A stretch of DNA of 15,950 nucleotides. It comes from a virus. Taxonomy: Duplodnaviria > Heunggongvirae > Uroviricota > Caudoviricetes. The stretch lies in the IMG/VR virus record IMGVR_UViG_2657245448_000017; one strand, written 5' to 3'. The translations under genes and the position numbers were made by a program. Below are positions 1 to 15,950 of this stretch, one piece after another; positions within the stretch are counted from its first letter, which is position 1, and each line of letters opens with the position of its first letter. Under the pieces are notes generated by a model that had not been told where the DNA came from, searched no databases, and saw only the letters and a list, made by a program, of their open reading frames with translations.

Positions 1-582
1 TCCCAGTTTAACCAATAACTCATCTCGATTTGGAATCATAAGCGCTTTTCCAGTCAAGCAACGTTTTCTGGTTCCTTGTTCAAGGGATAAAAAAACAGGG
101 TTGTTATTAAGTCTCTCAGTTATTATATCTTTTTGTTCATGATAAAAATCCAATGCTTTCGTATTATCACTAGATGTAAATAACTCAATTCTCTTTACAC
201 AATCATTCATGTGCATGACATTCAACTTTGCTGACCACTCCTCAGTTGAATCTGGATTCTCAGATAAATACATAAACAATAACTCAGCTTCCAGAATCGC
301 TCTTACATGAGGTGCAATCGCCGAAAAATCCCAAAAGTCATAATCCCGCTTAGCCCATCTTGATTTTGGTACGTTGGAAATCATTATTGAAGCATGAATG
401 CAGATTCGTGAAAAAATGTATGTAGACCACCCTTTAAAAGCCTCAGCCATTCGCACACCAACCCCCTGACTTACAGCATTCGCTTCACATACAGCTTTAT
501 CAAACTCCCTTAAGTAGTGATGGAAGTCATCCATCGAAAAATCGTTTCGTTCAAGTGGATTTTCGGGATTATCTATTTTCAT
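1..582 (-). CDS. Hypothetical AT-rich cargo (moron) protein; start codon present, C-terminus truncated by the window edge
   Basis: Open frame on the minus strand from ATG at 582..580 (hand-translated MKIDNPENPLERNDFSMDDFHHYLREF...) to position 1 with no stop, 194 codons. AGGTGA Shine-Dalgarno 3-4 nt upstream. About 40% GC against about 50% for neighbours. Absent from the ORF track, presumably because it runs off the edge. Confidence 0.5.
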   Translation of the reverse strand, partial: MKIDNPENPLERNDFSMDDFHHYLREFDKAVCEANAVSQGVGVRMAEAFKGWSTYIFSRICIHASIMISNVPKSRWAKRDYDFWDFSAIAPHVRAILEAELLFMYLSENPDSTEEWSAKLNVMHMNDCVKRIELFTSSDNTKALDFYHEQKDIITERLNNNPVFLSLEQGTRKRCLTGKALMIPNRDELLVKLG

Positions 583-630
583 ACTTCACCTATTTAAAAC
601 AATTGGTTTAAATCGGTGAATTATAACGCA

Positions 631-653
631 AAAACCCGCTCATTGGCGGGTTT
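631..653 (-). terminator. Candidate intrinsic terminator downstream of the Q-like gene (tR'-like position)
   Basis: 8-bp GC-rich stem AAACCCGC (632-639) / GCGGGTTT (646-653) with a 6-nt loop; on the minus strand the stem is followed by TTTTTGCGTT. Confidence 0.5.
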
Positions 654-745
654 ATAAAACTTTGGCAACATATCAAATACGCTTCAAATATGGCTTATTT
701 TGTTGCATTTTGCAAGCGCGTTTGAAGGAGATAGTGAAATTTACT
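654..745 (-). promoter_or_regulatory. Probable late promoter / qut-like region between the Q-like gene and the terminator
   Basis: Position only, by analogy to lambda PR'-qut-tR'. No confident -35/-10 pair identified. Confidence 0.3.
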
Positions 746-1456
746 TCACATTTCTGCCACTTTGAGGGCTTCTTCTTCCTCATAGTATTCAAGAGCCATT
801 GCCAACGCAGATTCATCAAGCTGGGTAAAAGCGGCCTTTAACCCAGCCCAGTGCCCTGAATAGACACGCAACCATGTCGAACGATCAACGCTAACCATGC
901 GGGCCAACGCTGCACCAGCATAGTCTTTATAGGTTTCATTATTTCTGGTTGCGGCAATTTCCTGCCCTGCCAGCCATACCAGGCCAATCAGTTTCTTTAC
1001 TACGCGCTCCTGAAGGGAATTATCACCCAGGCATTTCTGATAAGTTTTCCAGACGTATTCACACATCATCACTTGGTGCTTATAGCTAAGGTCAAAACCG
1101 TAGCAGTACCGCAACCAGGCCTGCTGGTATCCACTAAGCGCGGACACTGCCCTACGCCACGGCGCGGACTCAAATTCCGCATCTTTTATCGGCGGCATTG
1201 GCCTGCAGCGGCTGCGTGTTTCCAGTACATACAATGGCGCGGAAAGCGAGTTAACAAAGCGAGGCCCCTTCTCTCCTTCGAGTTCGACGAGATGAATTCC
1301 ACGGCGCGGGGTGGCATTTTTGTCTGCTGGTGGGTGTTCACTGAAAGCCTCAAGCTGCCCTTTTGTTCCCCCAGAGAGGTCAGGTAGCGCGCGGCGCAAT
1401 TCTATTCTTACAAAATTCAGGTCTTGTTGATTCATGCTTCTTTGCGCTCCATACAC
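746..1456 (-). CDS. Putative late-gene antiterminator, Q-like
   Basis: 236-aa ORF at the distal end of the early-right operon, immediately before a terminator and late-region cargo. Motif WLRYCYG recalled from enterobacterial Q-family proteins. Start is GTG at 1456 or ATG at 1435. Family assignment is from memory. Confidence 0.5.
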   Translation of the reverse strand: MYGAQRSMNQQDLNFVRIELRRALPDLSGGTKGQLEAFSEHPPADKNATPRRGIHLVELEGEKGPRFVNSLSAPLYVLETRSRCRPMPPIKDAEFESAPWRRAVSALSGYQQAWLRYCYGFDLSYKHQVMMCEYVWKTYQKCLGDNSLQERVVKKLIGLVWLAGQEIAATRNNETYKDYAGAALARMVSVDRSTWLRVYSGHWAGLKAAFTQLDESALAMALEYYEEEEALKVAEM

Positions 1457-2452
1457 TTAAGCTTTCGCAATTACGCCGATCGCCAGCGCCCGATCCATAA
1501 AACGCAGTAGCAGCTCAAGCTGCGTACCATGCTTCTGCTCGAATGCCGATACATCGGCGTGTAACTCGTCGTGGCACTCTCTGCACAGAGGGATCACGAA
1601 GAGGTCATGGGCTTTTGTTGCTGTACCACCCATACCGTGCCCTACGATATGGTGCGGATCATCTGCTGGCCGTCGGCAACACTCACAGGGTTGTGTTTTT
1701 ACCCAGCGGGTGTAAGTCTCATTTATCCAGCGGCGTCGCTTTGGCCTGAGCATGAAAGATTCCGGAGACTCCGGATCAACAGAGAGCGTGAGGATCTTCT
1801 TCGCCTTCTCCTGCACGAGGCTGGTTGCAGTAGCGGAAGGCACAATGTCGCTTTCCCTCATGACCGAGCGGATCTTCTCATCCGGAAGGCGTAGCCCCTT
1901 GTGCGCAACGCTTTCCGGAATAACATCAGCCAGGTCGTTTCTGACCATCCACCAGCACAGTTCCGGAAGCGTCAGGATATGCGACTCGGGAAAACCAGAA
2001 TCACGCCGAATGACTTCCAGAATCCAGGATACCAGGTTTCCTGCCGCTATACCTGCAAGCCGTTCGGTATGCTGCCCCGACAAAGTGTGATCGCAATGCC
2101 AGCACAGGCGAATACTTCCTGGTGGGTGCCGCATTGTTGTGAAGTTCTTGTCGTGCCACGATGAATGTGGCCACTGGCATTCAAACCGAGAACTCAGCCA
2201 CTGCTCAAGGGAAGGAAGTCCACCGGCACGCTGAATAACCCGCTCATTCCCGAAGACCTGCCGCATTACCGGATCATCAGCCAGCGGCTGAATGGCTGCC
2301 GGAACAGCCCCGGTACTGAATGACGCCATTTCTTCTGGTTCAGGCTCGAGCAGAACGCGACCACGCATGAAGAGGTGCATCAGTTTAGCACCGGGACGGA
2401 ACAGCACAATCCCCATACGATGGGCGATCTCGGGGGTAAGCAGAGCTCTCAC
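1457..2452 (-). CDS. DUF968-family protein (YdfU-like) with Cys/His-rich HNH-like C-terminus
   Basis: C-terminal PCECCRRPADDPHHIVGHGMGG...CRECHDELH motif. Proposed GTG start at 2452 forms a GTGA overlap with the upstream stop and follows GGGGG; the alternative start is at 2485. Confidence 0.7.
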   Translation of the reverse strand: MRALLTPEIAHRMGIVLFRPGAKLMHLFMRGRVLLEPEPEEMASFSTGAVPAAIQPLADDPVMRQVFGNERVIQRAGGLPSLEQWLSSRFECQWPHSSWHDKNFTTMRHPPGSIRLCWHCDHTLSGQHTERLAGIAAGNLVSWILEVIRRDSGFPESHILTLPELCWWMVRNDLADVIPESVAHKGLRLPDEKIRSVMRESDIVPSATATSLVQEKAKKILTLSVDPESPESFMLRPKRRRWINETYTRWVKTQPCECCRRPADDPHHIVGHGMGGTATKAHDLFVIPLCRECHDELHADVSAFEQKHGTQLELLLRFMDRALAIGVIAKA

Positions 2453-3132
2453 GCGACCTGCCCCCTGGCAATGTGTTCTGCCCACAGTCCACCAATCCAG
2501 CGCACGCCTTTCGCAGTGAAACGTGCCTGGCTGAATGCATGATTTGAGGTTACGGATGTGCCGGTTTTCACTTCAAAACGGCCCGCATCAATATGCTGAT
2601 ACCGTGGGGTCATCGTTCCACCAAGGCGATACATGATGTCGTTCTCAAGGAGGAATAACCGCAGATCTGGCTCTTTTGCCTTAAGCAGTTTTGCCACCTG
2701 GCGGAATGACATTGACCCACTGGCTGTACAGTACCGATCAACAAACGCTACCTTCGGCGCCGCGGCAGCCAGTTCGTTAGTCAACTGCTGTTTTTGTTCT
2801 GCAAGGTCAGCGGCAAGACGTAGGGCTTCAGAGAATGATTGAGGAATCGTCTGCTGCTGTGCCTGCTCAAGCTCCTGCCAGCGATCAACCAGACGCGCGG
2901 TAAACTCCGGCGACAGCTGCGCGACAACGATATAACTGTCCCGCTTCCCTATCAGATAAACCGATACCGACTGATTGAGGTGATTTTTAACTTCCCCCAT
3001 TGGGGGGAGTTCAATAACACCGCGCTCTGCCAGGCGTTCAATGGACCGTTTAACATGGTCATGTCGTGATTCCACCAGCTCAGCAATATCGCTGCTGGAC
3101 ATGGTTAATGCTGTTGTTGCTAATTGGCTCAT
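2449..3132 (-). CDS. Rha-family regulator / antirepressor with KilA-C (ANT-like) C-terminal domain
   Basis: N-terminal MSQLATTALTMSSSDIAELVESRHDHVKRSIERL resembles the Rha domain; C-terminal half resembles KilAC antirepressor domains. Start chosen at ATG 3132 with GGAG six nt upstream; the track start at 3171 lacks an SD. Confidence 0.7.
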   Translation of the reverse strand: MSQLATTALTMSSSDIAELVESRHDHVKRSIERLAERGVIELPPMGEVKNHLNQSVSVYLIGKRDSYIVVAQLSPEFTARLVDRWQELEQAQQQTIPQSFSEALRLAADLAEQKQQLTNELAAAAPKVAFVDRYCTASGSMSFRQVAKLLKAKEPDLRLFLLENDIMYRLGGTMTPRYQHIDAGRFEVKTGTSVTSNHAFSQARFTAKGVRWIGGLWAEHIARGQVA

Positions 3133-3145
3133 ACTTTTCTCCATA

Positions 3146-3532
3146 TCAGGCGGCCGCACCCGCCGGTTCATATCTGCTGATCGTTATCTCTACCCGACCT
3201 TTCGGCACTACGGGTCCCCATTCCACCAGCATGCGCTTAATCTGGCTGTCATCTTCCCAGACACCCGCATGCGTCAGCGCGTCAAACAGGGCTTTGTTGT
3301 AATTATCGATATCCCGGCGGCGCGCATCCGGCGGGTACAGAGTGATTTCTACCGCAGCCAGTTCAGTCGATGGCTTCGGGAGACGTCGTAATTGCTCAAT
3401 GATCGCCACGCAGGCAGCGCTCTGGTATTTACGGCCTTCAGCGCTAATGAGGTGACGACCAGCCAGCGCCCCCTTGTTAGGAGCGCGCCAGTAAGTGTTC
3501 ACGCTGGGTGGAAATGGGAGTATGAGCCTCAT
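3146..3532 (-). CDS. rusA: Holliday junction resolvase RusA
   Basis: 128 aa with the N-terminal PPSVNTYW motif and RRRDIDNYNKALFDALT acidic catalytic region typical of RusA. GGAGG SD six nt upstream of the ATG. Confidence 0.9.
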   Translation of the reverse strand: MRLILPFPPSVNTYWRAPNKGALAGRHLISAEGRKYQSAACVAIIEQLRRLPKPSTELAAVEITLYPPDARRRDIDNYNKALFDALTHAGVWEDDSQIKRMLVEWGPVVPKGRVEITISRYEPAGAAA

Positions 3533-3646
3533 TAAAAGCCTCCGTCATAATTCCTGAAACATACCTCAACTTTCCCGCTATAGTGACGAACACGTTGAAC
3601 AACATCCGAAATAGGCGCTATACCGGCAGGGCGATAAAAGACTGTT

Positions 3647-4969
3647 TCACGCATGAGTTACCCCCTGCATGCTGTCGACAAGACCACGCGCAATTGTGAT
3701 TATTTCGCTGGTGGACATTCGTTCCAGCCAGAGTTGATTGATGTTGGCTTTCAGCTTGTTCTGCTGTGATTCATCCAGCATGTCAGCACCATCCACCTGG
3801 TCGAATACAATTCCAACCTCCAGTGGCCATATACGGGACTCGGGAAGCTGATCGGCTACTGGTTTAGCTTTCTCACGGATGTGCATGCGGATCTGGCGAA
3901 TATTGGACCAACTGGAAACATCCAGGCTTCCCATAGCTGCAATGAAATCAGTACTGTTCATGCCATATTCACCAGATGCTTCAAGGGCAACAGTACGAAT
4001 ACGTTCCGACATATCCAGGCGCGCAGCAGCGTCATCGAATTCAATCGACAACAGCCACTCATCCACACCGAGCAAAATACTCTCACGAATAAGCAGCTTC
4101 GCTTTGTCGATCGTTAATGGTGATACCTGAGTGAATTCCGGTGCTTCGACAGAATCCGCCGCCCAGGTATGCCCAAACTTCGATTCACTGAATGTGTATT
4201 CTTCTTTATCGCCGAACGCAGCTCTAACGCATGCCCACGCCTCAACACCGCTGATATCAAAAATATCTTTCTGGGTAAGTGGCAACTCTGCTTCTGGCTT
4301 GTCAGCTACAGGTGGTGTGGCGGTTGCTGGCTGAGGTTTGCTGGTGGCAAACTGTGCCAAAGCCATAAACGCGCGCCCTTTTGTTTCCAGTTCTGTGCGG
4401 TTGATATAGCTGAATCGCTCGCCACGCCATGACTTATCGAATACAGCTATGGCTCCGGAAAAAAACGCGCTGGTGGGCTTCTGTTTTTCGTCAGCAGGTA
4501 CAAACCACACTGGCAGATCGAAACCAATGCGCCCGCGAATGAATACAATGTGATCGGCATCTTCCGGCCACCACGTTTCACTCGGCGCGGCTTTTATCAG
4601 GAATACATAGCGACCGCCCTTCTCGCGCTGGGTTGCTGCGTACTTCATGATGTGCGTCATACCAGTGATCGCCTGTTTCTCGTGGTACTGCGAGCGGCTA
4701 TATGGAGGGTTGGCAAAAGCCGCGCCACCCAGTTCTGCCAGACGTTCAGACCAGTCCTGCGTCAGTGCGTTATCTTCGGCGGTGTACCATGCCGGGCATT
4801 TCGCGTTGTCGTCGTCAGCAAACAAGTCCAGAACTAATGGACCAAATAGCGCGTTGATACCCCAGAAAAGCAGATCCGGTGTCCGCCACTGATCGCCAAC
4901 TTCTTTCAATTCGTGAGCTGGTTTTGAACGCAGTTCGGCCAGCGCGCGGCAGTATTTGTTTTCAATCAT
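3647..4969 (-). CDS. Phage Dam-like N6-adenine DNA methyltransferase fused to a C-terminal domain of unknown function (about 240 aa)
   Basis: N-terminal WRTPDLLF...LDLFADDDN...NPPY motifs match the phage Dam family. Total length 440 aa is roughly twice the usual size, and the C-terminal half has no motif I recognise. Confidence 0.8.
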   Translation of the reverse strand: MIENKYCRALAELRSKPAHELKEVGDQWRTPDLLFWGINALFGPLVLDLFADDDNAKCPAWYTAEDNALTQDWSERLAELGGAAFANPPYSRSQYHEKQAITGMTHIMKYAATQREKGGRYVFLIKAAPSETWWPEDADHIVFIRGRIGFDLPVWFVPADEKQKPTSAFFSGAIAVFDKSWRGERFSYINRTELETKGRAFMALAQFATSKPQPATATPPVADKPEAELPLTQKDIFDISGVEAWACVRAAFGDKEEYTFSESKFGHTWAADSVEAPEFTQVSPLTIDKAKLLIRESILLGVDEWLLSIEFDDAAARLDMSERIRTVALEASGEYGMNSTDFIAAMGSLDVSSWSNIRQIRMHIREKAKPVADQLPESRIWPLEVGIVFDQVDGADMLDESQQNKLKANINQLWLERMSTSEIITIARGLVDSMQGVTHA

Positions 4970-5898
4970 CCTCTGAATCCCTCTGGAATTTTGGTATCTA
5001 CCGGGCCGAACTTCATCGGGTCATGTTTCTTCTCGCCCCAGCTTTCACGAGGGGGACGGCCTTTCTTATCCCAGCGGAGCCCGCTTTGCAGATAACCCTC
5101 AAATTTTTTCGGCCCAAACAGAGTTTCAGGCCGCATGTACTGATACTGCGCGTCATTGCCGTTCCAGTGTTCATGCTTGAGGTCAATCACCAGCGTTAAG
5201 TCGCTGACGGTATAACCTTCACGCAGACGGGCACGTATGTTTTCCAGAGAGGTTTTAGATTTCTGGTACCGGGAGCCGCTTACCTGGTTCAAATGAGTTA
5301 AAACCAGGATGGCGTTATCAGTGATCAACACCTCAGGGTCTGGTTGCGGCGCAACCGGACAAGAGGGGTTAATGATCTGTTTGTGGTGATCTGAGTAATG
5401 ATCTGTATAGAGAATAGGTTCCGCGACTTCGCGGTTAGGGTTCCGCGATTCTGCGTTTTCGGTTCCGTGATTCTGCGGAATAGGTTCCGCGACTTCGCGT
5501 TTCCCGTTCCGCGATTCTGCGGAATCCAGCGTTGCCGGGAATAAAACATTGATTAGCGCTTCGCCATTGATACGGTAATGCGTCTTTTTCGTGCCGTTTA
5601 CCTGTCGCTGCGCCTTTTCAACAACCCCTGGTAGCCAGCGGGTACAAATCTTGTTTACCAGGCGCTGCACCTGATCTTCACTCACGCCGCGAATCTCTGC
5701 CGCAAGCTCGCTGTGCTCTTTATAAAACCAGCCATCATTCAGATCTGATTTACCAGACCAGAACACGAGCTGGTTTAGCACAGCGCCCAAAGCATGCGCC
5801 TGCTGATCGCCGGAGAAATAATCGAGGTACGGGACCGGAATGGTGATGCTATTCCTTTGCCCCGACAGCGATTGAACGATTTCAAATATCTGGCTCAT
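4966..5898 (-). CDS. Replication initiation protein, lambda O-like, with conserved phage C-terminal domain
   Basis: 310 aa. C-terminal region (DNAILVLTHLNQVSGSRYQ...YTVSDLTLVIDLKHEHWNG...) resembles the conserved C-terminus of phage replication initiators. Five iterons lie in the middle of the gene, as ori-lambda does within O. Confidence 0.7.
   Translation of the reverse strand: MSQIFEIVQSLSGQRNSITIPVPYLDYFSGDQQAHALGAVLNQLVFWSGKSDLNDGWFYKEHSELAAEIRGVSEDQVQRLVNKICTRWLPGVVEKAQRQVNGTKKTHYRINGEALINVLFPATLDSAESRNGKREVAEPIPQNHGTENAESRNPNREVAEPILYTDHYSDHHKQIINPSCPVAPQPDPEVLITDNAILVLTHLNQVSGSRYQKSKTSLENIRARLREGYTVSDLTLVIDLKHEHWNGNDAQYQYMRPETLFGPKKFEGYLQSGLRWDKKGRPPRESWGEKKHDPMKFGPVDTKIPEGFRG
5417..5522. 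repeat. Five direct iterons with exact 22-bp periodicity (candidate origin of replication)
   Basis: Copies of GGTTCCGCGA(C/T)T(T/C)(C/T)GCG begin at 5417, 5439, 5461, 5483 and 5505. Each contains an inverted CCGCGA..TCGCGG element, and both flanks are AT-richer. They encode a repeated AESRN..REVAEPI peptide in the O-like protein. Confidence 0.65.
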
Positions 5899-6067
5899 GA
5901 TCGTCCGTTATCTCCCTGAACTTTCGCCTGAAATGCTCAAGTGGGCTGAAGCATTCGTGCGGGTAGCCATCACGCAGATAGATAACGCGCTGTGTTTCAG
6001 GTTCCCAGCGGATAACACGGACTGGCACTCCACGGTAGTCTTTGAACCTTCGGTTAAGTTCGCGCAC
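5882..6067 (-). CDS. Small hypothetical protein (61 aa)
   Basis: GTG start at 6067 with GGAGGG ten nt upstream; protein-like composition; overlaps the O-like start by 17 nt. Competes with a plus-strand ORF at 5897..6091. Confidence 0.3.
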   Translation of the reverse strand: MRELNRRFKDYRGVPVRVIRWEPETQRVIYLRDGYPHECFSPLEHFRRKFREITDDHEPDI

Positions 6068-6239
6068 AGGCGTTTTGCCCTCCGGTTGTAGACCCCCACA
6101 ATTGAAACCGCCCTACTGTGGTTACACGGAACCCAGCGGTTTGATAATCTGCGTTCATACCGAAACAACGGAGTACCCGAAACAGGGATCATCCTGAGTT
6201 GCGGTAGACGGTTAAAAGCCGTTAAACTATTCATGCGGA

Positions 6240-6788
6240 TTATTTCTCCATACTCGAAGAGTTGTTCGCCAAGGCGCCCGGAGCTGCACACTCGCGGGCG
6301 TCACTCTTTTCTGGAAGGCAGTAAACACGGGCAATCAAATTCAGAAAGGTCATCAGAGTTACCCTGAACTGATATGCAATGTCGTTAAGGCTCTGCCACT
6401 CACCCTTATCAACAACCCCATCGTCGATATACCAACGGTAAGCGTTGACCAGTTCTCCTAGACGCCCCACCAGCTCGGCCAGCTTTAAGCCAATTTCTTC
6501 GTTTTCGTCATCTGGCACCGCACCCGGAACGTGTATCCCGTTATCTGTTTGACGAGAAAACGCATCAGCTATGTAGCTGACACCGGCGGCTTTCTGTAAC
6601 ACCATCGCCCATCCCATAGGGAAGATCTGATCCCCGTCGACGCGAAGGCGGTTAAACAATGCGTTCTCTGTCACCCCCAACCATTCCGCCGCTTCGGCGT
6701 AGCCACCAGGCAGATCGGTAATCGTTTTTTTAATCGCTACCACCAGCCAGGCTGGCTGACGTTCGACTTTCCATTGCGGTTCGTTCAT
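6240..6788 (-). CDS. Putative CII-like lysogeny regulator (CP76-type) with N-terminal helix-turn-helix
   Basis: HTH-like segment GGYAEAAEWLGVTENALFNRLR and loose resemblance to phage 186 CII-type proteins. Start chosen at ATG 6788 with GGAG eight nt upstream; the track start at 6875 lacks an SD. Confidence 0.45.
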   Translation of the reverse strand: MNEPQWKVERQPAWLVVAIKKTITDLPGGYAEAAEWLGVTENALFNRLRVDGDQIFPMGWAMVLQKAAGVSYIADAFSRQTDNGIHVPGAVPDDENEEIGLKLAELVGRLGELVNAYRWYIDDGVVDKGEWQSLNDIAYQFRVTLMTFLNLIARVYCLPEKSDARECAAPGALANNSSSMEK

Positions 6789-6873
6789 TACTGCAACTCC
6801 ATTATTGGCGCCGAACTTCCTGACGGTGATAGCCTGCAAGCTCTCACACCAACAGAACCGAAGGAGGTTCGAC

Positions 6874-7110
6874 ATGTCTGTAAATTCACTGCCTTACGGC
6901 AAGTCTCCCGAAGAAGCCGCTCACGATCTGGCCATGAATCTTGTCTTGTCTGGTCACTTCAAAACATTCCAGAAGTCGCCAGAAGAGGTTTTTCAGTTGA
7001 TCACCAATGCAGAACTGGTCTTCAGTGAGCTTTACCGAAACAAACTGAAGGAAATAGAGTCCGCCAGATCAAAAGAAACCGAAGAGCAATATCAACGTAC
7101 GCAGTGCTAG
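6874..7110 (+). CDS. Hypothetical 78-aa protein encoded antisense to the early-right operon
   Basis: Near-consensus SD AAGGAGG (6861-6867) six nt before ATG 6874. Protein-like sequence MSVNSLPYGKSPEEAAHDLAMNLVLSGHF.... Its stop codon overlaps the stop of the convergent gene 7107..7352. Confidence 0.45.
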   Translation: MSVNSLPYGKSPEEAAHDLAMNLVLSGHFKTFQKSPEEVFQLITNAELVFSELYRNKLKEIESARSKETEEQYQRTQC

Positions 7111-7352
7111 CCATGAACAAACGAAAGATAGAACGTTGAATAACCACGGGCGGCGCTTTCAACTGCCGCCTGTATTTCCTCCGCGGATCTCCCTCTAAGG
7201 ATCATCTCGTTTATCAGCTCGCCAATAAGGGGAAGGACAATTGGCTGGAATGACATGTAAACCCGCATCTTTCCTTCGGAAATGGTTATTTGTCCTTCAT
7301 CGCTTTTAGCGGTCACGCTGTTTGTATCTTTTGTCTCGCTGCTGTTACCCAC
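7107..7352 (-). CDS. Hypothetical 81-aa protein downstream of cro
   Basis: GTG start at 7352 with GAGGAG six nt upstream; amphipathic helical-looking sequence; same strand and operon as cro. Confidence 0.4.
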   Translation of the reverse strand: MGNSSETKDTNSVTAKSDEGQITISEGKMRVYMSFQPIVLPLIGELINEMILRGRSAEEIQAAVESAARGYSTFYLSFVHG

Positions 7353-7381
7353 GGTTAACTCCTCTCTTTTGTGGTTGTTGA

Positions 7382-7624
7382 TTAAGCTGCTGAATCTGCA
7401 GACTTTTGGAAAACATCAGGACGCAGTCTTTCTTTTGGGATGCCAGTAACGCTCTCAATGTACTGAGATTGCTTTATTGGCGACCTTTTTTCTCTGTTGA
7501 GCCAGTTCCATACCTGTTGTTGTTTAACTTCCTTCCCGGAACTTGCAGTTAGTTTCCGGGCTAACTCAGACTGGCCACCAGCAGTTTCAATTGCCTCTGA
7601 AAGGGCTAACTGCTCAGGTGTCAT
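7382..7624 (-). CDS. cro: Cro-like HTH regulator (YdaS/Cro family)
   Basis: 80 aa from ATG 7624 with AGGAG seven nt upstream. Motif ETAGGQSELARKL...QQQVWNWL resembles Cro/YdaS-type HTH proteins. Divergent from the CI-like gene across an operator-rich spacer. Confidence 0.7.
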   Translation of the reverse strand: MTPEQLALSEAIETAGGQSELARKLTASSGKEVKQQQVWNWLNREKRSPIKQSQYIESVTGIPKERLRPDVFQKSADSAA

Positions 7625-7761
7625 AGTTTTTCTCCTGTGGTTTGAGGTAAAAGTTGTTGGCACCATTGATCATACAACCTAAACAACTTTTACCACAACT
7701 TTTAGGTGTTGGAAAGCTAAAACATAAAGTTGTAATCTCTCCTAATACAGGGGGTAAAGTT
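7625..7761. promoter_or_regulatory. OR-like divergent promoter/operator region between cro and cI
   Basis: Five perfect copies of AAAGTTGT or its reverse complement (7650-7657, 7683-7690, 7696-7703, 7726-7733, 7756-7763). Candidate PR -10 TATGAT on the minus strand at 7668-7673. Confidence 0.6.
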
Positions 7762-8448
7762 GTGAATACACTTGCGGAACGACTAAAAATAGCTAGAGAG
7801 AAGAAAGGCATGAGCCAGGCTCAGTTAGCCGAGCTAATAGGCCTGTCTCAACAATCTGTGGCGAAAATTGAAAATGGAGATACGCTTCAACCTAGAAAGA
7901 TCAAAGATATTGCGAAAGCTTTAGATGTATCCCAAAAATGGCTACAGCTCGGAATTGAGGAGAATGGCTCTATTTCTGATTTTGTAGTTGAGGAACTTGA
8001 AGAAGCAAAACTTGATCCTGAAGTATTTGCCAACATACCCGTTCTCGATGTTGAGTTCTCTGCTGGCAATGGATGTGAAGCCGAAATTGTGGAATCAGTT
8101 GTTGATTCGTTCCCTCTTCGTCGTTTCGATCTTAGAAAAGCTGGAGTCAGTCCTGCTAACGCAAGAATCGTAAAGATTTGGGGCAACAGCCTTTTGCCAG
8201 TATTGAATAATGGGGATCATGTCGCGATTGACATGTCACAGTCGAAACCTATCAGAGATGGTGATTTATACGCTGTTAGAGATGGAGTTTTACTTCGAGT
8301 TAAAGTTCTTATCAATCAACCAGATGGTGGTTTGATACTGCGGAGTTTCAACAAAGAAGAGTACCCGGATGAAGTACTCAACTTTGATGAAAGAAGAGCC
8401 AGAATACACGTTATTGGTCGCGTGTTCTGGTCTTCACGTTCATGGTAG
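7762..8448 (+). CDS. cI: CI-like prophage repressor (N-terminal HTH, C-terminal LexA/S24-type autocleavage domain)
   Basis: HTH QAQLAELIGLSQQSVAKIENG. C-terminal domain with Ala-Gly site (FSAGNG), Ser in GNSLLP and Lys in LLRVKVL, alignable to lambda CI. Start chosen at GTG 7762 after GGGGG (7750-7754), giving 228 aa; the upstream TTG at 7654 lies in the operator region. Confidence 0.85.
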   Translation: MNTLAERLKIAREKKGMSQAQLAELIGLSQQSVAKIENGDTLQPRKIKDIAKALDVSQKWLQLGIEENGSISDFVVEELEEAKLDPEVFANIPVLDVEFSAGNGCEAEIVESVVDSFPLRRFDLRKAGVSPANARIVKIWGNSLLPVLNNGDHVAIDMSQSKPIRDGDLYAVRDGVLLRVKVLINQPDGGLILRSFNKEEYPDEVLNFDERRARIHVIGRVFWSSRSW

Positions 8449-9321
8449 AGCGTGAAAAAGCATTTCTTCTGAAATGATTTTTAACTTAGCCCCTTCATCA
8501 TCTCTATATGAGACTGCTTTTTCTATTTTCCTTCCGTGACTGGAGAACTTCCAGTCACGCGAGGAAAGAGTACCAATTACGAGAAAATCAATTCTCTTTG
8601 TGATTCCGCTGGAAATCAGTCCATTATTCTTTTTAATTAGGTCTTCAACATGTGCTCTCTTTCCTGCCAAAAAAACACCCGTTAAGCAAAATGTTTTATT
8701 TTCAACAGAAACTTCAGCAGTATTATCTAATGGTAATTTAGTAGAAAGCCCATCTACGACGCCGCTTGCAAGGTCACAACCAGTAAAATCTACCAGCGCC
8801 TTGTGTAGATTTTCACTTTCTTCAGTGGTGATGATCCCATCGCTCAGAATCTCTTTTACTAAAGCGTATAGTTCCTTTCCTGGATAATTACTTTTTAGCG
8901 CCCCGTTCTGTGTTAACCACCAGTCCAGGTATCTCACTTCTTCTTCACTTAAGGTTCGATCTGATATTAAACCCTTGCAAAGACCATTCAACAGATGCAG
9001 ATCTGACTCACTGGAGAATAAATCCACATCGGGTATATCGAGTATTTGTCTTTGTATATCATTAAGATGCAGTTTTAATTCACCACGCTCATCATCAGAA
9101 ACAACACCATCGGCCAGTATTTTAGAAACCCTAACACTTAGACTCTTGATAACACCATTTCTAATGGTTTGGTTGGCTTCAAGTAGCCAAGTATCAAGAT
9201 ATAGCACCTCTTCATCCCGCACATGTCCATCGGCAAGAATCCCATCAATAATGCTGATTAAATTTGCAAAAAGCTTATTTCTATTTTGTGTGTAGTTAAA
9301 AACGTAGAGCTTGTCTTCCAT
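8440..9321 (-). CDS. Tandem TerB-like repeat protein with C-terminal BRCT domain (uncharacterised)
   Basis: 293 aa from ATG 9321 with AAGGAGG four nt upstream. Four copies of an (I/L)L(A/S)DGxxx(D/E)EExxxL motif resembling the paired motifs of TerB domains. C-terminal 80 aa (KTFCLTGVF...IDFLVIGT...) aligns by eye to the LigA BRCT domain. Convergent with cI, overlapping it by 9 bp. Confidence 0.7.
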   Translation of the reverse strand: MEDKLYVFNYTQNRNKLFANLISIIDGILADGHVRDEEVLYLDTWLLEANQTIRNGVIKSLSVRVSKILADGVVSDDERGELKLHLNDIQRQILDIPDVDLFSSESDLHLLNGLCKGLISDRTLSEEEVRYLDWWLTQNGALKSNYPGKELYALVKEILSDGIITTEESENLHKALVDFTGCDLASGVVDGLSTKLPLDNTAEVSVENKTFCLTGVFLAGKRAHVEDLIKKNNGLISSGITKRIDFLVIGTLSSRDWKFSSHGRKIEKAVSYRDDEGAKLKIISEEMLFHALP

Positions 9322-9557
9322 ACAGCCTCCTTTTTTGAACATCCTTACATTCAGACGCCCCACAATCAAACCACATAAAGTTGTTGACATAACCATTATT
9401 CACAACTAAATTACACCTTAAAGTTGTTATTACGATTTACAACATTACAACTAGCCATAAGCAACAGCGAACAGGCAGGACGCCCACGAAGTAGCCGCCG
9501 GTGGCGTATGAATAACCGGATGATTCGCTCAATAAAGTTAGGTAGGGGAATTTCACG
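9322..9557. promoter_or_regulatory. OL/PL-like operator-promoter region
   Basis: Plus-strand promoter with -35 TTGACA (9384-9389), 17-bp spacer and -10 TAAATT (9407-9412). Operator 8-mer AAAGTTGT at 9377-9384 and 9420-9427, plus partial copies at 9402-9410 and 9447-9452. Confidence 0.55.
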
Positions 9558-9770
9558 ATGAATGCAGCACAACGCCGAAGGGCTTATCACAAACACCCGA
9601 AAGTTGGGGACACTGTAATTTTACGAGGCATTCCTCGCCTAGTACTGGGTCCGTGTACGTTCAACAGCCTTACTGGCGAAGAGCGTAGCAAACCTTCGGT
9701 AAGCCGTGTCAGGGTTCAAATGACTGGCGGCTCAACAGCTGCACCACTCGTACGTAATTTAAAGTTTTAG
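9558..9770 (+). CDS. Putative N-like antiterminator with N-terminal arginine-rich motif
   Basis: 70 aa. N-terminus MNAAQRRRAYHK parallels the lambda N ARM (MDAQTRRRERRAEK). First gene downstream of the PL-like promoter. Confidence 0.45.
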   Translation: MNAAQRRRAYHKHPKVGDTVILRGIPRLVLGPCTFNSLTGEERSKPSVSRVRVQMTGGSTAAPLVRNLKF

Positions 9771-10070
9771 CGATAAACAGGTGTCTTCGGGAGGGGTTAC
9801 GGGCTGGAGTGACTACCAGCATCGACAGCTCTATCCGACGAAACGGAACCGTCTAACCCGCGGTTGTCGGTGAAAAGTACCGTAGGGATGCCAGCTAGTC
9901 ACTGGCCCCCGCCCGAAGATACCTACCACCGCGCCTGATGTGGTTAAAAGCAGGCCAAAGCAATAACAAGTACTTCCCTGTTCTGGCGGCCCGGTGTTTT
10001 CCCACTTGTCCGGTCACCGCCAGCCTTTTTCAGGGCACAACGACGAGAGCATTGACGAGCAAGGCATAAG

Positions 10071-10150
10071 TGCTGGTTCGATTCCAGACAGTCCCATTCT
10101 GTTGGGAGGGTTGGGCAGGGAAAAGGTTCGTTCGATTCGAACACCGGCAG
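10071..10150 (+). other. tRNA-like element (T-arm plus acceptor stem), non-canonical, inside an ORF-poor island
   Basis: Perfect T-arm GTTCG-TTCGATT-CGAAC (10126-10142). A 7-bp acceptor pairing TGCTGGT (10071-10077) with ACCGGCA (10143-10149) includes one G-U pair. D-stem-like pairing is present, but the anticodon arm is non-canonical (6-nt loop) and there is no encoded CCA. Confidence 0.25.
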
Positions 10151-10556
10151 TGCTCTCTTCGTTGTGGTGAATGCGCAGGCTGATGCGCTAAACCGTGAGG
10201 GAGTGTCCCGAAAGGGTGCGTCACTGGTAATCAACCCATGCCGGAATATCGTAGTACCGGCCACCACAACCAAATCACGCTTAGGACCGTGATAACCGTA
10301 GTTCCAGTATTGCTGTGTGTAGTCTTGGCGGTACCAGGGTCTTCAACCTTATGCAAGGGGGACGAAGATAATGTTCTACCTCGGTACCGCCCTTTTTACG
10401 CAACAGAAAAGGGCATCACCGGGCGACGGGCTCATAACCCAATCCACCCTGGCAAAAGACAGCGGTCTCTGCAAGCCGCCGACCAATGCAGGTGTCCTTC
10501 TCTGTTGTGTATGGAGAAAACACGGCGGTGGAAGCCGCCTTAACGAGGGTAAAACC

Positions 10557-10928
10557 ATGAGTAATGACCGCATGACCGTAGTGCCAGATTTTCTTGGCGA
10601 ACTGGATGCCGGCGTGTTCATGAACAAAATCGCGGCAGCACTTAATACCACCGCGCTTGGCGTTCTGAACAATGGCAACAAAGGCAAAGTAGTCCTCACC
10701 TTTGATTTTGAGCGTATGGGTAATTCCGTTGAAGAGAAGCGCGTGAAGATCAAGCACAAGCTGAACTACAGCACCCCGACACCGCGTGGTAAAGCCTCCG
10801 AAGAGGACACAACCGAAACCCCTATGTGGGTTAACAAAGGCGGGAAGCTCACCATCCTGCAGGAAGACCAGGGCAACTTGTTTACCCTCGGCGGGGATCC
10901 GGACGGAAAGTTACGCGCGGCGAAATAA
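10557..10928 (+). CDS. Hypothetical early-left protein (possibly YfdP-like)
   Basis: 123 aa from ATG 10557 with GAGGG seven nt upstream; the longer track ORF (10371) begins inside the ORF-poor island. Family assignment is tentative. Confidence 0.55.
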   Translation: MSNDRMTVVPDFLGELDAGVFMNKIAAALNTTALGVLNNGNKGKVVLTFDFERMGNSVEEKRVKIKHKLNYSTPTPRGKASEEDTTETPMWVNKGGKLTILQEDQGNLFTLGGDPDGKLRAAK

Positions 10929-10985
10929 GCCGCGATTGATAGCCCTTAGTTTCAGTTTTTCTACATCTATCTTTAAGGAATTTTT

Positions 10986-11813
10986 ATGTCTCAGTTAGAC
11001 AGCGGTACCTTCAAGCAGGTCAAAGACCTGGTTCTTTCCGGTTATCACCTGAATGATATTCATGGCCTGGCTTGCCCGACCGCATTACTGCCAGAGGGTA
11101 CTGGCGTTGAAAGCCTCGAGCGTTTTTCTCTGGAGCGTTTCCGCTTCCGCGGTGCCATGACCACGACCAGCATTGAAGATTTTGCTCGTTATTCAAAAGG
11201 CTATGCCAGCGCCACTGAAAAAGCACGCTGCTTTATTGACGCTGACCATATGACAGCCCGTTCAGTATTCAACATTGGCACACTCGATAACCCCGGTCAT
11301 GCGGACAATGTTGCATCCATCACCCTAAAACAGACCGCACCATTCCGTGCTCTTCTCCAGATCAACGGTGAACGTCTGAAACAAAAACAGATCGCCGAGT
11401 GGCTGGAAGACTGGAGCGATTACCTGCTGGCGTTCGATGCTGATGGCAATACGATGCAGATTTCACAAGCCGCCCAGGCTGTTCGTCGTATAACTATCCA
11501 GCAGGCAACCCAGCAGGATCATGAAGACAGCGATTTCAGCGGCAAAAAATCGCTTATGCAGAGTATTGAAGCCAGCAGCAAAGACGTAATGCCGGTAGCG
11601 TTCGAATTCAAATGTGTGCCGTATGAAGGTTTAGGCGAACGCCGCTTTAGCTTACGCAACAGTTTGCTTACAGGTGATGAACCTCGTTTTGTACTGCGCA
11701 TAGTACAACTGGAAGCCCAGGAAGAAGCTATCGCCAACGAATTCCGCGATTTGCTGATCAGCAAGTTCGAAGGTGAATCAGTGGAAACTTTCATCGGTAA
11801 CTTTAAAGCCTAA
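10986..11813 (+). CDS. YfdQ-like protein (DUF2303-like), uncharacterised
   Basis: 275 aa, AAGGAA SD five nt upstream. Length and position match the CPS-53 prophage yfdQ as I recall it; no motif checked. Confidence 0.6.
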   Translation: MSQLDSGTFKQVKDLVLSGYHLNDIHGLACPTALLPEGTGVESLERFSLERFRFRGAMTTTSIEDFARYSKGYASATEKARCFIDADHMTARSVFNIGTLDNPGHADNVASITLKQTAPFRALLQINGERLKQKQIAEWLEDWSDYLLAFDADGNTMQISQAAQAVRRITIQQATQQDHEDSDFSGKKSLMQSIEASSKDVMPVAFEFKCVPYEGLGERRFSLRNSLLTGDEPRFVLRIVQLEAQEEAIANEFRDLLISKFEGESVETFIGNFKA

Positions 11814-11825
11814 TTGCTCTGCATT

Positions 11826-11849
11826 AAATCCCCGGCGCCGCGGGGATTT
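11826..11849. terminator. GC-rich hairpin, candidate intrinsic terminator (possibly bidirectional)
   Basis: 9-bp stem AAATCCCCG (11826-11834) / CGGGGATTT (11841-11849) with loop GCGCCG, followed by ATTTATT. Confidence 0.45.
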
Positions 11850-11941
11850 ATTGAAGCGTAATTCCATTAATTATCGCCATCCGGCGAGGGATTCGTGCAA
11901 CCAAAATCTGCGTGGTGCAGCGCGCCAATATGGAGAAAACC

Positions 11942-12481
11942 ATGAGCTACATTCAGACATTATCCGGTAAAAAATTTAACTACCTGACCGCCACAATCGA
12001 CGATATCGATGTTGAGGATATCGCGACTGCTCTTTCCAACATCTGTCGATTCGCTGGGCATCTGCCAGAGTTCTACAGCGTGGCCCAGCACTCTGTGCTT
12101 GTAAGCCAGATTGTGCCGCCAGAGTTCGCCTTTGAAGCGTTGATGCACGACGCTGCGGAGGCATATTGCCAGGATATTCCAGCCCCGCTCAAAGCCTTGC
12201 TGCCTGACTACCAGCGCATGGAAACTTATGTTGATGGTCTTATCCGCTTTAAATTCGGTATCCCGCTTGAGCAATCTGCCGTCGTGAAATACGCCGATCT
12301 AACCATGTTAGCTACCGAGCGCCGTGATCTGGAAATCGATAACGGTTCGAAGTGGGAAATTCTCGAAGGTATTCCCTGCTCTGATCTCGTTCAGGTTATC
12401 CCTCTCCGTCCAGGTCAATCCTATGGCCTGTTCATGAACCGCTTTAACGAACTGGCGGAGCTGCGCCAATGCGCCGCATGA
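11942..12481 (+). CDS. HD-domain phosphohydrolase (YfdR-like 5-prime-deoxynucleotidase)
   Basis: 179 aa from ATG 11942 with GGAG six nt upstream. N-terminal MSYIQTLSGKKF...DIATALSNICRFAGH and the H...HD metal-binding pattern (QHS...LMHDAAE) are typical of HD-domain YfdR-like proteins. Confidence 0.7.
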   Translation: MSYIQTLSGKKFNYLTATIDDIDVEDIATALSNICRFAGHLPEFYSVAQHSVLVSQIVPPEFAFEALMHDAAEAYCQDIPAPLKALLPDYQRMETYVDGLIRFKFGIPLEQSAVVKYADLTMLATERRDLEIDNGSKWEILEGIPCSDLVQVIPLRPGQSYGLFMNRFNELAELRQCAA

Positions 12482-12645
12482 AGGTAAAAGAACTCGTTAC
12501 GGAGGCTTTTGCCTCCGTTGCTGAACTGCCACCAAAGCATGCACCGCTTATGCGCGAAGTTGCCACCAGACTGGACGCTACGTTCGCAGCATTAAAAGAG
12601 TCTCTGGTGCAACTGGAACAGGAACGTAAAGGTAAGACGCCATGA
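12478..12645 (+). CDS. Small hypothetical protein (55 aa), not in the supplied ORF track
   Basis: Hand translation gives MKVKELVTEAFASVAELPPKHAPLMREVATRLDATFAALKESLVQLEQERKGKTP. ATGA start-stop overlap with the upstream gene at 12478-12481 and a second ATGA overlap with the downstream gene at 12642-12645. Confidence 0.5.
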   Translation: MKVKELVTEAFASVAELPPKHAPLMREVATRLDATFAALKESLVQLEQERKGKTP

Positions 12646-12896
12646 CCGTATTTGAATATCTCCAGGCTCATCCGAATACCACCAGCGGTGAAATCGCCAA
12701 AGGTATGAACAAAAAGACACCCGCGGTCGCTGGCGCATTATCGCAACTCTATGGCACCGGCCGGATCGTGAAGTCTGGTGTTCGCAAGGGAATTCCAACA
12801 TACCGTGTTAACGATATGCCGTTTGGGTGCAGTAACAGCCTAACAATGATGTTTAACCAGTTGTTGAATAGAGCCAGACAGGAATCAGCCCAATGA
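12642..12896 (+). CDS. Small putative DNA-binding protein (winged-helix-like), cassette copy 1
   Basis: 84 aa, translationally coupled on both sides; ends ...ARQESAQ, as does the paralogous small gene at 13519. Confidence 0.5.
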   Translation: MTVFEYLQAHPNTTSGEIAKGMNKKTPAVAGALSQLYGTGRIVKSGVRKGIPTYRVNDMPFGCSNSLTMMFNQLLNRARQESAQ

Positions 12897-13522
12897 CAGC
12901 ACTCAACAAATATGCGGCGCTGCGCCAGTTAGCAACTGATGCGCACGAGCTTGGCATCATCAAGCGTTACACGAAAGGCATCGAGGCCAATAAGCGATTC
13001 ATCGCCGCAGCCAACCCCGCCACTGTGCTGGCGCTATTGAATGAACTGGAAGCAGCCGAGAGCAAGTGCAGGCAGCTGGCGGCGGTAGTTGCTGAGAATG
13101 CGGCGCTGAAGGCAGCGGCAAAAGAAACCCTGGCTCATTGGGCTGCTGCTGAAGCAGGGGAAATGGAAATGATGATGGATAAGTGCATGCCAGCCTTGCG
13201 TGATGCCTACTGCAAAACCCCAGCCACCGACGCTTTCCTGGCTGAAGTGCGGGCAGGTGCAATCCCTGAAGGTTACGTGCTCGTGCCTCAACAAATCTTT
13301 CTTGACCCATCCGACATTGAGTCTATTTGCTCGCAATGCGGTGACGGCCATGAATCCGGGTACGGTGATTTTACTGACGGACTGTTGTGGGTTGGCAACA
13401 TCCAACATGACGACGGAAGTATTGTCCACGGTCTGCATATCTCATCGGCAGATTACACAGAGGAAGGTGGTGTAACAGTTTGCGAGTTCGCCGCCCAACT
13501 TCGCAAAGGAGCCACGCTATGA
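12893..13522 (+). CDS. Ea22-like (ead family) early-left protein, cassette copy 1
   Basis: 209 aa starting MTALNK with ANPATVLALLNELEAAE coiled-coil-like region. Shares an identical 25-bp start-region sequence with the gene at 13701. Confidence 0.5.
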   Translation: MTALNKYAALRQLATDAHELGIIKRYTKGIEANKRFIAAANPATVLALLNELEAAESKCRQLAAVVAENAALKAAAKETLAHWAAAEAGEMEMMMDKCMPALRDAYCKTPATDAFLAEVRAGAIPEGYVLVPQQIFLDPSDIESICSQCGDGHESGYGDFTDGLLWVGNIQHDDGSIVHGLHISSADYTEEGGVTVCEFAAQLRKGATL

Positions 13523-13704
13523 GCAAGTTAACAGTAAAGCAAATTGAGGTTCTCTCGTGCATTCACAAAGGCGAAAAACCATACGCAATTTGGCGGCAAT
13601 CTCTCAGAGCTTTACAGCGCAGAGGATTGATTACTAAAACCATATTTGGTTATTCCATTACCGCAAGCGGAATTGAAGCAATAAAGCAGGAGGCAGCCCA
13701 ATGA
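13519..13704 (+). CDS. Small putative DNA-binding protein, cassette copy 2
   Basis: 61 aa from ATG 13519 with AAGGAG seven nt upstream and ATGA overlap with the upstream stop; ends ...KQEAAQ. Confidence 0.5.
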   Translation: MSKLTVKQIEVLSCIHKGEKPYAIWRQSLRALQRRGLITKTIFGYSITASGIEAIKQEAAQ

Positions 13705-14531
13705 CAGCACTCAACAAACTAACAGACGAGCGGTTACAGGAAATCTACGGCGAGGCGGTACCGTGCGAACTGGCAGAGAAAAACGGGGCGTATATGGCTT
13801 CTTTCGACCTGCTTTGCAAAATGGACGATGTAGGCGGCACGGCGCACGTTGTCCGAAAGCTGATCGATATGCTCCGAGCGGAGAGGGTAGAGCTACAGGA
13901 ACTACGCCGTAACTATCTGGCTTTACGTGGTGAGATTGAGGACGTGCAGTCGCAGTTGTACGAGGCAGAAAACCAGGCTAACAAGTACGCCAGCGAGCTA
14001 CAGGAACGCCGCAAAGCTGATAGCTCTGAACCTGTTTTATATGCGATGCGGGGAGCCAACCTGGACACTGACGCCGTATCAACCTGCAAAAGTGTCGTAG
14101 ACGGCTGGGTTGAAGAATGGAATCAAGAACGAAAACCGGGTGAGCCAGAATACAAAACCGTACCGCTATACGCCGCCCCTCCAGCGCCAGTAGTTAACGC
14201 CGAGCCAGTGGCGTGGCAGTTTAAAGCAGTGAATGGCGAATGGATTAGTATCAGCGGAACTGGAAAGGATCAGGCTGTTAGTGAGGGATGCGAGATTAGA
14301 CAGTTATATACCACACCGCCAGCGCTGATAGTACCAGAAAAGCTACCGTGTTCGGTTGAGTTAAAGCCAGGCTTAATAATCGGCAAGGGTTGCAAAACAG
14401 AAATACTCCTGACAGCACTGAAATGCCGCGCTGATTTTTACGCTGAACTCGATACTATGACGCCAGAGCAAAAGGCGGAATATGAAAAAATACTTAGGCA
14501 TTTTACGTCTCTACAATCTGGCAATGTCTGA
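13701..14531 (+). CDS. Ea22-like (ead family) early-left protein, cassette copy 2
   Basis: 276 aa starting MTALNK with a coiled-coil-like central region (ELQELRRNYLALRGEIEDVQSQLYEAENQ). Confidence 0.5.
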   Translation: MTALNKLTDERLQEIYGEAVPCELAEKNGAYMASFDLLCKMDDVGGTAHVVRKLIDMLRAERVELQELRRNYLALRGEIEDVQSQLYEAENQANKYASELQERRKADSSEPVLYAMRGANLDTDAVSTCKSVVDGWVEEWNQERKPGEPEYKTVPLYAAPPAPVVNAEPVAWQFKAVNGEWISISGTGKDQAVSEGCEIRQLYTTPPALIVPEKLPCSVELKPGLIIGKGCKTEILLTALKCRADFYAELDTMTPEQKAEYEKILRHFTSLQSGNV

Positions 14532-14593
14532 CCGCAAACTGATTTCATATATTCACTAAGTGGCCCATCACTGGTCCATACTCTGGGGGAAAA

Positions 14594-14827
14594 ATGTCCA
14601 GACTGATTTTACTCTCCGAATGGGCGAGATCAGAGTTCGGTGACCCGATTCCGAGCAAGTCCACTCTCAACAAATACGCCAAAAACGGGATGATCTTTCC
14701 TCTGCCTTGCCGTGTTGGGAAAAGCTGGCGCGTTGAAGCTAATGCCCGATTTACTGGACTCACAACAGAACCAGTAATTAAAAATCAAGATCACCCACTA
14801 CTCAGAAGGATTTTAGAAGATGGCTAG
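14594..14827 (+). CDS. xis: Excisionase (lambda Xis-like)
   Basis: 77 aa. LILLSEWARSEFGDPIPSKSTLNKYAKNGMIFPLPCRVGKSW parallels lambda Xis (LTLQEWNARQ...TVRRWVRECRIFPPPVKDGR). Overlaps the int start by 8 nt, as in lambda. Confidence 0.75.
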   Translation: MSRLILLSEWARSEFGDPIPSKSTLNKYAKNGMIFPLPCRVGKSWRVEANARFTGLTTEPVIKNQDHPLLRRILEDG

Positions 14828-15950
14828 ACCTCGAAAACACAACGTGACCATTCCCGGATTGTCATGTTTCCTGGATTCGAGGACCAACAAGGTGTACTGG
14901 AGGTATAAGCACCCTGTAACTGGTAAATTTCATGGATTAGGAACAGATGAGCAAGTTGCTAAAGAAATAGCTGTGGAAGCAAATAGCCGGCTCGCAGAAA
15001 GACAAATGCGGCACACTTTTAAAATCAGAGAAGAACTTAATAAACGGTGTGGGCTTTCTACAACGGTAAGCGAATGGATTGTTCGGTACCGAAAGTTGCA
15101 GGACCAGCGTTACGAAACTGGAGAGATAAAACTCAATACGCTCAAGCAGAAAAACGCCCCACTTAACGTTTTCGAAAGTCATCTTGGCATGCGGTCCATC
15201 GACAGCATAACAGTTAAGGATATAGTTGGGATCCTCGATGACTACAAAAATAAAGGCCAACTACGGATGGCACAAATTGTACGCAAAGTGCTGTCGGATG
15301 TTTTTAAAGAAGCACAGCAGGTAGGAGAAGTACCGGCAGGATTTAATCCAGCTGAAGCTACAAAAAAACCGCAGGTCCGTGTCTCCAGACAACGCCTGAC
15401 GTTCGAAGAATGGCTAATGATCTATCAGGCAGCCAAAAAAGATAATTACTTTCTACAGAAAGGAATGCTGCTGGCCATCATCACAGGACAGCGGTTGGCC
15501 GATATTTGTAATATGAGGTTTTCAGATGTCAGAGATGGTCACCTCTTCGTTGAACAAAGTAAAACAGGTGCCAAAATCGCAATACCTTTAAAGTTACGTT
15601 GTAACAAGTTAAACATTTCTCTTGAAGATGTAATCTCTCAATGCCGGGACAGGATACTTAGCCCGTATTTACTACATCATCACCACGACAAAGGGAAAGG
15701 CAAAAGAGGCGGAATGGTAAAACCGGCATCTCTAACTGGTGCGTTCAGAAAAGCACGTGACTCAGTTGACTACGACTGGTCAAGCAAAGGTGCTCCCCCT
15801 TCTTTCCATGAGCAACGTTCTTTGGCTGAAAGAATATTCAGGGAGCAAGGTATCGACACACAAATTTTGTTGGGCCATAGCAGTAAAGTAATGACTGATC
15901 ACTACAACGACACGCGTGGCAAAGAATGGAAAAAACTGGTCATTTTATGA
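14820..15950 (+). CDS. int: Tyrosine integrase, lambda Int family
   Basis: 376 aa with blocks alignable by eye to lambda Int: ITGQRLADICNMRFSDV...LFVEQSKTGAKIAIP and FHEQRSLAERIF...LLGHSSKVMTDHYNDTRGKEW. Stop codon is the last three bases of the window. Confidence 0.9.
   Translation: MARPRKHNVTIPGLSCFLDSRTNKVYWRYKHPVTGKFHGLGTDEQVAKEIAVEANSRLAERQMRHTFKIREELNKRCGLSTTVSEWIVRYRKLQDQRYETGEIKLNTLKQKNAPLNVFESHLGMRSIDSITVKDIVGILDDYKNKGQLRMAQIVRKVLSDVFKEAQQVGEVPAGFNPAEATKKPQVRVSRQRLTFEEWLMIYQAAKKDNYFLQKGMLLAIITGQRLADICNMRFSDVRDGHLFVEQSKTGAKIAIPLKLRCNKLNISLEDVISQCRDRILSPYLLHHHHDKGKGKRGGMVKPASLTGAFRKARDSVDYDWSSKGAPPSFHEQRSLAERIFREQGIDTQILLGHSSKVMTDHYNDTRGKEWKKLVIL

Follow-up and report, generated by a model that had tools for sequence, protein, structure and literature searches.

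In the phages 933W and H-19B, the Shiga toxin genes (stx) are found in the order Q, pR′, tR′, cargo, lysis genes. The Q-to-lysis junction couples the expression of a gene to prophage induction and thereby makes Shiga toxin production induction-dependent. A stretch of 15,950 nucleotides from a virus of the Caudoviricetes, referred to herein as the window, carries an AT-rich gene at the equivalent position, directly behind a Q-like gene and truncated by the left end of the window. A first-pass annotation of the sequence proposed it to be a cargo gene comparable in position and regulation to stx. This raises the question of what kind of protein the gene encodes, whether its position is conserved beyond this one prophage, and whether it is best understood as a toxin, as a part of the lytic programme, or as something else.

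Architecture of the junction between Q and the lysis genes

The cargo gene is encoded on the minus strand, and its reading frame starts with an ATG at 582..580 and stays open to base 1 of the window (Table 1). The Q gene lies directly upstream on the same strand, 163 nt apart, and its listed ORF begins with a GTG at position 1456. The exact Q protein is annotated as "bacteriophage antitermination protein Q" in Escherichia coli, and its 90% cluster includes like-named proteins from Salmonella and Citrobacter; a PDB relative was not found by sequence search. The cargo-gene part has a GC content of 0.375 and a GC3 of 0.325, compared with 0.512 for Q and 0.495 for the rest of the window. Together with the cI/BRCT patch at 7600-9400, with which it is tied, it is the most AT-rich stretch of the window. 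The Q-like gene, the spacer, the minus-strand terminator, and the AT-rich ORF preceded by a Shine-Dalgarno sequence, all of which the first-pass annotation had called by reading alone, are hence present.

Table 1. Features of the Q-to-lysis junction; coordinates are those of the window unless another locus is named.
Feature	Coordinates	Strand	Basis and remarks
Q late-gene antiterminator	746..1435	-	PF06323 Phage_antiter_Q, E 3.7e-36; 229 aa from ATG
Best pR′ candidate, TTGCAA-17 nt-CATATT	687..715	-	By eye; 8/12 sigma-70 positions, below scan threshold
Intrinsic-terminator hairpin and T tract, candidate tR′	627..653	-	Stem 632-639 / 646-653, loop 640-645
Consensus -10 hexamer TATAAT	620..625	-	Directly 3′ of the terminator T-run; without a good -35
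Inverted repeat TTCACC(G)ATTTAAA-N8-TTTAAATAGGTGAA	581..624	-	Repeat search and folding
Shine-Dalgarno-like AGGTGA	586..591	-	3 nt 5′ of the cargo ATG; read from sequence
Cargo gene, 5′ part (codons 1-194 of 283)	1..582	-	Translation; remaining 89 codons left of the window
Second terminator, 3′ of the cargo gene	L037 11730-11753		10-bp stem

The upstream hairpin at 632-653 is located 92 nt behind the Q stop and reads AAACCCGC-CAAUGA-GCGGGUUU on the minus strand, followed by UUGCGUU. It folds with a free energy of -12.1 kcal/mol (z -2.6), a value that is equalled by 5 of 200 shuffled sequences. The standard terminator scan omitted this hairpin because its tail rule counts T residues beyond the fully extended stem. 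It is listed by a custom hairpin finder, which was applied to 26 related loci with random 260-nt windows from the same loci as background. A search with Rfam yielded nothing at gathering score, and sub-threshold matches to attenuator leaders reflect only the terminator hairpin. Promoter scans of the window and of the closely related locus L037 gave no convincing pR′ or Q-binding element between Q and the terminator. Starting from the candidate pR′ at 715..687, a leader transcript would end at the hairpin after about 50 nt.

Between the hairpin and the start codon, two further elements are found. The inverted repeat at 581..624 has a folding energy of -10.7 kcal/mol (z -3.9) that none of 200 shuffles equals, and its 14-nt arm occurs a single time in the window. 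As RNA, this repeat could sequester the Shine-Dalgarno sequence; as DNA, it could serve as an operator. It is perfect in locus L002 and missing in the Hafnia, Citrobacter, Enterobacter, and Yersinia versions. The TATAAT hexamer is possibly a weak autonomous promoter of the cargo gene. Hafnia carries TACAAT at its position, and other related loci have TACAAT or TATAAT-like boxes. The promoter scan called no cargo promoter between the hairpin and the ATG, the TATAAT at 625..620 included.

The leftward extension that the first-pass annotation had suggested was obtained from L037, which is 99.98% identical to the window and completes the cargo ORF to 852 nt (L037 10854-11705), encoding 283 aa; L033-L038 agree with the window in all of the N-terminal 194 aa. 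The gene order in L037 is Q, cargo, terminator, a convergent gene of 220 aa, holin_8, holin_3_7, GH19 endolysin, and terminase. Herein, the lysis cassette begins 990 nt past the cargo stop on the same strand. The host prophage is lambdoid and integrated adjacent to icd. The convergent gene is AT-rich and encodes a membrane protein. As an obligate partner of the cargo gene, this 220-239-aa membrane-protein gene was rejected because the Hafnia, Enterobacter, Citrobacter, and Yersinia arrangements lack it.

A soluble helical protein of the DUF5677 superfamily

The cargo product is a soluble, all-α cytoplasmic protein that belongs to the uncharacterised DUF5677 (PF18928) superfamily. The AlphaFold2 model has a pLDDT of 87 and is all helical, forming a soluble helical bundle; homologues are 278-295 aa long. 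Neither a signal peptide nor a hydrophobic segment is present (no 19-residue stretch reaches a Kyte-Doolittle mean of 1.6), and no lysis-family Pfam domain is matched by the fragment or by full-length homologues. With the real lysis cassette farther downstream, the early judgement that the gene is neither holin nor endolysin thus holds. The full-length protein also does not turn out to be an ordinary late structural or lysis protein, the outcome that would have spoken against the cargo proposal.

Assignment to PF18928 follows the gathering score of 27.1 bits for the whole-protein HMM. The 194-aa fragment in the window gives no match at E <= 0.01. The full-length homologue P0001, which is 98% identical to the cargo protein, scores 21.6 bits and thus stays below the cut-off, P0012 and P0014 reach about 25.5 bits, and P0010 exceeds it with 28.9 bits. 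A profile built from 27 close homologues extends to at least 1057 cluster representatives (at 50% identity) of a wider family. PF18928 is matched by 64 of 71 sampled relatives linked by this profile, with a best E value of 7.7e-18, and fused relatives score 35-46 bits. Several members of the subfamily are labelled "DUF5677 domain-containing protein" by NCBI. At the level of sequence comparison, homology to bona fide PF18928 members is hence reached via the intermediate profile.

The residues S38, P72, W84, D85, R94, E98, Y105, D127, R131, F164, S208, H212, and G229 are conserved throughout the family. Of these, R94, E98, D127, R131, S208, and H212 mark the likeness between the cargo subfamily and the wider family, whereas a basic C-terminal tail, RKGxKSKFxLGPK, and an invariant R59-x3-H63 are found in the cargo subfamily alone. 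Among homologues of 47-86% identity, 43 columns are invariant. The dN/dS ratio ranges from 0.04 to 0.16 (0.04 against the Hafnia allele) with saturated synonymous sites. The cargo gene is, as judged from these substitution rates, under strong purifying selection.

Searches beyond the family yielded little. With the 194-aa fragment, Pfam, NCBIfam, PHROGs, and PADLOC gave nothing usable. PADLOC-DB 2.0 returned no family for the fragment, none for eight homologues, and none that recurs among the 71 relatives. No solved structure is matched, as a PDB search with the family profile produced noise (E >= 0.08). Rare fusions within the family involve a RES domain or a hydrophobic C terminus; when three fused extra domains were searched against the PDB, the outcome was either no match or MtlR at E 0.4. 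A place in the HEPN superfamily of all-α four-helix nucleases and regulators was considered and set aside because a conserved Rx4-6H motif is lacking among the family-wide conserved residues; R59-x3-H63 is invariant in the close subfamily only.

Conservation of the slot and mobility of the gene

Among the examined loci of prophages and viruses, relatives of the cargo gene (48-99% identity) almost always lie in the Q-to-lysis slot. A Q-like gene is located at most 235 nt upstream on the same strand in 17 of 23 IMG/VR viral loci, and a holin or endolysin gene follows downstream in most. Five prophage lineages with annotated gene tables (the window type, Hafnia, Enterobacter, Citrobacter, and Yersinia) agree in this layout. 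By sequence, at least four groups of Q genes can be told apart next to the cargo gene, with two types of lysis cassette. Of the 26 related loci surveyed, 24 carry a hairpin before the gene and 23 carry one behind it, compared with a background of about 16-17%; these counts overstate independence because many of the loci are closely related. The downstream terminator starts 5-34 nt past the stop in 21-22 of the 23 loci that have one. The hairpin sequences are diverse, with at least eight distinct versions upstream and at least nine downstream. In enterobacterial prophage loci, the cargo gene has a GC content of 0.35-0.38 against 0.45-0.54 for the locus. The contrast extends to the related prophage loci, with the GC-rich L058 as the exception. 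In Vibrionaceae, the GC content of the family gene matches that of the host. The gene hence keeps its position while Q and lysis modules differ between prophages, its base composition marks it as foreign, and hairpins flank it on both sides. Together with the gene order in L037, this bears out the initial description of a foreign cargo inserted behind Q and its terminator and ahead of the lysis cassette. DUF5677, an uncharacterised family, is thereby shown to keep the Q-to-lysis slot across many mosaic backgrounds.

The upstream hairpin also delimits homology. When positions 1-760 were compared by megablast with 5,426 complete RefSeq E. coli genomes, prophages of the E. coli Nissle type matched 630-760 only. 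The Hafnia prophage has the hairpin and the sequence after it in common with the window and carries a different Q. In these alignments, homology to other prophages changes over precisely at the upstream hairpin, which is a mosaic or recombination joint. In the E. coli Nissle prophage, the equivalent slot is occupied by an SDH protease and a DNA methyltransferase instead, and DNA methyltransferases are found in the slot or sharing it in Nissle, Citrobacter, and other loci.

The cargo gene is rare, with five loci found in 185,579 species-representative genomes. A tblastn search with the cargo protein against 50,697 deposited phage genomes gave no match, and neither did a megablast search of 1-760 against phages. 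The close 90% cluster comprises hundreds of contigs from Klebsiella, Citrobacter, Raoultella, and E. coli, and intact ORFs of 45-99% identity extend across Enterobacterales, Vibrionales, Alteromonadales, and Pseudomonas. Among the hosts of close relatives are free-living marine Vibrionaceae, Shewanella, Rheinheimera, and Pseudomonas putida, and relatives are also found in Pseudomonas islands. In Vibrio rotiferianus, a subfamily member forms an integron cassette between attC-like repeats; another resides in a tRNA-Ser island with an integrase and IS elements; plasmid-borne members are found in Shewanella, Pseudomonas, and Photobacterium. The gene adjoins resolvases in P. putida and also in L025-L027; in the latter, AIPR and DUF4238 genes are its neighbours. 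These findings show a subfamily that moves as a unit of its own, in integrons, tRNA islands, and plasmids and beside serine recombinases. DUF5677 has been reported as enriched adjacent to serine recombinases that act as markers of defence loci (PMC12632615). In a defence screen of Enterococcus faecalis against six phages, the one DUF5677 ORF was outside the five protective candidates. Besides this screen, literature searches for DUF5677 and PF18928 returned a machine-learning marker list.

Possible roles and comparison with known systems

Most likely, the cargo gene is an accessory or defence gene of mobile elements rather than a toxin or a lysis protein. The preferred reading, to which we give about an even chance, is a horizontally acquired single-gene "moron" cassette that sits between Q and the lysis genes and has a conflict- or defence-type function. 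In the lysogen, the upstream hairpin would end constitutive transcripts from the late promoter; once the prophage is induced, Q-modified polymerase would pass both hairpins and transcribe the cargo gene with the lysis genes. Such Q-dependent read-through is plausible from the architecture. A terminator placed after the stop codon would be pointless for Q-modified polymerase and, together with the TATAAT hexamer, suggests that the gene has transcription of its own in the lysogen. This autonomous transcription would be low, would come in addition to the Q-dependent one, and would be kept out of the holin genes by the downstream terminator. The protein would act in the cytoplasm via the polar set R94, E98, D127, R131, S208, and H212, to which the basic C-terminal tail may contribute. 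Our best guess at the function, held with low confidence, is one-protein conflict between elements, i.e., exclusion of or abortive defence against other phages. Two observations run counter to defence. Expression in the lysogen would be expected, yet the sole clear transcription signal upstream is a terminator; and a PADLOC match is lacking, with the E. faecalis ORF not being a protective candidate.

Other readings place the gene differently with respect to the phage. It could be a strictly Q-dependent late accessory function: the gene would be the first of the late genes, and its protein would be made only once the prophage is induced and would aid the phage's own lytic cycle, for example by neutralising host defence or a co-resident prophage, by shutting down the host before lysis, or by acting on progeny DNA. 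The orientation of the gene with the late operon, its constant location behind a terminator expected to be passable for Q-modified polymerase alone, and the lack of a scan-level promoter from the hairpin to the ATG are in keeping with this, as are the DNA methyltransferases in the same slot and the buried Shine-Dalgarno sequence of the window allele, which would limit basal translation. However, the conserved terminator behind the gene would serve no purpose if antiterminated polymerase alone transcribed it, and the subfamily is just as much at home in integrons, plasmids, and islands, where a phage late operon is lacking. The gene is also absent from the 50,697 deposited phage genomes and is therefore not a common part of the lytic programme. 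We regard a strictly late function as rather unlikely. At the opposite end, the gene could be a selfish passenger that benefits neither phage nor host and is retained since its flanking terminators are joints common to lambdoid phages. The exact switch in homology at the upstream hairpin and the rarity of the gene among species-representative genomes would fit, but the low dN/dS with saturated synonymous sites, the intact ORFs across several orders, and the 1057 cluster representatives of the wider family speak against a functionless insert and make it improbable.

Least probable is a virulence or toxin cargo in the manner of stx, released by lysis onto a eukaryotic host or onto competing bacteria. 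The genomic position is that of stx, the composition is AT-rich and foreign, and members of the 90% cluster are frequent among isolates of Klebsiella, Citrobacter, and E. coli. Against this, the protein lacks a signal peptide and hydrophobic segments and matches no toxin family, PDB entry, or fold; it is encoded by a single gene without a B-subunit-like or secretion partner; and its close relatives live in free-living marine Vibrionaceae, Shewanella, Rheinheimera, and P. putida. 

A more far-reaching form of the moron reading, put forward tentatively and as something we would sooner doubt than assume, is that the DUF5677 proteins of the cargo subfamily make up a new family of single-protein factors for inter-phage conflict or immunity. 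Their expression would be wired to late antitermination and insulated by terminators on both sides, and they would be silent or present in traces in the lysogen and produced in bulk only at lysis. In a lysing cell, such a factor could shut out or sabotage other phages, whether co-infecting or co-resident, which would explain why the exact slot is kept while Q genes and lysis cassettes are swapped. The conserved slot gives DUF5677 a concrete context and makes the family a candidate for phage defence or for phenotypes linked to induction in clinically relevant Enterobacteriaceae.

Among known systems, the cargo gene resembles the prophage-encoded single-gene anti-phage proteins BstA (PMC8585504) and Tai (PMC11364771) and the defence cassettes of integrons (bioRxiv 10.1101/2024.07.02.601719). 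Like these, it is one gene in prophage accessory slots that also occurs in integrons, plasmids, and islands beside recombinases. It differs in having no relation to a PADLOC profile and in a slot that lies behind the late-operon terminator and not beside the repressor. It agrees with the stx locus in lying on the strand of the late operon, downstream of Q with its promoter and terminator and upstream of the holin, in being followed by a lysis cassette, and in its foreign composition. In contrast to stx, the product is cytoplasmic, is encoded by a single gene, and is unrelated to AB5 toxins, and the slot contains no tRNA genes. The analogy drawn at first sight hence stands for the position and fails for the product, which has neither a signal peptide nor toxin homology and whose relatives are found in Vibrionaceae integrons, on plasmids, and in Pseudomonas islands.

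A moron in the sense of Hendrix and Juhala is an extra gene within a conserved operon that has a deviant GC content, its own promoter, and a factor-independent terminator. Classical morons are transcribed on their own in the lysogen. The cargo gene agrees with this description in its deviant GC content, in being a single gene between modules that vary among relatives, and in the terminator that directly follows it in 23 of the 26 loci. It departs from it in that the only sign of its own promoter is a TATAAT without a -35, and in that the slot is kept across at least four Q groups and two types of lysis cassette. Even if phage-defence and induction-linked phenotypes proved negative, the locus would represent a clean terminator-bracketed moron, whose upstream terminator doubles as a recombination joint.

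The cargo gene and the genes around it

The cargo gene, a minus-strand DUF5677-family gene at the left end of the window, is shown to be a foreign, selected single-gene cassette with terminators on both sides, located between Q, the late-gene antiterminator, and the lysis genes. The part contained in the window has a GC content of 0.375 and a GC3 of 0.325, as opposed to 0.512 GC for Q and 0.495 for the rest of the window. Upstream of it, the minus strand encodes, in this order, Q, a DUF968 protein, an Ant/Rha protein, RusA, a 440-aa Dam-domain protein, a Phg_2220_C replication protein, and a YdaS/Cro-like protein. The plus strand carries an S24 repressor, recombination-region genes, and, at the right end, a lambda-type integrase. 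Hence, the window comprises the early-right arm, the immunity region, and the left arm of a lambdoid prophage. Within this prophage, the cargo gene sits at the Q/late-gene junction. The ORF caller starts Q with a GTG at 1456, abutting the DUF968 ORF; the ATG at 1435 is the likely start since the resulting 229-aa protein is the one found in databases. The exact Q protein is found on many contigs.

Coordinates of the features in the window, on the extending contig L037, and in fused relatives of the cargo protein
Feature	Position or proteins	Strand	Basis or remark
Cargo ORF	582..1 (ATG 582..580), open to base 1	minus	194 codons; translation
Shine-Dalgarno-like AGGTGA	3 nt before cargo ATG	minus	sequence
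Inverted repeat, 14-nt arms, burying the cargo SD	581-624	minus	dG -10.7 kcal/mol, z -3.9
Perfect TATAAT, without -35	625..620, after the hairpin	minus	sequence
Q antiterminator	746-1435	minus	PF06323, E 3.7e-36
Dam-domain protein, 440 aa	3647-4969	minus	Dam domain confined to residues 19-199
S24 cI-like repressor	7654-8448	plus	within AT-rich patch
BRCT-domain protein, 318 aa	8440-9396	minus	convergent with the S24 cI-like repressor
Very AT-rich 220-239-aa gene, convergent, N-terminal hydrophobic segment	L037 11925-12587	minus	between cargo and holin
DUF4145 protein, 218 aa	L037 14376-15032	minus	between endolysin region and HNH/terminase genes, opposite strand
N-terminal fusion domain, ~180 aa	P0085, P0088, P0100, P0104, P0116		motif near RMNLxxGRDRLRMA
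C-terminal fusion domain, ~110 aa	P0090, P0094, P0105, P0138, P0152, P0156, P0172		motif FW.I..NG.PAT

The remainder of the gene is provided by contig L037, which matches window positions 1-11435 at 99.98% and runs 9.3 kb beyond the left end. Herein, the full cargo ORF measures 852 nt (283 aa), and its stop codon is followed by a terminator with a 10-bp stem. Beyond the convergent gene lie holin_8, holin_3_7, a GH19 endolysin, the DUF4145 gene, HNH, terminase, and portal. The first-pass annotation had held that the cargo gene is neither a holin nor an endolysin gene, and the extension bears this out: because the full ORF is recovered and the lysis genes lie separately downstream, the product is no ordinary late structural or lysis protein. 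The convergent gene, without match in a Pfam search, is confined to window-type prophages (L033-L039, L046), missing from other lineages, and constitutes a second independent cargo gene of the same slot. The DUF4145 gene is likely another moron of this prophage, which adjoins icd in complete assemblies.

Elsewhere in the window, the C-terminal 240 aa of the Dam-domain protein are without match in a family search. A second AT-rich patch (7600-9400, GC 0.39-0.43) contains the repressor and the BRCT-domain gene, a pairing that also occurs in the Hafnia prophage L003. At 31.6% identity, the BRCT-domain protein resembles Orf2 of Vibrio phage K139 and kp3 of phage Kappa, and its gene occupies the position of rexAB in lambda, which makes it a candidate lysogen-expressed moron.

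Conservation of the slot and its terminators

The order Q, cargo, lysis genes is seen in five annotated prophage lineages, with different Q proteins upstream of the cargo gene: PF06323 in the window type, a DUF1133/PF06530-type Q in Hafnia alvei, a 201-aa Q-like protein in Enterobacter (in related loci ~30% identical to the window Q), a 131-aa PF06530 Q in Citrobacter freundii, where a DNA methyltransferase gene separates cargo and holin, and a 140-aa PF06530 Q in Yersinia bercovieri. A scan of IMG/VR yielded 23 loci with cargo relatives of 48-99% identity. A recognizable Q lies on the same strand within 235 nt upstream in 17 of these, and a holin or endolysin gene follows downstream in most; only one locus, on a GC-rich, probably Pseudomonas-type contig, lacks all of the markers. 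In the Enterobacter prophage L005, a 358-aa RelA_SpoT-domain gene (8855-9931) directly follows the lysis cassette and is a further accessory gene near the start of the late operon.

Terminators were counted in 26 loci with a simple hairpin-plus-T-tract finder, which scores 15-17% of random windows from the same loci. An upstream terminator is present within 260 nt of the cargo gene in 24/26 loci, in most cases with its end 39-98 nt 5' of the ATG, and a terminator 3' of the stop codon in 23/26, starting 5-34 nt after the stop in 21 of the 23; the loci are partly non-independent, and the pattern recurs with several groups of Q and with two types of lysis cassette. The hairpin sequences themselves are of many different kinds.

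In the window, the upstream terminator is a hairpin on the minus strand at 653..632, AAACCCGC-CAAUGA-GCGGGUUU, followed by UUGCGUU, in agreement with the coordinates (631-653) given in the first-pass annotation. It folds with a dG of -12.1 kcal/mol (z -2.6; equally good folds in 5/200 shuffles) and was omitted by an automated terminator scan because of the tail rule of that scan. The hairpin is separated from the Q stop by 92 nt. No pR' or Q-binding site could be established in this spacer, whose sole promoter match is weak (TTGCAA-17-CATATT, 715..687, 8/12 positions). The inverted repeat at the cargo start occurs once in the window, with one mismatch; it is perfect in the 98%-identical allele L002, is missing from more distant alleles, and could act as a translational brake or operator.

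In E. coli Nissle-type prophages, homology to the window spans Q through the hairpin and is lost right after the T-run; across 5,426 complete E. coli genomes, the match is limited to window positions 630-760. The Hafnia prophage has a Q unrelated to that of the window, yet shares the hairpin and the sequence 3' of it. By this pattern of shared sequence, the upstream terminator is a mosaic joint. The Nissle 1917 prophage carries other genes in the slot (L001 1003-3684), namely a 68-aa ORF, an SDH-family Clp-fold serine protease, a hypothetical gene, and a DNA methyltransferase. Its gene content shows the Q-to-holin interval to be a variable cargo site of this prophage group.

The cargo protein and its relatives

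The 194-aa fragment has no match in Pfam, NCBIfam, PHROGs, or PADLOC. Full-length homologues of 278-295 aa score 16-29 bits against PF18928 (DUF5677), which has a gathering score of 27.1. A profile built from 27 homologues and searched against 1.84 billion proteins gave 1057 cluster representatives, and since 64/71 diverse profile-linked relatives match PF18928 (best E 7.7e-18), the protein is assigned to a divergent branch of DUF5677. Source databases name all homologues "hypothetical" or "DUF5677 domain-containing." The AlphaFold model is a confident all-helical bundle (pLDDT 87, pTM 0.86) without a hydrophobic segment on hydrophobicity check. Foldseek returned no match for it in PDB or BFVD, nor did a profile search of PDB sequences for the family. 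Residues S38, P72, W84, D85, R94, E98, Y105, D127, R131, F164, S208, H212, and G229 are conserved family-wide and look like a binding or catalytic site; the set does not match the HEPN Rx4-6H motif. Restricted to the close subfamily are R59-x3-H63, which is invariant there, and the basic tail RKGxKSKFxLGPK. The protein is clearly functional, judging by a dN/dS of 0.04 in the comparison with the Hafnia allele and of 0.10-0.16 in more divergent pairs whose dS is unsaturated.

Non-prophage relatives belong to the same subfamily (45-52% identity). In Vibrio rotiferianus (L020 2765-3885), an attC-type repeat of ~126 nt on either side delimits the homologue as a single-gene cassette, within a chromosomal integron recognized by eight repeat copies in 7 kb. 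Another resides in a 9.8-kb island that is edged by a duplicated tRNA-Ser 3' end and contains an integrase and IS elements. At the Pseudomonas putida locus (L021 5335-6846), a serine recombinase gene ends 34 nt upstream of the homologue, and the homologues of L025-L027 are divergent from a resolvase with AIPR, DUF4238, and integrase nearby—echoing the reported DUF5677 enrichment next to such recombinases in Bacillota (PMC12632615). Plasmid homologues in Shewanella, Pseudomonas, and Photobacterium are either flanked by IS elements or close to a RelE/ParE module; the Photobacterium leiognathi homologue has an ordinary-looking chromosomal context. No partner gene recurs across the non-prophage settings examined.

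The GC content of the gene is host-like in Vibrionaceae but 0.35-0.38 in Enterobacterales, suggesting that it was imported from a low-GC gammaproteobacterial pool. The protein is not found in 50,697 deposited phage genomes, and the gene occurs in only 5/185,579 species-representative genomes; its 90% cluster, however, is represented on contigs of Klebsiella, Citrobacter, Raoultella, and E. coli by the hundred. In the top 150 relatives, the few fusions involve the ~110-aa C-terminal domain (n=7) and the ~180-aa N-terminal domain (n=5), both without Pfam or PDB match, and more rarely an MtlR-like N terminus (n=3), a RES domain (n=1), or a hydrophobic C terminus (n=1). These fusions are no more than a hint of conflict systems.

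Expression, role, and comparison with known systems

A conflict or defense role is the best guess for the cargo protein because of its distribution on mobile elements, the serine-recombinase link, defense-type neighbors, and the RES fusion. Against it stand the blank PADLOC result for the protein and its relatives, the as yet putative expression in the lysogen, and the one DUF5677 ORF tested so far, in Enterococcus faecalis, which gave no protection against six phages (PMC12632615).

By analogy with lambda and Stx phages, late-promoter transcripts would stop at the upstream hairpin unless the polymerase is Q-modified; after induction, Q-modified polymerase would pass both hairpins, and the cargo gene would be coexpressed with those for holin and endolysin. 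The conservation of the downstream terminator suggests that ordinary polymerase also transcribes the gene, starting at a weak promoter for which the TATAAT is a candidate, and would be stopped ahead of the holin gene. This argues for modifying the purely Q-dependent expression proposed in the first-pass annotation. The initial observation is confirmed, and the interpretation as cargo in the Q/tR' slot is supported; neither Q dependence nor the analogy to a toxin is established. The cargo gene is an uncharacterized new occupant of an already known kind of locus, and the main value of this locus lies in its unusually strict positional conservation and in the clear experiments that it permits. 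The logic of its downstream terminator would be the same as that of a classical moron.

Follow-up and report, generated by a model that had tools for sequence, protein, structure and literature searches.

Results

A prophage Dam gene with a long C-terminal extension

What purpose is served by 235 residues added to the catalytic domain of a prophage adenine methylase? Prophage orphan methylases are a main phage route past restriction and shape bacterial methylomes, and they are annotated mostly by their catalytic domain alone. We scrutinized one such gene in the window, by which we mean the whole 15,950-nt stretch of tailed-phage DNA analyzed here (IMG/VR record IMGVR_UViG_2657245448_000017). 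The gene is a single ATG-initiated ORF of 440 codons whose frame is uninterrupted in the ORF listing of the window (Table 1), with its stop codon at 3647-3649 and a start that overlaps the stop of the upstream gene by 4 nt. That upstream, replication-initiator-like gene also carries an iteron-like array of 22-nt repeats at 5412-5521. The order with respect to the downstream RusA gene was the same in the Nissle 1917 and Citrobacter prophages. Within its lambdoid prophage, the gene belongs to the early-right operon, which runs from replication to Q; a promoter and terminator scan of 3400-5100 found sites no commoner than in shuffled sequence, so an independent transcription unit is not indicated.

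Table 1. Features of the methylase gene and its surroundings in the window
Feature	Position	Strand	Residues	Basis
Whole gene, Dam-B-C protein	3647..4969	-	1-440	Single ORF; phrog_111 over aa 2-440; single-CDS orthologue in Nissle 1917
Module A, Dam-family N6-adenine methyltransferase	4355..4969	-	1-205	PF05869, TIGR01712, PADLOC MTase_II
Pro/Ala/Thr-rich linker	4274..4354	-	206-232	Sequence; length and sequence vary among homologues
Module B, acidic, all-helical	3872..4273	-	233-366	AlphaFold2 pLDDT 91.5; presence on ParB-like proteins
Tail module C, three-helix, ~60 aa	3650..3841	-	377-440	phrog_16025, phrog_111 C-terminus
Spacer, 126 nt, at the site of the relatives' ~1.9-kb C5-cytosine methyltransferase gene	3521..3646	-		blastn mosaic against Citrobacter prophage L021; junction alignment
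Upstream neighbor, replication-initiator-like (Phg_2220_C)	4966..5898	-		PF09524, E=9e-24
Downstream neighbor, RusA Holliday-junction resolvase	3146..3532	-		PF05866, E=2e-16

The catalytic assignment was well above profile cutoffs. Pfam Dam (PF05869) matched aa 19-199 (E=9.6e-45, 152.7 bits, cutoff 28.1) and the NCBIfam equivalog TIGR01712 (phage_N6A_met) matched aa 16-196 (205.5 bits, cutoff 97.05), while NPPY was intact at aa 87-90 (window 4700-4711), within the FANPPYS context of the catalytic (D/N)PPY motif (aa 85-91, window 4697-4715). These matches bear out the sequence-only reading from which we started, that of a Dam-family methyltransferase fused to a long uncharacterized C-terminal extension. 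As judged from them, the product is a Dam-family m6A DNA methyltransferase of the orphan kind, carried by a prophage. Most likely, the protein would work simply as a Dam-type methylase, on GATC by family precedent, a specificity that we take to carry over from characterized members. For the window itself, the outcome is ordinary: a Dam methylase of a prophage, encoded in an early operon of the usual lambdoid type.

The extension is a genuine part of the protein. The orthologue in the probiotic and experimentally convenient strain E. coli Nissle 1917, WP_001704140.1, is already in RefSeq as a single annotated CDS of 439 aa with 94% nt identity, and the two genes gave Ka/Ks values of 0.08 to 0.23 for every module. 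The same A-linker-B-C architecture occurs in Salmonella and Citrobacter proteins and in phages Eeyore and Phi06_2987 S, and was identical in independent assemblies comprising 24 Escherichia coli genomes, Salmonella, Citrobacter, and the two phages.

The sequence-only reading had also proposed the adjacent yfdM and yfdN genes of E. coli K-12 prophage CPS-53 as a possible split form of this fusion, which the alignments contradict. Over aa 2-90 of the window protein, and nowhere else, YfdM (91 aa) matches at 81% identity; it ends just past NPPY, adjoining the yfdL pseudogene, and hence is, by its sequence, a truncated N-terminal Dam fragment. YfdN had no match in the 440-aa protein by blastp or tblastn and is unrelated to it throughout. 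Its gene lies upstream of yfdM (the MG1655 transcription order being yfdO, yfdN, yfdM), and YfdN is 69% identical to the PerC-like activator Sb43 of Salmonella phage ST64B, which has its own gene ahead of the ST64B Dam.

The extension consists of a linker and two mobile modules

The last ~235 aa had no Pfam match even at E<=10 when searched as three C-terminal fragments, no consistent Pfam match at E<=1 across the 41 family members of the alignment, no NCBIfam match, and no PDB match by sequence or profile search; nor did any known Dam accessory domain match the extension in the domain search that had been proposed for it. The earlier statement that this half carries no recognizable motif therefore holds for curated domain libraries. 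It does not hold for the last ~65 aa, which are covered by phrog_111, phrog_16025, and PADLOC PDLC03332, all under the generic label 'DNA methyltransferase' only. The phrog_111 match (E=1e-102) places the tail at profile positions 256-345, and PDLC03332 matched the window protein in two stretches, with the module B insertion as extra sequence. Genes of this kind are recurrently misannotated as 'phosphoadenosine phosphosulfate reductase'.

Comparison of domain architectures across prophage Dam homologues upheld the fusion and dissolved the idea of one ~240-aa domain: the catalytic domain is followed by a flexible linker and then by two all-helical modules, each mobile on its own and found separately in other proteins. 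The linker had the highest Ks of all segments against Nissle 1917. Architectures recovered by exhaustive profile search included A+C (293 to 297 aa), A+B2+C (P0010), A+B1+B2 without C (P0019), ParB-like+B (phage AH07 gp48; P0124, P0128, P0129, P0131), and stand-alone tails; a homologue search with the 65-aa tail alone had given only fragments. A separately expressed B2+C protein was considered for entries P0012, P0018, P0122, and P0123 and rejected, these apparently coming from truncated or rearranged contigs, and P0011 and P0017 are clear internal-deletion derivatives. AlphaFold2 with an MSA modeled B and C as confident helical bundles (mean pLDDT 91.5), compared with a pLDDT of only 36 for the full protein in single-sequence mode. 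Fold searches with the modules returned no informative relative.

Module B (~135 aa) comprises B1 (aa 233-283, GVEAWACV..FGHTWAADS) and B2 (aa 284-366) and is strongly acidic (pI 4.55, net charge -11; family median pI 5.0). It lies within a 504-nt segment (3842-4345) that is absent from the Citrobacter 293-aa form, where a 63-nt linker stands instead, and only 3 of the 54 Dam+tail carriers on C5-linked viral contigs have it. From this comparison, B looks like an insertion between Dam and tail, an acquisition rather than a remnant. It also forms the C terminus of ParB-like proteins whose genes occupy the same phage slot and precede DpdA-like genes of phrog_887 (E about 1e-97). Given its presence on a ParB-like DpdA partner, B is common to two kinds of DNA-modification machinery. 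The window protein itself had no HTH_ParB match, and the ParB part of gp48 matched nothing in the window. B may be a protein-protein interaction or oligomerization module of phage DNA-modification enzymes, one that would be neither catalytic nor DNA-sequence-reading.

The tail precedes a large C5 methyltransferase gene

The tail, recognized by the motif WPxEV...Q..LK.HINR.WLE...II..A..L and near-neutral to mildly acidic rather than basic in charge, occurs either as a stand-alone protein or at the C terminus of Dam, MT-A70, N4/N6, and class-I-like methyltransferases. Its conserved residues include W381, E384, Q403, N411, and E416 of the window protein. A gene for a C5 methyltransferase of one family (575 to 731 aa) followed the tail in all seven stand-alone contexts, as well as in MT-A70+tail, class-I+tail, and Dam+tail contexts and in phages phiNP and Eeyore, with stop/start overlaps of 4 or 8 nt. 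In a systematic count of tail loci, the C5 gene came directly after the tail, with no more than 8 nt between tail end and C5 start, in 18 of 22. The reciprocal test started from 80 viral contigs in IMG/VR, those nearest (65-87% identity) to one C5 query. In every one of the 78 with upstream sequence, a tail ended between -8 and +8 nt from the C5 start, although many of these contigs are near-duplicates from that single query and the number of independent lineages is therefore well below 78. [quoted passage not shown] Across the enterobacterial phages sampled, the tail is an invariant element immediately 5' of one large C5 family. The stop/start overlaps imply translational coupling and near-equimolar synthesis.

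The C5 gene is missing from the window

No C5 methyltransferase similarity was found anywhere in the window by tblastn, and no remnant by local alignment. The tail is followed by 126 nt of unrelated sequence and then by RusA, so the two-gene tail/C5 unit does not occur here; in the comparison with Citrobacter prophage L021, homology to the relatives breaks exactly at the C5 start. The pattern is one of clean cassette absence, with the tail orphaned in this prophage. A 40-aa ORF (3532-3654) lies mostly within the spacer, and its 'MRE' start, which matches C5 N termini, was considered as an independent deletion scar and rejected, since 8 of the 10 shared nucleotides belong to the last codons of the tail.

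Despite the missing partner, the tail was intact in four C5-less lineages (window, Nissle 1917, LLS, and ST64B), with Ka/Ks values of 0.04 to 0.22, the window-Nissle comparison being the highest of the set (0.22). Module B gave 0.08 to 0.13 between the window and Nissle 1917. Both B and tail C are, on these ratios, evidently under purifying selection, and maintenance of the tail without the C5 gene makes a role unrelated to the C5 enzyme possible.

Discussion

A proposed docking role for the tail

The reading to which we lean, tentatively and with somewhat less than even confidence, is that the tail connects two modification enzymes by docking onto the C5 methylase, and that it is orphaned in the window. 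It would act as a docking module or small subunit, bound to the C5 methyltransferase translated along with it. Where it is fused to an adenine methyltransferase, the two enzymes would be tethered into one modification complex on replicating phage DNA, a noncovalent counterpart of single-chain bifunctional phage methylases. In the window, the orphan tail might have a C5-independent role, such as self-association, or might engage the C5 methylase of a co-resident prophage. Given the helical folds of B and C and their acidic-to-neutral charge, protein binding fits better than DNA binding. Adjacency and coupling fit a regulator or chaperone as well as they fit docking, and the fold searches gave no informative relative that would point to docking specifically.

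A wider form of this proposal is possible but doubtful. The tail would be a hitherto undescribed adaptor, universal among temperate phages of enterobacteria, needed by a large and probably multispecific C5 enzyme for activity or stability and fused to any of four adenine/N-methyltransferase families, so that replicating phage DNA would be methylated jointly at A and C. Module B would then be a second adaptor, shared by Dam and ParB-like/DpdA 7-deazaguanine systems, and the window protein a hub that recruits the modification enzymes of co-resident prophages.

Alternative roles

The gene arrangement also invites a regulatory reading, in which the tail, and perhaps B, controls methyltransferase expression in the manner of a controller protein, delaying or limiting a potentially toxic C5 enzyme, and the window retains a leftover regulatory module. 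A small stand-alone tail gene lies directly upstream of, and coupled to, a C5 methyltransferase gene, much as in the C-protein/target-gene pairs of restriction-modification systems. Prophage methylases are, moreover, often silent or toxic (PMC12707154; PMC4659465). However, searches of B, C, and the stand-alone tails, run at E<=10, E<=1, or E<=0.01, gave no helix-turn-helix family, nor any other DNA-binding family under the permissive cutoffs, and the best fold matches included no helix-turn-helix regulator. In charge, the tail is near-neutral to acidic, and its position at an enzyme C terminus in most carriers is unusual for a dedicated transcription factor. We consider regulation unlikely.

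Slightly less probable still is that B and C extend Dam itself for DNA binding, processivity, or target recognition; target specificity was the leading suggestion of the sequence-only reading, beside anti-restriction activity or another enzymatic function. A flexible linker attaches the modules covalently, and phage-type Dam proteins are small and, according to some authors, reportedly have no separate target-recognition domain. Yet B is strongly acidic and the tail lacks a basic charge; enzymes of unrelated catalysis carry either module, and the tail also occurs alone. Most PF05869 proteins lack the modules altogether, and B is rare even among Dam+tail carriers.

About equally improbable is an anti-defense function, with B, the tail, or both acting as DNA mimics or as inhibitors of modification-dependent restriction (Type IV, McrBC/McrA/Mrr-like), co-encoded because methylated DNA is a target in some hosts. 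m5C is the target of McrBC/McrA, and it is made by the C5 methylase to which the tail is so closely linked. B is acidic, the gene stands in an early phage operon beside accessory genes, and the tail is kept where the C5 gene is missing. Against this, neither module was similar to anti-restriction families in PADLOC, Pfam, or PHROG, the fold searches matched neither Ocr nor ArdA nor any other mimic, and the tail is only mildly acidic. Linkage to a single C5 family together with translational coupling suggests partners made in stoichiometric amounts rather than an inhibitor acting in trans.

Absence of the C5 gene, with homology broken exactly at its start, and the comparatively high window-Nissle ratio for the tail could also mean that the extension is evolutionary baggage, the functionless remnant of a Dam-tail/C5 cassette. 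We give this little credence, as the extension is free of frameshifts and stops, the tail retains every conserved residue, the Ka/Ks values among the C5-less lineages and for B are low, and B looks acquired. Finally, that the 440-aa ORF is an artifact, two adjacent genes merged through sequencing error or a missed start as the sequence-only reading had allowed, has virtually no chance of being correct: the short entries that start within B2 might hint at it, but they seem to reflect gene prediction on contigs that are cut short or rearranged, the frame is unbroken in the window, and the single-CDS orthologue in Nissle 1917 and full-length orthologues in other independent assemblies refute merging.

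The extra sequence on this prophage methylase amounts to two portable, conserved, and structurally confident modules outside domain libraries. Searches of the literature for the Nissle orthologue, for phiNP and yfdM/yfdN, and for C-terminal domains of phage Dam proteins brought up nothing about modules B and C, and the modules and the tail/C5 linkage appear to be undescribed. As the invariable companion, among the relatives sampled, of a widespread family of large phage C5 enzymes, the tail offers a testable hypothesis for how phages coordinate their DNA-modification activities.

Comparison with known systems

The window protein shares its catalytic domain and NPPY with the phage Dam family (PF05869/TIGR01712), including the HP1, T1, and Stx-phage Dam proteins, and its gene is, like those, an orphan methylase gene in a temperate-phage early region. 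Typical members end after the catalytic domain, whereas modules B and C follow it here; homologues from Stx phages and chi-like phages match aa 1-200 only.

Closest is the Nissle 1917 locus, with the same neighbors, although the last ~17 aa of its tail differ and it runs directly into RusA. The Dam-B-C proteins of Eeyore and Phi06_2987 S are about 67-75% identical to the window protein in amino acid sequence, and each of their genes shares an 8-nt overlap with the gene for a 645-aa C5 methylase. The 293- to 297-aa Dam+tail proteins (ST64B Sb44, LLS gp45, a Citrobacter prophage protein, and the phiNP 'mtase') are encoded in the same slot, with 75-80% identity in the Dam domain and about 50-70% amino acid identity in the tail by BLASTP (76-84% at the DNA level). 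They lack module B, and most are followed by the C5 methylase that the window is without.

For module B, the nearest likeness is the DpdB/DpdA pair of 7-deazaguanine modification, in which DpdA has a documented ParB-fold ATPase partner (PMC10164549). AH07 gp48/gp49 and locus L016 have the same order, a ParB-like gene followed by a DpdA-like gene, and the ParB-like partner ends in B. gp48 is a candidate DpdB equivalent, and the window has neither a ParB-like nor a DpdA gene.

For the pairing of adenine and cytosine methylation, bacteriophage P1 Dmt offers a parallel, its two activities presumably sharing one polypeptide. Both P1 Dmt and the tail systems combine m6A with m5C methylation in a temperate phage, but the tail systems would use separate proteins bridged by the tail, the window has no cytosine partner, and the likeness is one of description only. 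P1 dmt is reported in PMC12707154.

M.EcoHK31I is naturally heterodimeric, consisting of an alpha polypeptide, the C5 methylase, and a small, separately encoded beta polypeptide of ~60 aa that is needed for function (PMC2836561). Its beta polypeptide supplies catalytic motif IX, whereas the tail has no C5-methyltransferase motif and no PF00145 match; the large C5 proteins themselves match the DNA_methylase profile at positions 270-320 of 324, and the C5 C terminus in P0015 has QGFPDGY and GNAVPPP. With that difference, M.EcoHK31I is a conceptual precedent for the tail as a putative docking or small-subunit module.

The Dam gene and its operon

The 440-aa protein is encoded by one ATG-initiated ORF in a standard lambdoid early-right operon, ordered along the minus strand as cII/YmfL-like, DUF4222, replication gene, Dam-B-C gene, RusA, Ant, DUF968, and Q. 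The first 4 nt of this ORF coincide with the end of the replication-like gene that precedes it. Pfam Dam (PF05869) covers residues 19-199 (E=9.6e-45) and NCBIfam TIGR01712, "phage N-6-adenine-methyltransferase," covers residues 16-196 at twice the score cutoff, with NPPY at aa 87-90. The remaining ~235 aa had no match in Pfam (E<=10), NCBIfam, or PDB sequences, hence the sequence-only reading of a Dam-like enzyme with NPPY and a long C-terminal part devoid of recognizable motifs was accurate.

The protein sequence is already known from RefSeq and phage records. The Escherichia coli Nissle 1917 counterpart (94% nucleotide identity, same neighbors) is likewise one CDS, WP_001704140.1 (439 aa), annotated "phage N-6-adenine-methyltransferase," and a further 24 complete E. 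coli genomes carry the gene, near full length in 23. When the whole window (1-15950) was compared with 5,426 complete E. coli genomes, only ~35% of its length found a match, best with Nissle-type prophages (93% identity), which makes a related enterobacterium the probable origin of the window; the nearest full-length protein relatives are from Citrobacter and Salmonella. In GenBank/RefSeq phage records (NC_004313.1 sb44, PP925821.1 CDS0032, NC_009514.1 dam, and others), members of this Dam-family methylase group often carry the wrong name "phosphoadenosine phosphosulfate reductase," apparently by transfer from phrog_33262, whose members fuse a PAPS-reductase-like part to Dam; only the Dam part of this profile (positions 283-490) matches our query. 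The replication-initiator-like gene contains approximately six 22-nt direct repeats (core GGTTCCGCGAyTTCTGCG), encoding the repeated peptide AESRNGKREVAEPI / AESRNPNREVAEPI, that look like origin iterons embedded in an initiator gene, as in lambda O.

The suggestion that yfdM and yfdN of prophage CPS-53 are a split form of this protein was refuted. YfdM is a truncated Dam fragment, 81% identical to query aa 2-90, that ends shortly past NPPY and adjoins the yfdL pseudogene. YfdN has no similarity to the query, and its gene lies upstream of yfdM (MG1655 transcription order yfdO, yfdN, yfdM). Instead, YfdN is 69% identical to the PerC-like Sb43, encoded by its own gene in front of the ST64B Dam gene. 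Several lambdoid phages encode a member of this family of putative activators immediately before the modification-enzyme slot; the operon in the window has none.

Coordinates of modules, window features, and compared loci
Feature	Location	Remark
Dam domain (A)	aa 1-205	sequence inspection
Pro/Ala/Thr-rich linker	between A and B1	sequence inspection
B1	aa 233-283	sequence inspection
B2	aa 284-366	sequence inspection
Tail C	aa 377-440	sequence inspection
Dam-B-C gene	window 3647..4969 (-)	440 aa
Replication-like gene	window 4966..5898	Phg_2220_C
Direct repeats	window 5412-5521	inside Phg_2220_C gene
Linker + B segment	window 3842-4345	504 nt
Unrelated sequence	window 3521-3646	126 nt
Short ORF	window 3532-3654 (-)	40 aa
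Tail ends compared	window 3650-3700; L001 7275-7320	L001, Nissle
PerC-like, yfdN	L002 4388-4882	K-12
PerC-like, sb43	L005 1964-2488	ST64B
PerC-like, gp46	L003 1575-2009	AH07
ParB-B + DpdA	L003 2125-4199	AH07 gp48-gp49
ParB-B + DpdA	L016 4001-6275

Two portable modules follow the Dam domain

Searching query aa 191-440 against 5.8 billion proteins returned 625 matches, the majority being 293-aa Dam proteins with only the last ~70 aa in common, while a few proteins of 400-440 aa shared the whole region. The modules occur as A+C, A+B2+C (P0010), A+B1+B2 without C (P0019), and A+B1+B2+C. When 1.84 billion cluster representatives were searched exhaustively with a B+C profile, only 63 matched. Tail C is also C-terminal on an MT-A70 protein and a class-I-like SAM methyltransferase, and constitutes many stand-alone proteins of 84-140 aa. 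At the DNA level, Citrobacter prophages of the same gene order have a 63-nt linker where the window has its linker + B segment, and a 1.9-kb gene where it has the unrelated 126 nt. These data show that the protein is a Dam-family methylase of a prophage and that its two accessory modules are helical, portable, and under selection. Three further proteins, P0147 (505 aa), P0149 (469 aa), and P0158 (333 aa), lack tail C and instead have, after a divergent B-like module, a different C-terminal extension of ~90 aa (…DLMPxxNQLVGYVR…), therefore tails of several kinds exist in this Dam family.

An AlphaFold2 model of aa 229-440 (41-sequence alignment) comprised ten helices with a mean pLDDT of 91.5; its pTM of 0.59 agrees with two modules that hold no set orientation toward each other. 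B modules are acidic family-wide (median pI 5.0, net charge -1 to -11), with nearly invariant polar residues S263, H267, D272, R323, N356, R358, and R361; the tails have a median pI of 6.0, close to neutral. Being helical, and acidic or near neutral, B and the tail fit putative protein-protein interaction modules and argue against classical DNA-binding domains.

Module B also terminates ParB-like proteins (HTH_ParB; P0124, P0128, P0129, and P0131). In Pantoea phage AH07, the ParB-like gp48 ends in B, its aa 239-431 are 35% identical to query aa 178-366, and its gene overlaps that of gp49, a DpdA-type transglycosylase (phrog_887). At a second locus, L016 (cro, cII, DUF4222, replication gene, [ParB-B], [DpdA], DUF968, Q), the same pair fills the slot taken in the window by the Dam-B-C gene; a third ParB-B locus, L015, lies in a degraded prophage that has no DpdA. 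DpdB, a ParB-fold ATPase, is needed for DpdA insertion of preQ0 into DNA (PMC10164549). B is therefore common to two different DNA-modification machineries. In the nin-region slot of lambdoid phages, a ParB-B gene precedes one for a DpdA-type transglycosylase of 251 aa, which suggests a putative compact two-gene 7-deazaguanine DNA-modification unit.

The tail is coupled to one C5 methylase family

Each stand-alone tail gene examined was followed directly, with a 4-nt overlap or 2-nt gap, by a gene encoding a C5-cytosine methyltransferase of 615-731 aa (PF00145). The C5 gene was also directly 3' of the MT-A70+tail, class-I-like+tail, and phage phiNP tail genes, overlapped the common Citrobacter Dam+tail gene by 8 nt, and in phages Eeyore and Phi06_2987 S came directly after the complete Dam-B-C gene. 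Overall, 18 of 22 tail-bearing loci had this arrangement, the exceptions being the window, Nissle, phage LLS, and ST64B. With mutual identities of 56-76% and the N-terminus MREIIVDNFAGGGG, the C5 enzymes constitute a single family whose members vary in length and have internally repeated central regions. Partner enzymes (L006, L007, L009-L014, and L017-L025) range from 575 to 731 aa, and two offsets are possible when their central regions are aligned with one another (e.g., L013 versus phiNP), which suggests that target-recognition modules have been duplicated, much as in phage C5 methylases that are multispecific. One 405-aa protein, P0015, is an in-frame chimera of Dam, B1, and part of B2 with C5-methylase C-terminal motifs (…QGFPDGY…GNAVPPP…), and looks like a deletion product of a neighboring Dam-B-C/C5 gene pair.

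Reciprocally, among 80 IMG/VR contigs encoding relatives of the C5 enzyme, upstream sequence was available for 78, and in every one of these the end of a tail-coding sequence lay within -8 to +8 nt of where the C5 gene starts, although many are closely related, so independent lineages number fewer than 78. The tail was carried by Dam (51), Dam+B (3), MT-A70 (PF05063; 13), class-I-like methyltransferase (4), N6_N4_Mtase (PF01555; 2), and a stand-alone ORF (5). The C5 gene is therefore constantly accompanied by the tail, while the attachment of the tail varies, demonstrating genetic coupling to one C5 methylase family across many phages.

The C5 partner is absent from the window

No part of the window resembled the C5 enzyme, DpdA, or the ParB domain, and homology to C5-bearing prophages ends 2 nt past the tail stop codon, restarting 12 nt inside the RusA gene; the C5 partner is thus absent. 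The C5-start ATG of relatives is retained because it falls within the last codons of the tail (…CATGCGTGA), and was consequently not counted as an independent deletion scar. It opens a 40-aa ORF (MRETVFYRPAG...) that overlaps the tail stop by 8 nt, ends in TAATG at the RusA start, has no Pfam match, and is probably not a real gene.

The tail itself is intact, with every conserved position retained. Tail Ka/Ks was 0.04-0.22 among four C5-less lineages versus about 0.06 among C5-bearing ones, and that of module B was 0.08-0.13 (window versus Nissle). In the window the tail ends in …GLVDSMQGVTHA, like the Citrobacter forms, and in Nissle it ends in …ELVRNMRGEAA; these last ~17 aa are wholly different, which marks a recombination joint within the coding sequence of the tail.

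Discussion

The chief interest lies in the family-wide tail/C5 coupling, more than in this particular phage orphan Dam gene; in the searchable literature, we found no description of module B, the tail, or the coupling. Tentatively, and with somewhat less than even confidence, we propose that the tail would dock on the C5 methylase as a small-subunit or docking module, joining the adenine and C5 enzymes when fused to an adenine methylase, and that B may serve as an additional interaction or oligomerization module. On rival readings, the tail, and perhaps B, may be a regulator of expression, or one or both may be an anti-defense module. Least compatible with the data are a Dam-specific DNA-binding or specificity domain, given the charge of both modules, and a functionless remnant, given the intact tail and its low Ka/Ks. 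For the docking reading, M.EcoHK31I is a precedent for a C5 methylase dependent on a small extra polypeptide (PMC2836561); however, the tail is not of the M.EcoHK31I type, since the large C5 enzymes bear their own C-terminal motifs.

Follow-up and report, generated by a model that had tools for sequence, protein, structure and literature searches.

A predicted lambda-like replication origin with five 22-bp iterons inside the initiator gene of an O-only lambdoid prophage

An origin located within the initiator gene is the textbook arrangement of lambdoid phages, and a repeat array in such a gene is expected. The origins of lambda and the Stx phages contain four to six dyad direct repeats, with six iterons in Stx phages, and the reported minimum for the lambda ori is two iterons together with its AT-rich tract (PMC7466680). 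According to HHpred, lambda O carries a Phg_2220_C domain (PMC5509034). Replication modules of a group named "O-only" are known from phage LLS and, in a 2025 survey, from 34 of 314 lambdoid phages of Enterobacterales, or about one in nine (Genome Res 2025, PMC12315714). That source calls replication of this type not yet understood, and text searches of it found no mention of an origin or of iterons. The family of origins described below is itself unstudied.

Plasmid iteron arrays serve in both initiation and copy control. The P1 oriR contains GATC-bearing repeats and is Dam-dependent, and the RepE fold consists of two winged-helix domains. TrfA and RepE bind one strand of the unwinding-element motifs of their origins (PMC4081077). 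The unwinding element of Escherichia coli oriC is composed of three 13-mers with the consensus GATCTnTTnnTTT (quoted in PMC4081077). SeqA binds clustered GATC sites in the region of these 13-mers (Brendler et al. 1995 and Slater et al. 1995, cited in PMC4081077), and its binding to the core of the P1 origin is methylation-specific (Brendler et al. 1995, cited in PMC4081077).

The window analyzed here is the whole stretch of 15,950 nucleotides, which covers the early region of a lambdoid prophage. It contains a repeat array, a set of GATC boxes, and a palindrome inside the initiator gene. Judged from sequence, these three elements together are probably the vegetative replication origin of the prophage, arranged like ori-lambda (probability roughly 0.8), and the five repeats are almost certainly initiator-binding sites of a lambda-style origin. 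The predicted origin is part of an O-only lambdoid replication module, a type that lacks a phage helicase loader. The features are as follows.

3647–4969, minus strand: gene for a phage Dam (GATC N6-adenine) methyltransferase; it overlaps the stop codon of the initiator gene
4966–5898, minus strand: replication initiator gene (310 aa; ORF, PHROG, Pfam), containing the predicted origin
5086–5304, minus strand: Phg_2220_C/TIGR02220 helical C-terminal domain, aa 199–271 (Pfam, TIGR02220)
5323–5529, minus strand: predicted disordered inter-domain linker, aa 124–192 (pLDDT <50), holding every origin element
5530–5898, minus strand: predicted N-terminal winged-helix domain, aa 1–123 (AlphaFold2, Foldseek), presumed to bind the iterons
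5338–5360: 23-bp palindrome at the junction of the origin end and the C-domain, GTCTGGTTGCG-G-CGCAACCGGAC
5370–5416: candidate DNA-unwinding element with three TGATCTG(T/A) boxes (5373–5380, 5387–5394, and 5399–5406)
5417–5434: iteron 5, adjoining the unwinding region, GGTTCCGCGACTTCGCGG, perfect dyad CCGCGA-CT-TCGCGG
5439–5455: iteron 4, GGTTCCGCGATTCTGCG
5461–5477: iteron 3, GGTTCCGTGATTCTGCG then GAA, dyad at 5 of 6 positions
5483–5499: iteron 2, GGTTCCGCGACTTCGCG, dyad CGCGA-CT-TCGCG
5505–5521: iteron 1 in gene order, CGTTCCGCGATTCTGCG then GAA, perfect dyad TTCCGC-N6-GCGGAA

The first-pass annotation claimed five copies of a repeat spaced 22 bp apart. All five were found, starting at 5417, 5439, 5461, 5483, and 5505 and spanning 5417–5521. 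The consensus it gave is exact in three of the units (5417, 5439, and 5483) and one base off in the other two; unit 5461 has CGT in place of CGC, and the first base of unit 5505 is C, not G. Tandem Repeats Finder places the array at 5417–5522 with 4.8 copies and a score of 108 at period 22, or 140 when the period is taken as 44. All other arrays in the window score 34 or less. The sequence GTTCCGCGAYTYYGCG, allowing up to two mismatches, matches at 5418, 5440, 5462, 5484, and 5506, all on the plus strand, and has no further match on either strand of the window. Dinucleotide-preserving shuffles contain a mean of 0.04 matches, and none of 200 shuffles contains five.

Each unit was also said to hold an internal inverted repeat. 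Read from the sequence, these inverted repeats are present in two registers. The register CCGCGA-CT-TCGCGG is perfect in unit 5417 and takes a 5+2+5 form in unit 5483. The register TTCCGC-GATTCT-GCGGAA is perfect in unit 5505 and pairs at 5/6 positions in unit 5461 and 3/6 in unit 5439. With dyads of 6+2+6 or 6+6+6, the five units place the array among origins with at least four dyad direct repeats of approximately 18–19 bp. The flanks are AT-richer, as described previously, with a GC content of 0.38 (5360–5419) and 0.40 (5540–5599) versus 0.57–0.62 within the array. The earlier limits of the origin, 5378–5600, needed correction on both sides. The left edge was set too high, as the predicted origin reaches approximately 5338, and the right flank at 5540–5600 lies outside it. 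The only WATCAANNNNTTR match in the window, a candidate IHF site, is at 5542–5554, 20 bp off the array. It is present in 2 of 32 relatives and was attributed to chance.

The initiator matches phrog_428, "replication initiation protein", with an E value of 1.8e-51, and its residues 10–186 match phrog_9773, "replication initiation O-like", with an E value of 6.9e-34. The description of the gene as O-like holds for its architecture and PHROG label only; its sequence shows no detectable likeness to lambda O or Phage_rep_O. Pfam Phage_rep_O (PF04492) does not match the initiator even at E ≤ 10, the best BLASTP E value for the whole initiator against lambda O is 0.52, and BLASTP found no match of the window protein to the lambda O C-domain. 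A search of PDB sequences with a profile of the whole-protein alignment (A2) gave no match.

The AlphaFold2 model of the N-domain contains predicted helices at residues 34–50, 62–69, and 74–88 and a beta wing at 93–110, with pLDDT values of 80–93. Its best Foldseek matches are winged-helix DNA binders of the MarR, PadR, and HxlR types, with a probability of approximately 1 and weak E values of 0.04–0.3. The C-domain (residues 199–271) matches Pfam Phg_2220_C with an E value of 9e-24 and 83.8 bits against a curated cut-off of 27, and matches TIGR02220 with 69.7 bits, above the curated cut-off of 66.65. A fold search with the C-domain gave no convincing match; its presumed role is to recruit the host replication machinery. 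Residues 124–192, between these two confidently folded domains, are modeled with pLDDT below 50, which agrees with the earlier placement of the array in the linker of the initiator.

At 33% GC, the region next to iteron 5 (5370–5417) is only moderately AT-rich, with approximately 5% of the 48-mers in the window being equal or lower in GC. No 48-mer of the gene is less stable, and by this measure the region is in the top 1.7% of the window. The GATC sequences of the three boxes begin at 5374, 5388, and 5400. Three sites fall within 26 bp in 28% of random placements, so the clustering of GATC within the window is unremarkable and the weight of the boxes comes from their conservation across loci. 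The boxes keep the gene positions nt 496, 508, and 522 in most relatives, even those with differing iterons. The palindrome at 5338–5360 (inverted repeat I3) has 11-nucleotide arms that are 91% complementary, and most relatives have a palindrome at the same position. In relatives with a lambda-O-type C-domain, this palindrome is that of the lambda ori itself, GTCnnAGAATTCtggcGAATCCnnnGAC. No DnaA box is found near the predicted origin; the single TTWTNCACA of the window lies at 9396, versus 1.4 matches expected.

Of 29 related loci in other genomes, the majority of them from Enterobacterales, approximately 25 keep the layout. It comprises some five dyad repeats at a 22-bp spacing, a trio of GATCTGT boxes where the gene is least stable, and a palindrome, and the order is always iterons, boxes, palindrome. 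Iteron spacing is 22, 22, 22, 22 or 22, 22, 22, 25 in most of 27 loci (Enterobacterales, Vibrio, and Algicola). Family-wide, the dyads pair at a mean of 4.2 of 6 positions versus 3.3 in control coding DNA. The iteron cores vary by N-domain clade and include CGCAGAATCGCGGAAC, CGGCAATATTGCCGAAC, CGGCACAAACGCCGAAT, CGGCTCTTAAGCCGAAT, and GGGAAAAGTCCCAAA, of which CGGCAATATTGCCGAAC belongs to an Ewingella-type relative. Loci with more similar N-domains have more similar iterons (Spearman 0.64, Mantel p ≤ 2e-4), a correlation that is consistent with co-evolution and is also predicted by physical linkage alone, because adjacent DNA is co-inherited. In a Citrobacter relative, this same N-domain with its iterons (first 189 residues 96% identical) is fused to a C-domain homologous to that of lambda O (E 5e-26). 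In two relatives, L024 and L030, the gene next after the initiator is a P-like helicase loader (phrog_109, E 2e-73 and 7e-50). Mosaic junctions fall at the palindrome beside the boxes. GATC is absent from the boxes of L008, L023, and phage mEp390, the last being among the relatives that have ACAGAC boxes and retain the whole layout.

Translation passes through the 22-bp unit in each of the codon phases 0, 1, and 2, and the peptide period is 66 bp. In a 92.5%-identical E. coli relative alone, constraint and recent recombination are inseparable; codon-position identity was therefore computed over 13 relatives. In the N-domain, codon positions 1, 2, and 3 are 0.78, 0.85, and 0.475 identical, which is ordinary protein-coding constraint. 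The corresponding values are 0.81, 0.83, and 0.765 in the iterons and 0.82, 0.90, and 0.78 in the GATC boxes. Past the boxes, identity drops to approximately 0.45–0.5 at every codon position. Only in the repeats and the next 47 bp are third positions conserved like first and second positions, which indicates selection on the DNA rather than the peptide. Of the two flanks of the array, only the low-coordinate one shows this conservation; the high-coordinate flank evolves as ordinary coding sequence.

The ori-lambda arrangement proposed earlier is borne out by each sequence-level prediction that could be checked, namely position, dyads, AT-richer stretch, palindrome, DNA-level conservation, N-domain tracking, and the occurrence of the N-domain and iteron module with a lambda-O C-domain and, in two relatives, ahead of a P-like loader gene. 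As in lambda, the predicted origin is within the initiator gene, between the parts encoding the DNA-binding N-domain and the C-domain. The position in the gene is nearly identical, with the array at nt 378–481 here and the lambda iterons at nt 349–433 of O. Iterons, an AT-richer and easily melted tract, and an inverted repeat follow each other in the direction of transcription in both. The array differs from lambda in having five units at a strict 22 bp, where the lambda spacing is 20, 24, and 23 bp. The AT-rich tract is less extreme than that of lambda, and the unwinding region contains three GATCTG boxes at 33% GC where the tract of lambda is simply A-rich and free of GATC. The initiator differs as well, having no detectable sequence similarity to lambda O. 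Recombination joins the module of its N-domain and iterons to true lambda-O C-domains and to P-like loader genes. We infer homology of the mechanism with that of lambda from the architecture and these chimeras.

The module of the window shares with other O-only modules a single initiator gene with Phg_2220_C, followed by a Dam gene, and no helicase or loader. No homologue of P, DnaC, or DnaB was found between Q and int in the early region of the phage, and the gene downstream of the initiator is Dam. Phage LLS is 88% identical to the window in DNA over the C-domain. It differs in its unrelated HTH_36 N-domain and in its repeats, TCTGACGCATCAAAA, which are present in four copies at a 15-bp period.

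The unwinding region bears a likeness to oriC in that three tandem boxes starting with GATCT lie where the predicted origin is least stable, beside the presumed initiator-binding array. Box 5374 is GATCTGTTTGTGG, while the middle 13-mer of oriC is GATCTGTTCTATT. One relative has a box, GATCTGTTCTTTT, that is an exact fit to the oriC 13-mer consensus. The boxes are 12–14 bp apart versus 15–16 in oriC, and the match is limited to the first 7–8 bases. GATCTG opens all three boxes of the window; TT follows it in box 5374 alone, and none of the tails has the T-richness of oriC. The absence of a nearby DnaA box and the lack of GATC in some relatives are further differences.

RK2 oriV with TrfA, F oriS with RepE, and P1 oriR with RepA likewise combine a winged-helix initiator, phased iterons, and repeated short motifs in the unwinding element. 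These plasmid origins are intergenic and usually have DnaA boxes, while the origin predicted here is intragenic and has none. The initiator of the window has one predicted winged-helix domain and an unrelated helical domain, compared with the two winged-helix domains of RepE. Likenesses to DnaD-type proteins are all under curated thresholds or within noise: the PHROG "DnaD-like helicase loader" families match weakly (phrog_6493, 1e-13; phrog_1701, 3e-6), the N-domains of Staphylococcus phage proteins are approximately 32% identical to that of the initiator, and relatives have sub-threshold Pfam matches to DnaD_N. Pfam gave no match to DnaD_N or DnaB_2 in the window protein.

Initiator-binding repeats might also act mainly in control, through autoregulation, titration, handcuffing, or incompatibility, with replication starting elsewhere. 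Sequence alone does not separate control from initiation, and the window omits the late half of the phage, which leaves room for a second origin. Set against this are the status of the array as the sole repeat array of the 16-kb early region, its position directly adjoining the least stable segment of the gene, itself conserved as DNA, and the succession of iterons, AT-rich stretch, and palindrome, which is that of the functional origin of lambda. A role mainly in control is thus considered unlikely.

It is quite improbable that another factor, such as the host protein SeqA or a different phage regulator, binds the repeats and GATC boxes, or that these are mainly a recombination joint for module exchange and not an origin. 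The three GATC sites, 14 and 12 bp apart, do resemble the SeqA-bound clustered GATC of the oriC 13-mer region, and the location of the mosaic junctions at the palindrome suits a joint. The iteron sequence, however, tracks the N-domain of the adjacent initiator and not a constant host factor, and relatives with ACAGAC boxes and no GATC, including mEp390, keep the full layout. Origin function leaves room for a recombination joint, which would be secondary to it.

An RNA role is very improbable. The repeats would form hairpins, whether on the initiator mRNA or on an antisense RNA, and control translation, stability, or antitermination. RNA of 5360–5540 folds at −51.3 kcal/mol versus −38.5 kcal/mol in shuffles (z = −3.3), and dyad-preserving changes between clades would resemble compensatory changes. 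The fold is ill-defined, however, with the minimum free energy structure making up 1.7% of the ensemble and a nearly unpaired centroid. An Rfam search gave no match, and a promoter and terminator scan of 4900–6400 found no such sites within or next to the array on either strand. The non-Watson-Crick positions of the dyads show no G-U enrichment on the mRNA strand (18 G-T versus 65 A-C), and the strict 22-bp phasing suits a DNA-protein array better than independent hairpins. A low-complexity protein repeat (SAESRN/REVAEP) produced by slippage and without DNA function is contradicted: the AESRN and REVAEP motifs do recur in the peptide and disorder is predicted for the linker, but 22 bp is not a multiple of three, so that three frames are read and the peptide repeats only every 66 bp, third codon positions in the array are conserved like the first and second and the linker just beyond the origin elements is unconstrained at every position, and spacing and copy number are kept across genera though the sequence changes.

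The array, boxes, and palindrome, read as a lambda-like origin, suggest a course of events in which binding, wrapping, unwinding, and helicase recruitment are all inferred steps. Upon derepression, the rightward early promoter, which is directed leftward in the window, would be transcribed and the 310-aa initiator made. The N-terminal winged-helix domain would bind the five dyad iterons at 5417–5521, probably as dimers. The exact 22-bp spacing corresponds to approximately two helical turns, so the bound proteins would lie on approximately one face of the DNA and could wrap it into an O-some-like complex. Stress from wrapping and from transcription through the site would open 5370–5416 with its three GATCTG boxes. 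The Phg_2220_C domain may then bring the host helicase, either directly or via host DnaC.

The Dam gene matches Pfam Dam with an E value of 9.6e-45 and TIGR01712 with an E value of 3.6e-61, and Dam is downstream of the initiator gene in 14 of 31 other loci. Dam may be a functional partner of the GATC boxes. No Dam gene was found beside the GATC-less L008 and L023; an association between Dam and GATC across loci was not demonstrable, since many loci with GATC boxes are also without Dam. A novel scheme can be proposed that joins an O-only origin, a winged-helix initiator unlike lambda O, 22-bp iterons, an oriC-like triple GATCTG, loading by Phg_2220_C without a phage loader, and Dam methylation that evades SeqA. 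This combination as a whole is tentative, possible rather than probable. If true, Dam would keep the three GATC sites of the origin fully methylated, and the origin would escape SeqA sequestration and re-fire repeatedly during lytic growth.

The map gives a precise, predicted three-part origin for a one-initiator module without helicase or loader. Its family offers natural material in the form of matched iteron and N-domain variants, two-iteron and GATC-less versions, and lambda-O C-domain chimeras. Such variants could reveal how these phages recruit the host helicase and whether methylation of the origin GATC sites matters. In one natural copy-number variant, precisely three units are missing (66 bp, in frame), with no other difference.

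The window holds the early region of a lambdoid prophage, with a rightward-type operon on the minus strand. The genes are listed below.

Genes of the early region (all minus-strand entries belong to the rightward-type operon)
Minus strand, Cro-like gene
6240-6875, minus strand, CII-like gene
Minus strand, small ORF listed between the CII-like gene and the initiator
4966-5898, minus strand, replication initiator
3647-4969, minus strand, Dam methyltransferase
Minus strand, RusA
Minus strand, antirepressor
Minus strand, HNH/DUF968 protein
Minus strand, Q antiterminator
7654-8448, plus strand, CI-like repressor
Plus strand, leftward operon and integrase

Between the CI-like repressor gene and the leftward operon is a 318-aa minus-strand ORF of unassigned function (8440-9396; phrog_3989, E 2e-114), whose C-terminal end is weakly similar to DNA-ligase families.

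The repeat array within the initiator gene spans 5417-5522 and has a period of 22 with 4.8 copies (Tandem Repeats Finder score 108). The score rises to 140 at a period of 44 because two unit subtypes alternate. The pattern GTTCCGCGAYTYYGCG, at two or fewer mismatches, has five matches in the window, spaced exactly 22 bp, and none elsewhere in it; shuffles gave 0.04 matches, and five were reached in 0 of 200. The five-unit array proposed in the first-pass annotation is thus borne out. Also as proposed, both flanks are AT-richer than the array, and every unit has an internal dyad, whose register is either CCGCGA-CT-TCGCGG or TTCCGC-GATTCT-GCGGAA. The proposed consensus is exact in three units and one base off in the other two. 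The inter-iteron spacers (5412-5521) are by turns purine-rich (coding-strand GGGAAA and CGAAAA) and of the CTATTC type, producing a super-repeat of 44 bp, with larger inverted repeats formed between adjacent units. This alternation is also found in many relatives.

Three elements can be ordered by the direction of transcription, which is right to left in the window.

Elements of the putative origin
5521 to 5417, first element, five iterons
5416 to 5370, second element, 47-bp stretch with three TGATCTG(T/A) boxes (GATC at 5400, 5388, and 5374)
5360 to 5338, third element, 23-bp palindrome

Positions 5370-5417 are 33% GC and form the least stable 48-mer of the gene, within the top 1.7% of the window. 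In lambda, the order is likewise iterons, A-rich tract, and palindrome (GTCAGAGAATTCtggcGAATCCTCTGAC), in agreement with the ori-lambda arrangement claimed earlier; lambda differs in having four annotated iterons (nt 349-433 of O) spaced 20, 24, and 23 bp. The sole match to the IHF-core consensus (AATCAATGTTTTA) in the whole window lies at 5542-5554 on the minus strand, with 20 bp separating it from the first iteron. Being found in only 2 of 32 related genes, it is probably a chance match.

The array region is probably the phage replication origin (probability about 0.8). That the iterons serve control only, with the origin elsewhere, is unlikely, as this reading is disfavoured by the adjoining conserved putative unwinding region and by the lambda-like order of elements.

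The initiator matches phrog_428 (1.8e-51) and phrog_9773 (6.9e-34), annotated as replication initiation protein or O-like. Its only Pfam and NCBIfam domain is the C-terminal Phg_2220_C/TIGR02220; relaxing the Pfam search to E<=10 still gave nothing for the N-domain. BLASTP with the whole protein showed no similarity to lambda O, and a profile built from the whole-protein alignment matched no PDB sequence. The predicted fold of the N-domain is a winged helix, nearest to MarR/PadR/HxlR-type DNA binders (Foldseek probability about 1, with weak E-values). Matches of about 32% identity in Staphylococcus phage proteins labelled "DnaD-like" or replication initiation show that this domain is widespread. 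The C-domain was modelled with confidence (pLDDT 81), and structure comparison gave no convincing neighbour for it. If lambda O consists of HTH_36 and Phg_2220_C, as reported from HHpred (PMC5509034), the C-domain would be remotely related to lambda O.

A scan with one genome per species identified 29 loci encoding a related N-domain. Most contain about five units at nt 370-490, spaced 22, 22, 22, and 22 or 22, 22, 22, and 25 bp, followed by CCTATYCTYTATACAGATC, three ACAGATC boxes (GATC at nt 496, 508, and 522), and a palindrome. Box positions are fixed within the gene in most relatives. In general, an iteron consists of a 14-bp dyad, C[G/C]GC-N6-GC[G/C]G, and AAY after it, with central six bases and arm details that vary between clades. 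Examples are ACGTCGAAAGTGCGGAAT, CGGCAATATTGCCGAAC, CGGCACAAACGCCGAAT, and CGGCTCTTAAGCCGAAT, together with CGCAGAATCGCGGAAC in the window clade, GGGAATATTACCGAAA in a Vibrio locus, and GGGAAAAGTCCCAAA in an Algicola locus. The boxes are unchanged where the iterons differ. A natural variant on 16 contigs (L037:840-1015, protein P0002) lacks exactly 66 bp, a loss of three units that preserves the reading frame; the rest of the origin is 100% identical. It retains two iterons and the boxes; the minimum reported for lambda is two iterons and an AT-rich tract (PMC7466680).

Iteron similarity tracks N-domain similarity (Spearman 0.64, Mantel p<=2e-4), although some correlation is expected from physical linkage alone. 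This co-variation is left unexplained if the array is bound by another factor or is purely a recombination joint, which is improbable.

Modularity is the strongest argument that the N-domain and iterons form one functional unit equivalent to the lambda O N-domain and ori-lambda. In a Citrobacter prophage, the N-domain and iterons are as in the window (96% identical over the first 189 residues), and they are fused to a homologue of the lambda O C-domain (E 5e-26) that contains the PNxxxWANxxRLM and NVLSPxKLRxKW motifs. Other relatives have a P-like helicase loader gene after the initiator (phrog_109, E 2e-73 and 7e-50). Phages LLS, Eeyore, and Flotzy have only the C-domain in common with the window (87-88% DNA identity). 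In LLS its partner is an N-domain of the HTH_36 type, unrelated to that of the window, and the array occupying the same place is another one, TCTGACGCATCAAAA, in four copies with a 15-bp period.

The palindrome was compared at 5338-5360 and in L002, L032, L009, L011, L017, L020, and L021. Its two types track the C-domain, not the N-domain or iterons. The window type, GTCCGGTTGCGcCGCAACCAGAC, accompanies Phg_2220_C, including in LLS and mEp390 (L032). The lambda-like type, GTCnnAGAATTCtggcGAATCCnnnGAC, which is lambda's own ori palindrome, occurs in L009, L011, L017, L020, and L021, all without Phg_2220_C. L009 has a lambda-O-type C-domain in the protein alignment, and the other four presumably do as well. 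The palindrome may mark a recombination joint between modules.

Selection on the DNA was assessed in the first 585 nt of the gene, aligned for 13 relatives with the window iteron type (Enterobacter-like, Atlantibacter, Phytobacter, Citrobacter, Sodalis, Acerihabitans, Symbiopectobacterium, Rosenbergiella, Serratia, and Chania genomes).

Mean pairwise identity at codon positions 1/2/3
N-domain, gene nt 1-369, 0.78/0.85/0.475
Iterons, gene nt 370-487, 0.81/0.83/0.765
GATC boxes, gene nt 488-534, 0.82/0.90/0.78
After boxes, gene nt 535-585, 0.45/0.51/0.47

Constraint on the N-domain has the usual protein-coding pattern. Over the iterons and boxes, selection acts on the nucleotide sequence itself, and the linker peptide is otherwise free to vary. 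In agreement, the linker, where the first-pass annotation had placed the repeats, has AlphaFold2 pLDDT below 50 over residues 124-192 (5323-5529); on either side are a winged-helix N-domain, modelled with confidence, and a helical C-domain. RNA hairpins are a very unlikely explanation of the repeats, as Rfam, folding, a promoter scan, and wobble bias give no support. A pure peptide repeat, the least probable reading, is contradicted by the codon-position values and by codon phase: with a 22-bp unit, successive copies are read in phases 0, 1, and 2, and the peptide motifs AESRN and REVAEP repeat only at 66-bp intervals.

For the array as an origin, we infer every step beyond the anatomy. The winged-helix N-domain would bind the dyad iterons, and 22-bp phasing, about two helical turns, would place the bound proteins on one DNA face, making an O-some-like wrapped complex possible. 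The adjacent GATC-box region would then melt, aided by transcription through the origin, and the C-domain would recruit the host helicase machinery. Gene annotation of the window shows no phage helicase or loader encoded between Q and int.

The boxes, all starting GATCTG, resemble the oriC 13-mers (consensus GATCTnTTnnTTT; PMC4081077), and GATCTGTTCTTTT of one relative fits that consensus exactly. The oriC sequence was checked as a single-copy match in 5425 of 5426 E. coli genomes. TrfA and RepE, initiators of plasmids, bind a single strand of repeats of this kind (PMC4081077). By analogy, the boxes may be more than weak DNA and provide a single-strand landing site with sequence specificity.

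The overlap of the Dam gene with the stop codon of the initiator suggests a link to methylation and SeqA. This association is tentative, because just 14 of the 31 other loci have a Dam gene downstream of the initiator. In L008, L023, and mEp390 the boxes read ACAGAC or ACAGAG, without GATC; no downstream Dam gene was found in L008 and L023, and none is annotated in mEp390. All three keep the iterons and three boxes, and mEp390 (L032 3340-3600) is an isolated phage. The window Dam protein is 440 aa, with the Dam domain at aa 19-199. Its C-terminal extension, about 240 aa long, has no family assignment, and the middle part of this extension is absent in LLS.

Placing an iteron origin within a gene is textbook design for lambdoid phages, and the array is therefore of an already known kind. 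The putative origin in the window belongs to the "O-only" modules, with a single initiator and no phage helicase or loader. Such modules occur in 34 of 314 Enterobacterales lambdoid phages and were called not yet understood in a 2025 survey (PMC12315714). As our literature search found no paper describing an origin for an "O-only" module, the three-part map across the family, the strict phasing at 22 bp, and the candidate GATC-box unwinding element are modestly new. Together they make the question of helicase recruitment testable.

The identical initiator protein occurs on 15 public contigs. The closest named cluster is from the Enterobacter cloacae complex (97% identical), and of 5426 complete E. 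coli genomes just 13 carry a relative. A copy of the prophage region at 97% identity (L003) lies in a metagenome-assembled genome labelled Geobacteraceae, probably a binning error. On one contig (L036), yfdP and DUF2303 genes directly adjoin the initiator-Dam-RusA block, with no repressor, Cro, or CII genes called between them.

What the first reader, a model, noticed from the sequence alone, without database searches (positions are those of the whole stretch)
6789..7352. Antisense gene with near-consensus SD embedded in the early-right operon, convergent with and overlapping a minus-strand gene
The plus-strand ORF 6874-7110 has the strongest SD in the window (AAGGAGG, 6-nt spacer) yet lies opposite to all neighbouring early genes. 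Its stop codon overlaps the stop of the convergent gene 7107-7352 (shared positions 7107-7110), and its start codon overlaps, on the opposite strand, the far 5-prime ATG of the CII-like ORF. Convergent transcription here could regulate readthrough from PR into the CII-like and replication genes, or the pair could be a small toxin-antitoxin or regulatory module.
Basis: partly seen in the sequence, partly recalled or inferred. Interest (0 to 1): 0.4.

Follow-up and report, generated by a model that had tools for sequence, protein, structure and literature searches.

The report
Antisense accessory gene cassette in prophage
The plus-strand ORF is a real, conserved 78-aa gene that sits backwards inside a prophage's early lytic operon. 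It is driven by a ~70-nt leader that also precedes at least eight unrelated genes at the same slot in other enterobacterial prophages, so it looks like a swappable accessory-gene cassette of unknown function.

Summary
ORF-A (6874-7110, +) has AAGGAGG six nt before its ATG. It shares the palindrome CTAG (7107-7110) as stop with the convergent ORF-B (7352-7107, -). It lies between a cro-like and a cII/YmfL-like gene.

A is a real gene. Homologues of 45-77% identity exist in Salmonella and E. coli prophages, and dN/dS is about 0.05-0.3 in its frame only.

A almost always sits tail-to-tail with a B-family gene, in prophages with different immunity and replication modules. A related E. coli prophage has cro directly beside ymfL, so B + A + leader form a ~570-bp indel.

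The main new point is the 68 nt upstream of A (6806-6873). This stretch is more conserved than A itself. It also precedes at least 8 unrelated 'cargo' families at the same antisense slot. Its invariant TAnnYT lies 16-18 nt after an invariant TGGnGCC and 36-39 nt before the ATG, which is promoter-like geometry. A GC-rich hairpin 35 nt after A's stop looks like its terminator.

Best reading: an autonomous moron-type unit with a portable leader and a cognate convergent partner. The functions of A and B are unknown; no Pfam, PHROG, PADLOC, PDB or BFVD match was found. A toxin-antitoxin reading has no support. Transcription, timing and any A-B interaction are inferred, not shown.

The parts
6806..6873 (+). 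Conserved portable leader (candidate promoter plus 5' UTR) of ORF-A. Sequence: TGGCGCCGAACTTCCTGACGGTGATAGCCTGCAAGCTCTCACACCAACAGAACCGAAGGAGGTTCGAC.
   Evidence: Homology between loci starts at TGGYGCC and ends at the ATG. The same 67-79-nt element precedes at least 8 unrelated ORF families. There are 52 unique versions with three invariant blocks.
6806..6812 (+). Invariant block TGGnGCC at the position of a -35 element. It is non-consensus: 2 of 6 matches to TTGACA.
   Evidence: Invariant in 23 and in 52 leaders. It lies 16-18 nt upstream of the TAnnYT hexamer in 51 of 52 leaders.
6830..6835 (+). TAGCCT, a candidate -10 hexamer (TAnnYT), preceded by TGn at 6827-6829.
   Evidence: T, A, C/T and T are invariant inside an otherwise variable stretch, in 52 of 52 unique leaders. 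The hexamer lies 36-39 nt before the ATG. TGn is present in 21 of 52. The strict sigma-70 consensus scan found nothing.
6812..6821 (+). 5' arm (CGAACTTCCT) of an inverted repeat complementary to the SD region. An inner CGGT at 6824-6827 pairs with ACCG at 6857-6860.
   Evidence: RNAalifold gives 10+4 pairs. There is one compensatory AU-to-GC change in L001. G-U wobble changes are tolerated on the plus strand in the window, L030 and L005.
6861..6871 (+). Shine-Dalgarno AAGGAGG (6861-6867). From 6862 (AGGAGGTTCG, 6862-6871) the same bases form the 3' arm of the inverted repeat. A local alternative hairpin GAACC/GGTTC is also possible.
6874..7110 (+). ORF-A: a 78-aa protein predicted as a short helix, a loop and a long helix. 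Its family is restricted to Salmonella and E. coli prophages.
   Evidence: 15 homologue clusters. dN/dS is 0.05-0.3 in frame 1 against about 1 or more in four of the five other frames; the wobble-sharing antisense frame is also low but is closed by stops. AF2 pLDDT is 86.5. No Pfam, PHROG, NCBIfam, PADLOC, PDB or BFVD match.
7107..7352 (-). ORF-B: an 81-aa early-operon protein just downstream of cro. It has a disordered N-terminus and a helical hairpin, and is the cognate convergent partner of A.
   Evidence: Homologues. AF2. A B-family gene is the convergent neighbour in 11 of 13 distinct A combinations. Profile-profile similarity to A: P = 1.7e-4, and 0 of 300 column shuffles reach the real score.
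7146..7182 (+). GC-rich hairpin ACGGGCGGCG-CTTTCAAC-TGCCGCCTGT (10 bp) followed by ATTTCCTCC. It is the candidate intrinsic terminator of the A transcript and is embedded in B's codons for QAAVESAA.
   Evidence: Found 35-36 nt after A's stop in 7 of 9 distinct A loci. Ala codons GCC GCC in 14 of 15 B genes; the exception is the tail-cluster relative L033. Changes in L001 and L017/18 keep a perfect stem on the A-sense strand but create mismatches on the B-sense strand. The hairpin is absent from the distant B-like gene in a tail cluster. It is the dominant local fold.
6240..6788 (-). cII/YmfL-like gene, the next early gene. It is divergent from A, and its real start is at 6788.
   Evidence: phrog_101 at 7.5e-43, covering residues 3-181; Phage_CP76 weak.
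7382..7624 (-). cro/YdaS-like gene, upstream of B in the early-right operon.
   Evidence: YdaS_toxin (Cro-type HTH) at 4.4e-13.

Best explanation
ORF-A is a genuine small protein gene carried on a self-contained, backwards-facing accessory ('moron'-type) transcription unit inside the early-right (PR) operon of a lambdoid prophage. The proposed unit is:
- a conserved ~68-nt leader (6806-6873) supplying a promoter-like TGGnGCC-N16-18-TAnnYT and a near-perfect ribosome binding site;
- the A coding sequence (6874-7110);
- a GC-rich hairpin with a U-rich tail (7146-7182) that lies inside the convergent gene B.

B + A + leader form a ~570-bp indel between cro and the cII/YmfL-like gene. The leader is a portable element: in other Enterobacterales prophages the same leader, at the same slot and in the same antisense orientation, drives at least eight unrelated cargo families. 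Most of these have their own specific convergent partner gene.

Shown: A is coding and under selection; A pairs with B; the module is an indel; the leader is shared and has invariant blocks; the hairpin is conserved.

Inferred: A is transcribed from its own promoter while PR is repressed, that is, in the lysogen. When PR fires, B is made and convergent transcription and antisense pairing across the tail-to-tail junction turn A down. A and B, which look like distant paralogous helical hairpins, act on each other or on a common target. The biochemical function of A is unknown.
For: - Real gene. Homologues at 45-77% identity. dN/dS is 0.05-0.3 in frame 1 against about 1 or more in four of the five other frames. 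The wobble-sharing antisense frame is also low, but the minus strand opposite A is closed by stops. The AF2 model is confident, pLDDT 86.5.
- Module. A and B lie tail-to-tail in prophages with different cI/cro, with or without YdaT, and with different replication genes. A B-family gene is the convergent neighbour in 11 of 13 distinct combinations. A related E. coli prophage has cro and ymfL 22 nt apart with nothing between.
- Leader. It is nearly identical even where the A proteins are only about 45% identical. It is found in 98 viral and 51 metagenome contigs ahead of at least 8 unrelated ORF families. Leader subtypes are shuffled among cargo families.
- Promoter-like geometry. TAnnYT is invariant in 52 of 52 leaders, 16-18 nt after TGGnGC and 36-39 nt before the ATG.
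- Orientation. Flanking genes on the leader side are minus-dominant in 102 of 153 loci and plus-dominant in 3.
- Terminator-like hairpin. It is conserved, and its wobble changes favour the A-sense strand.
- Literature. Genes antisense to lytic operons with their own promoter are the transcriptional signature of prophage accessory loci (PMC7067206).
Against: - There are no transcript data. The strict sigma-70 scan finds no promoter, and the -35-position block matches TTGACA at only 2 of 6 positions.
- The 9-10-nt complementarity between the -35/spacer region and the SD region has one compensatory change and plus-strand wobble changes. This suggests an RNA helix. That helix needs a transcript starting upstream of 6812, which conflicts with a start downstream of TAGCCT.
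- The hairpin's U-tract is weak (UAUUUCCUC), and the 101-nt region does not fold better than shuffles (z = -0.17).
- The hairpin could partly be a by-product of B's AAVxxAA motif.
- A-B co-occurrence could reflect physical linkage only. B also occurs with a different cargo/partner pair and without A (L016, L104).
- The A-B similarity is weak (hhalign probability 49%).
Confidence: 0.6

Rival explanations
1. Antidote pair with toxin-antitoxin or self-immunity logic. One of the two small proteins harms the host or phage growth. For example, A could be a lysogen-expressed exclusion factor. The other, B, is made first from PR on induction and neutralises it by direct binding. The convergent arrangement gives mutually exclusive expression.
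For: Cargo families and their convergent partner families pair almost one-to-one: fam0-P0 in 21 of 22, fam4-P3 in 9 of 9, A-B in 11 of 13. A and B co-diverge. Both are predicted as helix-loop-helix proteins, with profile similarity P = 1.7e-4 and 0 of 300 shuffles reaching the real score, which would fit heterodimerisation.
Against: Neither protein matches any toxin, antitoxin or defence family, and there are no structural matches. Type II TA genes form a co-directional autoregulated operon, whereas these converge. Neither protein has a membrane segment as type I toxins do. Cargo family 1 lies directly beside cro with no dedicated partner. B occurs without A.
Confidence: 0.2
2. The leader is mainly an RNA switch. 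The 5' arm (6812-6821) pairs with the SD (6862-6871) and keeps A untranslated until the helix is opened by temperature, processing, an antisense or small RNA, or a switch to the local GAACC/GGTTC hairpin. Transcription would start at or upstream of 6806.
For: A 10+4-bp consensus helix covers the SD, with MFE -24.1 kcal/mol. There is one compensatory AU-to-GC pair in L001, and three independent single changes give G-U on the plus strand. A 9-nt perfect complement within 70 nt is unlikely by chance. Three GAACC-type motifs allow alternative pairings.
Against: Both arms are almost invariant, so covariation is minimal. With 23 leaders only 8 pairs survive, at -7.5 kcal/mol. The z-score is only -1.84. 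Sequence homology stops at 6806, so no conserved promoter exists upstream to make such a transcript. The invariant TAnnYT would then be an unexplained loop motif. L053 and the invariant C6/A67 position instead fit the minus strand.
Confidence: 0.25
3. A's protein is incidental. The unit works in cis as a convergent promoter that dampens PR read-through into the cII-like and replication genes by transcriptional interference or antisense RNA, like a protein-coding counterpart of lambda oop.
For: The geometry fits: an antisense unit between cro-proximal genes and cII/replication genes, whose 3' end overlaps the 3' end of the upstream early gene. PR transcripts must cross 318 nt that are untranslated on the minus strand.
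Against: There is strong purifying selection on the A protein, and a near-perfect RBS is conserved in all 52 leaders. Eight unrelated cargo proteins are kept at the slot, which a purely cis-acting device would not need. The untranslated minus-strand gap is not C-rich, so it is not an obvious Rho entry site.
Confidence: 0.1
4. The leader is the phage's establishment promoter, equivalent to lambda PRE. Activated by the cII-like protein, it would read antisense through B and cro into cI, and A would simply be the first ORF on that transcript.
For: A points towards cI and lies upstream of it on the same strand, next to the start of the cII-like gene, as PRE does in lambda. The -35 position is non-consensus, as in activator-dependent promoters.
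Against: The leader is invariant next to quite different neighbours (YmfL-like, an MNPTDFI... family, replication genes) and in phages whose CII equivalent is YdaT. In YdaT phages PRE has been mapped between ydaS and ydaT, upstream of this slot (PMC9986795). No repeated activator half-sites flank the -35 block. A conserved hairpin follows A.
Confidence: 0.07

Closest known systems
Prophage morons / accessory loci (Hendrix-Juhala concept; for example lambda bor and lom, and ST64B STMMW_20121 in PMC7067206)
   Same: An extra gene inserted between conserved phage genes and absent from a close relative. It is oriented against the surrounding lytic operon and has its own promoter-like and terminator-like signals, plus a very strong RBS.
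   Different: Here the expression signals are one conserved ~70-nt leader shared by at least 8 unrelated cargo families at one fixed slot, downstream of cro in the PR operon. The cargo usually travels with a specific convergent partner gene of the lytic operon. I found no description of such a shared leader: a full-text search for the sequence returned nothing. Expression in lysogens is not shown.
Lambda oop RNA / pO (and OOP-BTP1, PMC7067206)
   Same: A short transcription unit antisense to the PR operon in the cII-replication region. Its 3' end overlaps the 3' end of the upstream early gene.
   Different: oop is a 77-nt non-coding RNA with no ORF. Here a 78-aa protein under purifying selection with a perfect SD is encoded, and there is no Rfam match.
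Lambda PRE / CP-933P PRE933P (CII- or YdaT-activated establishment promoter)
   Same: A leftward-type promoter near the cII start that points through cro towards cI, with a poor -35.
   Different: The leader does not vary with the type of CII. The mapped PRE of YdaT phages lies elsewhere (PMC9986795). A hairpin follows the ORF.
Type II toxin-antitoxin modules
   Same: Two small, co-inherited, co-diverging genes in a prophage.
   Different: The genes are convergent rather than an operon. There is no DNA-binding antitoxin domain, no toxin fold, and no family match.
Integron gene cassettes (attC)
   Same: Many unrelated small ORFs, each joined to one conserved imperfect inverted-repeat element, exchanged at a fixed slot.
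   Different: The element lies upstream of the ORF and carries the promoter and RBS. Its arms (GCCGAAC / GTTCGAC) each miss the RYYYAAC / GTTRRRY cores by one base. Homology runs up to the ATG. No integrase lies beside the slot in the window; other loci were not screened. Exchange is more likely by homologous recombination.

Membership tests
Protein-coding gene (as opposed to a chance ORF) | The ORF is conserved in homologous regions, with synonymous changes far exceeding non-synonymous ones in this frame only. | tested here: met
   pS about 0.6-0.75 against pN 0.12-0.3. dN/dS is 0.05-0.3 in frame 1 and about 1 or more in four alternative frames.
Prophage moron | Present or absent between conserved flanking genes in related phages. 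| tested here: met
   The E. coli SCU-124 prophage has cro and ymfL 22 nt apart, whereas the window has 593 nt between them.
Prophage moron | Own promoter upstream. | tested here: inconclusive
   An invariant TAnnYT lies 16-18 nt from TGGnGC and 36-39 nt from the ATG in 52 leaders. However, there is no consensus -35, the strict scan finds nothing, and no transcript data exist.
Prophage moron | Own terminator downstream. | tested here: inconclusive
   A conserved 10-bp GC-rich hairpin with a U-rich tail lies 35 nt after the stop. The U-tract is weak and the fold z-score is not significant.
Prophage moron | Expressed from the repressed prophage. | not testable with these tools
   Needs RNA-seq or reporters in a lysogen.
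Type II toxin-antitoxin | Co-directional two-gene operon with recognisable toxin and antitoxin domains. | tested here: not met
   The genes are convergent. No Pfam, NCBIfam or PADLOC hit. No fold match.
Type I toxin-antitoxin / antisense RNA such as oop | A non-coding antisense RNA, or a small hydrophobic toxin. | tested here: not met
   A is a soluble, charged helical protein under selection. No Rfam family matches.
Lambda-type PRE | Promoter specific to the phage's own CII-type activator and reading into cI. | tested here: not met
   The leader is invariant across different CII types and neighbours. PRE of YdaT phages maps between ydaS and ydaT (PMC9986795). Read-through into cI was not tested.
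SD-sequestering RNA switch or thermometer | A helix covering the SD, supported by covariation. | tested here: inconclusive
   One compensatory pair and three plus-strand wobble changes. The arms are otherwise invariant, and the energy is modest.
Integron cassette | attC with RYYYAAC/GTTRRRY cores downstream of a promoterless ORF, with an integrase nearby. | tested here: not met
   The element lies upstream of the ORF, the cores are mismatched, and no integrase is seen beside the slot in the window.

The most novel reading that the evidence does not exclude
The ~70-nt leader marks a previously undescribed hypervariable 'antisense slot' in the early-right operon of Enterobacterales lambdoid prophages. 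It would be a portable promoter/RBS element with an inverted repeat that acts both as an expression signal and as a recombination handle. Behind it, unrelated cargo genes are swapped, each with a cognate convergent partner transcribed from PR. Cargo would be made in the lysogen and the partner on induction. Together they would form a general two-state switch, for example anti-phage exclusion with built-in self-immunity, of which A/B is the smallest member.
Probability: 0.3. Interest if true: 0.7.

Novelty: new variant of a known kind. Interest (0 to 1): 0.5.

Why it matters
If the leader is a portable promoter/RBS, a single 20-nt pattern finds a whole set of uncharacterised, probably lysogen-expressed prophage genes. 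At least eight families turned up, all of unknown function. Their cognate lytic-operon partners come with them. Such positions in prophages have repeatedly yielded defence, exclusion and host-modulating functions.

The conserved convergent, stop-overlapping architecture is also a compact natural case for studying transcriptional interference between a lysogenic and a lytic promoter. The inverted repeat that links the -35 region to the SD is an unexplained regulatory feature that simple reporter mutagenesis could test.

For annotation, A-family genes and their leader are often uncalled or mis-called. In this window the neighbouring cII-like ORF is over-extended across the leader by the longest-ORF rule.

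Tried and rejected
- Chance ORF: rejected by conservation and dN/dS.
- Known family for A or B: none. Pfam, also at E up to 10 over all family members; PHROGs; NCBIfam; PADLOC (70); tblastn against 50,697 phage genomes; Foldseek against PDB and BFVD (57-59); and a 1.8-billion-protein profile search for B that gave 11 clusters.
- AriR/YmgB-like resemblance of A's 'NLVLSG' motif: recalled from memory only, with no Pfam or structural support. Dropped.
- Rfam family in the leader or window: none.
- Sigma-54 (TGGCAC-N5-TTGC): the GG is present, but the -12 GC is replaced by an invariant CC. Rejected by inspection.
- Sigma-E, sigma-32, sigma-28, LexA box, CRP site: none is conserved across leaders (inspection).
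- Minus-strand promoter in the leader: the reverse complement of the invariant hexamer (AGnnTA) lacks the -10 signature. Rejected.
- Rho-entry (tR1-like) reading of the 318-nt gap that is untranslated on the minus strand: the C/G ratio is 1 or less, so there is no support.
- PRE reading: see the rival explanations.
- Leader in sequenced phages or complete E. coli genomes: absent, apart from one 30-nt partial match in an Actinobacillus phage. It is also absent from the ST64B immunity region.
- One genome-per-species scan with the A profile found nothing. The pattern scan found only Xenorhabdus and Trabulsiella among real hits.
- Paralogy of the other cargo/partner pairs: no similarity.

Full report
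**Setting.** The window carries a lambdoid immunity region.
- The cI-like repressor (HTH_3 + Peptidase_S24) lies at 7762-8448 on the plus strand.
- The early-right operon lies on the minus strand. It comprises a cro/YdaS-like gene (7624-7382), ORF-B (7352-7107), a cII/YmfL-like gene (phrog_101; real start 6788, ending at 6240), a phrog_1170 gene, a Phg_2220_C replication gene and a Dam methyltransferase.
- ORF-A (6874-7110) is the only plus-strand gene inside this run.

**Observation.**
- AAGGAGG lies at 6861-6867, six nt before the ATG.
- The stops of A and B share the palindrome CTAG at 7107-7110.
- A 211-aa minus-strand ORF does begin with an ATG at 6875.

Two corrections apply.
- AAGGAGG occurs three times in the window. 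One copy precedes another real gene start, the BRCT-like gene with its ATG at 9321.
- The cII-like gene starts at 6788. The 29 extra codons lie over a non-coding element that is conserved next to unrelated neighbours.

**A is a real gene.**
- Searches of 5.8 billion proteins gave 15 clusters, all from Salmonella or E. coli, at 45-99% identity.
- Nei-Gojobori comparison of five diverged copies gives pS of 0.6-0.75 against pN of 0.12-0.3. That is dN/dS of about 0.05-0.3 in the annotated frame.
- Four of the five other frames give about 1 or more. The fifth, the wobble-sharing antisense frame, is also low, but the minus strand opposite A is closed by stops.
- AlphaFold2 on a 13-sequence alignment gives pLDDT 86.5, with a short helix (12-25), a loop and a long helix (36-76).
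- A has no match in Pfam, PHROGs, NCBIfam, PADLOC, the phage genome collection, PDB or BFVD.

**A and B form a module.**
- B is also a small narrow family: 15 clusters and 11 representative clusters among 1.8 billion proteins. It is predicted as a disordered N-terminus plus a helical hairpin.
- Wherever an A homologue was found, a B homologue lies tail-to-tail with it. The junction varies from a 72-nt overlap to a gap of about 35 nt (median a 4-nt overlap).
- This holds in prophages that differ in cI/cro type, in the presence of YdaT, and in replication genes.
- Over all distinct combinations, the convergent neighbour of an A-family cargo is a B-family gene in 11 of 13.
- A related E. coli prophage, with the same kind of cI and BRCT neighbour, has cro and ymfL 22 nt apart. 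B + A + leader are therefore a ~570-bp indel.
- B can occur without A, but then another cargo/partner pair follows it (L016, L104).
- Profile-profile comparison aligns A17-59 with B45-81, at the end of helix 1, a Gly cap and an S-x-E-E N-cap of helix 2. P is 1.7e-4. The real score is 22.6, against 10.6 ± 2.4 for 300 column shuffles and 9.7 for the reversed profile. This fits distant paralogy or a shared helical-hairpin motif, but it is weak.

**The leader.**
- Aligning the upstream regions showed that homology starts abruptly at TGGYGCC (6806) and runs to the ATG. This stretch is about 95% identical between modules whose A proteins share only about 45%.
- I scanned public collections for its 3' part, and then for both ends.
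- The full 67-79-nt element turned up in front of at least eight unrelated ORF families. These include phrog_5286 (about 150 aa), phrog_4753 (about 99 aa), a ~152-aa family, phrog_36733 (131 aa, with a hydrophobic N-terminus) and several 68-88-aa families. All are of unknown function.
- Hosts include Xenorhabdus and Trabulsiella as well as many isolate-derived viral contigs.
- In every locus inspected, the cargo has the same place and orientation as A. It diverges from the next early gene and points towards cro and cI.
- Leader subtypes are shuffled among cargo families.
- Cargo families pair almost one-to-one with their convergent partner families.
- Three blocks are invariant across 52 unique leaders: TGGnGCCGAACC, TAnnYT, and ACCG(A)AGGAGGTTCGACATG.
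- The hexamer sits in otherwise variable sequence, 16-18 nt after TGGnGC and 36-39 nt before the ATG, and 21 of 52 copies have TGn in front. That is sigma-70 geometry with a classical -10 signature and a non-consensus -35. The strict consensus scan finds nothing.
- The first and third blocks are complementary: CGAACYTCCT pairs with AGGAGGTTCG, which would bury the SD.
- This helix has one compensatory AU-to-GC pair, and three independent changes give G-U on the plus strand.
- Both arms are otherwise invariant, and my pattern scans fixed them. A transcript starting after the hexamer would lack the 5' arm. I could not resolve this conflict. Promoter and RNA switch may both be true, or the repeat may act on DNA or on the minus-strand transcript.

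**Terminator-like hairpin.**
- A 10-bp GC-rich hairpin (7146-7173) followed by AUUUCCUCC lies 35 nt after A's stop, inside B's codons for QAAVESAA.
- It recurs in 7 of 9 distinct A loci.
- The second Ala pair is GCC GCC in every B gene found in this early-operon context (14 of 15).
- Changes in L001 and L017/18 keep a perfect stem on the A-sense strand but create mismatches on the B-sense strand.
- A distant B-like gene in a tail cluster is the one exception and lacks the hairpin.
- The U-tract is weak, and the region as a whole does not fold better than shuffles. It remains a candidate only.

**What it is not.**
- No toxin-antitoxin, defence or RNA family matches.
- The leader is not the PRE equivalent. 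It does not vary with the CII type, and in YdaT phages PRE has been mapped between ydaS and ydaT (PMC9986795).
- The untranslated minus-strand gap is not C-rich.
- The leader is absent from 50,697 sequenced phage genomes, from 5,426 complete E. coli genomes and from the literature library.

**Interpretation.**
- The best-supported reading is an autonomous moron-type unit of leader, A and hairpin, with B as its cognate partner. It is one member of a cassette system at a fixed antisense slot of the PR operon.
- Expression in the lysogen, shut-off by convergent PR transcription, and an A-B protein interplay are all inferences. They rest on the geometry, on the pairing statistics and on the known transcriptional signature of accessory loci (PMC7067206).
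- The function of A remains unknown.

Noticed in passing
L080, L089, L084, L104, L107, L111 (for example L089 cargo 2501-2974 +, partner 2706-3161 -, in the oriented ~6-kb excerpt of L089 used (cargo ATG set at 2501), not L089's own numbering): Cargo families 0 and 4 overlap their convergent partner ORFs antisense by 140-323 nt, and the overlap persists across diverged copies. Either these are long, genuinely overlapping antisense genes, or the partner ORFs are over-extended shadow ORFs.
   Followed up: partly
window 6806-6876, minus strand: Read on the minus strand, the leader forms an 11-12-bp helix (GUCGAACCUCC / GGAGGUUCGGC) followed directly by N-CCA. The only variable base in the TGGnGCC block is at the 'discriminator' position. 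This resembles a tRNA acceptor/T-arm minihelix, the kind of substrate RNase P recognises. I did not run a tRNA search on the window. It may be coincidence.
   Followed up: no
window 8440-9321 (-) and 9326-9332: A BRCT-like gene converges on cI, and its ORF overlaps cI's 3' end by 9 nt (8440-8448). It has its own AAGGAGG five nt before the ATG at 9321. It looks like a second antisense accessory gene with a stop-region overlap. The same gene flanks cI in L001, L012 and E. coli SCU-124.
   Followed up: partly
L017 about 456-483 (minus strand): The A homologue there is broken by a frameshift in a run of nine C's (…AACGGAACCCCCCCCCGAAGAA…). This could be an assembly error, a pseudogene or a slippery tract.
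   Followed up: no
P0031 (215 aa): This protein has an N-terminal B domain (residues 1-79, E = 4e-44) fused to a 135-aa extension of unknown nature. A lost stop codon at the tail-to-tail junction is one possible cause.
   Followed up: no
L033 3001-3204: A distant B-like protein (P0037, E = 1e-7) is encoded between the tail tube and tail assembly chaperone genes of a myovirus-like cluster. It has no A partner and lacks the GC hairpin.
   Followed up: partly
L001 3720-3920, L084, L089, L107, L111, L035, L090: The early gene just beyond the leader is often a small protein starting M(N/T/S)P(T/E)(D/T)FI(A/R)KH… followed by …ALVAEGF. This unannotated family replaces the cII/YmfL-like gene at that position.
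   Followed up: no
L038, L039, L051, L064, L068, L074-L078 and others: The 3' leader pattern also hits a repeated sequence in Akkermansiaceae/Verrucomicrobia contigs, followed by an ORF beginning MKGMSARCATLMSL…. This is unrelated to the prophage leader. It is probably a conserved non-coding sequence that happens to contain the motif.
   Followed up: no
window 3647-4969 (-): This 440-aa ORF has a Dam domain only in residues 19-199. The C-terminal 240 aa have no Pfam match. Related loci split it or vary its length (250, 439 or 440 aa).
   Followed up: no
L016 6444-7077, L026 1822-2455, L028 1750-2455: A TumE + HVO_A0114 gene pair is likewise oriented against the early operon, further downstream. 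It is another antisense accessory pair in the same prophage group.
   Followed up: no

Follow-up and report, generated by a model that had tools for sequence, protein, structure and literature searches.

A repeated 8-bp element is probably the strong half of a 15-bp repressor site at both early promoter regions of a lambda/434-type prophage

Results

Genes and candidate promoters at the locus

The window (the whole stretch of DNA analysed, 15,950 bp) carries a cro-like gene and a cI gene that are divergent and 137 bp apart, an arrangement that is also annotated in E. coli relatives, and a BRCT-domain gene that separates cI from a second intergenic region with the candidate PL promoter (Table 1). 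Related loci came from assemblies labelled E. coli, Citrobacter, Rosenbergiella, Tatumella and Pseudomonas lundensis and from IMG/VR, and footprints were read on 45 unique OR and 59 unique OL sequences. The GTG start of cI (7762-7764) is in frame and agrees with the RefSeq start calls in relatives. The putative recognition helix of the Cro-like protein, VKQQQVWNW, is kept in all relatives, and that of CI in all homoimmune relatives. Among all PDB chains, the 434 repressor is the most similar to the N-terminal domain of CI (residues 4-67, E 1e-10), and the 434 residues Q28, Q29, S30, Q17, N36 and R43, which contact ACAA and the A/T-rich centre, are conserved in CI. The conserved Gln-Gln-Ser recognition motif of CI fits an ACAA-type half-site. 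This argument that QQ reads ACAA is approximate only, since two relatives, L101 and L006, have the same helix-3 residues (SQQAIGKIE) and the repeat of L101 is apparently different (ACTAC); we therefore rejected a simple code in which a QQ-containing helix alone predicts ACAAC. Among deposited phages, none has a CI more than 43% identical and none matches the immunity region at the DNA level, so that no characterised operator can be transferred to this locus. A full-text literature search for the 8-mer described below returned nothing but cloning-primer noise, and nothing relevant was found on e14/ymfK operators.

Table 1. Positions of genes, candidate promoter elements and putative repressor sites in the window
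Feature	Position	Strand	Details
cro-like gene	7382-7624	-	80 aa; YdaS-family HTH, Pfam PF15943, E 4e-13
cI repressor gene	7762-8448	+	228 aa; Pfam HTH_3 E 6e-16, Peptidase_S24 E 2e-14
BRCT-domain gene	8440-9321	-	293 aa; between cI and OL; Pfam BRCT residues 207-266, E 1.2e-5
Exact AAAGTTGT, cro–cI spacer	7650-7657(+), 7683-7690(-), 7695-7702(-), 7726-7733(+), 7756-7763(+)		
Exact AAAGTTGT, PL region	9377-9384(+), 9420-9427(+)		
Site A, orphan half-site AAAGTTGT	7650-7657	+	about +5 to +12 of candidate PR transcript
Candidate PR -10, TATGAT	7669-7674	-	TATAAT in 32/45 unique relatives; all variants keep TA...T
Site B, bare ACAAC core	7674-7678	+	adjoins PR -10
Site C, orphan half-site	7683-7690	-	ACAACTTT on + strand; within PR spacer
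Candidate PR -35, TTGTGG	7693-7698	-	TTGTGA in most relatives; 18-nt spacer
Putative operator D, ACAAC-TTTTA-GGTGT	7695-7709	+	15-bp pseudo-dyad over PR -35
Candidate PRM -35, TTGGAA	7709-7714	+	in 44/45 unique relatives
Putative operator E, AAAAC-ATAAA-GTTGT	7719-7733	+	15-bp pseudo-dyad; identical in 42/45 unique sequences
Candidate PRM -10, TAATCT	7733-7738	+	TAACCT in other relatives; 18-nt spacer
Site F, 8-mer	7756-7763	+	between Shine-Dalgarno and cI GTG start
Candidate BRCT-gene promoter	9341-9369	-	-35 TTGATT 9369-9364, 17-nt spacer, extended -10 TGTAAGGAT 9349-9341
Putative operator OL-a, ACCAC-ATAAA-GTTGT	9370-9384	+	identical in 59/59 unique OL sequences
Candidate PL, TTGACA, 17 nt, TAAATT	9384-9412	+	consensus promoter scan, 10/12 matches
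Bare ACAAC core	9402-9406	+	3' end of PL spacer
Putative operator OL-b, ACACC-TTAAA-GTTGT	9413-9427	+	covers about -7 to +8 of PL
Near-copy AATGTTGT 9439-9446 and bare ACAAC core 9447-9451	9439-9451	-	exact-core and one-mismatch scans

The consensus scan that detected PL, whose hexamers are kept among relatives while its spacer varies, found no promoter in OR; PR and PRM, both with 18-nt spacers, were therefore placed by conservation instead (TTGTGA-18-TATAAT for PR and TTGGAA-18-TAAyCT for PRM). The PL leader (9467-9528) has no Rfam match at the gathering threshold or at E<=1 and folds as a single sequence no better than shuffles, and structure is apparent in the comparative analysis only. 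The gene beyond cI had been labelled TerB-BRCT; the BRCT part is supported by Pfam, and no TerB match was obtained in Pfam at E<=0.01. Its protein has a full-length match to PHROG 3989, of unknown function, and a weak PADLOC match to the candidate model PDC-S48 (E 5.5e-5). In 13 related loci the gene has shrunk to a short remnant, with OL lying 875 nt from the cI start, and it behaves as a moron. Its candidate promoter, with the -10 hexamer AAGGAT (9346-9341), was undetected by the consensus scanner; the -35 and -10 are kept among relatives and the spacer is variable.

Distribution of the 8-bp element

Searched on both strands, exact AAAGTTGT occurs seven times in the window, every copy in one of two intergenic regions, the cro–cI spacer and the PL region, that make up 373 bp together (2.3% of the window). 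Dinucleotide-preserving shuffles of the window (n=200) contained 0.71 copies on average and at most 4, none of the 200 reaching seven, and a first-order simulation on the intergenic regions' own composition gave 0.07 expected copies. Over 88 related loci the density was 22 per kb in the two control regions versus 0.07 per kb outside. Thus, the clustering of seven perfect copies in these regions, as in the original prediction, is borne out: the enrichment counted over the window is clear, and a similar density is not found elsewhere. Copies with one mismatch show no enrichment over the window (20 found versus 17 expected), and the only one within the regulatory regions is the near-copy of Table 1. 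Besides the 8-mers, bare GTTGT/ACAAC cores are present at 7674-7678, 9402-9406 and 9447-9451; the two partial copies mentioned earlier presumably correspond to the near-copy together with these cores.

The copies had also been said to overlap particular control elements, which holds to varying degrees. The copy at 7756-7763 does overlap the cI start codon, and the overlap with the PL -35 (9384-9389) exists and is marginal, being of one base. The PL spacer holds a bare core and no exact 8-mer. Overlap with the PR -10 is likewise marginal, no exact 8-mer being located there and site B adjoining the best candidate hexamer; the exact copies near PR lie in its spacer, across its -35 and downstream of its start site.

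15-bp dyads and orphan half-sites

A search for ACAAC-N5-GTTGT with at most one mismatch returned exactly four matches in the window, all in OR or OL (0.49 expected from shuffles, 0/200 of which reach four), and each match joins one consensus half to one half with a single mismatch. N5 is the sole spacing that gives more than one of the seven 8-mers a partner with at least 4/5 bases, and four 8-mers have it; with N4 between ACAAC and GTTGT, which would make a 14-bp site, a partner half of at least 4/5 bases was found for none of them. The 8-mer as a unit in its own right is thus not upheld, and the unit appears to be a 15-bp pseudo-dyad, of which the 8-mer covers the consensus half and three bases from the A/T-rich centre.

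Each of the four dyads is placed and conserved in its own way. Operator D, part of a conserved block (7695-7735), resembles OR2 in position, with its centre at about -43 relative to the candidate PRM start, and variation in its weak half is confined to the already mismatched position (GGTGT/GATGT). The centre of operator E lies at about -19 of PRM, which resembles the position of OR3. OL-a spans -50 to -36 of PL and its centre is about -43 both from the PL start and from the candidate BRCT-gene start; at this position L096, a divergent relative, has a perfect palindrome, ACAACATAAAGTTGT. The BRCT-gene promoter had been expected to be embedded in OL. The best candidate adjoins OL-a instead (OL-a at about -36 to -50) and appears, from its spacing, to do so at a lambda-OR2-like position, so that an activating or neutral effect is just as likely as a repressing one. 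OL-b exists in two forms, ACACC-TTAAA-GTTGT in 22 unique sequences and its mirror image, ACAAC-TTAAA-G[G/A]TGT, in 35. In the mirror-image clade the exact 8-mer is gone and the dyad is kept, with the mismatch on the other half; a perfect palindrome is never seen and a double mismatch only once. Multiple covariation events were considered for this swap and rejected, as parsimony on the cI tree gives a single one, and it therefore counts as one evolutionary observation and not as many.

Taken together, these data indicate that the repeated 8-mer is probably the strong half of a repressor site, 15 bp long and with two-fold symmetry, that is present at both early promoter regions of a lambda/434-type prophage. 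Alternatively, the 8-mer (or the 7-mer AAGTTGT) would be the recognition unit, as first proposed, an oligomeric repressor placing one HTH domain on each copy separately and the 15-bp dyads being incidental; the domains would be flexibly tethered, hence a loose orientation and spacing. Such looseness would agree with the mixed orientations and spacings of the copies (centre-to-centre 33, 12, 31 and 30 nt in OR, 43 nt in OL), with a distance between sites A and B that shrinks from 16 nt to 6 or 5 nt in distant relatives, on roughly the same helical face, and with the conservation of three exact copies and several bare cores that have no partner half. However, the weak halves at N5 do not vary either across 45-59 unique sequences, N5 is uniquely favoured, OL-b in 35 unique relatives has no exact 8-mer and yet keeps the dyad with its consensus half on the opposite side, L096 has a perfect 15-bp palindrome and homologous repressors use clear dyads. 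Binding of single 8-mers thus seems rather unlikely.

The 15-bp dyad model leaves some conserved copies unexplained, since three of the seven exact 8-mers (A, C and F), as well as the cores at site B and at 9402-9406, are without a partner half; spacings from 0 to 14 gave no conserved partner for the orphan half-sites, and the PR region has only one full dyad. At site A, AAGTTGT is kept, both flanks are variable and no ACAAC-like partner is found at N5. Site B is kept in 44/45 unique OR sequences and the following 4 nt are variable, while the ACAAC core of site C is invariant in 45 unique sequences and the sequence at its partner position, YCACA, is no match. Sites A and B are 16 nt apart in most relatives, 6 nt in L006 and L007 and 5 nt in L096; an everted pair (GTTGT-N16/17-ACAAC) acting as a single-dimer site was rejected because of its orientation and variable spacing. 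The core at 9402-9406 is kept in nearly all relatives, the remaining PL spacer being variable. At site F, GTTGTG is invariant in 45 unique sequences and the AAA part varies; the site is missing in L096, where cI starts with ATG. Its status as an operator is uncertain, since it overlaps the cI start codon and its conservation may be translational. The elements at 9439-9451 occur only in a subset of relatives, are absent from many loci that have the leader element directly after OL-b, and are probably non-functional.

The two classes of sites might also serve different proteins, for example CI on the full dyads and the YdaS-type Cro or a CII-like protein (6240-6875) on orphan ACAAC/AAAGTTGT. To our knowledge, Cro and CI have common operators in all characterised lambdoid switches, which argues against such a division, as do the identical half-site sequence in both classes and the fact that no second motif is evident. 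The clustering of orphan sites at the PR side and in the PL spacer would favor it, as would a fold family of the Cro-like protein that differs from that of CI, yet with a Gln-rich helix (KQQQ). In the CP-933P prophage, moreover, the footprints of the repressor and of YdaS overlap and differ in order and extent (PMC8630535). On balance, a two-protein arrangement is very unlikely.

Conservation among relatives and heteroimmune modules

The positions of the sites are kept in more than 90 related prophage loci, in which the DNA between sites has freely diverged; the half-sites are invariant or nearly so and the intervening bases are nearly randomised (e.g. in the PL spacer and in the 16 nt that separate A from B). 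Other repeats are found at equivalent positions in heteroimmune relatives, namely TGTACC in SfV, ATAAC-N4-GTTAT in Stx1 phage SH2026 and ACTAC-N4-GTAGT in L101, and L008 also has its own. Directly downstream of OL/PL, the window becomes homologous to SfV again. The operator sequence therefore changes with the repressor in relatives that have common flanks (SfV, SH2026Stx1, L101 and L008). Since these heteroimmune relatives have different repeats at equivalent places, the element marks immunity specificity, as had been proposed, and a recognition element common to the cro–cI spacer and the PL region is equally supported. As a whole, the original prediction is partly supported.

The same alignments bear on whether the repeats are operators at all. 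They could be conserved as promoter parts, by recent sharing of the regions or for a host factor: several copies do lie partly on promoter elements (GTTGT gives rise to the PR -35 and OL-a reaches TTGACA), and site F overlaps the cI start codon. Against this, flank and spacer bases are highly diverged, so that shared ancestry alone is insufficient to account for the conservation; the pentamer recurs where no promoter function is served, as in site A (+5 to +12) and in the weak halves, and heteroimmune modules swap the motif together with the repressor while the flanking sequence is kept. A non-operator origin of the repeats is hardly credible.

Discussion

Divergent genes, a repressor with HTH and S24 domains, repeated dyads at PR/PRM and at PL and co-variation of repressor and operator are the features of a lambdoid switch, and all of them were found at this locus. 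As in lambda, PR and PRM stand back to back between the divergent cro and cI genes, one site lies about -43 of PRM over the PR -35 (OR2-like) and another at about -19 (OR3-like), a second operator set is found at PL some 1.7 kb away, and the repressor has an S24 self-cleaving C-terminal domain. Accessory genes lie between cI and OL in both, rexAB in lambda and the BRCT gene here. In contrast to lambda, the operators differ in sequence and length (15 bp versus 17 bp), no full dyad covers PR -10/+1 and nothing clearly corresponds to OR1, the accessory gene, which is convergent with cI, has a candidate promoter of its own, and cI starts with GTG after a leader that includes a Shine-Dalgarno sequence.

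The likeness to 434 lies in the N-terminal domain of CI, with the Gln-Gln-Ser helix start, Q17, N36 and R43, in half-sites that start with ACAA and an A/T-rich operator centre, and in operators that pair a better half with a poorer one, at OR as well as at OL. Nevertheless, the 434 operator is 14 bp (ACAA-N6-TTGT), whereas that described here is 1 bp longer (ACAAC-N5-GTTGT, or ACAA-N7-TTGT); moreover, the fifth position is a fixed C, Lys stands in place of 434 Gln33, each region has two full dyads plus orphan half-sites instead of three full operators, and Cro is of the YdaS family and not of the 434-Cro type. The imm434 specificity was rejected, as the CI alignment covers the N-terminal domain only and the operators are 15 bp. 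The 15-bp spacing, compared with the 14-bp sites of the same HTH class (434, SH2026 and L101), is without a structural explanation. SH2026Stx1 encodes the CI closest to ours among deposited phage genomes (42% identical, same protein architecture) and has repeated dyads at the same position between cro and cI. Its recognition helix (ISQPAIQK) and its 14-bp dyads differ, so that it is heteroimmune. With CP-933P (PaaR2/YdaS/YdaT), the locus has in common a YdaS protein at the Cro position and a mixed array of full and half palindromes. In that prophage, YdaS proteins act as Cro analogues, the operator array combines well-conserved palindromes with repeats conserved on one half only, and related sites are found at a PL-like promoter; it differs in its repressor, PaaR2, in its 18-bp palindromes (consensus GTTTAGTAA) and in its toxin-antitoxin cargo (PMC8630535).

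From the observed positions, conservation and dyad symmetry of the sites, their co-variation with the repressor and the domains of the proteins, we propose that the window contains the immunity region of a lambdoid, e14/SfV-like prophage, consisting of the Cro-like gene, OR, cI, the BRCT-domain moron and OL/PL. A CI dimer would bind the 15-bp pseudo-palindrome ACAAC-(A/T-rich N5)-GTTGT, as presumably would the Cro-like protein, and the conserved half-sites (A, B and C at PR, 9402-9406 at PL) would fill the remainder of the two lytic promoters. If the switch works as in lambda and 434, CI on OL-b and on the PR sites might silence PL and PR in the lysogen; CI at D would stimulate PRM and, at high concentration, CI at E would turn it off. 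Cro would occupy the same sites in a different order, and induction of the prophage would proceed via RecA-stimulated self-cleavage of the S24 domain. The BRCT gene may have its own promoter adjoining OL-a and might be stimulated by CI. This CI/Cro operator reading and its switch logic, in which binding, order of occupancy, start sites, activation and the role of the orphans are predicted by comparison, seem to us quite likely to be correct.

A more unusual version is conceivable and rather improbable. A 434-class repressor would have shifted to a 15-bp operator, 1 bp longer than those of its relatives, and would control the lytic promoters through one or two full dyads together with helically phased orphan half-sites, which would call for a higher-order CI oligomer that wraps the DNA or loops it over short distances; repressor bound at OL-a would turn on an accessory gene, possibly for defence, while PL is off.

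To conclude, this is a genetic switch of an ordinary kind with a specificity so far undescribed, and the general picture of lambdoid regulation is unchanged. The same repressor is found in no deposited phage. The candidate sites define an operator, and hence an immunity group, for a prophage family that extends to at least 212 IMG/VR contigs, 48 of 5,426 complete E. coli genomes and several other enterobacterial genera. Moreover, they offer a natural comparison of how a conserved HTH scaffold accommodates a 15-bp versus a 14-bp operator, and the site map provides targets for footprinting, for reporters and for synthetic-biology parts, as a new orthogonal 434-class repressor/operator pair.

Genes of the immunity region

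Related E. coli prophages, whose backbones are e14/CPS-53-like and include ymfL and yfdN-R, show an identical gene order for the immunity region in RefSeq, and PHROGs was consistent with the assignments of the YdaS-type helix-turn-helix (HTH) protein, CI and the BRCT gene. The HTH_3 and Peptidase_S24 order predicted in CI is that of cleavable lambda/434/LexA-type repressors. In the cryptic prophage CP-933P, experiments have shown that a YdaS-family protein serves as the Cro analogue (PMC8630535). The TerB label previously attached to the BRCT gene had to be dropped, since Pfam gave only BRCT and no TerB match at E ≤ 0.01.

Features of the immunity region. Site positions are relative to inferred starts near 7662 (PR), 7745 (PRM) and 9420 (PL); A to F are motif copies in OR, OL-a and OL-b dyads at OL.
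Feature	Coordinates	Strand	Sequence or evidence	Position
CII-like activator	6240-6875	-	211 aa; PHROGs	
YdaS-family HTH protein	7382-7624	-	80 aa; ORF, Pfam	
cI	7762-8448	+	GTG start; HTH_3 then Peptidase_S24; Pfam	
BRCT-domain gene	8440-9321	-	Pfam	
AAAGTTGT, cluster 1	starts 7650, 7683, 7695, 7726, 7756		exact match	
AAAGTTGT, cluster 2	starts 9377, 9420		exact match	
Additional bare GTTGT/ACAAC cores	7674, 9402, 9439, 9447			
Candidate PR -35	7698-7693	-	TTGTGA in 37/45 relatives, TTGTGG here	
Candidate PR -10	7674-7669	-	TATAAT in 32/45, TATGAT here; 18-nt spacer	
Candidate PRM -35	7709-7714	+	TTGGAA; 44/45 relatives	
Candidate PRM -10	7733-7738	+	TAA(T/C)CT; 18-nt spacer	
Candidate PL	9384-9389, 9407-9412	+	TTGACA, 17 nt, TAAATT; conserved hexamers	
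A	7650-7657			+5 to +12 of PR
B	7674-7678		bare core	-16 to -12 of PR
C	7683-7690			-28 to -21 of PR
D	7695-7709		ACAAC-TTTTA-GGTGT	-50 to -36 of PRM (centre -43), overlapping PR -35
E	7719-7733		AAAAC-ATAAA-GTTGT	-26 to -12 of PRM
F	7756-7763			
OL-a	9370-9384		ACCAC-ATAAA-GTTGT	-50 to -36 of PL
Core	9402-9406		bare core	-18 to -14 of PL
OL-b	9413-9427		ACACC-TTAAA-GTTGT	-7 to +8 of PL

A conserved 15-bp pseudo-dyad

The original prediction described an 8-bp operator core, AAAGTTGT, repeated on both sides of the cI/BRCT gene pair. This observation holds and goes far beyond chance expectation: exactly seven copies occur in the window (both strands counted), all within the two intergenic regions (373 bp, 2.3% of the window) and none elsewhere, while window-wide dinucleotide shuffles gave 0.71 on average and none of 200 reached seven. 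These regions are AT-rich (36% and 42% G+C vs 49%), and simulation with their own first-order composition gave 0.07 expected copies there vs 7. One-mismatch copies were not enriched across the whole window. In 88 related loci the 8-mer kept the window's offsets from the cI start, and its density was 22 per kb within the two control regions vs 0.07 per kb elsewhere.

We then compared 45 distinct sequences of OR (the cro-cI spacer) and 59 of OL (the PL region beyond the BRCT gene). The pentamer cores and some neighbouring bases were invariant or nearly so, whereas the bases separating them (16 nt from 7657 to 7674, 4 nt past 7678, the PL spacer 9390-9400) had almost wholly diverged; core conservation is thus selective and does not reflect recent common ancestry. 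The 7695-7735 block was nearly invariant even in relatives with 58% CI identity.

The core stands as a shared element, but its unit is a 15-bp pseudo-dyad rather than the 8-mer. Four of the seven 8-mers have a pentamer matching ACAAC at 4/5 positions, five bases upstream of GTTGT, and N5 was the only spacing among 0-14 to give such partner halves at more than one site. ACAACNNNNNGTTGT with at most one mismatch matched the window exactly four times, at D, E, OL-a and OL-b (0.49 expected from shuffles; 0/200 reached four). The weak halves are conserved to the same degree as the strong ones: OL-a was identical in 59/59 unique sequences and E in 42/45, and variation of D (45 unique sequences) was confined to its already mismatched base. 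Two mirror-image states of OL-b occur, ACACC-TTAAA-GTTGT (22 unique) and ACAAC-TTAAA-G[G/A]TGT (35 unique). Among unique OL sequences its perfect palindrome was never seen and a double mismatch only once, and the clade with the second state has no exact 8-mer at OL-b. The mirror change is a single switch on the cI tree and counts once, but its state is kept throughout a large, diverse clade. In the divergent locus L096, OL-a is a perfect palindrome, ACAACATAAAGTTGT. Together, the mirror states and this palindrome argue specifically for dyad symmetry.

Proposed recognition by CI and Cro

In the PDB, CI best matched the N-terminal domain of the 434 repressor (E 1e-10) and 434 Cro. CI Q30, Q31 and S32 align with 434 Q28, Q29 and S30, and Q19, N38 and R45 with Q17, N36 and R43; K35 replaces Q33. 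In the 434 repressor-operator crystal structures of Anderson, Ptashne & Harrison 1987 and Aggarwal et al. 1988, Q28/Q29 reportedly read the first bases of ACAA and Q33 positions 4-5, with R43 in the minor groove where the centre is A/T-rich. The conserved contact residues would fit an ACAA-type half-site with an A/T-rich centre, and we infer that the lysine at the Q33 position might explain the fixed C·G at position 5. All motif-bearing relatives keep the CI recognition helix (SQQS or SQQA) and the Cro helix VKQQ(Q/H)(V/I)WNW. In contrast to 434 and two homologues, which have 14-bp sites, the present group has 15 bp. Helix 3 alone does not set specificity, since the related loci L101 and L006 share its residues, yet L101 has repeats of ACTAC-N4-GTAGT.

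Orphan half-sites

No partner halves were found for A, C and F or for the bare cores B and 9402-9406, although A, B, C and 9402-9406 are conserved. In most loci 16 nt separate A and B, compared with 6 nt in L006/L007 and 5 nt in L096; were both of them consensus halves of 15-bp sites, the site centres would be 31, 21 and 20 bp apart, close to three or two helical turns. In F only GTTGTG is conserved, start codon included, and the site is missing where cI starts with ATG, so that F may not be an operator. The orphan sites, which we regard as putative auxiliary half-sites, are the main point that the dyad leaves unexplained. There is a precedent in CP-933P, whose operator arrays include palindromes conserved on one half only (PMC8630535).

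Candidate promoters and the BRCT gene

Conserved hexamers suggest the PR, PRM and PL assignments. With respect to PRM, D and E would thus correspond in position to lambda OR2 and OR3, and OL-b would be positioned to occlude PL. No full dyad covers PR -10/+1, and the predicted overlap of the motif with promoter hexamers holds only in part.

The BRCT gene and cI converge, and a separate promoter for the BRCT gene must lie within 9322-9412. This promoter had been predicted to be embedded in OL; however, the OL alignment contains conserved TG(T/C)AAGGAT (extended -10-like, hexamer 9346-9341) and TTGAnn (9369-9364), separated by 17 nt of variable sequence, and this candidate would adjoin OL-a, outside OL. 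Relative to this candidate, OL-a would be centred at about -43, just as it is relative to PL, so that CI might either stimulate the promoter or have no effect on it, and repression is not an obvious prediction. In 13 loci (the L076-L089 group) the gene is cut to a short 5' remnant, with its 5' region and OL retained; it is consistent with a moron. Its product matches PHROG 3989 (function unknown) over its full length and gave only a weak PADLOC match (candidate model PDC-S48); a distant homologue (orf2, 32% identical) is located close to the beginning of the genome record of vibriophage K139. The gene may serve the prophage in an accessory or defence role.

The candidate PL leader

An element of about 62 nt (GCGAACAGGCAGGACGCCCACGAAGTAGCCGCC...GATGATTCGC; 9467-9528, +) belongs to the leader of the putative PL transcript. 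Its boundaries are sharply mosaic: it begins just past OL-b, and the sequence downstream is wholly different between loci. It occurs at 86-97% identity in SfV, ST64B, SfII, ZF40, phiNP, Yersinia YeP1-3 and Pantoea AH07, and in SfV it likewise follows a promoter just downstream of cI. It is probably present in about 1,370 of 5,426 E. coli genomes; only 48 of the 5,426 match most of the 7300-9600 query, so most matches seem to be to this element alone. Helices 9467-9471/9524-9528 and 9498-9502/9515-9519 are backed by compensatory changes, with 95.5% of cells pairing and 32 cells changed on both sides vs 12 in shuffles; slid controls were far lower. Rfam gave no match. The element may function as an RNA in cis in the early-left operon, and may also be that of the SfV 'transcription-termination-mediated immunity' study (pmid 17947546).

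About 1 kb downstream of OL, inside a GC-rich early-left operon gene, some 22 E. coli-type loci carry a dyad with at most one mismatch that the window lacks, ACAACTTTATGCTGT (5988-6002 in L003). This dyad probably arose by chance, although it could serve as a distal repressor site.

Relatives and cassette exchange

Among deposited phages, the immunity region had no match at the DNA level and no CI was more than 43% identical. In prophages, however, the module is common: it is found in 48 complete E. coli genomes (72-79% DNA identity) and in assemblies labelled Citrobacter freundii (MAG), Rosenbergiella, Tatumella and Pseudomonas lundensis (CI 91-58% identical). In IMG/VR, at least 212 contigs encode a relative; the analysis took in 80 of them as well as further divergent loci. 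In the Pseudomonas lundensis-labelled assembly (L005, L097, L098) the immunity region is of enterobacterial type, its CI is 71% identical and its operators are the same, which could reflect contamination or a truly broad host range.

Heteroimmune relatives have other repeats at equivalent positions. Stx1 phage SH2026Stx1 (CI 42% identical, helix SQPAIQK) has three clean 14-bp dyads, ATAAC-N4-GTTAT, between cro and cI (1400-1500), probably its operators; locus L008 (CI 36% identical) has TTGTC...GACAA, L101 its own repeats, and SfV TGTACC-type repeats in OR and beside a TTGACA promoter downstream of cI. Moreover, similarity of the window to SfV, ST64B and others begins directly downstream of OL-b. 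The cro-to-OL region thus has the behaviour of an immunity cassette that can be exchanged and in which the repeats follow the repressor.

To conclude, the comparative evidence supports well the predicted role of the motif as a shared CI/Cro operator and probable marker of the immunity group. In kind, the system is a standard lambdoid switch; what distinguishes it is an undescribed specificity, orphan half-sites that are conserved and, for a repressor of the 434 class, a predicted site of 15 bp.

Follow-up and report, generated by a model that had tools for sequence, protein, structure and literature searches.

The presence of accessory genes embedded in the immunity region of temperate phages is well known. 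For comparison with the locus studied here we take lambda rexAB, sieB, 933W stk and BTP1 bstA to be exclusion genes of the immunity region. A second arrangement is found in Vibrio phage K139 (Kappa kp3), where orf2 adjoins cI in the P2-like phage operon cI-orf2-glo-int. This is annotated as a lysogenic operon, with orf2 placed between cI and the exclusion gene glo. The Orf2 protein is a homologue of the protein discussed below (32% identity over 96% of the length) and has the same architecture.

The window (the whole stretch of DNA that was analysed, 15,950 nucleotides) is a lambdoid prophage. Its minus strand carries cro together with the late and replication-side genes; its plus strand carries the early-left genes, which start at about 9558 and end with the integrase gene at 14820–15950. 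The cI-type repressor gene (7762–8448, plus strand) encodes 228 amino acids with HTH_3 and Peptidase_S24 domains. Between it and PL lies a single gene, here called gene X (8440–9321, minus strand). Like lambda rexAB and its kin, gene X stands between the repressor gene and PL, belongs to one immunity type and has a low GC content, but it is related to them neither in sequence nor in domains, and is a single antiparallel gene with a candidate promoter of its own. Its 3′ end overlaps that of cI by 9 nt (8440–8448). Whereas lambda rexAB is co-transcribed with cI and K139 orf2 is co-directional with it, gene X and cI are convergent, both in the window and in the best 80/80 enteric loci. It therefore fills the rexAB slot, as the earlier note had proposed, but is absent from the cI transcript and does not share the way in which rexAB is transcribed. 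Gene X is most probably an accessory protein of the prophage immunity module that is made in the lysogen. What is new is the architecture of the protein, its lack of an effector and, possibly, a PRM-like promoter at OL.

The open reading frame extends from 8440 to 9396 on the minus strand, but the conserved start is the ATG at 9321, giving a protein of 293 amino acids. The near-consensus Shine-Dalgarno sequence noticed earlier is AGGAGG (9326–9331, minus strand), located 4 nt ahead of the ATG, and both it and the start codon are kept across the 58 distinct upstream sequences of relatives. A 318-amino acid product beginning at the ATG at 9396 was rejected, as the 25-codon extension is not conserved in frame or length in related loci. 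The gene is indeed AT-rich, with a GC content of 0.387 compared with 0.489 for the window and 0.50–0.55 for the early-left genes. The nearest database proteins are from Citrobacter koseri with 98–100% identity. An Escherichia coli homologue of equal length is named BRCT domain-containing protein at NCBI, and this name is the one used for gene X in the sources. The protein matches PHROG 3989 with E = 1.5e-114, a family for which that resource assigns no function. An exhaustive search at E ≤ 1e-3 gave 2675 cluster representatives, of which about 1500 remain at E ≤ 1e-10. These have two main architectures, i.e. one of ~295 amino acids with two N-terminal modules and a BRCT domain, and another of ~210 amino acids with one module and the BRCT domain. 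Gene X is a real, conserved and non-enzymatic protein. Its family is large and occupies the regulatory core of temperate phages of Enterobacteriaceae, Vibrio and Pseudomonas, where it could be seen from the time that the K139 sequence became available. We found no functional characterisation of it in the full-text literature, and no phenotype, transcript or binding data in the literature searched; orf2 is not discussed in the K139-family papers.

As the earlier note had said, the N-terminal part of the protein contains four copies of the motif LxDGxxx(D/E)EExxxL; they lie at residues 29, 69, 119 and 159. They are arranged in two acidic helical modules. Module 1 (9037–9300, minus strand; residues 8–95) has the pairs D31/E38 and D71/E78, and module 2 (8776–9024, minus strand; residues 100–182) has D121/E128 and D161/E168. 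The modules are 33% identical with E = 4e-10, so the region has arisen by internal duplication. We aligned 67 relatives having 27–86% identity. Each motif has a near-invariant D followed by an E seven residues later (D-x6-E), and W45 of module 1 is invariant. The mean charge across the family is −15 for the strongly acidic N-terminal region and +4.5 for the basic BRCT domain. A conserved glycine-rich linker with lower model confidence (8704–8775, minus strand; residues 183–206) connects the two parts.

The modules had been called TerB-like. The two duplicated modules are there, but homology with TerB was not borne out. The TerB profile PF05099 gave no match at E ≤ 1 to the whole protein, nor at E ≤ 10 to each module scanned separately. 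It matched 12 of the 67 relatives, all below threshold, the best with 20.2 bits against a gathering score of 24.4. Comparison of the family profile with TerB using hhalign gave a probability of 0.8%; the template, validated at 3e-23 against PF05099, was a single sequence, which limits the sensitivity of the comparison. TerB_N and TerB_C (PF13208 and PF15615), which had been expected together with a BRCT domain, are absent from the matches to gene X and from the 25 families listed for the 67 relatives. The TerB assignment is therefore not established, and the N-terminus is better described as a duplicated pair of acidic four-helix modules that bear a D(G)x5-6E motif. This motif is of the kind seen in TerB and EF-hand loops, and EF-hand profiles match it in one relative. 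TerB domains recur in defence systems. The TerB proteins of Shango, Bunzi and Dionysus have repeated helix-loop-helix elements with the same D(G)x5-6E signature, but the partner genes of those systems are absent at gene X.

The C-terminal domain (8443–8703, minus strand; residues 207–293) is a BRCT domain of RFC1/LigA type, and here the earlier assignment is well supported. PF00533 matches residues 207–266 with 25.8 bits against a gathering cut-off of 21.3, it also matches 62 of the 67 relatives, and the domain has the alpha/beta fold of a BRCT. R222, G250, W257, G263 and K265 are invariant in the alignment, and T214 and G215 are present in 65/67 relatives. T214/G215, R222 and K265 align with the TG...R...K positions of RFC1, which, from the RFC1 and BRCA1 literature, we take to be the phosphate pocket. 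The closest BRCT domains in both sequence and fold are those of RFC1 p140, bacterial LigA and subunit B of the T5-like phage ligase. These resemble gene X in the aligned T-G...R...K positions, but they are joined to clamp-loader or ligase catalytic domains, whereas gene X has no catalytic domain. The BRCT domain may recognise 5′-phosphorylated DNA ends, nicks or recessed junctions.

The annotations NAD-dependent ligase and DNA polymerase III epsilon were both rejected because the BRCT region alone matches. The LigA models cover the BRCT region only, with 25 bits against cut-offs of 369–1051, and profile searches found none of the adenylation, OB, Zn-finger or HhH domains of LigA. K139 Orf2 is called either a BRCT protein or, wrongly, an NAD-dependent ligase in the sources. 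The whole architecture has no match among solved structures or viral predicted structures, and comparison with the viral proteins of BFVD gave BRCT-level matches to ligases only.

The unit formed by a module and the BRCT domain also occurs fused to other proteins. It is joined to DnaQ-type (DEDDh) exonucleases in P0187 and P0269, which match the PADLOC candidate PDC-S48 with E of about 1e-21. Both match PDC-S48 from position 8 and match DEDDh as well, and so PDC-S48 comprises exonuclease, module and BRCT. The unit also ends a 2042-amino acid protein containing SF1 helicase, MTES_1575 restriction endonuclease and DUF3320 domains, which matches PDC-S37, MkoA/MkoC of Mokosh, and Hhe. The fusions with exonuclease and with helicase suggest that the unit is a portable DNA-targeting or sensing appendage of defence-type nucleases and helicases. 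Gene X itself corresponds to no named defence system. A PADLOC scan of the protein found neither a named system nor Rex, in agreement with the earlier note, giving just a weak, partial match to the candidate PDC-S48 (E = 5.5e-5, profile positions 239–377 of 411). PDC-S48 shares the C-terminal unit with gene X but carries the DEDDh exonuclease, in place of which gene X has a second module. That the alignment is limited to the C-terminal two-fifths of PDC-S48 and lacks DEDDh would be expected if gene X were an effector-less decoy, i.e. a truncated relative of the exonuclease-module-BRCT candidates that blocks a host system of this kind and so protects the prophage or its progeny. We consider this very improbable. 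The similarity to PDC-S48 is weak, the duplicated module is not seen in the fused forms, and a placement typical of lysogen-expressed genes is unusual among anti-defence genes.

The operators and promoters bear on when gene X is made. The 8-mer AAAGTTGT occurs seven times in the window against an expectation of 0.71, and none of 200 shuffled sequences reached seven. All copies are confined to 7650–7763 and 9377–9427. Five lie in the OR region (7650–7763), between cI and the Cro-like gene of the YdaS family (7382–7624, minus strand). The other two are on the plus strand upstream of gene X, at 9377–9384 and 9420–9427, so the earlier observation that the OR operator sequence recurs there was correct. 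PL (TTGACA-17-TAAATT, 9384–9412, plus strand) is divergent from gene X. One 8-mer overlaps the −35 of PL and the other lies at about its transcription start; both are therefore PL operators.

A candidate promoter for gene X, termed P_X, lies at 9341–9369 on the minus strand. It has a −35 of TTGATT at 9369–9364, a 17-bp spacer with TG at 9349–9348, and a −10 of AAGGAT at 9346–9341, with a predicted start near 9334. The −10 is weak (3 of 6 plus the TG), and a generic promoter scan of the minus strand gave no promoter for gene X, with P_X falling below threshold. Yet 55 of 58 distinct upstream sequences from relatives, that of the window included, carry TTGAnn-17-(TGn)AAGGAT with a spacer that varies in sequence. 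Hexamers that are conserved on either side of a spacer of fixed length but variable sequence are a classical sign of a sigma-70 promoter. From this pattern we infer that P_X is probably gene X's own promoter.

The predicted starts of PL and P_X are ~85 bp apart. In lambda OR the starts of PR and PRM are 82 bp apart, and cI bound at OR2 represses PR and activates PRM. The position of the OL 8-mer relative to P_X resembles that at PRM, and would be activating or neutral rather than occluding. The repression of gene X by cI that was suggested previously does not fit this geometry, since the 8-mers overlap PL and not P_X, the nearest being at −43 to −50 from the predicted P_X start. An 8-mer just upstream of the −35 speaks against a simple repression of gene X and would allow it to be expressed in the lysogen.

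We surveyed the neighbourhoods of related genes using crude ORF calling and the best 80 loci per scan, so the fractions are approximate. Among the best 80 IMG/VR loci found from the gene X side, a convergent cI homologue was present in 80/80 and cro in 80/80, and the identities of X and cI co-vary with r = 0.87. The 3′ ends of X and cI overlap by 9–18 nt in 78/80; in the other two the X reading frame is truncated. Searching from the cI side, gene X was found in all 46 of the listed loci having a full-length cI homologue (58–100% identity). The first PL gene of the window is common to just 4/80 of the best gene X loci. Given the presence of cro in every locus, the co-variation and the low frequency of that PL gene, cro, cI, X and the operators make up a single immunity module, with the mosaic boundary immediately past PL. 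In this lineage gene X is thus not an exchangeable cargo gene; no cI homologue of 58–100% identity lacking X was found in the cI-side search. In the collection of isolated phages the closest cI homologues come from enteric phages (up to 43% identity, in Stx1 phages), and gene X is encoded by none of the enteric phages there.

That gene X is so strictly inherited together with cro, cI and the operators, and varies along with them, raises the possibility that gene X is an accessory to the lysis-lysogeny switch, in which the BRCT domain senses DNA damage and modulates the inactivation or expression of the S24 repressor. The damage in question would be nicks, gaps or 5′-phosphate junctions, and the repressor is of the RecA-cleavable kind. 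The retention of the 3′ overlap in 78/80 loci is in keeping with this, and a convergent overlap could permit antisense coupling. So is the repeated occurrence of X beside S24-type repressors in enteric, Vibrio, Pseudomonas and other genomes, in two gene arrangements. Against it, lambda-type switches work without an X-like factor, and the protein contains neither a DNA-sequence-specific nor a protease domain. An S24 repressor is also missing from the vicinity of about 60 of 80 species-level homologues, and one homologue lies in a satellite that has no cI. A 2026 preprint lists modules of cI and BRCT genes that take the regulatory position in Roseobacter prophages and are presumed to be DNA-damage-responsive, which agrees with a role in the switch, but it contains no experiment on the BRCT genes. 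We regard a role in the switch as somewhat unlikely. It nevertheless ranks close behind exclusion, for a component of the switch would be expected both to be strictly inherited with a RecA-cleavable repressor and to keep the antisense overlap. If gene X did tune induction, it would be a new input to cI-type switches.

More distant homologues are found in a number of settings. A 45%-identical metagenomic homologue, that of Pseudomonas phage Marin and a half-size form all lie directly downstream of S24-family or cI-like repressors on the same strand. A 40%-identical homologue lies in a satellite-like element with D5_N primase and Terminase_4, where an EcoO109I-type restriction enzyme and JetD/JetC of Wadjet adjoin it and cI is absent. 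Of the best 80 species-level loci, 14 have an S24-type repressor directly beside the homologue, and in another three it is no more than ~0.6 kb away. Seven of the 14 are convergent (Citrobacter, Serratia, Providencia, Proteus and Rosenbergiella), and in the other seven the repressor is upstream and co-directional. The position beside prophage repressors, which the earlier note proposed to survey, thus recurs in several phage lineages, but not in the 60 or so of the 80 loci with no S24 repressor nearby. Conserved chromosomal copies are found in marine Gammaproteobacteria, and in SAR86-type MAGs the homologues have a common chromosomal setting with a TonB receptor and Band 7. In 3/80 species-level genomes ligA is followed immediately by a half-size homologue. 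The remaining contexts are heterogeneous. Since many homologues are chromosomal with no link to phage, a role in defence is no more than plausible.

The chromosomal copies and those next to ligA, together with a BRCT of LigA/RFC1/phage LigB type and the fusions to DnaQ-like exonucleases, could also be taken to indicate that gene X is a helper in DNA metabolism derived from a cellular family. It would then be a nick- or end-binding adaptor that cooperates with NAD-dependent ligase or with the replisome, and might for instance help to seal or protect nicks and cos ends. This is unlikely, since gene X lies in lysogenic operons beside cI and not among replication and recombination genes, and the homologue in one element is linked to restriction and Wadjet genes.

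We tentatively favour a reading in which gene X is made in the lysogen, senses DNA ends or nicks and serves in exclusion, a possibility to which we would give something less than an even chance. It is ranked first because K139 has the homologue in one operon with glo, because restriction and Wadjet genes adjoin another homologue, and because of the defence-type fusions, the autonomous promoter and the low GC content. It is further supported by the DNA-binding type of the BRCT domain with conserved R222 and K265 and near-constant T214/G215, and by the homologues directly downstream of S24 repressors in other phages. A conserved promoter of its own, facing away from PL, would drive gene X, and repressor bound at the 8-mer that shuts PL could activate P_X or leave it alone, as lambda cI does at OR2 and PRM. 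The BRCT domain would bind 5′-phosphorylated ends, nicks or recessed junctions, and the acidic modules might bind a cation or a partner protein and so gate or transmit that recognition. When foreign phage DNA enters the lysogen, the protein would act on its ends or on intermediates of its replication. The outcome would be exclusion like that of Rex, Sie or BstA, achieved without an enzymatic domain of its own, whether because end joining or replication is blocked or because host factors are recruited.

Several observations weaken this reading of gene X as an exclusion protein. It has no effector domain. It is never exchanged in the loci listed, as the 80/80 and 46/46 associations with cI and the r of 0.87 show, and such a pattern fits a regulatory partner as well as a fixed passenger like Rex. 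Most species-level homologues are not beside a repressor, and some are chromosomal or downstream of ligA. PDC-S48 is a candidate only, and P_X is read from sequence and has a weak −10. Should exclusion be correct, prophage immunity would gain a non-enzymatic mechanism that recognises DNA ends, and there would be a functional handle on PDC-S48 and the helicase-fused relatives. If P_X is activated by the repressor, then the protein that silences PL would also turn on X, leading from the detection of DNA ends to exclusion or induction. In its fullest form gene X would represent a new class, i.e. an effector-less sensor of DNA ends or nicks within immunity modules, having a gated RFC1-type BRCT and a repressor-activated PRM-like promoter at OL, with exclusion or induction as its output. 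Taken as a whole this combination is improbable.

Two minor features of the region may be added. The PL leader and the interval 9380–10620 gave no Rfam match for a structured RNA, with a folding z-score of 0.57. Downstream of gene X a consensus scan found a terminator-like hairpin with a T-run (8359–8379, minus strand), which lies within the 3′ part of cI.

The promoter PL and P_X, the candidate promoter of gene X (which encodes two acidic helical modules and a C-terminal BRCT domain), are divergent, with predicted start sites ~85 bp apart (window 9334-9419) and one operator lying between their -35 elements. The layout is a close parallel to that of PR and PRM in lambda, where the start sites are separated by 82 bp. 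A further copy of the operator 8-mer, at 7756-7763, overlaps the GTG start codon of the cI repressor gene (7762-7764). This overlap suggests either autoregulation at the cI maintenance transcript or a very short leader for that transcript.

Just 3' of PL on the same (+) strand is a GC-rich segment of ~65-70 nt (9462-9530) containing GCGAACAGGCAGGACGCCCACGAAGTAGCCGCCGGTGGCGTATGAATAACCGGATGATTCGC, which is kept in many related loci despite diverging sequence farther downstream. A boxA-like CGCTCAATAA comes next, and the segment may be a nut/put-type antitermination site. MFE folding of the segment gave nothing unusual (z 0.57), and an Rfam search with it returned no match. The first PL ORF (9558-9770, +) encodes 70 aa, with an N-terminus rich in arginine (MNAAQRRRAYHKH) that is reminiscent of the arginine-rich motifs of N-type antiterminators. 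The ORF has no match in Pfam or PHROG, and is common to only four of the 80 related loci found from X in IMG/VR. The stretch that follows (9771-10560) is GC-rich (GC 0.548) and lacks a convincing ORF, and an Rfam search of it gave no match even at E<=1. Prophage DNA that is 80-99% identical to pieces of 9440-10620 is present in ~1700 of 5426 E. coli genomes, and part of this DNA carries the annotation 'ClpX C4-type zinc finger protein' or YfdP family protein.

Two related IMG/VR prophages (L066 and L076) keep an intact cI but have a truncated X reading frame of 242 aa. Both appear to be natural loss-of-function variants that could serve for comparison.

Full-length homologues of X, with both modules and the BRCT domain, recur in a single conserved chromosomal context in eight loci from marine gammaproteobacterial and SAR86 MAGs (L107, L108, L110, L111, L114, L119, L122 and L156). 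The downstream neighbor is a 282-aa Band 7/SPFH-type gene in all except L108, and a ~730-aa TonB-dependent-receptor-type gene lies upstream in L107, L108, L110 and L119. No phage genes were found near these eight homologues. Another full-length homologue, of 40% identity, lies inside a satellite-like element of a Chlorobium MAG (L089 / L139) carrying D5_N primase, DUF5906 and Terminase_4; it is directly followed by genes for an EcoO109I-type restriction enzyme and by Wadjet JetD and JetC-like genes. Half-size homologues, with one module and the BRCT domain, are found on genome contigs of three unrelated bacteria (L113, L144 and L162), immediately 3' of ligA or slightly overlapping it. In these contigs ligA is the gene for NAD-dependent DNA ligase.

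Follow-up and report, generated by a model that had tools for sequence, protein, structure and literature searches.

Positions 9771-10556 of the window (the whole stretch of DNA that was analysed, 15 950 nt) are a chain of stem-closed RNA domains, one after another along the transcribed strand, and probably make up the structured non-coding portion of the early-left (PL) transcript that a lambdoid/ST64B-like prophage produces. Within the chain lies module C, which comparative sequence analysis identifies as a conserved structured RNA of the plus strand. The original prediction had listed, among several possibilities, a tRNA-like module of a larger structured RNA, and this possibility has held up: a covarying RNA with two T-arms sits in a multi-domain leader.

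Apart from tRNAs, phages encode few structured RNAs, most of them without known function. The covarying module C family occupies the place that lambdoid phages reserve for early functions in host takeover and anti-defence; it unites two canonical T-arms in one junction and had never been annotated before. The comparison also recasts the 35-year-old dicF locus of Escherichia coli K-12 as one modular array of stem-closed RNA cassettes, a reinterpretation that turns it into a tractable laboratory model.

Coding content and surroundings

Short ORFs are the sole ORF content of 9771-10556. None of them matches a Pfam family, and the only PHROG match in the stretch (phrog_36251, to residues 40-80 of a minus-strand ORF at 9944-10273) is the conserved RNA module read as protein. 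Across homologues of the module there is no codon periodicity and every reading frame is interrupted; their lengths, 131-139 nt, do not run in multiples of three. The stretch is, as had been proposed, ORF-poor and non-coding. In some GenBank records the region carries hypothetical proteins, and several of these database entries, together with the one PHROG family, are probably spurious ORFs. Since the yfdP-like gene starts at ATG 10557, the end coordinate of the stretch is exact; RefSeq homologues of yfdP begin at the equivalent ATG.

A shift to higher GC had also been claimed. The stretch (GC 0.52-0.56) does differ from the immunity region at 8250-9450, which alone is AT-rich (0.36-0.43), but the N-like ORF (0.53) and yfdP (0.51-0.54) equal it, and there is no GC island. 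The predicted PL-type promoter upstream drives, judging by its sequence, the N-like ORF and the gene-free stretch. The leader at 9464-9548 is conserved and also occurs in other prophages. The 70-aa ORF has homologues in six loci and no family match in Pfam or PHROG. The folding z-score of the whole stretch is -3.3. Features are collected in Table 1.

Table 1. Features of the gene-free stretch and its surroundings
Feature	Coordinates	Strand	Details and basis
PL-type sigma-70 promoter	9384..9412	+	TTGACA, 17 nt, TAAATT; 10/12 consensus matches
70-aa ORF, putative N-like	9558..9770	+	Arg-rich N-terminus; ORF list
Domain 1, 18-bp closing stem	9779..9924; 9779-9796 with 9907-9924	+	inverted repeat I3
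Domain 1 hairpins	9803-9820, 9890-9906	+	loops AGUGACUA and UAGUCA(CU), mutually complementary
Module B, sRNA-like unit	9924..10031	+	5' hairpin, A/U-rich single strand, terminator-like hairpin, U5
Module B terminator-like hairpin	9983-9989 with 10017-10023		U5 at 10026-10030; read from sequence
Module C, 131-nt four-way-junction RNA	10036..10166	+	alignments A2 and A3, 65 distinct sequences
P1, closing stem of module C, 18 bp	10036-10054 with 10148-10166	+	C10044/U10158 mismatch
J1/2 of module C	10055-10071	+	near-invariant UGACGAGCAAGG
P2, T-arm	10072-10076 with 10084-10088	+	loop UUCGAUU
P3, variable hairpin	10092-10096 with 10103-10107	+	
J3/4 of module C	10108-10125	+	holds UGGGCAGGGAAAAG; UGGGCA and GAAA therein invariant
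P4, T-arm	10126-10130 with 10138-10142	+	loop UUCGAUU
J4/1 of module C			ACCGG
Domain X	10161..10273	+	closed by GUUGUGGUG (10161-10169) with CACCACAAC (10262-10270); inverted repeat I9
Small conserved hairpin	10274..10293	+	AUCACG-CUUAGGAC-CGUGAU
DicF-like unit	10310..10397	+	seed-like 5' part UUGCUGUGUGUAGUCUUGGCGG, terminator stem, U5
DicF-like unit, terminator stem	10327-10335 with 10383-10391		U5 at 10393-10397
Domain D, CAAC...GUUG type stem, ~19 bp	10397..10511; 10397-10415 with 10493-10511	+	inverted repeat I2
Hairpin GGCGG-UGGAAG-CCGCC	10524-10539	+	sequence
SD-like GAGGG ahead of the yfdP-like ATG (10557)	10545-10549	+	sequence

Architecture of module C

Two T-loop motifs had been pointed out and both are present: GGTTCGATTC at 10075-10084 and, with one mismatch, CGTTCGATTC at 10129-10138. 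At least two such matches occurred in 43 of 200 shuffles, so that the count by itself is unremarkable, and the motifs are significant because of their conservation. Both are parts of one conserved four-way-junction RNA, module C. The two T-arms are canonical, with a 5-bp stem and a closing pair of the G53:C61 type, and in 65 of 65 sequences the loop reads UUCRAUY. In tRNA numbering, U10077 and U10131 correspond to position 54, and U10078 and U10132 to position 55. The T-arm at 10126-10142, described from the single sequence as perfect, is real and shows a compensatory C-G to U-A change, and in the stem of the P2 T-arm three pairs have changed on both sides.

The acceptor helix proposed to flank this T-arm (10071-10077 with 10143-10149) can be drawn in this sequence but is unsupported across the 65 homologues. 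Two-sided changes are absent from it, 84% of its cells pair, and 21-39 of the 65 sequences disrupt the outer pairs. The helix moreover competes with the covarying P2 T-arm, and the cloverleaf that had been drawn around it is wrong.

Two other readings of the fold were tried and rejected. Kissing between the two UUCGAUU loops is contradicted by R57, which varies independently, all four G/A combinations being present. In a hammerhead-like reading of CUGACGAG...GAAA the YUG is paired in P1, and there were zero matches to hammerhead models.

Comparative evidence

We collected 65 distinct versions of module C from temperate phages and prophages of Enterobacterales, all fairly close to one another (74-100% identity). 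Conservation of the stems in related phages had been suggested as a check, and in these sequences the stems are both kept and covarying. Paired cells amount to 95.7%, against 39-54% when the partners are slid. Sixteen pairs have changed on both sides, with compensatory pairs in each of the four helices; this number was reached by none of 500 shuffles, a statistic that kinship among the homologues can inflate. Covariance model R1, whose effective sequence number is just 1.19, scores the plus strand at 131-163 bits and the minus strand at 15-33. Among non-Watson-Crick pairs, G-U (132) far exceeds A-C (17), which points to an RNA of the plus strand, the strand read from the promoter at 9384-9412. 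The folding z-score of the module is -4.1. Because homologues were gathered by exact patterns inside module C, the search itself accounts for some of the invariance seen in P4, J4/1 and J3/4.

Rfam, at gathering and at permissive thresholds, gave nothing for module C in the window, in the module itself or in 20 related loci. A genome scan returned nine matches, two of which, in a Halobacteroidaceae MAG and a Patescibacteria MAG, are chance matches. When metagenomes were scanned with the looser pattern GACGAGCAAGGN{6,16}GGTTC, 120 stretches came back; none of the 80 loci listed and searched fits the covariance model, and these too count as chance matches. The motif is absent from the literature searched, a scope that stops short of the candidate list of a survey of 10 006 phage RNA candidates (PMC10690425).

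Other domains of the stretch

The two loops of domain 1 form a candidate kissing loop. In an alignment of five sequences each of the two hairpin stems has compensatory changes, and so has the loop-loop pairing, where GACUA/UAGUC becomes GACCA/UGGUC. Module B is conserved at 88-100% in 26 loci and at 79-92% in E. coli prophages.

Domain X holds three internal hairpins and has a tRNA-like outline without a T-loop; RNAalifold found no covariation in it among six near-identical sequences. Its closing stem overlaps the 3' strand of P1 by 6 nt, and the two pairings are therefore mutually exclusive. At other loci its position is taken by a true tRNA-Arg or by tRNA-like units of 124-126 nt. The small hairpin that follows is also found after tRNA-Arg in the epsilon15-like phage SPN9TCW.

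The DicF-like unit is conserved in 41 loci. Directly between its terminator U-run and the ribosome-binding region of yfdP sits domain D, whose interior consists of a conserved core, CACCGGGCGACGGGCUCAUAACCCAAUCCACCC, and a variable hairpin, and in which four pairs have changed on both sides (alignments A4 and A5).

Cassette family and distribution

Cassettes with a common long stem, CAAC-N-G..AAGAGCAYUG / CAGUGCUCUU..C-N-GUUG, carry at least about 10 different ‘cargo’ interiors, module C among them. The long stems of cassettes and domains measure 18-21 bp and have one internal mismatch. In the arrays, cassettes stand beside tRNA-like units, genuine tRNA-Arg(UCU) and sRNA-like units that end in a terminator; one unit of the last kind is DicF-like. 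Sequence comparison indicates that phages swap cassettes, with the conserved ends of the stem as the points of exchange. In two loci without module C (L003 and L009), module B is fused directly to domain D, exactly at CACAAC; in related loci a true tRNA-Arg begins 3 nt inside the 3' end of P1, and the 124-126-nt tRNA-like units abut module C with zero spacer.

In lambdoid PL regions module C lies upstream of yfdP in 58 loci and of rdgC in 22, and in 79-91 of the 119 loci it occupies the interval that separates the repressor gene from the first PL gene. Its conserved neighbours are cI, cro, cII, yfdP, yfdQ and rdgC, and no partner gene is consistently linked to it. In SPN9TCW it belongs to a separate unit between terminase and portal, directed opposite to both, in the order 5' domain, module C, tRNA-Arg, DicF-like terminator. 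At least 78 of 5426 complete E. coli genomes carry module C, and it occurs also in Stx2 phages, Salmonella, Klebsiella, Citrobacter, Edwardsiella and plant-associated Enterobacterales. Lysogens bearing it include C. rodentium DBS100 (phiNP), Salmonella with SPN9TCW/SPN1S, E. coli FAM21845 and APEC O78. The K-12 prophage CPS-53, home of yfdP, was considered as a model and set aside; the structured leader is absent there.

Proposed mechanism and alternatives

The explanation we lean towards is a structured PL leader with cassettes, from which RNases would excise module C to act in trans as a tRNA mimic; in this reading of module C, whatever goes beyond a conserved structured plus-strand RNA is what we infer. 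PL transcripts would stop at two internal terminators, in module B and in the DicF-like unit, unless antitermination acts. RNase III would cut the read-through RNA in the long stems, by analogy with the published cut in the Qin stem after dicF, and RNase P may cut as well where a tRNA abuts a cassette. These cuts would release module C as a stable RNA of ~100-130 nt. Its T-arms, each probably capped by a GG of a junction strand, would mimic tRNA elbows, and the module would therefore act in trans on a factor, of host or phage, that recognises T-arms or elbows; it might, for instance, lure away a tRNA-targeting nuclease or bind TruB, TrmA or RNase P. The varied downstream genes (yfdP, rdgC) and the separate unit in SPN9TCW support a role in trans. 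More speculatively, enterobacterial temperate phages, the cryptic prophage Qin included, might carry an exchangeable RNA-cassette system, with an RNase III-type stem scaffold of ~19 bp and diverse cargos, in which module C, a tRNA mimic with two elbows, serves as an anti-defence or host-takeover decoy against tRNA-targeting immunity nucleases or enzymes of the RNase P/TruB type; we offer this only tentatively.

A 5'-leader position directly upstream of genes, as at most loci, would fit equally a cis-acting leader, whose domains control the PL transcript itself and whose released RNA has no function of its own. Such a leader might shield against Rho or RNases, uncouple or stabilise the yfdP/rdgC mRNA through RNase III cuts, or switch between termination and read-through. 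We consider this unlikely, while granting that a good deal falls into place under it: the location of the module between repressor and first PL gene, the two intrinsic-terminator-like hairpins inside the stretch, the placement of domain D directly on the yfdP/rdgC ribosome-binding region, the mutually exclusive pairings of P1 and domain X, and the homologous Qin stem, which is an RNase III site in an operon mRNA (PMC9438474). It sits badly with the different genes that module C precedes, with the small terminator-ended unit of its own that the module has beside a tRNA in epsilon15-like phages, and with its absence from the otherwise identical leaders L003 and L009; two canonical T-arms and invariant junctions also exceed what a spacer or insulator needs.

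A Y RNA of the YrlA type, with a long stem for binding Ro60/Rsr-type or other ring proteins and a tRNA-like domain for tethering a further enzyme, is improbable, for all its likeness in layout. YrlA, a Ro60/Rsr-associated tRNA mimic, runs stem, unpaired V region, T-arm, AS hairpin, D-arm, stem (PMC4201824). Module C likewise has a long terminal stem, conserved and with an internal mismatch, closing a multi-helix junction, with a T-arm, a variable hairpin and a further conserved hairpin, and its element order equals that of YrlA up to the AS hairpin; at the D-arm position it has its second T-arm instead. The GNCGAA(N0-1)G motif that YrlA has near its 5' end is missing, the closest sequence being the near-invariant UGACGAGCAAGG of J1/2, which reads GACGAGC and resembles it. 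Rfam searches with 151-nt and 1351-nt queries yielded no family up to E=10 among 4227 models, YrlA possibly not included. YrlA genes lie at most a few kb from a same-strand Ro60/TROVE gene; such a gene is annotated neither in the complete SPN9TCW genome nor among the conserved neighbours of module C, and rsr is usually missing from E. coli hosts.

Mobile DNA cassettes, with MITE-like terminal inverted repeats or attC-like sites, are more doubtful still. Inverted ends of ~19 bp, differing interiors and precise insertion or deletion at CACAAC/GTTGTG would suit them, as would the loose likeness of the cassette ends to integron inverse-core and core sites. However, P2-P4 covary independently of the ends, the G-U excess over A-C is found on the transcribed strand, the copies all have the same orientation relative to transcription, and no linkage to a transposase or integron integrase was found among the neighbours.

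We give hardly any credence to the remaining options of the original prediction, a degenerate tRNA gene or genes, a fossil att site or a decayed protein gene, without current function: two tRNA-typical T-arm sequences, the tRNA and tRNA-like units beside the module in related loci, the hypothetical proteins of some GenBank records and the existence of a PHROG family speak for them, but ARAGORN, Rfam and Pfam are negative, protein similarity is absent, and indels disrupt the frame. The element lies far from integrase genes in varied contexts of unrelated phage types, its strand is in every case the transcribed one, and its pairing is G-U-specific; junctions that are invariant or nearly so, combined with stems that change only by compensation, are the opposite of decay.

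Comparison with known structured RNAs

Module C resembles tRNA in its two canonical T-arms and in adjoining real tRNA genes, with ends common to both, and differs in lacking an acceptor stem, a D-arm, an anticodon arm and CCA. ARAGORN finds no tRNA and no tmRNA in the window, where the Rfam tRNA model has no match at gathering score. The tRNA-Sec model matches merely a 16-nt T-arm fragment (E=8), and the match of cyano_tmRNA (9 bits, E=10) covers only the T-arm.

RNAs C and D of phage T4 are stable phage-encoded RNAs of ~120-140 nt in a tRNA gene cluster; they share transcription and processing with tRNAs and are in part tRNA-like, their tRNA-like 3' ends bearing CCA. We know of no sequence relationship between them and module C, which in contrast is an internal double T-arm junction with a long closing stem, and belongs to temperate phages. 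ROOL and GOLLD, large ornate RNAs associated with phages, are long structured RNA regions without ORFs that occur in prophages, often beside tRNA genes (10.1101/2024.12.08.627333). The stretch has no Rfam match to either; it is a mosaic of domains of 60-150 nt that can be exchanged independently, not one large fold, and mosaics of its type are confined to Enterobacterales.

The DicF-like unit shows pairwise similarity to K-12 dicF and holds the dicF-equivalent position by synteny, with a 3' hairpin and U-run inside an early prophage operon between structured domains. The DicF model (RF00039) matches at 10314-10392 with 16.6 bits (E=1.4), below its gathering score of 48 bits; it does not match the Stx2a_1447 homologue, nor any of 20 related loci at gathering score. 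The seed differs from that of DicF, and the terminator loop has 47 nt (51 by the Rfam stem definition) against 23 in the DicF model. From the Qin transcript, 53-nt DicF is made by termination and RNase E, and a 72-nt form arises from RNase III acting on read-through RNA, the published RNase III cut being the one after dicF only (PMC9438474).

The architecture of the stretch as a whole is the same as that of the ydfC-dicF-dicB intergenic region of Qin in E. coli K-12, which likewise lies in an early operon downstream of immunity genes. Its P1-type cassette (L140, 3172-3259; MG1655 1649171-1649258) has a different interior, of 45 nt and without T-arms, whereas its X' domain is 82% identical to the sequence after module C in another locus (L018). 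The order of elements matches throughout: a CAAC...GUUG cassette, the X' domain, an sRNA with hairpin and U-run, and a long-stem domain before the next gene, the 21-bp stem domain between dicF and dicB being the positional analogue of domain D.

Setting and coding potential of the island

The window is the immunity and early-left region of a lambdoid/ST64B-like prophage. Its gene order places the ORF-poor island in a PL-type early transcript, as originally predicted, and a strong sigma-70 promoter agrees with this (see the table of features). The 70-aa Arg-rich ORF preceding the island is present, but its label 'N-like' is still a guess since it has no family in Pfam or PHROG. The predicted shift in GC holds against the AT-rich immunity region upstream but not locally, the island (0.52-0.56) equalling the 70-aa ORF and yfdP. 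An ORF of 318 aa, with a BRCT domain at its C-terminus (Pfam E=1.4e-5) and a match to phrog_3989 of unassigned function, is inserted on the opposite strand, where it separates the cI repressor gene from the PL promoter; a related 306-aa ORF is at the equivalent place in 15 other loci. In lambdoid phages this interval houses morons for exclusion and defence, for example rex and sieB.

The island sequence is not coding. Its ORFs are all short, as had been noted, none matches Pfam, and no frame is open throughout 65 homologues of module C (131-139 nt long), whose variability by codon position is 0.40, 0.50 and 0.45 bits. The match to phrog_36251, from a single minus-strand ORF and at residues 40-80 only, corresponds exactly to the conserved RNA module translated in reverse. 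'Hypothetical proteins' at the compared locus L004 (1893-2309, 118970sal3_00050; and 2495-3028) and the family PHROG 36251 overlie module C or stretch yfdP across the DicF-like terminator on its upstream side; such calls are very likely spurious, on structured RNA.

Features of the window and of compared loci (window positions unless a locus is named)
Feature	Position	Strand	Description
cII-like gene	6240-6875	minus	
YdaS/cro-like gene	7382-7666	minus	
cI-type repressor	7654-8448	plus	HTH and S24 peptidase domains
BRCT-domain ORF	8440-9396	minus	318 aa; AT-rich, 0.36-0.41 GC
Sigma-70 promoter	9384-9412		strong; TTGACA, 17 nt, TAAATT
Leader block	9464-9548		
Arg-rich ORF	9558-9770		70 aa
Island	9771-10556		786 nt, between 70-aa ORF and yfdP-like gene
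Domain 1	9779-9924		loops AGUGACUA (9808-9815) and UAGUCACU (9896-9903)
Block B	9924-10042		
Module B	9924-10031		
Block C	10031-10192		
Module C	10036-10166	plus	131 nt
P1	10036-10054 with 10148-10166		18 bp, one conserved mismatch
J1/2			contains near-invariant UGACGAGCAAGG
P2	10072-10076 with 10084-10088		loop UUCGAUU
P3	10092-10107		hairpin, variable in sequence and length
J3/4			UGGGCA..GAAA
P4	10126-10130 with 10138-10142		loop UUCGAUU
J4/1			ACCGG
Domain X	10161-10273		
DicF-like unit	10310-10397		
Block D	about 10390 to yfdP start		
Domain D	10397-10511		
10-codon ORF	10511-10543		MEKTRRWKPP*
yfdP-like gene	ATG 10557		followed by yfdQ/DUF2303, then YfbR-like nucleotidase
tRNA-like units	L022 1800-1925; L024 1116-1241; L064 6637-6760; L126 1408-1533		124-126 nt
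Qin ydfC-dicB region	L140 3043-3609		MG1655 1649042-1649608
Qin P1-type cassette	L140 3172-3259		CAAC...GUUG; R1 18.5 bits, stem only; upstream of dicF; unannotated
Qin domain			82% identical to sequence 3' of module C in L018
Qin dicF	L140 3383-3435		
Qin stem domain	L140 3443-3594		21-bp stem closing a ~110-nt domain just before dicB; unannotated

Module C is a selected RNA

Module C folds as a four-way junction of helices P1-P4 (alignments A2 and A3, 65 distinct versions). An exact-pattern scan of IMG/VR gave at least 120 stretches; among the matches listed, the module occurs in at least 115 copies and at least 65 distinct versions. Standard pairs fill 95.7% of cells in the 65 sequences, against 39-54% with slid partners, and both sides have changed in 16 of 33 pairs (P1 7, P2 3, P3 5, P4 1). 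None of 500 shuffles attains any of five measures, although these statistics are inflated by the kinship of the homologues. All are close relatives collected by exact patterns inside the module, so the invariance of the pattern positions is partly imposed. Firmer evidence comes from the control with slid partners, from the asymmetry between strands and from the large number of independent compensatory pair types. With covariance model R1, plus strands score 131-163 bits and minus strands 15-33, and non-Watson-Crick pairs are G-U (132) far more often than A-C (17); selection therefore acts on the RNA product of PL-strand transcription. Folded as single sequences, the module and the whole island reach z=-4.1 and z=-3.3, respectively.

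P2 and P4 are canonical T-arms, with a 5-bp stem, a G:C closing pair and the loop U-U-C-R-A-U-Y. The two T-loop strings lie where predicted (10075-10084, exact; 10129-10138, one mismatch); two matches are reached in 43 of 200 shuffles, so their count alone proves nothing. The acceptor helix proposed to flank the second T-arm has to be abandoned: it shares its 5' strand with P2, has zero compensatory changes and is broken in many sequences. A loop-loop duplex between P2 and P4 is excluded, because position 57, a purine, varies in one loop irrespective of the other. ARAGORN called neither tRNA nor tmRNA, and no Rfam 15 family matched at gathering score; permissive thresholds gave only a sub-threshold DicF-like match (16.6 versus 48 bits) and T-arm fragments.

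Mosaic layout of the island

BLAST searches of phage and E. coli collections never covered the island whole, only in blocks, and block B runs straight into block D in Nissle-type prophages of E. coli. Domain 1 forms an ornate RNA of its own, closed by an 18-bp stem and containing a pair of hairpins with loops complementary to each other; five sequences show compensatory changes in the stems and in the loop-loop pairing (GACUA/UAGUC to GACCA/UGGUC). Module B opens with a 5' hairpin, continues with single-stranded, A/U-rich sequence (CAAAGCAAUAACAAGUACUUCCCUGUU) and finishes with another hairpin and U5; by its sequence it looks like a classical terminator-ended sRNA. It is kept in many E. coli prophages, in Nissle 1917 directly 5' of domain D. 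Domain X, closed by GUUGUGGUG with CACCACAAC, overlaps the P1 end, and its known homologues are highly similar. The DicF-like unit has a 9-bp G+C-rich stem and U5, and both this stem and the 5' part are similar to those of dicF; in the window and in relatives it falls below the Rfam DicF threshold. The ~19-bp stem of domain D shows some compensatory changes, the core is conserved, and the domain stops 46 nt short of the yfdP ATG. Just 3' of domain D, a 10-codon ORF begins in the strongly conserved UAUGGAGAAA and ends 13 nt upstream of the yfdP ATG; since its AUG is in frame with yfdP in locus L022, it is probably not a conserved peptide.

Distribution and genomic context

Block C is ~92% identical across very different phages, namely Stx2a_1447, Edwardsiella EPP-1, Salmonella 118970_sal3, Klebsiella Kp4866-6, Citrobacter phiNP and the epsilon15-like Salmonella phages SPN1S/SPN9TCW (BLAST of the phage and E. 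coli collections). Module C is in 15 GenBank phage records and, by megablast, in 78 of 5,426 complete E. coli genomes, as a single copy in each and annotated in none. GTDB representatives carrying it belong to seven species, all Enterobacterales (Brenneria, Rouxiella, Ewingella, Erwinia, Izhakiella, Edwardsiella and Symbiopectobacterium). No copy was confirmed beyond this order, two pattern matches in other phyla failing R1, as did all 80 loci listed from a loose-pattern metagenome scan. IMG/VR contig IMGVR_UViG_2657245521_000005 (L028) carries at 10036-10170 a module identical to that of the window, at nearly the same coordinates; the two are probably the same prophage.

Among 119 loci, a LexA-type repressor is found ~1.4 kb upstream of the module, with cro and cII farther out (79-91 loci), and the downstream gene, starting ~0.34 kb away, is yfdP-like in 58 and rdgC in 22. 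From repressor to first PL gene (yfdP or rdgC), all the lambdoid relatives have 340-1075 nt without a credible gene. SPN9TCW instead carries the module in a small unit that is flanked by terminase and portal and reads opposite to them: a promoter-like region containing TTGACA, a 5' domain also present in Stx2a_1447, module C, tRNA-Arg(UCU), a small hairpin, then a DicF-like hairpin plus U-run. The tRNA is genuine and begins 3 nt inside the P1 3' strand.

In several phage types (L001 1380-1496; L002 about 1400-1500; L022 and L024 upstream of the first cassette), either module C or the first cassette is preceded by an extra conserved 5' domain (…CCGGAAUGUGCAAGYCARUG…GUGGCGAUNCGGUKUGAC…, then a boxB-like hairpin whose loop is GAAGAGA or GAAAGA), which the window lacks.

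tRNA-like units and stem-closed cassettes

At four loci (L022, L024, L064 and L126), units of 124-126 nt abut module C without a spacer. The Rfam tRNA model accepts them at 40-46 bits, ARAGORN does not call them, and they have a 4-6-nt loop (tetraloop or hexaloop) at the place of the anticodon loop and a ~55-nt insertion. They are tRNA mimics rather than decoders. Module C loci hold further units with a nearly identical closing stem (CACAAC-N-G..AAGAGCAYUG / CAGUGCUCUU..C-N-GUUGUG) around unrelated interiors of 24-110 nt, one with a single T-arm; a simple stem scan found at least about 10 interior types, and domain D belongs to the same cassette type. In L003 and L009 the junction of block B and domain D falls exactly within the shared CACAAC, so cassettes seem to be gained and lost through recombination at the conserved stem ends.

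Proposed role

By analogy with the Qin prophage of K-12, RNase III would cut the long stems of the window, and antitermination would carry transcription past both terminators inside the island. RNase III, and RNase P too where a tRNA follows, would release module C from the early transcript; once free, the module would work in trans, mimicking tRNA through two T-arm elbows. The strongest competing reading gives it a role purely in cis, within the leader. A trans role is favoured because the module stands ahead of different genes, forms an independent unit in epsilon15-like phages and behaves as a tRNA-type array member; on this comparative evidence, a released, trans-acting tRNA mimic is most likely.

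Comparison with known systems

The likeness of module C to YrlA/Y-RNA is architectural only: it lacks the defining motif and the D-arm, and no Ro60 gene was seen among its conserved neighbours or in the annotated SPN9TCW genome. At another K-12 locus, CPS-53 (L262, 2473247-2473603), yfdP is without a structured leader, and the 357 nt upstream carry GATTTTGACGGGTCAGA-type repeats. The ydfC-dicB region of Qin (L140) follows the same plan as the island. The 53-nt DicF is produced by early termination and RNase E, and a 72-nt form arises when RNase III cuts read-through RNA (PMC9438474). That cut, ~19 nt beyond the dicF terminator, falls inside the long stem before dicB, so this stem domain probably holds the published RNase III site.

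Follow-up and report, generated by a model that had tools for sequence, protein, structure and literature searches.

The window, a stretch of 15,950 nucleotides of viral DNA (Caudoviricetes; IMG/VR record IMGVR_UViG_2657245448_000017), carries the known yfdP-yfdQ-yfdR early cluster of lambda-like prophages, followed by a small gene that is real and conserved (Table 1). The preliminary description had assigned the genes between positions 10557 and 12645 to the YfdP, YfdQ, and YfdR families. This assignment was borne out by identities of 61, 58, and 67%, respectively, to the E. coli K-12 CPS-53 proteins and by the profile searches that the description had proposed, which returned PF10065 for YfdQ, phrog_204 for YfdP, phrog_318 for YfdR, and phrog_12248 for the small protein. 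The cluster is already known and is ordinary for a prophage, and its function is so far only partly understood. The details added here are the two sub-modules split by a hairpin, the mutual exclusivity of RdgC and yfdP-yfdQ, and models of YfdP and YfdQ that match no solved fold.

Table 1. Features of the yfdP-yfdQ-yfdR region and the basis on which each was placed
Feature	Positions	Strand	Basis or remark
Long terminator-like hairpin upstream of yfdP	10327-10397	+	Sequence reading and MFE fold
yfdP-like gene, 123 aa	10557-10928	+	ATG start, GAGGG upstream; identity to K-12 YfdP and phrog_204
yfdQ-like gene (DUF2303), 275 aa	10986-11813	+	Pfam PF10065 and identity to K-12 YfdQ
Stem-loop between yfdQ and yfdR	11825-11850	+	Terminator-like or 3'-end hairpin; folding and covariation
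yfdR-like HD-domain phosphohydrolase gene, 179 aa	11942-12481	+	ATG start, GGAG 6 nt upstream
Small gene, 58 aa	12469-12645	+	phrog_12248; the 55-aa form of the preliminary description begins at 12478
Winged-helix-like gene, 84 aa	12642-12896	+	phrog_1687 'MarR family'; beyond the range of the preliminary description

Standing first in the early-left operon, the genes lie between a cI-type repressor and xis/int, and their neighbors include a Q antiterminator, RusA, Dam, replication genes, cII/cro-like genes, an S24 repressor, xis, and int. The region is probably the portion nearest the promoter of an early-left (PL-type) operon in a lambdoid prophage of the ST64B/phiNP/LLS type, a type that has no canonical recombination module. 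None of the eight early-left proteins matched a recombination family in Pfam or PHROG (module types considered: Exo/Beta/Gam, RecET, Erf, Sak4, and Abc2), so the correspondence to lambda exo, bet, and gam that had been suggested for this slot stands for position only. This result also fits the published 'no Rec module' class of LLS and ST64B (PMC12315714). The authors of that study described the cluster as common in lambdoid early-left operons, thought a hidden recombination system unlikely, and noted that phage ArgO145 has the cluster alongside a complete Rec module. The same cluster was found in ST64B, phiNP, LLS, a Stx2a phage, and K-12 CPS-53. Searches of the operon against Pfam and PHROG found no other nucleotide-metabolism genes, and none of the PADLOC defense models matched YfdP, YfdQ, YfdR, the small protein, or their neighbors (E values up to 0.01).

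The yfdP-yfdQ pair and the hairpins

The YfdP-like protein matched phrog_204 with an E value of 4e-42. In contigs encoding an identical YfdR, the 123-aa gene in the yfdP position has a precomputed PF27127 (YfdP) assignment, as do near-identical members of the YfdP family; the local copy of Pfam gave no hit for this protein. The YfdQ-like protein matched PF10065 over residues 31 to 273 (224.1 bits, cutoff 26.6; E = 2.5e-66) and belongs to a family of 1,401 clusters at 50% identity. In a set of 80 species genomes, YfdP immediately preceded YfdQ in 74, and YfdR came directly after YfdQ in 52. The yfdP and yfdQ genes form a first sub-module, a tightly linked pair with folds unlike those of solved structures. 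The AF2 model of YfdP (pLDDT 79) has one long helix and a beta-sheet and found no match in the PDB with Foldseek. The model of YfdQ was more confident (pLDDT 91; pTM 0.85), and Foldseek returned nothing at an E value below 0.001 (best E, 0.045; TM below 0.2) from a PDB copy that runs to April 2026 and in which entry 9o7m is absent. The folds of RdgC, Red-beta, RecT, Rad52, and Erf were not among the best matches, and a search of BFVD returned only other DUF2303 proteins.

By sequence, YfdQ matched PDB entry 9o7m ('YfdQ Protein', 36 chains; E = 1e-39), for which we found no descriptive paper. The 36 YfdQ chains suggest a large assembly, and YfdQ is apparently oligomeric. A YfdP profile found nothing among PDB sequences, and thus 9o7m is apparently without a YfdP chain.

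Among viral loci with yfdR but without yfdP and yfdQ, 11 of 17 encoded an RdgC homologue at the yfdP-yfdQ place. These homologues fell into two lineages, one 97 to 99% and the other only 21 to 24% identical to RdgC of the Nissle prophage. RdgC and YfdQ were found together in no locus, and immediately before yfdR, RdgC and yfdP-yfdQ exclude each other.

The hairpin between yfdQ and yfdR has the sequence UAAAUCCCCG-GCGCCG-CGGGGAUUUA. Of 72 distinct intergenic variants, nearly all had a stable hairpin within the 70 nt that follow the yfdQ stop. In an RNAalifold analysis of 20 diverse copies, 6 of its 10 pairs had compensatory double changes, and only the loop-closing pair was ever broken. This hairpin is thus supported by covariation, and it divides yfdP-yfdQ from yfdR and the small gene. 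It probably attenuates transcription or stabilizes the yfdPQ message, in which case the two sub-modules would be expressed at different levels. The hairpin upstream of yfdP (GGCGGUACC...GGUACCGCC, followed by a T5 run) resembles a terminator. In the leader, a weak DicF-like match was seen in Rfam (16.6 bits; E = 1.3), and there was no Rfam match at gathering thresholds in the whole window. Folding z-scores of the leader were about -1.8 on both strands, an uninformative value, and all long copies of the leader block at 9.9 to 10.2 kb were more than 90% identical, which left no power for covariation.

YfdR and the small gene that overlaps it

The longest mechanically called yfdR ORF begins at a GTG at 11912, and the homologues begin with MSY or MSF. 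The YfdR-like protein was 67% identical to K-12 YfdR over 178 aa (E = 2e-93), and it matched phrog_318, annotated as 'deoxyribonucleoside 5' monophosphate phosphatase' (E = 3e-94). The exact protein has already been deposited as an 'HD family hydrolase'. In accordance with the preliminary description, the HD motif is intact: H50, H69-D70, E73, D78, and D119 are invariant among this protein, K-12 YfdR, Sb35 of ST64B, and E. coli YfbR. These residues comprise the H...HD...D metal-binding set, the catalytic Glu, and the substrate Asp of YfbR, and they also align in Atu1052 (PDB 2gz4; E = 2e-11). The match to the YfbR-like family of Pfam, PF12917, was below the cutoff (16.6 versus 25.9 bits; E = 0.0065), and by sequence the protein is in the HD superfamily, outside the YfbR family proper. 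Conservation of all of the HD catalytic residues suggests that an enzymatic activity may be under selection as well, a point against the DnaA-based reading given below.

Downstream of yfdR, the preliminary description had reported a 55-aa ORF bracketed on both sides by ATGA start-stop overlaps. Both overlaps are present, at 12478 to 12481 and 12642 to 12645, and the gene is coupled, but the conserved start is a different one. Read from an in-frame ATG at 12469, which GGAG precedes by 7 nt, the product is 58 aa long and the gene shares 13 nt with yfdR. All 38 distinct junction variants had an in-frame ATG at this position, 9 to 15 nt ahead of where the yfdR stop ends, whereas the ATGA at 12478 read CTGA, TTGA, or CTAA in 9 of them and was also missing from the one remaining variant. 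With the conserved start at 12469, the 5' ATGA is therefore not a conserved coupling signal. In the match to phrog_12248 (E = 6.2e-32), residues 1 to 55 of the 55-aa form corresponded to profile positions 4 to 58 of 65; the profile thus reaches three residues further upstream, in agreement with the 58-aa form. The overlap of the start with the end of yfdR suggests that the two genes may be translated as a coupled pair, and yfdR and the 58-aa, putatively helical protein would make up the second sub-module.

The suggestion that this frame is a real gene was confirmed by the PHROG match, by selection, and by its retention after yfdR in related contigs. Pairwise dN/dS values were 0.10 to 0.25, and 35 close relatives had 11, 2, and 22 variable sites at the first, second, and third codon positions, respectively; the gene is under purifying selection. 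Of 80 viral loci, 75 had it directly after yfdR, among them loci without yfdP and yfdQ, as did 21 of the 60 species genomes having YfdR. Homologues of the protein formed 26 clusters. The stand-alone form (70 aa or less) was the commonest (66 of the 75 viral loci), and some relatives have the same N-terminal segment at the head of a protein of ∼85 to more than 200 aa with an Ead/Ea22-like tail. The C-terminal 10 to 15 residues are variable. The gene is not new, being in a PHROG family and with the exact protein on deposit: the 58-aa gene is called in contigs encoding an identical YfdR, RefSeq lists it as WP_257266871.1 and WP_001253785.1, and the exact 58-aa sequence, deposited as a 'hypothetical protein', is found in 46 contigs, while the 55-aa form is absent from public databases. 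Searches of the family against PDB and Pfam gave nothing significant, and no homology to YfdS or YfdT was detected (hhalign probability below 1%).

The ATGA junction is repeated further downstream at 12893, 13519, and 13701, which, together with those at 12478 and 12642, makes five in a row. The 84-aa gene, whose product matched phrog_1687 (E = 3e-25), is flanked on each side by an ATGA junction. In the set of 80 viral loci, most of those whose YfdR was 96% identical or more had this gene after the small gene, and no more distant locus did. The yfdR-small gene pair would accordingly lead into a chain of further ATGA-coupled small genes.

Possible roles of the cluster

The reading that we favor, with our confidence evenly divided for and against it, is that of a lambdoid early-left operon in which a hairpin divides two exchangeable sub-modules and which is directed, through DnaA, at takeover of the host. 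Judging from the K-12 orthologues, the module would act early after induction or infection. YfdR, with its intact metal site and reportedly weak nucleotidase activity, would bind domain I of DnaA and compete with DiaA and DnaB, and YfdR, YfdQ, and the gene downstream of yfdR would together block initiation at the host oriC. The 58-aa protein may be an accessory partner of YfdR, in the role of YfdS (the junction gene of CPS-53) or YfdT; as it has no detectable homology to either, it is gene position that suggests this role. The gene identities, the conserved residues, the gene linkage, the purifying selection, and the hairpin are results of this analysis; that the DnaA mechanism operates in this phage, and that YfdR contacts the small protein, we infer.

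The DnaA effect is known from K-12 orthologues that are 58 to 67% identical to the proteins of the window. Purified K-12 YfdR binds DnaA in a Phe46-dependent manner and moderately inhibits the binding of DiaA and of DnaB to DnaA, and initiation is inhibited both in vivo and in extracts when yfdQRS or yfdQRT is present in multicopy, an effect for which yfdP is dispensable (PMC4776307). In the same study, the in vivo DnaA effect was seen only on overexpression, for which the authors allowed an artefact, deletion had no phenotype, and pull-downs detected no binding of YfdQ, YfdS, or YfdT to YfdR or DnaA.

Other functions have to be weighed against host replication takeover. The preliminary description had linked HD-domain nucleotidases to nucleotide pools and to phage-host and phage-phage conflict. 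In such a reading, which is unlikely, YfdR would serve chiefly as a 5'-deoxynucleotidase, changing dNMP/dNTP pools to the benefit of the phage or to the detriment of other phages or host defenses, with the small protein as a regulator or specificity factor. Such an enzyme would be consistent with the conservation of YfbR-type metal-binding and catalytic residues across the family, with the homology to the HD protein Atu1052 (PDB 2gz4), and with the PHROG and RefSeq labels, which give deoxyribonucleoside 5'-monophosphate phosphatase or 5'-deoxynucleotidase. However, the Pfam YfbR-like score was subthreshold (16.6 versus 25.9 bits), PADLOC gave no match, and the operon has no other nucleotide-metabolism gene. 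The literature instead points to DnaA: PMC4776307, citing Zimmerman 2008, gives K-12 YfdR a nucleotide affinity much below that of YfbR, together with a DnaA-binding role. It is barely credible that the small ORF is a chance frame, or the 5' remnant of a longer Ead/Ea22-like gene that is functionless on its own. Although its N-terminal segment does begin longer Ead/Ea22-tailed proteins in some relatives and its C-terminal 10 to 15 residues vary, the low dN/dS (0.10 to 0.25) with third-position changes dominating, the prevalence of the stand-alone form (66 of 75 viral loci), the conserved start codon and Shine-Dalgarno sequence, and the PHROG family match all argue for a functional gene.

RdgC is a ring-shaped DNA binder that restrains RecA, with a structure like that of lambda RexA. 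It seems quite unlikely that yfdP-yfdQ is a functional analogue of RdgC, working on DNA or recombination intermediates or serving in exclusion, with both sharing YfdR as their partner downstream. The presence of RdgC at the yfdP-yfdQ place in 11 of 17 loci and never with YfdQ speaks for it, as do the 36 YfdQ chains in PDB 9o7m and the reported sensitivity of a K-12 yfdQ deletion to MMS and H2O2 (PMC4776307). However, mosaic phages often have different genes alternating at one site, and such alternation does not have to reflect a common function. Furthermore, the confident YfdQ model is unlike any solved chain in the PDB copy searched (no Foldseek match with E below 0.001; best TM below 0.2), the YfdP model is likewise without a match, and in ArgO145 the cluster is found beside a complete Rec module (PMC12315714). 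A broader scheme, which we consider very unlikely, would have the conserved 45-residue N terminus of the small protein dock onto YfdR, regulating it when alone and, when fused to variable coiled-coil or Ead/Ea22-like tails, recruiting different effectors to YfdR-DnaA, while YfdP-YfdQ, as a large homo-oligomer of new fold, would do the job of RdgC; jointly, these would constitute a modular shutdown of host replication and recombination.

For the present, the finding is of little consequence, since the cluster is common and described and the small gene is already on deposit. Nevertheless, yfdP-yfdQ-yfdR is among the most frequent early phage gene sets without an established role in the life cycle, and if the host takeover reading is right in that YfdR-DnaA binding is physiological, many enterobacterial prophages would carry an inhibitor of host replication initiation.

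Comparison with known systems

E. coli YfbR is in the same HD fold family as the YfdR-like protein and has the same H...HD...E...D...D residues. However, it is a remote match (33% identity in the four-sequence alignment), the protein of the window scores below the Pfam YfbR-like threshold, and K-12 YfdR reportedly has a much lower affinity for nucleotides and binds DnaA (PMC4776307). The RdgC cassette of the Nissle 1917 prophage fills the yfdP-yfdQ slot exactly, with yfdR, the small gene, and the 84-aa gene following as in the window, but there is no sequence similarity between the two, and neither YfdQ nor YfdP has a significant Foldseek match to solved chains. That RdgC and yfdP-yfdQ are functionally equivalent is conjecture.

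The closest phage counterparts are sb37-sb36-sb35 of ST64B, phiNP, and gp39-gp38-gp37 of LLS, which have ∼78 to 81% DNA identity to the window over yfdP, yfdQ, and most of yfdR and occupy the same place after a cI-type repressor, without a Rec module. ST64B differs in that no homologue of the 58-aa gene follows sb35; a short unrelated frame and then sb34 are found there. In K-12, CPS-53 has the same gene order and spacing, a hairpin after yfdQ, and the protein identities given above. Whereas the window has the 58-aa and 84-aa winged-helix genes after yfdR, CPS-53 has yfdS (DUF551) and yfdT, yet the start of yfdS likewise overlaps yfdR in a GGAG-N7-ATG junction.

Identity and setting of the yfdP-yfdQ-yfdR cluster

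The window (15.95 kb) corresponds to a lambdoid prophage's immunity and early region, and positions 10557-12645 are the beginning of its plus-strand early-left operon. The closest match among 5,426 complete E. coli genomes compared was 85.8% identical to the window, and public E. coli and Citrobacter assemblies contain the exact YfdR and small-protein sequences. ORF mapping of the window placed all four reading frames of the cluster where the preliminary description had them, and the ATGA overlaps that it reported on either side of the small ORF were found at 12478 and 12642. Further ATGA junctions at 12893, 13519 and 13701 complete a chain of five consecutive genes. Because these overlaps join all of them, yfdR through the 276-aa gene is probably one coupled translation chain.

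Features of the window and of related loci with RdgC homologues
Feature	Position	Strand
Q antiterminator, DUF968/HNH protein, antirepressor, RusA, Dam methylase, replication protein, cII-like and Cro/YdaS-like genes		-
BRCT-domain gene (318 aa)	8440-9396	-
S24 (cI/LexA-type) repressor		+
Gene run ending in excisionase and integrase	~1.1 kb gap after S24 repressor	+
Leader	9384-10556	
Sigma-70-like promoter (TTGACA-17-TAAATT), candidate PL	9384-9412	
70-aa ORF	9558-9770	
Mosaic non-coding blocks	9460-9530, 9910-10180, 10300-10556	
Leader block	10036-10190	
Degenerate tRNA-like cloverleaf	10071-10150	
yfdP-like	10557-10928	+
yfdQ-like	10986-11813	+
Stem-loop between the two gene pairs	11825-11850	
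yfdR-like	11942-12481	+
Small gene (58 aa)	12469-12645	+
Genes for 84-aa winged-helix/MarR-like, 209-aa Ead/Ea22-like, 61-aa and 276-aa proteins	12642-14531	
209-aa Ead/Ea22-like protein	12893-13522	
RdgC, locus L003	3163-4080	
RdgC, loci L016, L017, L024, L026, L030, L051	about 2696-3612	
RdgC, loci L038, L055, L071, L072, L079		

On sequence similarity, the family assignments of YfdP, YfdQ and YfdR are firm. YfdQ matched Pfam DUF2303 (224 bits), YfdP matched phrog_204, and YfdR matched phrog_318, which is annotated as deoxyribonucleoside 5'-monophosphate phosphatase; identities to the counterparts in the cryptic prophage CPS-53 of E. coli K-12 were 61% (YfdP), 58% (YfdQ) and 67% (YfdR), which bears out the identities first proposed. 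The HD motif residues, whose absence was to count against a hydrolase, were all invariant (H50, H69-D70, E73, D78 and D119) in an alignment of the window YfdR with K-12 YfdR, ST64B Sb35 and E. coli YfbR. YfdR also matched the HD protein Atu1052 (PDB 2gz4; E 2e-11) and fell below the Pfam threshold for the YfbR-like family. PADLOC matched none of the module proteins.

The BRCT gene, whose product carries the BRCT domain at its C-terminus (Pfam E 1.4e-5; phrog_3989 E 2e-114), converges on the repressor gene, with a 9-nt overlap at the 3' end of the latter. It weakly matched the PADLOC candidate PDC-S48 (E 7e-5), and because only some related prophages have it, it may be a moron or prophage-expressed defence gene.

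The small gene downstream of yfdR

The small frame matched phrog_12248 (E 6e-32); its homologues form 26 clusters, in Citrobacter, Salmonella, E. coli and Kluyvera, and the contigs encoding an identical YfdR have the gene called at 58 aa. YfdR relatives (78-100% identity) served to anchor 80 IMG/VR loci; in 75 of these, a gene with the small-protein domain begins at the end of yfdR, loci devoid of yfdP and yfdQ included. The small ORF is thus conserved in related prophages, the lack of which was to count against it. That it is non-functional is made very unlikely by the selection data, with pairwise dN/dS of 0.10-0.25 and 11/2/22 variable sites by codon position among 35 close relatives.

The preliminary description started the protein at the ATGA of 12478, giving a 55-aa form for which an exact-sequence look-up found no deposit in public databases. 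What all 38 junction variants share is an in-frame ATG located 9-15 nt ahead of the last base of the yfdR stop (position 12469 in the window), usually with GGAG ~7 nt upstream, and this ATG is the conserved start. In 9 of the 38, CTGA, TTGA or CTAA stands in place of the ATGA, and one further variant lacks it as well.

The family core runs KVKELV, LPP, LMREVATRLD and AL.ES and, judged by eye, resembles a pair of helices with a Pro-Pro turn between them. Comparisons with YfdS, YfdT, PDB chains and Pfam families revealed no similarity. Roughly 10% of viral loci, and close to half of the species genomes having the small gene, encode the core at the N-terminus of a longer protein that ends in a coiled-coil or Ead/Ea22-like tail. 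Fusions to such C-terminal regions follow yfdR in the compared loci L053, L055, L064, L126, L127, L133 and L141, and the AAVVAENA motif of their tails recurs in the Ead/Ea22-like protein encoded in the window itself.

Gene linkage, intergenic stem-loop and upstream leader

Linkage was assessed in 80 species-level genomes anchored on YfdQ (39-95% identity), with Enterobacterales, Marinobacter and Pseudomonas included. YfdP is immediately upstream of YfdQ in 74 of them. A YfdR-like gene comes next after YfdQ in 52 and lies within 3.5 kb in another 8; of the 60 genomes having YfdR, 21 have the small gene behind it. The cluster therefore consists of two pairs, yfdP-yfdQ and yfdR-small gene.

Nearly all of 72 distinct intergenic variants have a stable hairpin 3' of the yfdQ stop, and its sequence often differs considerably between them. 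The RNAalifold consensus of 20 diverse copies comprises 10 pairs, with compensatory double changes at 6, and only the loop-closing pair is ever broken. With its GC core followed by AUUUAUU, the element may act as a weak tL-type intrinsic terminator or may protect a 3' end.

The ~1.1-kb leader between the BRCT gene and yfdP contains no credible gene, and gene callers predicted none in the equivalent stretch of contigs encoding identical YfdR. A comparable unannotated stretch separates cI from yfdP in ST64B, phiNP and a Stx2a phage. The 70-aa ORF has an Arg-rich N-terminus (MNAAQRRRAYHKH) that by eye resembles the lambda N arginine-rich motif; it matched no family and is present in only 3 loci. 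The mosaic non-coding blocks are conserved in many lambdoid phages.

About 130 nt within the leader block recurs at 91-93% identity in Stx2 phages, an Edwardsiella phage and others, and Salmonella phage SPC32H has the block immediately 5' of a genuine tRNA-Arg(UCU), at an unrelated genome position. It has two hairpins with T-loop-like TTCGATT loops, in one of which the window differs from the Stx2a phage by a compensatory change, and ARAGORN detected the cloverleaf at the 80% threshold only. Very diverse phages, among them P1, HK620, D6 and Klebsiella phages, share segments of 30-40 nt from around 10148-10190. The block, which matched no Rfam family, may be a pseudo-tRNA or an RNA-processing element.

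Possible functions and comparison with known prophages

Multicopy yfdQRS or yfdQRT of K-12 inhibits initiation at oriC; deletion gave no phenotype, and the authors concede that overexpression may mislead (PMC4776307). We give about an even chance to an early host-takeover role in which YfdR would target DnaA, its action would require YfdQ and a gene downstream of yfdR, the 58-aa protein would be the local counterpart of that gene, and the hairpin would set the expression ratio of the two halves. A role in nucleotide pools remains a rival, supported by the intact HD site.

An RdgC-like role of yfdP-yfdQ in DNA transactions or exclusion also remains a contender. In a prophage of E. coli Nissle 1917, RdgC takes the place of yfdP-yfdQ, with yfdR, the small gene and the 84-aa gene unchanged downstream of it, and an RdgC homologue fills this slot in 11 of the 17 IMG/VR loci with yfdR and without yfdQ; at least four of the remaining six have no cassette gene between yfdR and the repressor gene that precedes it. 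RdgC and YfdQ occurred together in no locus examined. The slot homologues form two very divergent lineages, one only 21-24% identical to Nissle RdgC. This mutual exclusion hints at analogous roles, for which structure gives no support. The YfdQ model was confident (pLDDT 91, pTM 0.85; 144 diverse sequences) and the YfdP model moderate (pLDDT 79); Foldseek found no significant PDB match for YfdP, or for YfdQ in a PDB set to April 2026 without 9o7m. That entry holds 36 identical chains named 'YfdQ Protein', which the window YfdQ matched at E 1e-39 (roughly 35-40% identity).

The yfdP-yfdQ-yfdR genes are fairly common in lambdoid early-left operons, LLS, ST64B and phiNP among their carriers; phage ArgO145 has them alongside a full Rec module, and hidden recombination genes are an unlikely reading according to the authors (PMC12315714). 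The preliminary description was largely right, except in the start codon and in implying novelty: this is a common gene cluster of prophages that was known before, and the exact 58-aa protein is deposited from 46 contigs. Its residual value lies in the details of linkage, hairpin and RdgC alternation, together with the unexplained leader. The yfdS gene of K-12 starts at the same kind of GGAG-N7-ATG junction, overlapping yfdR, as the small gene of the window, which makes this junction a fixed docking point at which different genes can follow yfdR.

Follow-up and report, generated by a model that had tools for sequence, protein, structure and literature searches.

The Junctions and the Genes They Join

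The window, that is, the whole 15,950-nt stretch of viral DNA that was analysed, contains four consecutive genes, called here small1, large1, small2, and large2, that are joined by ATGA stop/start overlaps (Table 1). Their head-to-tail layout, small-large-small-large, agrees with the original prediction. An excisionase gene and a λ-type integrase gene follow downstream, which places the linkers described below in the exo-xis (“ea”) part of the lambdoid leftward operon. Elsewhere, the window encodes a Q antiterminator, RusA, a CII-like protein, and a cI-like repressor. No Rfam family matched the window, and a tRNA scan found nothing.

Table 1. Positions of the genes, linker copies, and other features in the window.
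Feature	Positions	Strand	Description
small1	12642-12896	+	84 aa; winged-helix (MarR/FeoC-like); common upstream partner of linker A
large1	12893-13522	+	209 aa; Ead/Ea22-family mosaic with an EaE-like C-terminal part
small2	13519-13704	+	61 aa; winged-helix, rare family
large2	13701-14531	+	276 aa; Eaa-like mosaic with a grafted-on linker-A 5′ end
linker A, copy 1	12879-12921	+	contains the exact 25-mer, 12886-12910
linker A, copy 2	13687-13718	+	contains the exact 25-mer, 13694-13718
linker B	13484-13531	+	second, related conserved junction, large1 end/small2 start
unique DNA between the 25-mers	12911-13693	+	most of large1 and nearly all of small2
excisionase gene	14594-14827	+	Pfam Exc, E = 1.5e-8
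λ-type integrase gene	14820 to window end (15950)	+	Arm-DNA-bind_1 and Phage_integrase

Both small/large junctions carry the 25-mer CAGCCCAATGACAGCACTCAACAAA, which occurs exactly twice in the window, both times on the + strand and with a start-to-start spacing of 808 nt. The perfect repeat that had been noticed is real: none of 200 dinucleotide-preserving shuffles matched the 25-mer, even when three mismatches were allowed. The similarity extends leftward to a total of 32 nt, with 30/32 identity (12879–12910 versus 13687–13718). The 25-mer consists of the final 2 1/3 codons of the small gene, its stop, and codons 1–6 (MTALNK) of the large gene, not the first seven codons as had been stated.

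The suggestion that the small proteins are DNA-binding proteins is reasonable for both, as both are predicted to have winged-helix folds. Small1 matches phrog_1687 (E = 3e-25), and its AlphaFold model (pLDDT 84.9) has winged-helix matches in the PDB. Its homologues form 69 clusters, mostly from Citrobacter and Salmonella, and the last 3–5 residues vary. The small2 model (pLDDT 88.9) has MarR-like winged-helix matches with TM 0.7–0.8. The small2 homologues form 10 clusters, mostly from Enterobacter; 10 of 11 aligned sequences end in QEAAQ, and relatives elsewhere are joined to other downstream genes through MTALNK or SNIDK linker alleles. PADLOC gave one weak match for small2 (NDT_II-A, E = 0.0021), which we discounted, and no match for small1, large1, or large2; in NCBIfam, all four were without a match.

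Both large proteins had been described as Ea22-like, and this applies to large1 only. Large1 matches Pfam PF13935 (39 bits against a gathering cut-off of 27, E = 1.5e-9) and phrog_10746 (E = 1.8e-71), and its gene is about 90% identical in nucleotides, from 13247 to 13509, to eaE of Salmonella phage BTP1. For large2, PF13935 gave no match at E ≤ 0.1. The protein contains a coiled coil and shuffled C-terminal segments. Of its 820 partial homologues, many contain DUF550 or DUF551 and bear the name Eaa or Eaa1.

Linker A in Other Prophages

The 25-mer is part of linker A, a conserved junction of about 45 nt that extends from about −15 to +30 relative to the ATG. Linker A carries a Shine-Dalgarno sequence, the last 4–5 codons of the upstream gene (..QEAAQ), the ATGA overlap, and about ten codons of the downstream gene (MTALNKQALR). 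In copy 1 these elements are a weak Shine-Dalgarno sequence, GGAA, the small1 tail QESAQ, the overlap, and the large1 start MTALNKYAALR. In copy 2 they are the Shine-Dalgarno sequence AGGAGG, the small2 tail QEAAQ, the overlap, and MTALNK; the right end is cut at AACAAA, where native large2 sequence (CTAACAGACGAG...) starts. With a profile made from 145 instances of the linker, nhmmer finds copy 1 at 12877–12921 (41.8 bits) and copy 2 at 13686–13719 (38.9 bits). Conservation is at background (about 35%) up to −15 and again from about +36, and many loci match the window DNA as far as 12896–12925 and are divergent beyond.

The original prediction held that the repeat looks like a recombination linker for module exchange, and that the 25-mer should be sought at module boundaries in related prophages. 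It is found there: 118 viral contigs of IMG/VR carry the exact 25-mer. Scans of one genome per species gave seven records with it, namely five from Citrobacter, one from Shimwellia, and one MAG labelled Bacillota; among complete E. coli genomes the MTALNK allele is rare (35/5426). In every instance, the linker lies at an ATGA stop/start overlap, or in a short gap, between two genes, and the flanking genes are diverse. Upstream, the partners form 24 or more unrelated clusters and include a GPA replication protein, DndB, MT-A70, HNH, Lar, and DUF4752. By Pfam, the 88 non-redundant downstream partners comprise 59 Ead_Ea22 proteins, 2 DNA methyltransferases, and 27 others, most of the latter having no Pfam match and four having single weak matches. 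Single-linkage clustering chained 111 of 117 downstream partners into one cluster. This chaining, together with the membership of about two thirds of the partners in one mosaic family, indicates that the diversity on the right-hand side is partly due to intragenic Ead/Ea22 shuffling.

Tandem copies of the MTALNK allele are uncommon, and most loci have a single copy. By nhmmer, two linker copies were found only in the window and the identical copy L012, in L080, and weakly in L109 and L141.

The extent of homology around the linker was obtained from an all-against-all blastn comparison of 135 distinct 1.6-kb contexts. In 8412 of 9038 pairs (93%), the linker, from about −15 to +30, is the only segment in common; the loci were chosen for presence of the linker, IMG/VR is rich in related prophages, and the pair counts are not independent events. 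Left homology longer than 100 nt is found in 299 pairs and breaks off at +15 to +49 in 266 of them; right homology of that length is found in 334 pairs and breaks off at −40 to −1 in 308. For either flank, this is about 90% of the pairs. On each side, the breakpoints scatter across about 15 nt, with no single fixed nucleotide. On this evidence, which is comparative throughout, the boundaries of exchange coincide with the linker. With the many unrelated partners and the breaks of homology at its edges, the linker reading is strongly supported.

Synonymous sites in the linker are nearly frozen. When any synonymous codon was accepted in the scan, 137 distinct contexts were obtained, and 126 of them (92%) had exactly the 18-mer ATGACAGCACTCAACAAA, as against 0.26% predicted from gene-body codon usage.

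In a second junction, linker B, the last codons of large1 (..EFAAQLRKGATL*) run through an ATGA overlap into the first codons of small2 (MSK..). For at least 25 loci, this stretch of about 45 nt is the only match, with 92–98% identity. A junction of the same type before MSK-initiated genes is also present in L009, L067, L084, and L109, and the homology between L109 and the window stops at 13526. The 3′ end AAGIGVKGE* is conserved in 107 of 149 related genes.

Lambdoid Boundary Sequences and the Repeat of Phage P22

It has long been debated whether phage mosaicism arises by homologous exchange at conserved linkers or by random illegitimate joins that are filtered by selection. To our knowledge, most mosaic joints lack a linker. 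The modular theory of lambdoid phages is said to go back to Susskind and Botstein in 1978, and Clark et al., in 2001, reportedly described seven boundary sequences in phage HK620. About half of lambdoid mosaics have traces of flanking homology (PMC3945230), and short conserved boundary sequences have been proposed as foci of lambdoid recombination (Clark et al. 2001; Susskind and Botstein 1978; both as cited in PMC3029335). Linker A is a further example of this known kind. Like the lambdoid boundary sequences, it is conserved amid unrelated flanks, lies at gene boundaries of the early (metabolic) region, and coincides with the breakpoints of homology. It differs from them in being partly coding on both sides and in fixing codons 1–10 of the gene downstream. 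The linker consensus matches 48 phage records, none of which is HK620, and a full-text literature search for “MTALNK” found no paper.

The closest parallel is in the phage P22 record (GenBank L06296.1), which already annotates a 26-bp direct repeat, repeat1 and repeat2, at the starts of eaF and eaD. Since this repeat is equivalent, the window junction belongs to a known kind. In P22, too, the ea genes are upstream of xis and int, the repeat takes in an ATGA overlap together with codons 1–6, and two direct copies bracket a gene. The upstream half, CAGCCCAATGA, is identical, and eaD continues with the same CAGGCGCTGCGTGAAG. The P22 repeat differs in codons 2–5, where it has the allele MSNIDK (ATGAGCAACATCGACAAA), so that about 19 of 26 positions are identical to the window linker by eye. 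The spacing differs as well: in P22, one gene is bracketed by copies 356 nt apart, whereas the window copies, 808 nt apart, bracket the body of one gene and the second small gene. λ ea22 has the 3′ half of the linker, CAGGCACTGCGTGAAGCGGC, encoding QALREAAE; the λ allele is MSEINS.

The Ead/Ea22 family (PF13935), which includes λ Ea22 and P22 EaD, is itself mosaic: the amino-terminal segment is common to the family, a coiled coil is present, and the C-terminal domains vary (PMC7093339, PMC10834534). Large1 is a member, and linker A is the usual 5′ end (59/88 downstream partners). In contrast, large2 carries only a six-codon graft. The family literature describes mosaicism at the protein level and not a nucleotide junction common to unrelated upstream genes. 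Linker A illustrates the linker type with unusual clarity, as one 45-nt block with near-fixed synonymous sites joins well over 100 distinct gene combinations.

Proposed Module Exchange and the Origin of the Window Arrangement

We propose that the two 25-mers are copies of linker A and that linker A, a junction of the exo-xis (ea) region of lambdoid and P22-like prophages of the Enterobacteriaceae, acts as a homology patch for module exchange, and we consider this proposal probable. Near-identical nucleotides in otherwise unrelated genomes would provide the patch, and co-resident or co-infecting phages and prophages would presumably recombine within it with the help of RecA from the host or single-strand-annealing recombinases from phages. 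A crossover at any point of the linker would re-create the end of the upstream frame and a translationally coupled downstream start; therefore, the recombinants would be viable, and the linker would travel with each exchange.

The near-frozen synonymous sites could also be explained by selection on the translation-initiation region. If so, the junction would be conserved for its function only, either in translation start and coupling or as the source of a needed Ea22-type N-terminal peptide, and exchanges would be illegitimate and filtered by selection, as in the Hendrix model. The block does indeed take in the Shine-Dalgarno sequence, the ATGA overlap, and codons 1–10. The RNA around copies 1 and 2 is, if anything, less structured than that of shuffles (z = +1.4 and +0.9), which fits an open start site, and the 59 Ead_Ea22 partners belong to one family with a common amino-terminal segment (PMC10834534). 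Also in keeping with such joins is the mere 7 nt of microhomology at the copy-2 joint. We nevertheless find the explanation unlikely. Identical nucleotides are placed on unrelated genes, such as those for DNA methyltransferases and the Eaa-like large2, and the upstream half is kept even when it is non-coding, several loci having a 4-codon in-frame upstream reading. The choice of codons is fixed far beyond the needs of the peptide, and the other start regions of the same operon are not common across contexts in this way. Selection alone, moreover, leaves the spread to more than 100 contexts unexplained.

Two further explanations have little in their favour. A head-to-tail duplication of a small and large gene pair, with the junction alone kept identical, is how the original prediction read the locus, as a diverged tandem two-gene cassette. 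The parallel order of a small winged-helix gene, linker, and larger coiled-coil gene, the C-terminal helix that follows the predicted winged helix in both small proteins, and the coiled-coil stretches of the large proteins, which match weakly (12/32), speak for a duplication. However, BLASTP found no similarity between small1 and small2 and only MTALNK in common between large1 and large2, and hhalign of the two small families gave a probability of 0.8%. All four genes are found elsewhere with different neighbours, small1 and small2 each with other downstream partners, and relatives of large2 start MTNNK or MTTNK without the linker. With the 25-mer in 118 other contigs, the local identity needs no duplication, and we regard a duplication as very improbable. 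The absence of similarity between the paired proteins and of the linker from related phages had been named as grounds for rejecting the original prediction; by BLASTP and hhalign the similarity is absent beyond MTALNK, and the linker is present. The repeat in the window is itself an ordinary finding, and its annotation as a “duplicated cassette” would be wrong. As for the small-protein structures, the PDB fold search gave a generic winged helix for each, a fold too common to signal paralogy. Scarcely credible, in our view, is a dedicated site for cassette exchange by a specific recombinase, as in integrons or shufflons. The sharp edges of the conserved block, the cassette-like look given by the conserved AAGIGVKGE* end, and the nearby integrase gene speak for it. 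Against it, the linker has no inverted repeat or hairpin and no Rfam match, the boundaries are graded and not at one nucleotide, most loci have a single linker copy, and the integrase is an ordinary λ-type Int with an arm-binding domain.

A broader proposal is that the exo-xis region is a recombination-driven array of gene cassettes, whose standard 5′ and 3′ ends are actively maintained for swapping through short homology; we hold this to be doubtful, and quite unlikely as things stand. The 5′ linker would consist of the Shine-Dalgarno sequence, ATGA, and MTALNKQALR, the 3′ linker, in most relatives, of AAGIGVKGE* and TGAGATG, and a swapped-in cassette would be expressed at once through translational coupling. 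If this were true, the region would be the homologous-recombination counterpart of the integron. The N-terminal peptide from the linker could also be a common functional tag on unrelated proteins.

The arrangement in the window was probably pieced together from separate parts. Copy 1 would be the native start of the Ea22-family large1, put behind small1, and copy 2 has taken the place of the native start of the Eaa-like large2. The large2 relatives P0084, P0088, and P0124 start MTNNKLTDE or MTTNKLTDE, and the native 5′ ends of relatives are ATGACAACAAACAAACTAACAGACGAG (L119) and ATGACCAATAACAAACTAACAGACGAG (L109). Since these starts have no linker, copy 2 was, by this comparison, acquired by grafting and not by duplication. 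Copy 2 and large2 join at a 7-nt microhomology, AACAAAC, and the repeat ends exactly there because the join was made at that microhomology. This right edge points to an illegitimate or microhomology-mediated event for this joint and not to homologous exchange.

Linker A would be a handy natural substrate for gauging the identity needs of phage and host recombinases, and could serve in tests of whether such a junction is maintained for recombination, translation, or both. The suggestion that the repeats mediate deletion or amplification is plausible as a mechanism: a crossover between them could delete an 808-bp unit, the unique DNA plus one repeat copy, and would leave an intact small1-linker-large2 joint. 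Products of such events were, however, not seen. The small1-large2 joint was not found among the fetched linker loci, and a metagenome scan for the linker-large2 joint GCACTCAACAAACTAACAGACGAG gave 0 matches. In E. coli draft assemblies, exact large2 always has the arrangement of the window, as it does in all seven contigs that carry it.

Repeat, gene layout and encoded proteins

The 25-mer CAGCCCAATGACAGCACTCAACAAA occurs in two exact copies in the window, at the two small/large junctions. The repeat grows leftwards to 32 nt with 30/32 identity (12879–12910 versus 13687–13718), and in 200 dinucleotide-preserving shuffles no match was found with 3 mismatches tolerated. The original prediction of an exact repeat and of two small/large pairs placed head to tail is confirmed, with one correction: the 25-mer covers the first six codons of each large gene (MTALNK), not seven. 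All four genes, small1-large1-small2-large2, are connected by ATGA overlaps. The remainder of the window, which encodes a Q antiterminator, RusA, Dam, a CII-like protein and a cI-like S24 repressor, is a lambdoid prophage. From this gene content and the xis/int neighbours, it follows that the repeats belong to the leftward early operon, at its exo-xis ("ea") end.

Coordinates of features in the window
Feature	Coordinates	Strand	Description
cI-like repressor gene	7654–8448		
BRCT-domain ORF	8440–9396	-	318 aa
Arginine-rich ORF	9558–9770		70 aa
small1	12642–12896	+	84 aa ORF
25-mer, copy 1	12886–12910	+	small1/large1 junction
large1	12893–13522	+	209 aa ORF
Conserved block in large1	13213–13254		40 nt, encodes TPATDAFLAEVRA
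Linker B, second conserved junction	13484–13531		large1 end (..EFAAQLRKGATL*), ATGA overlap, small2 start (MSK..)
small2	13519–13704	+	61 aa ORF
25-mer, copy 2	13694–13718	+	small2/large2 junction
large2	13701–14531	+	276 aa ORF
Proline-rich stretches of large2	14157–14195; 14298–14340		PLYAAPPAPVV and LYTTPPALIVPE
Excisionase gene	14594–14827		downstream of large2
Integrase gene, lambda-type	14820 onward		downstream of excisionase gene

The proposal that the pairs are diverged copies of a tandemly duplicated cassette is not borne out. BLASTP gave no alignment of small1 with small2, and large1 and large2 share MTALNK and a weak coiled-coil match, nothing else. When a separate alignment was built for each small-protein family and the two were compared by hhalign, the probability of relationship was 0.8%. 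The predicted structures of small2 and small1 are confident (pLDDT 88.9 and 84.9), each a winged-helix domain with a C-terminal helix and with MarR-, SmtB- and ArsR-like fold matches, so that "putative DNA-binding" is a fair description of both. The shared winged helix was rejected as a sign of paralogy, the fold being far too common. The view that both large proteins are Ea22-like holds for large1, which Pfam places in the Ead/Ea22 family (PF13935, E = 1.5e-9) and whose C-terminal part is EaE-like, but not for large2, which has no Ead_Ea22 match in Pfam. The 820 partial homologues of large2 are mosaics of Eaa-like type, and DUF550 or DUF551 is present in many of them. The proline-rich motifs of large2 recur where these homologues change to other segments, and resemble joints of domain shuffling within genes of the Eaa (DUF550/DUF551) family.

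Distribution, breakpoints and conservation of linker A

The exact 25-mer was found in 118 IMG/VR viral contigs and, in a one-genome-per-species collection, in seven records: five Citrobacter, one Shimwellia and one MAG labelled Bacillota. This last record, a 3.3-kb contig (L120, JAEWMQ010000060.1) with the exact enterobacterial linker, is probably a piece of enterobacterial prophage placed in the wrong bin. Among complete E. coli genomes, the MTALNK allele is uncommon (35/5426). In all instances the 25-mer stands at a stop/start junction and between diverse partners. The upstream partners form at least 24 clusters, including a P2-type GPA replication protein, DndB, MT-A70, an HNH endonuclease, Lar and DUF4752; they end in ..EAAQ*, ..GAAQ* or ..ESAQ* and are otherwise unrelated. 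At several loci the in-frame upstream reading is just four codons, indicating that the upstream half of the linker is non-coding there, yet conserved. The downstream partners all start with MTALNK(QALR..). Among 88 non-redundant ones, 59 are Ead_Ea22 proteins and 2 are DNA methyltransferases; the other 27 are mostly without a Pfam match, four having single weak matches.

All-against-all blastn of 135 distinct 1.6-kb linker contexts located the breakpoints. The linker is the sole shared sequence in 8412 of 9038 context pairs (93%), and just 30 pairs have both flanks in common; these are counts of pairs, not independent events, as the loci were chosen for linker presence and many are related prophages. 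Where left homology exceeds 100 nt, 266/299 pairs stop matching at +15 to +49; where right homology does, 308/334 stop at −40 to −1. More than 25 loci match the window from ~10300–11900 up to 12896–12925 and then differ, a pattern repeated in an E. coli Nissle 1917 prophage, whose homology to the window stops at 12924.

A conservation profile of 99 non-redundant instances, anchored on the ATG, is at background (~35%) until −15 and rises across CAGGAGG; 3′ of the 25-mer it is still 95–73% across CAGGCGCTGCG, returning to background by ~+36. These edges define a linker unit (linker A) of ~45 nt: a Shine-Dalgarno site and a spacer, followed by the ATGA overlap and some ten codons. A scan with ATGACNGCNCTNAAYAARCARGC, a pattern open at every synonymous position, matched at least 120 contigs. 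Among the matches listed, the exact ATGACAGCACTCAACAAA was present in 126 of 137 distinct contexts (92%), while the gene bodies, by their codon usage, give an expected 0.26%; the upstream part, with the Shine-Dalgarno site and spacer, varies more. The near-fixed synonymous sites fit recent common descent by repeated exchange, strong selection at the RNA/DNA level, or both. Both linker copies folded without structure, slightly worse than shuffled sequences, which rules out a structured RNA element and fits an open translation start; an Rfam search of the window returned nothing.

Origin of the second copy and proposed mechanism of exchange

Relatives of large2 start with MTNNKLTDE.. or MTTNKLTDE.. 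(P0084, P0088, P0124 and others). Their native 5′ ends read ggagtacaccATGACAACAAACAAACTAACAGACGAG in the Citrobacter locus L119 and ATGACCAATAACAAACTAACAGACGAG in L109, the closest related prophage, whereas that of large2 in the window is ggaggcagcccaATGACAGCACTCAACAAACTAACAGACGAG; the linker has thus replaced the native start of large2. The join lies within AACAAAC, common to linker and native sequence, and this is why the perfect repeat stops exactly at ..AACAAA. In Enterobacter and other genomes, small2 relatives have different downstream genes, so that small2 is not bound to large2, and the junction after them carries either the MTALNK allele or a P22-type allele (GTGAGCAACATCGACAAACAGTCGCTGCGT). 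L109 is collinear with the window to the end of large1 (13526), followed by ~1.1 kb of different DNA before homology resumes inside xis at 14638. Together, the large2 graft, the other partners of small2 and the L109 break indicate that the window's arrangement was assembled from separate pieces. At 6868–7246, L109 has an MTNNK-initiated large2-like gene, seemingly truncated and fused into xis; its homology to the window breaks off at 14057 and resumes at 14638, suggestive of a deletion in L109.

Window 10986–15950 is identical to the IMG/VR contig L012. In E. coli, the exact large2 protein is present in draft assemblies, always in the same arrangement, and in GCA_000939135.1 (L175) and GCA_000940555.1 (L176) the prophage adjoins ompW and a UPF0259 gene. 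Coverage of window 12400–14900 does not exceed 21% in any complete E. coli genome of the collection.

That linker A serves as a recombination linker for module exchange, as originally predicted, is supported by its wide distribution, its varied partners and the breakpoints at its edges. Crossovers would occur inside the block, by RecA or phage annealing recombinases. In E. coli, a length of ~25–30 bp is close to the shortest that allows efficient homologous exchange. The block would persist because exchange anywhere inside it keeps the upstream reading-frame end and the coupled downstream start. The main rival holds that the block owes its conservation solely to its role as a start region or N-terminal peptide, the exchanges being illegitimate joins that selection has filtered. 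We consider this rival unlikely; its strongest support is the microhomology joint of copy 2. If the 808-bp unit between the copies were lost, the resulting small1-linker-large2 joint would be functional; a search for this variant in the fetched loci, the exact-large2 contigs and a metagenome scan gave none.

The concept of boundary sequences is old: the account in PMC3029335 relates the modular theory of Susskind and Botstein and the work of Clark et al. 2001, in which short conserved boundary sequences were proposed as foci of homologous recombination in lambdoid phages. De Paepe et al. reported flanking traces of homology at about half of lambdoid mosaics (PMC3945230), and Ea22 proteins have been described as mosaics that share an amino-terminal segment (PMC10834534, PMC7093339). 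The specific phenomenon is already on record for P22, in which GenBank L06296.1 annotates a 26-bp direct repeat, CAGCCCAATGAGCAACATCGACAAAC, at the eaF and eaD starts. Its upstream half is the same as in the window, but it has another allele of codons 2–5 (MSNIDK), after which eaD goes on with the same CAGGCGCTGCGTGAAG as linker A. In lambda ea22, the 3′ half is common with linker A (..CAGGCACTGCGTGAAGCGGC). There are 48 phage records with a match to the linker consensus, among them P22, epsilon34, ES18, ST64B, Sf101 and mEp213. Linker A is therefore a clear and well-represented case of a known mechanism rather than a new kind of element.

Other conserved patches and neighbouring genes

Linker B resembles linker A in sequence (CAACTTCGCAAAGGAGCCACGCTATGA versus CAACTTCGCCAGGAGGCAGCCCAATGA), and at least 25 other loci match the window only over linker B (~45 nt, 92–98% identity). 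The 40-nt block inside large1 has 95–100% identity across dozens of otherwise different Ea22-/EaE-like genes and may be a recombination patch internal to genes of this family. In the related loci L001–L173, 107 of 149 distinct MTALNK-initiated proteins have the C-terminus ..AAGIGVKGE*, and the ~35-nt 3′ junction of their genes (GCCGCTGGCATTGGCGTGAAGGGGGAGTGAGATG) is conserved; neither large gene of the window has this end. With both junctions conserved, MTALNK genes in these loci have standard ends and variable middles, and the DNA methyltransferase of L119 sits in the same 5′/3′ frame.

A perfect 12-nt inverted match (TCATTGGGCTGC / GCAGCCCAATGA) links the large1 interior (13135–13146) to the upstream half of linker copy 2 (13693–13704), probably by chance, with ~0.4 such pairs expected in 3.5 kb by estimate. 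The ~1 kb (9400–10370) separating the BRCT ORF from the leftward operon's first clear gene is without a convincing ORF. The 70-aa ORF there, with no family match, has an arginine-rich start (MNAAQRRRAYHK) reminiscent of N-type antiterminators. The BRCT ORF (Pfam E = 1.4e-5; phrog_3989 E = 2e-114) directly adjoins the cI-like repressor gene, a pairing also present in locus L185, and weakly matches the PADLOC candidate PDC-S48 (E = 7e-5); it may be a lysogen-expressed accessory gene.
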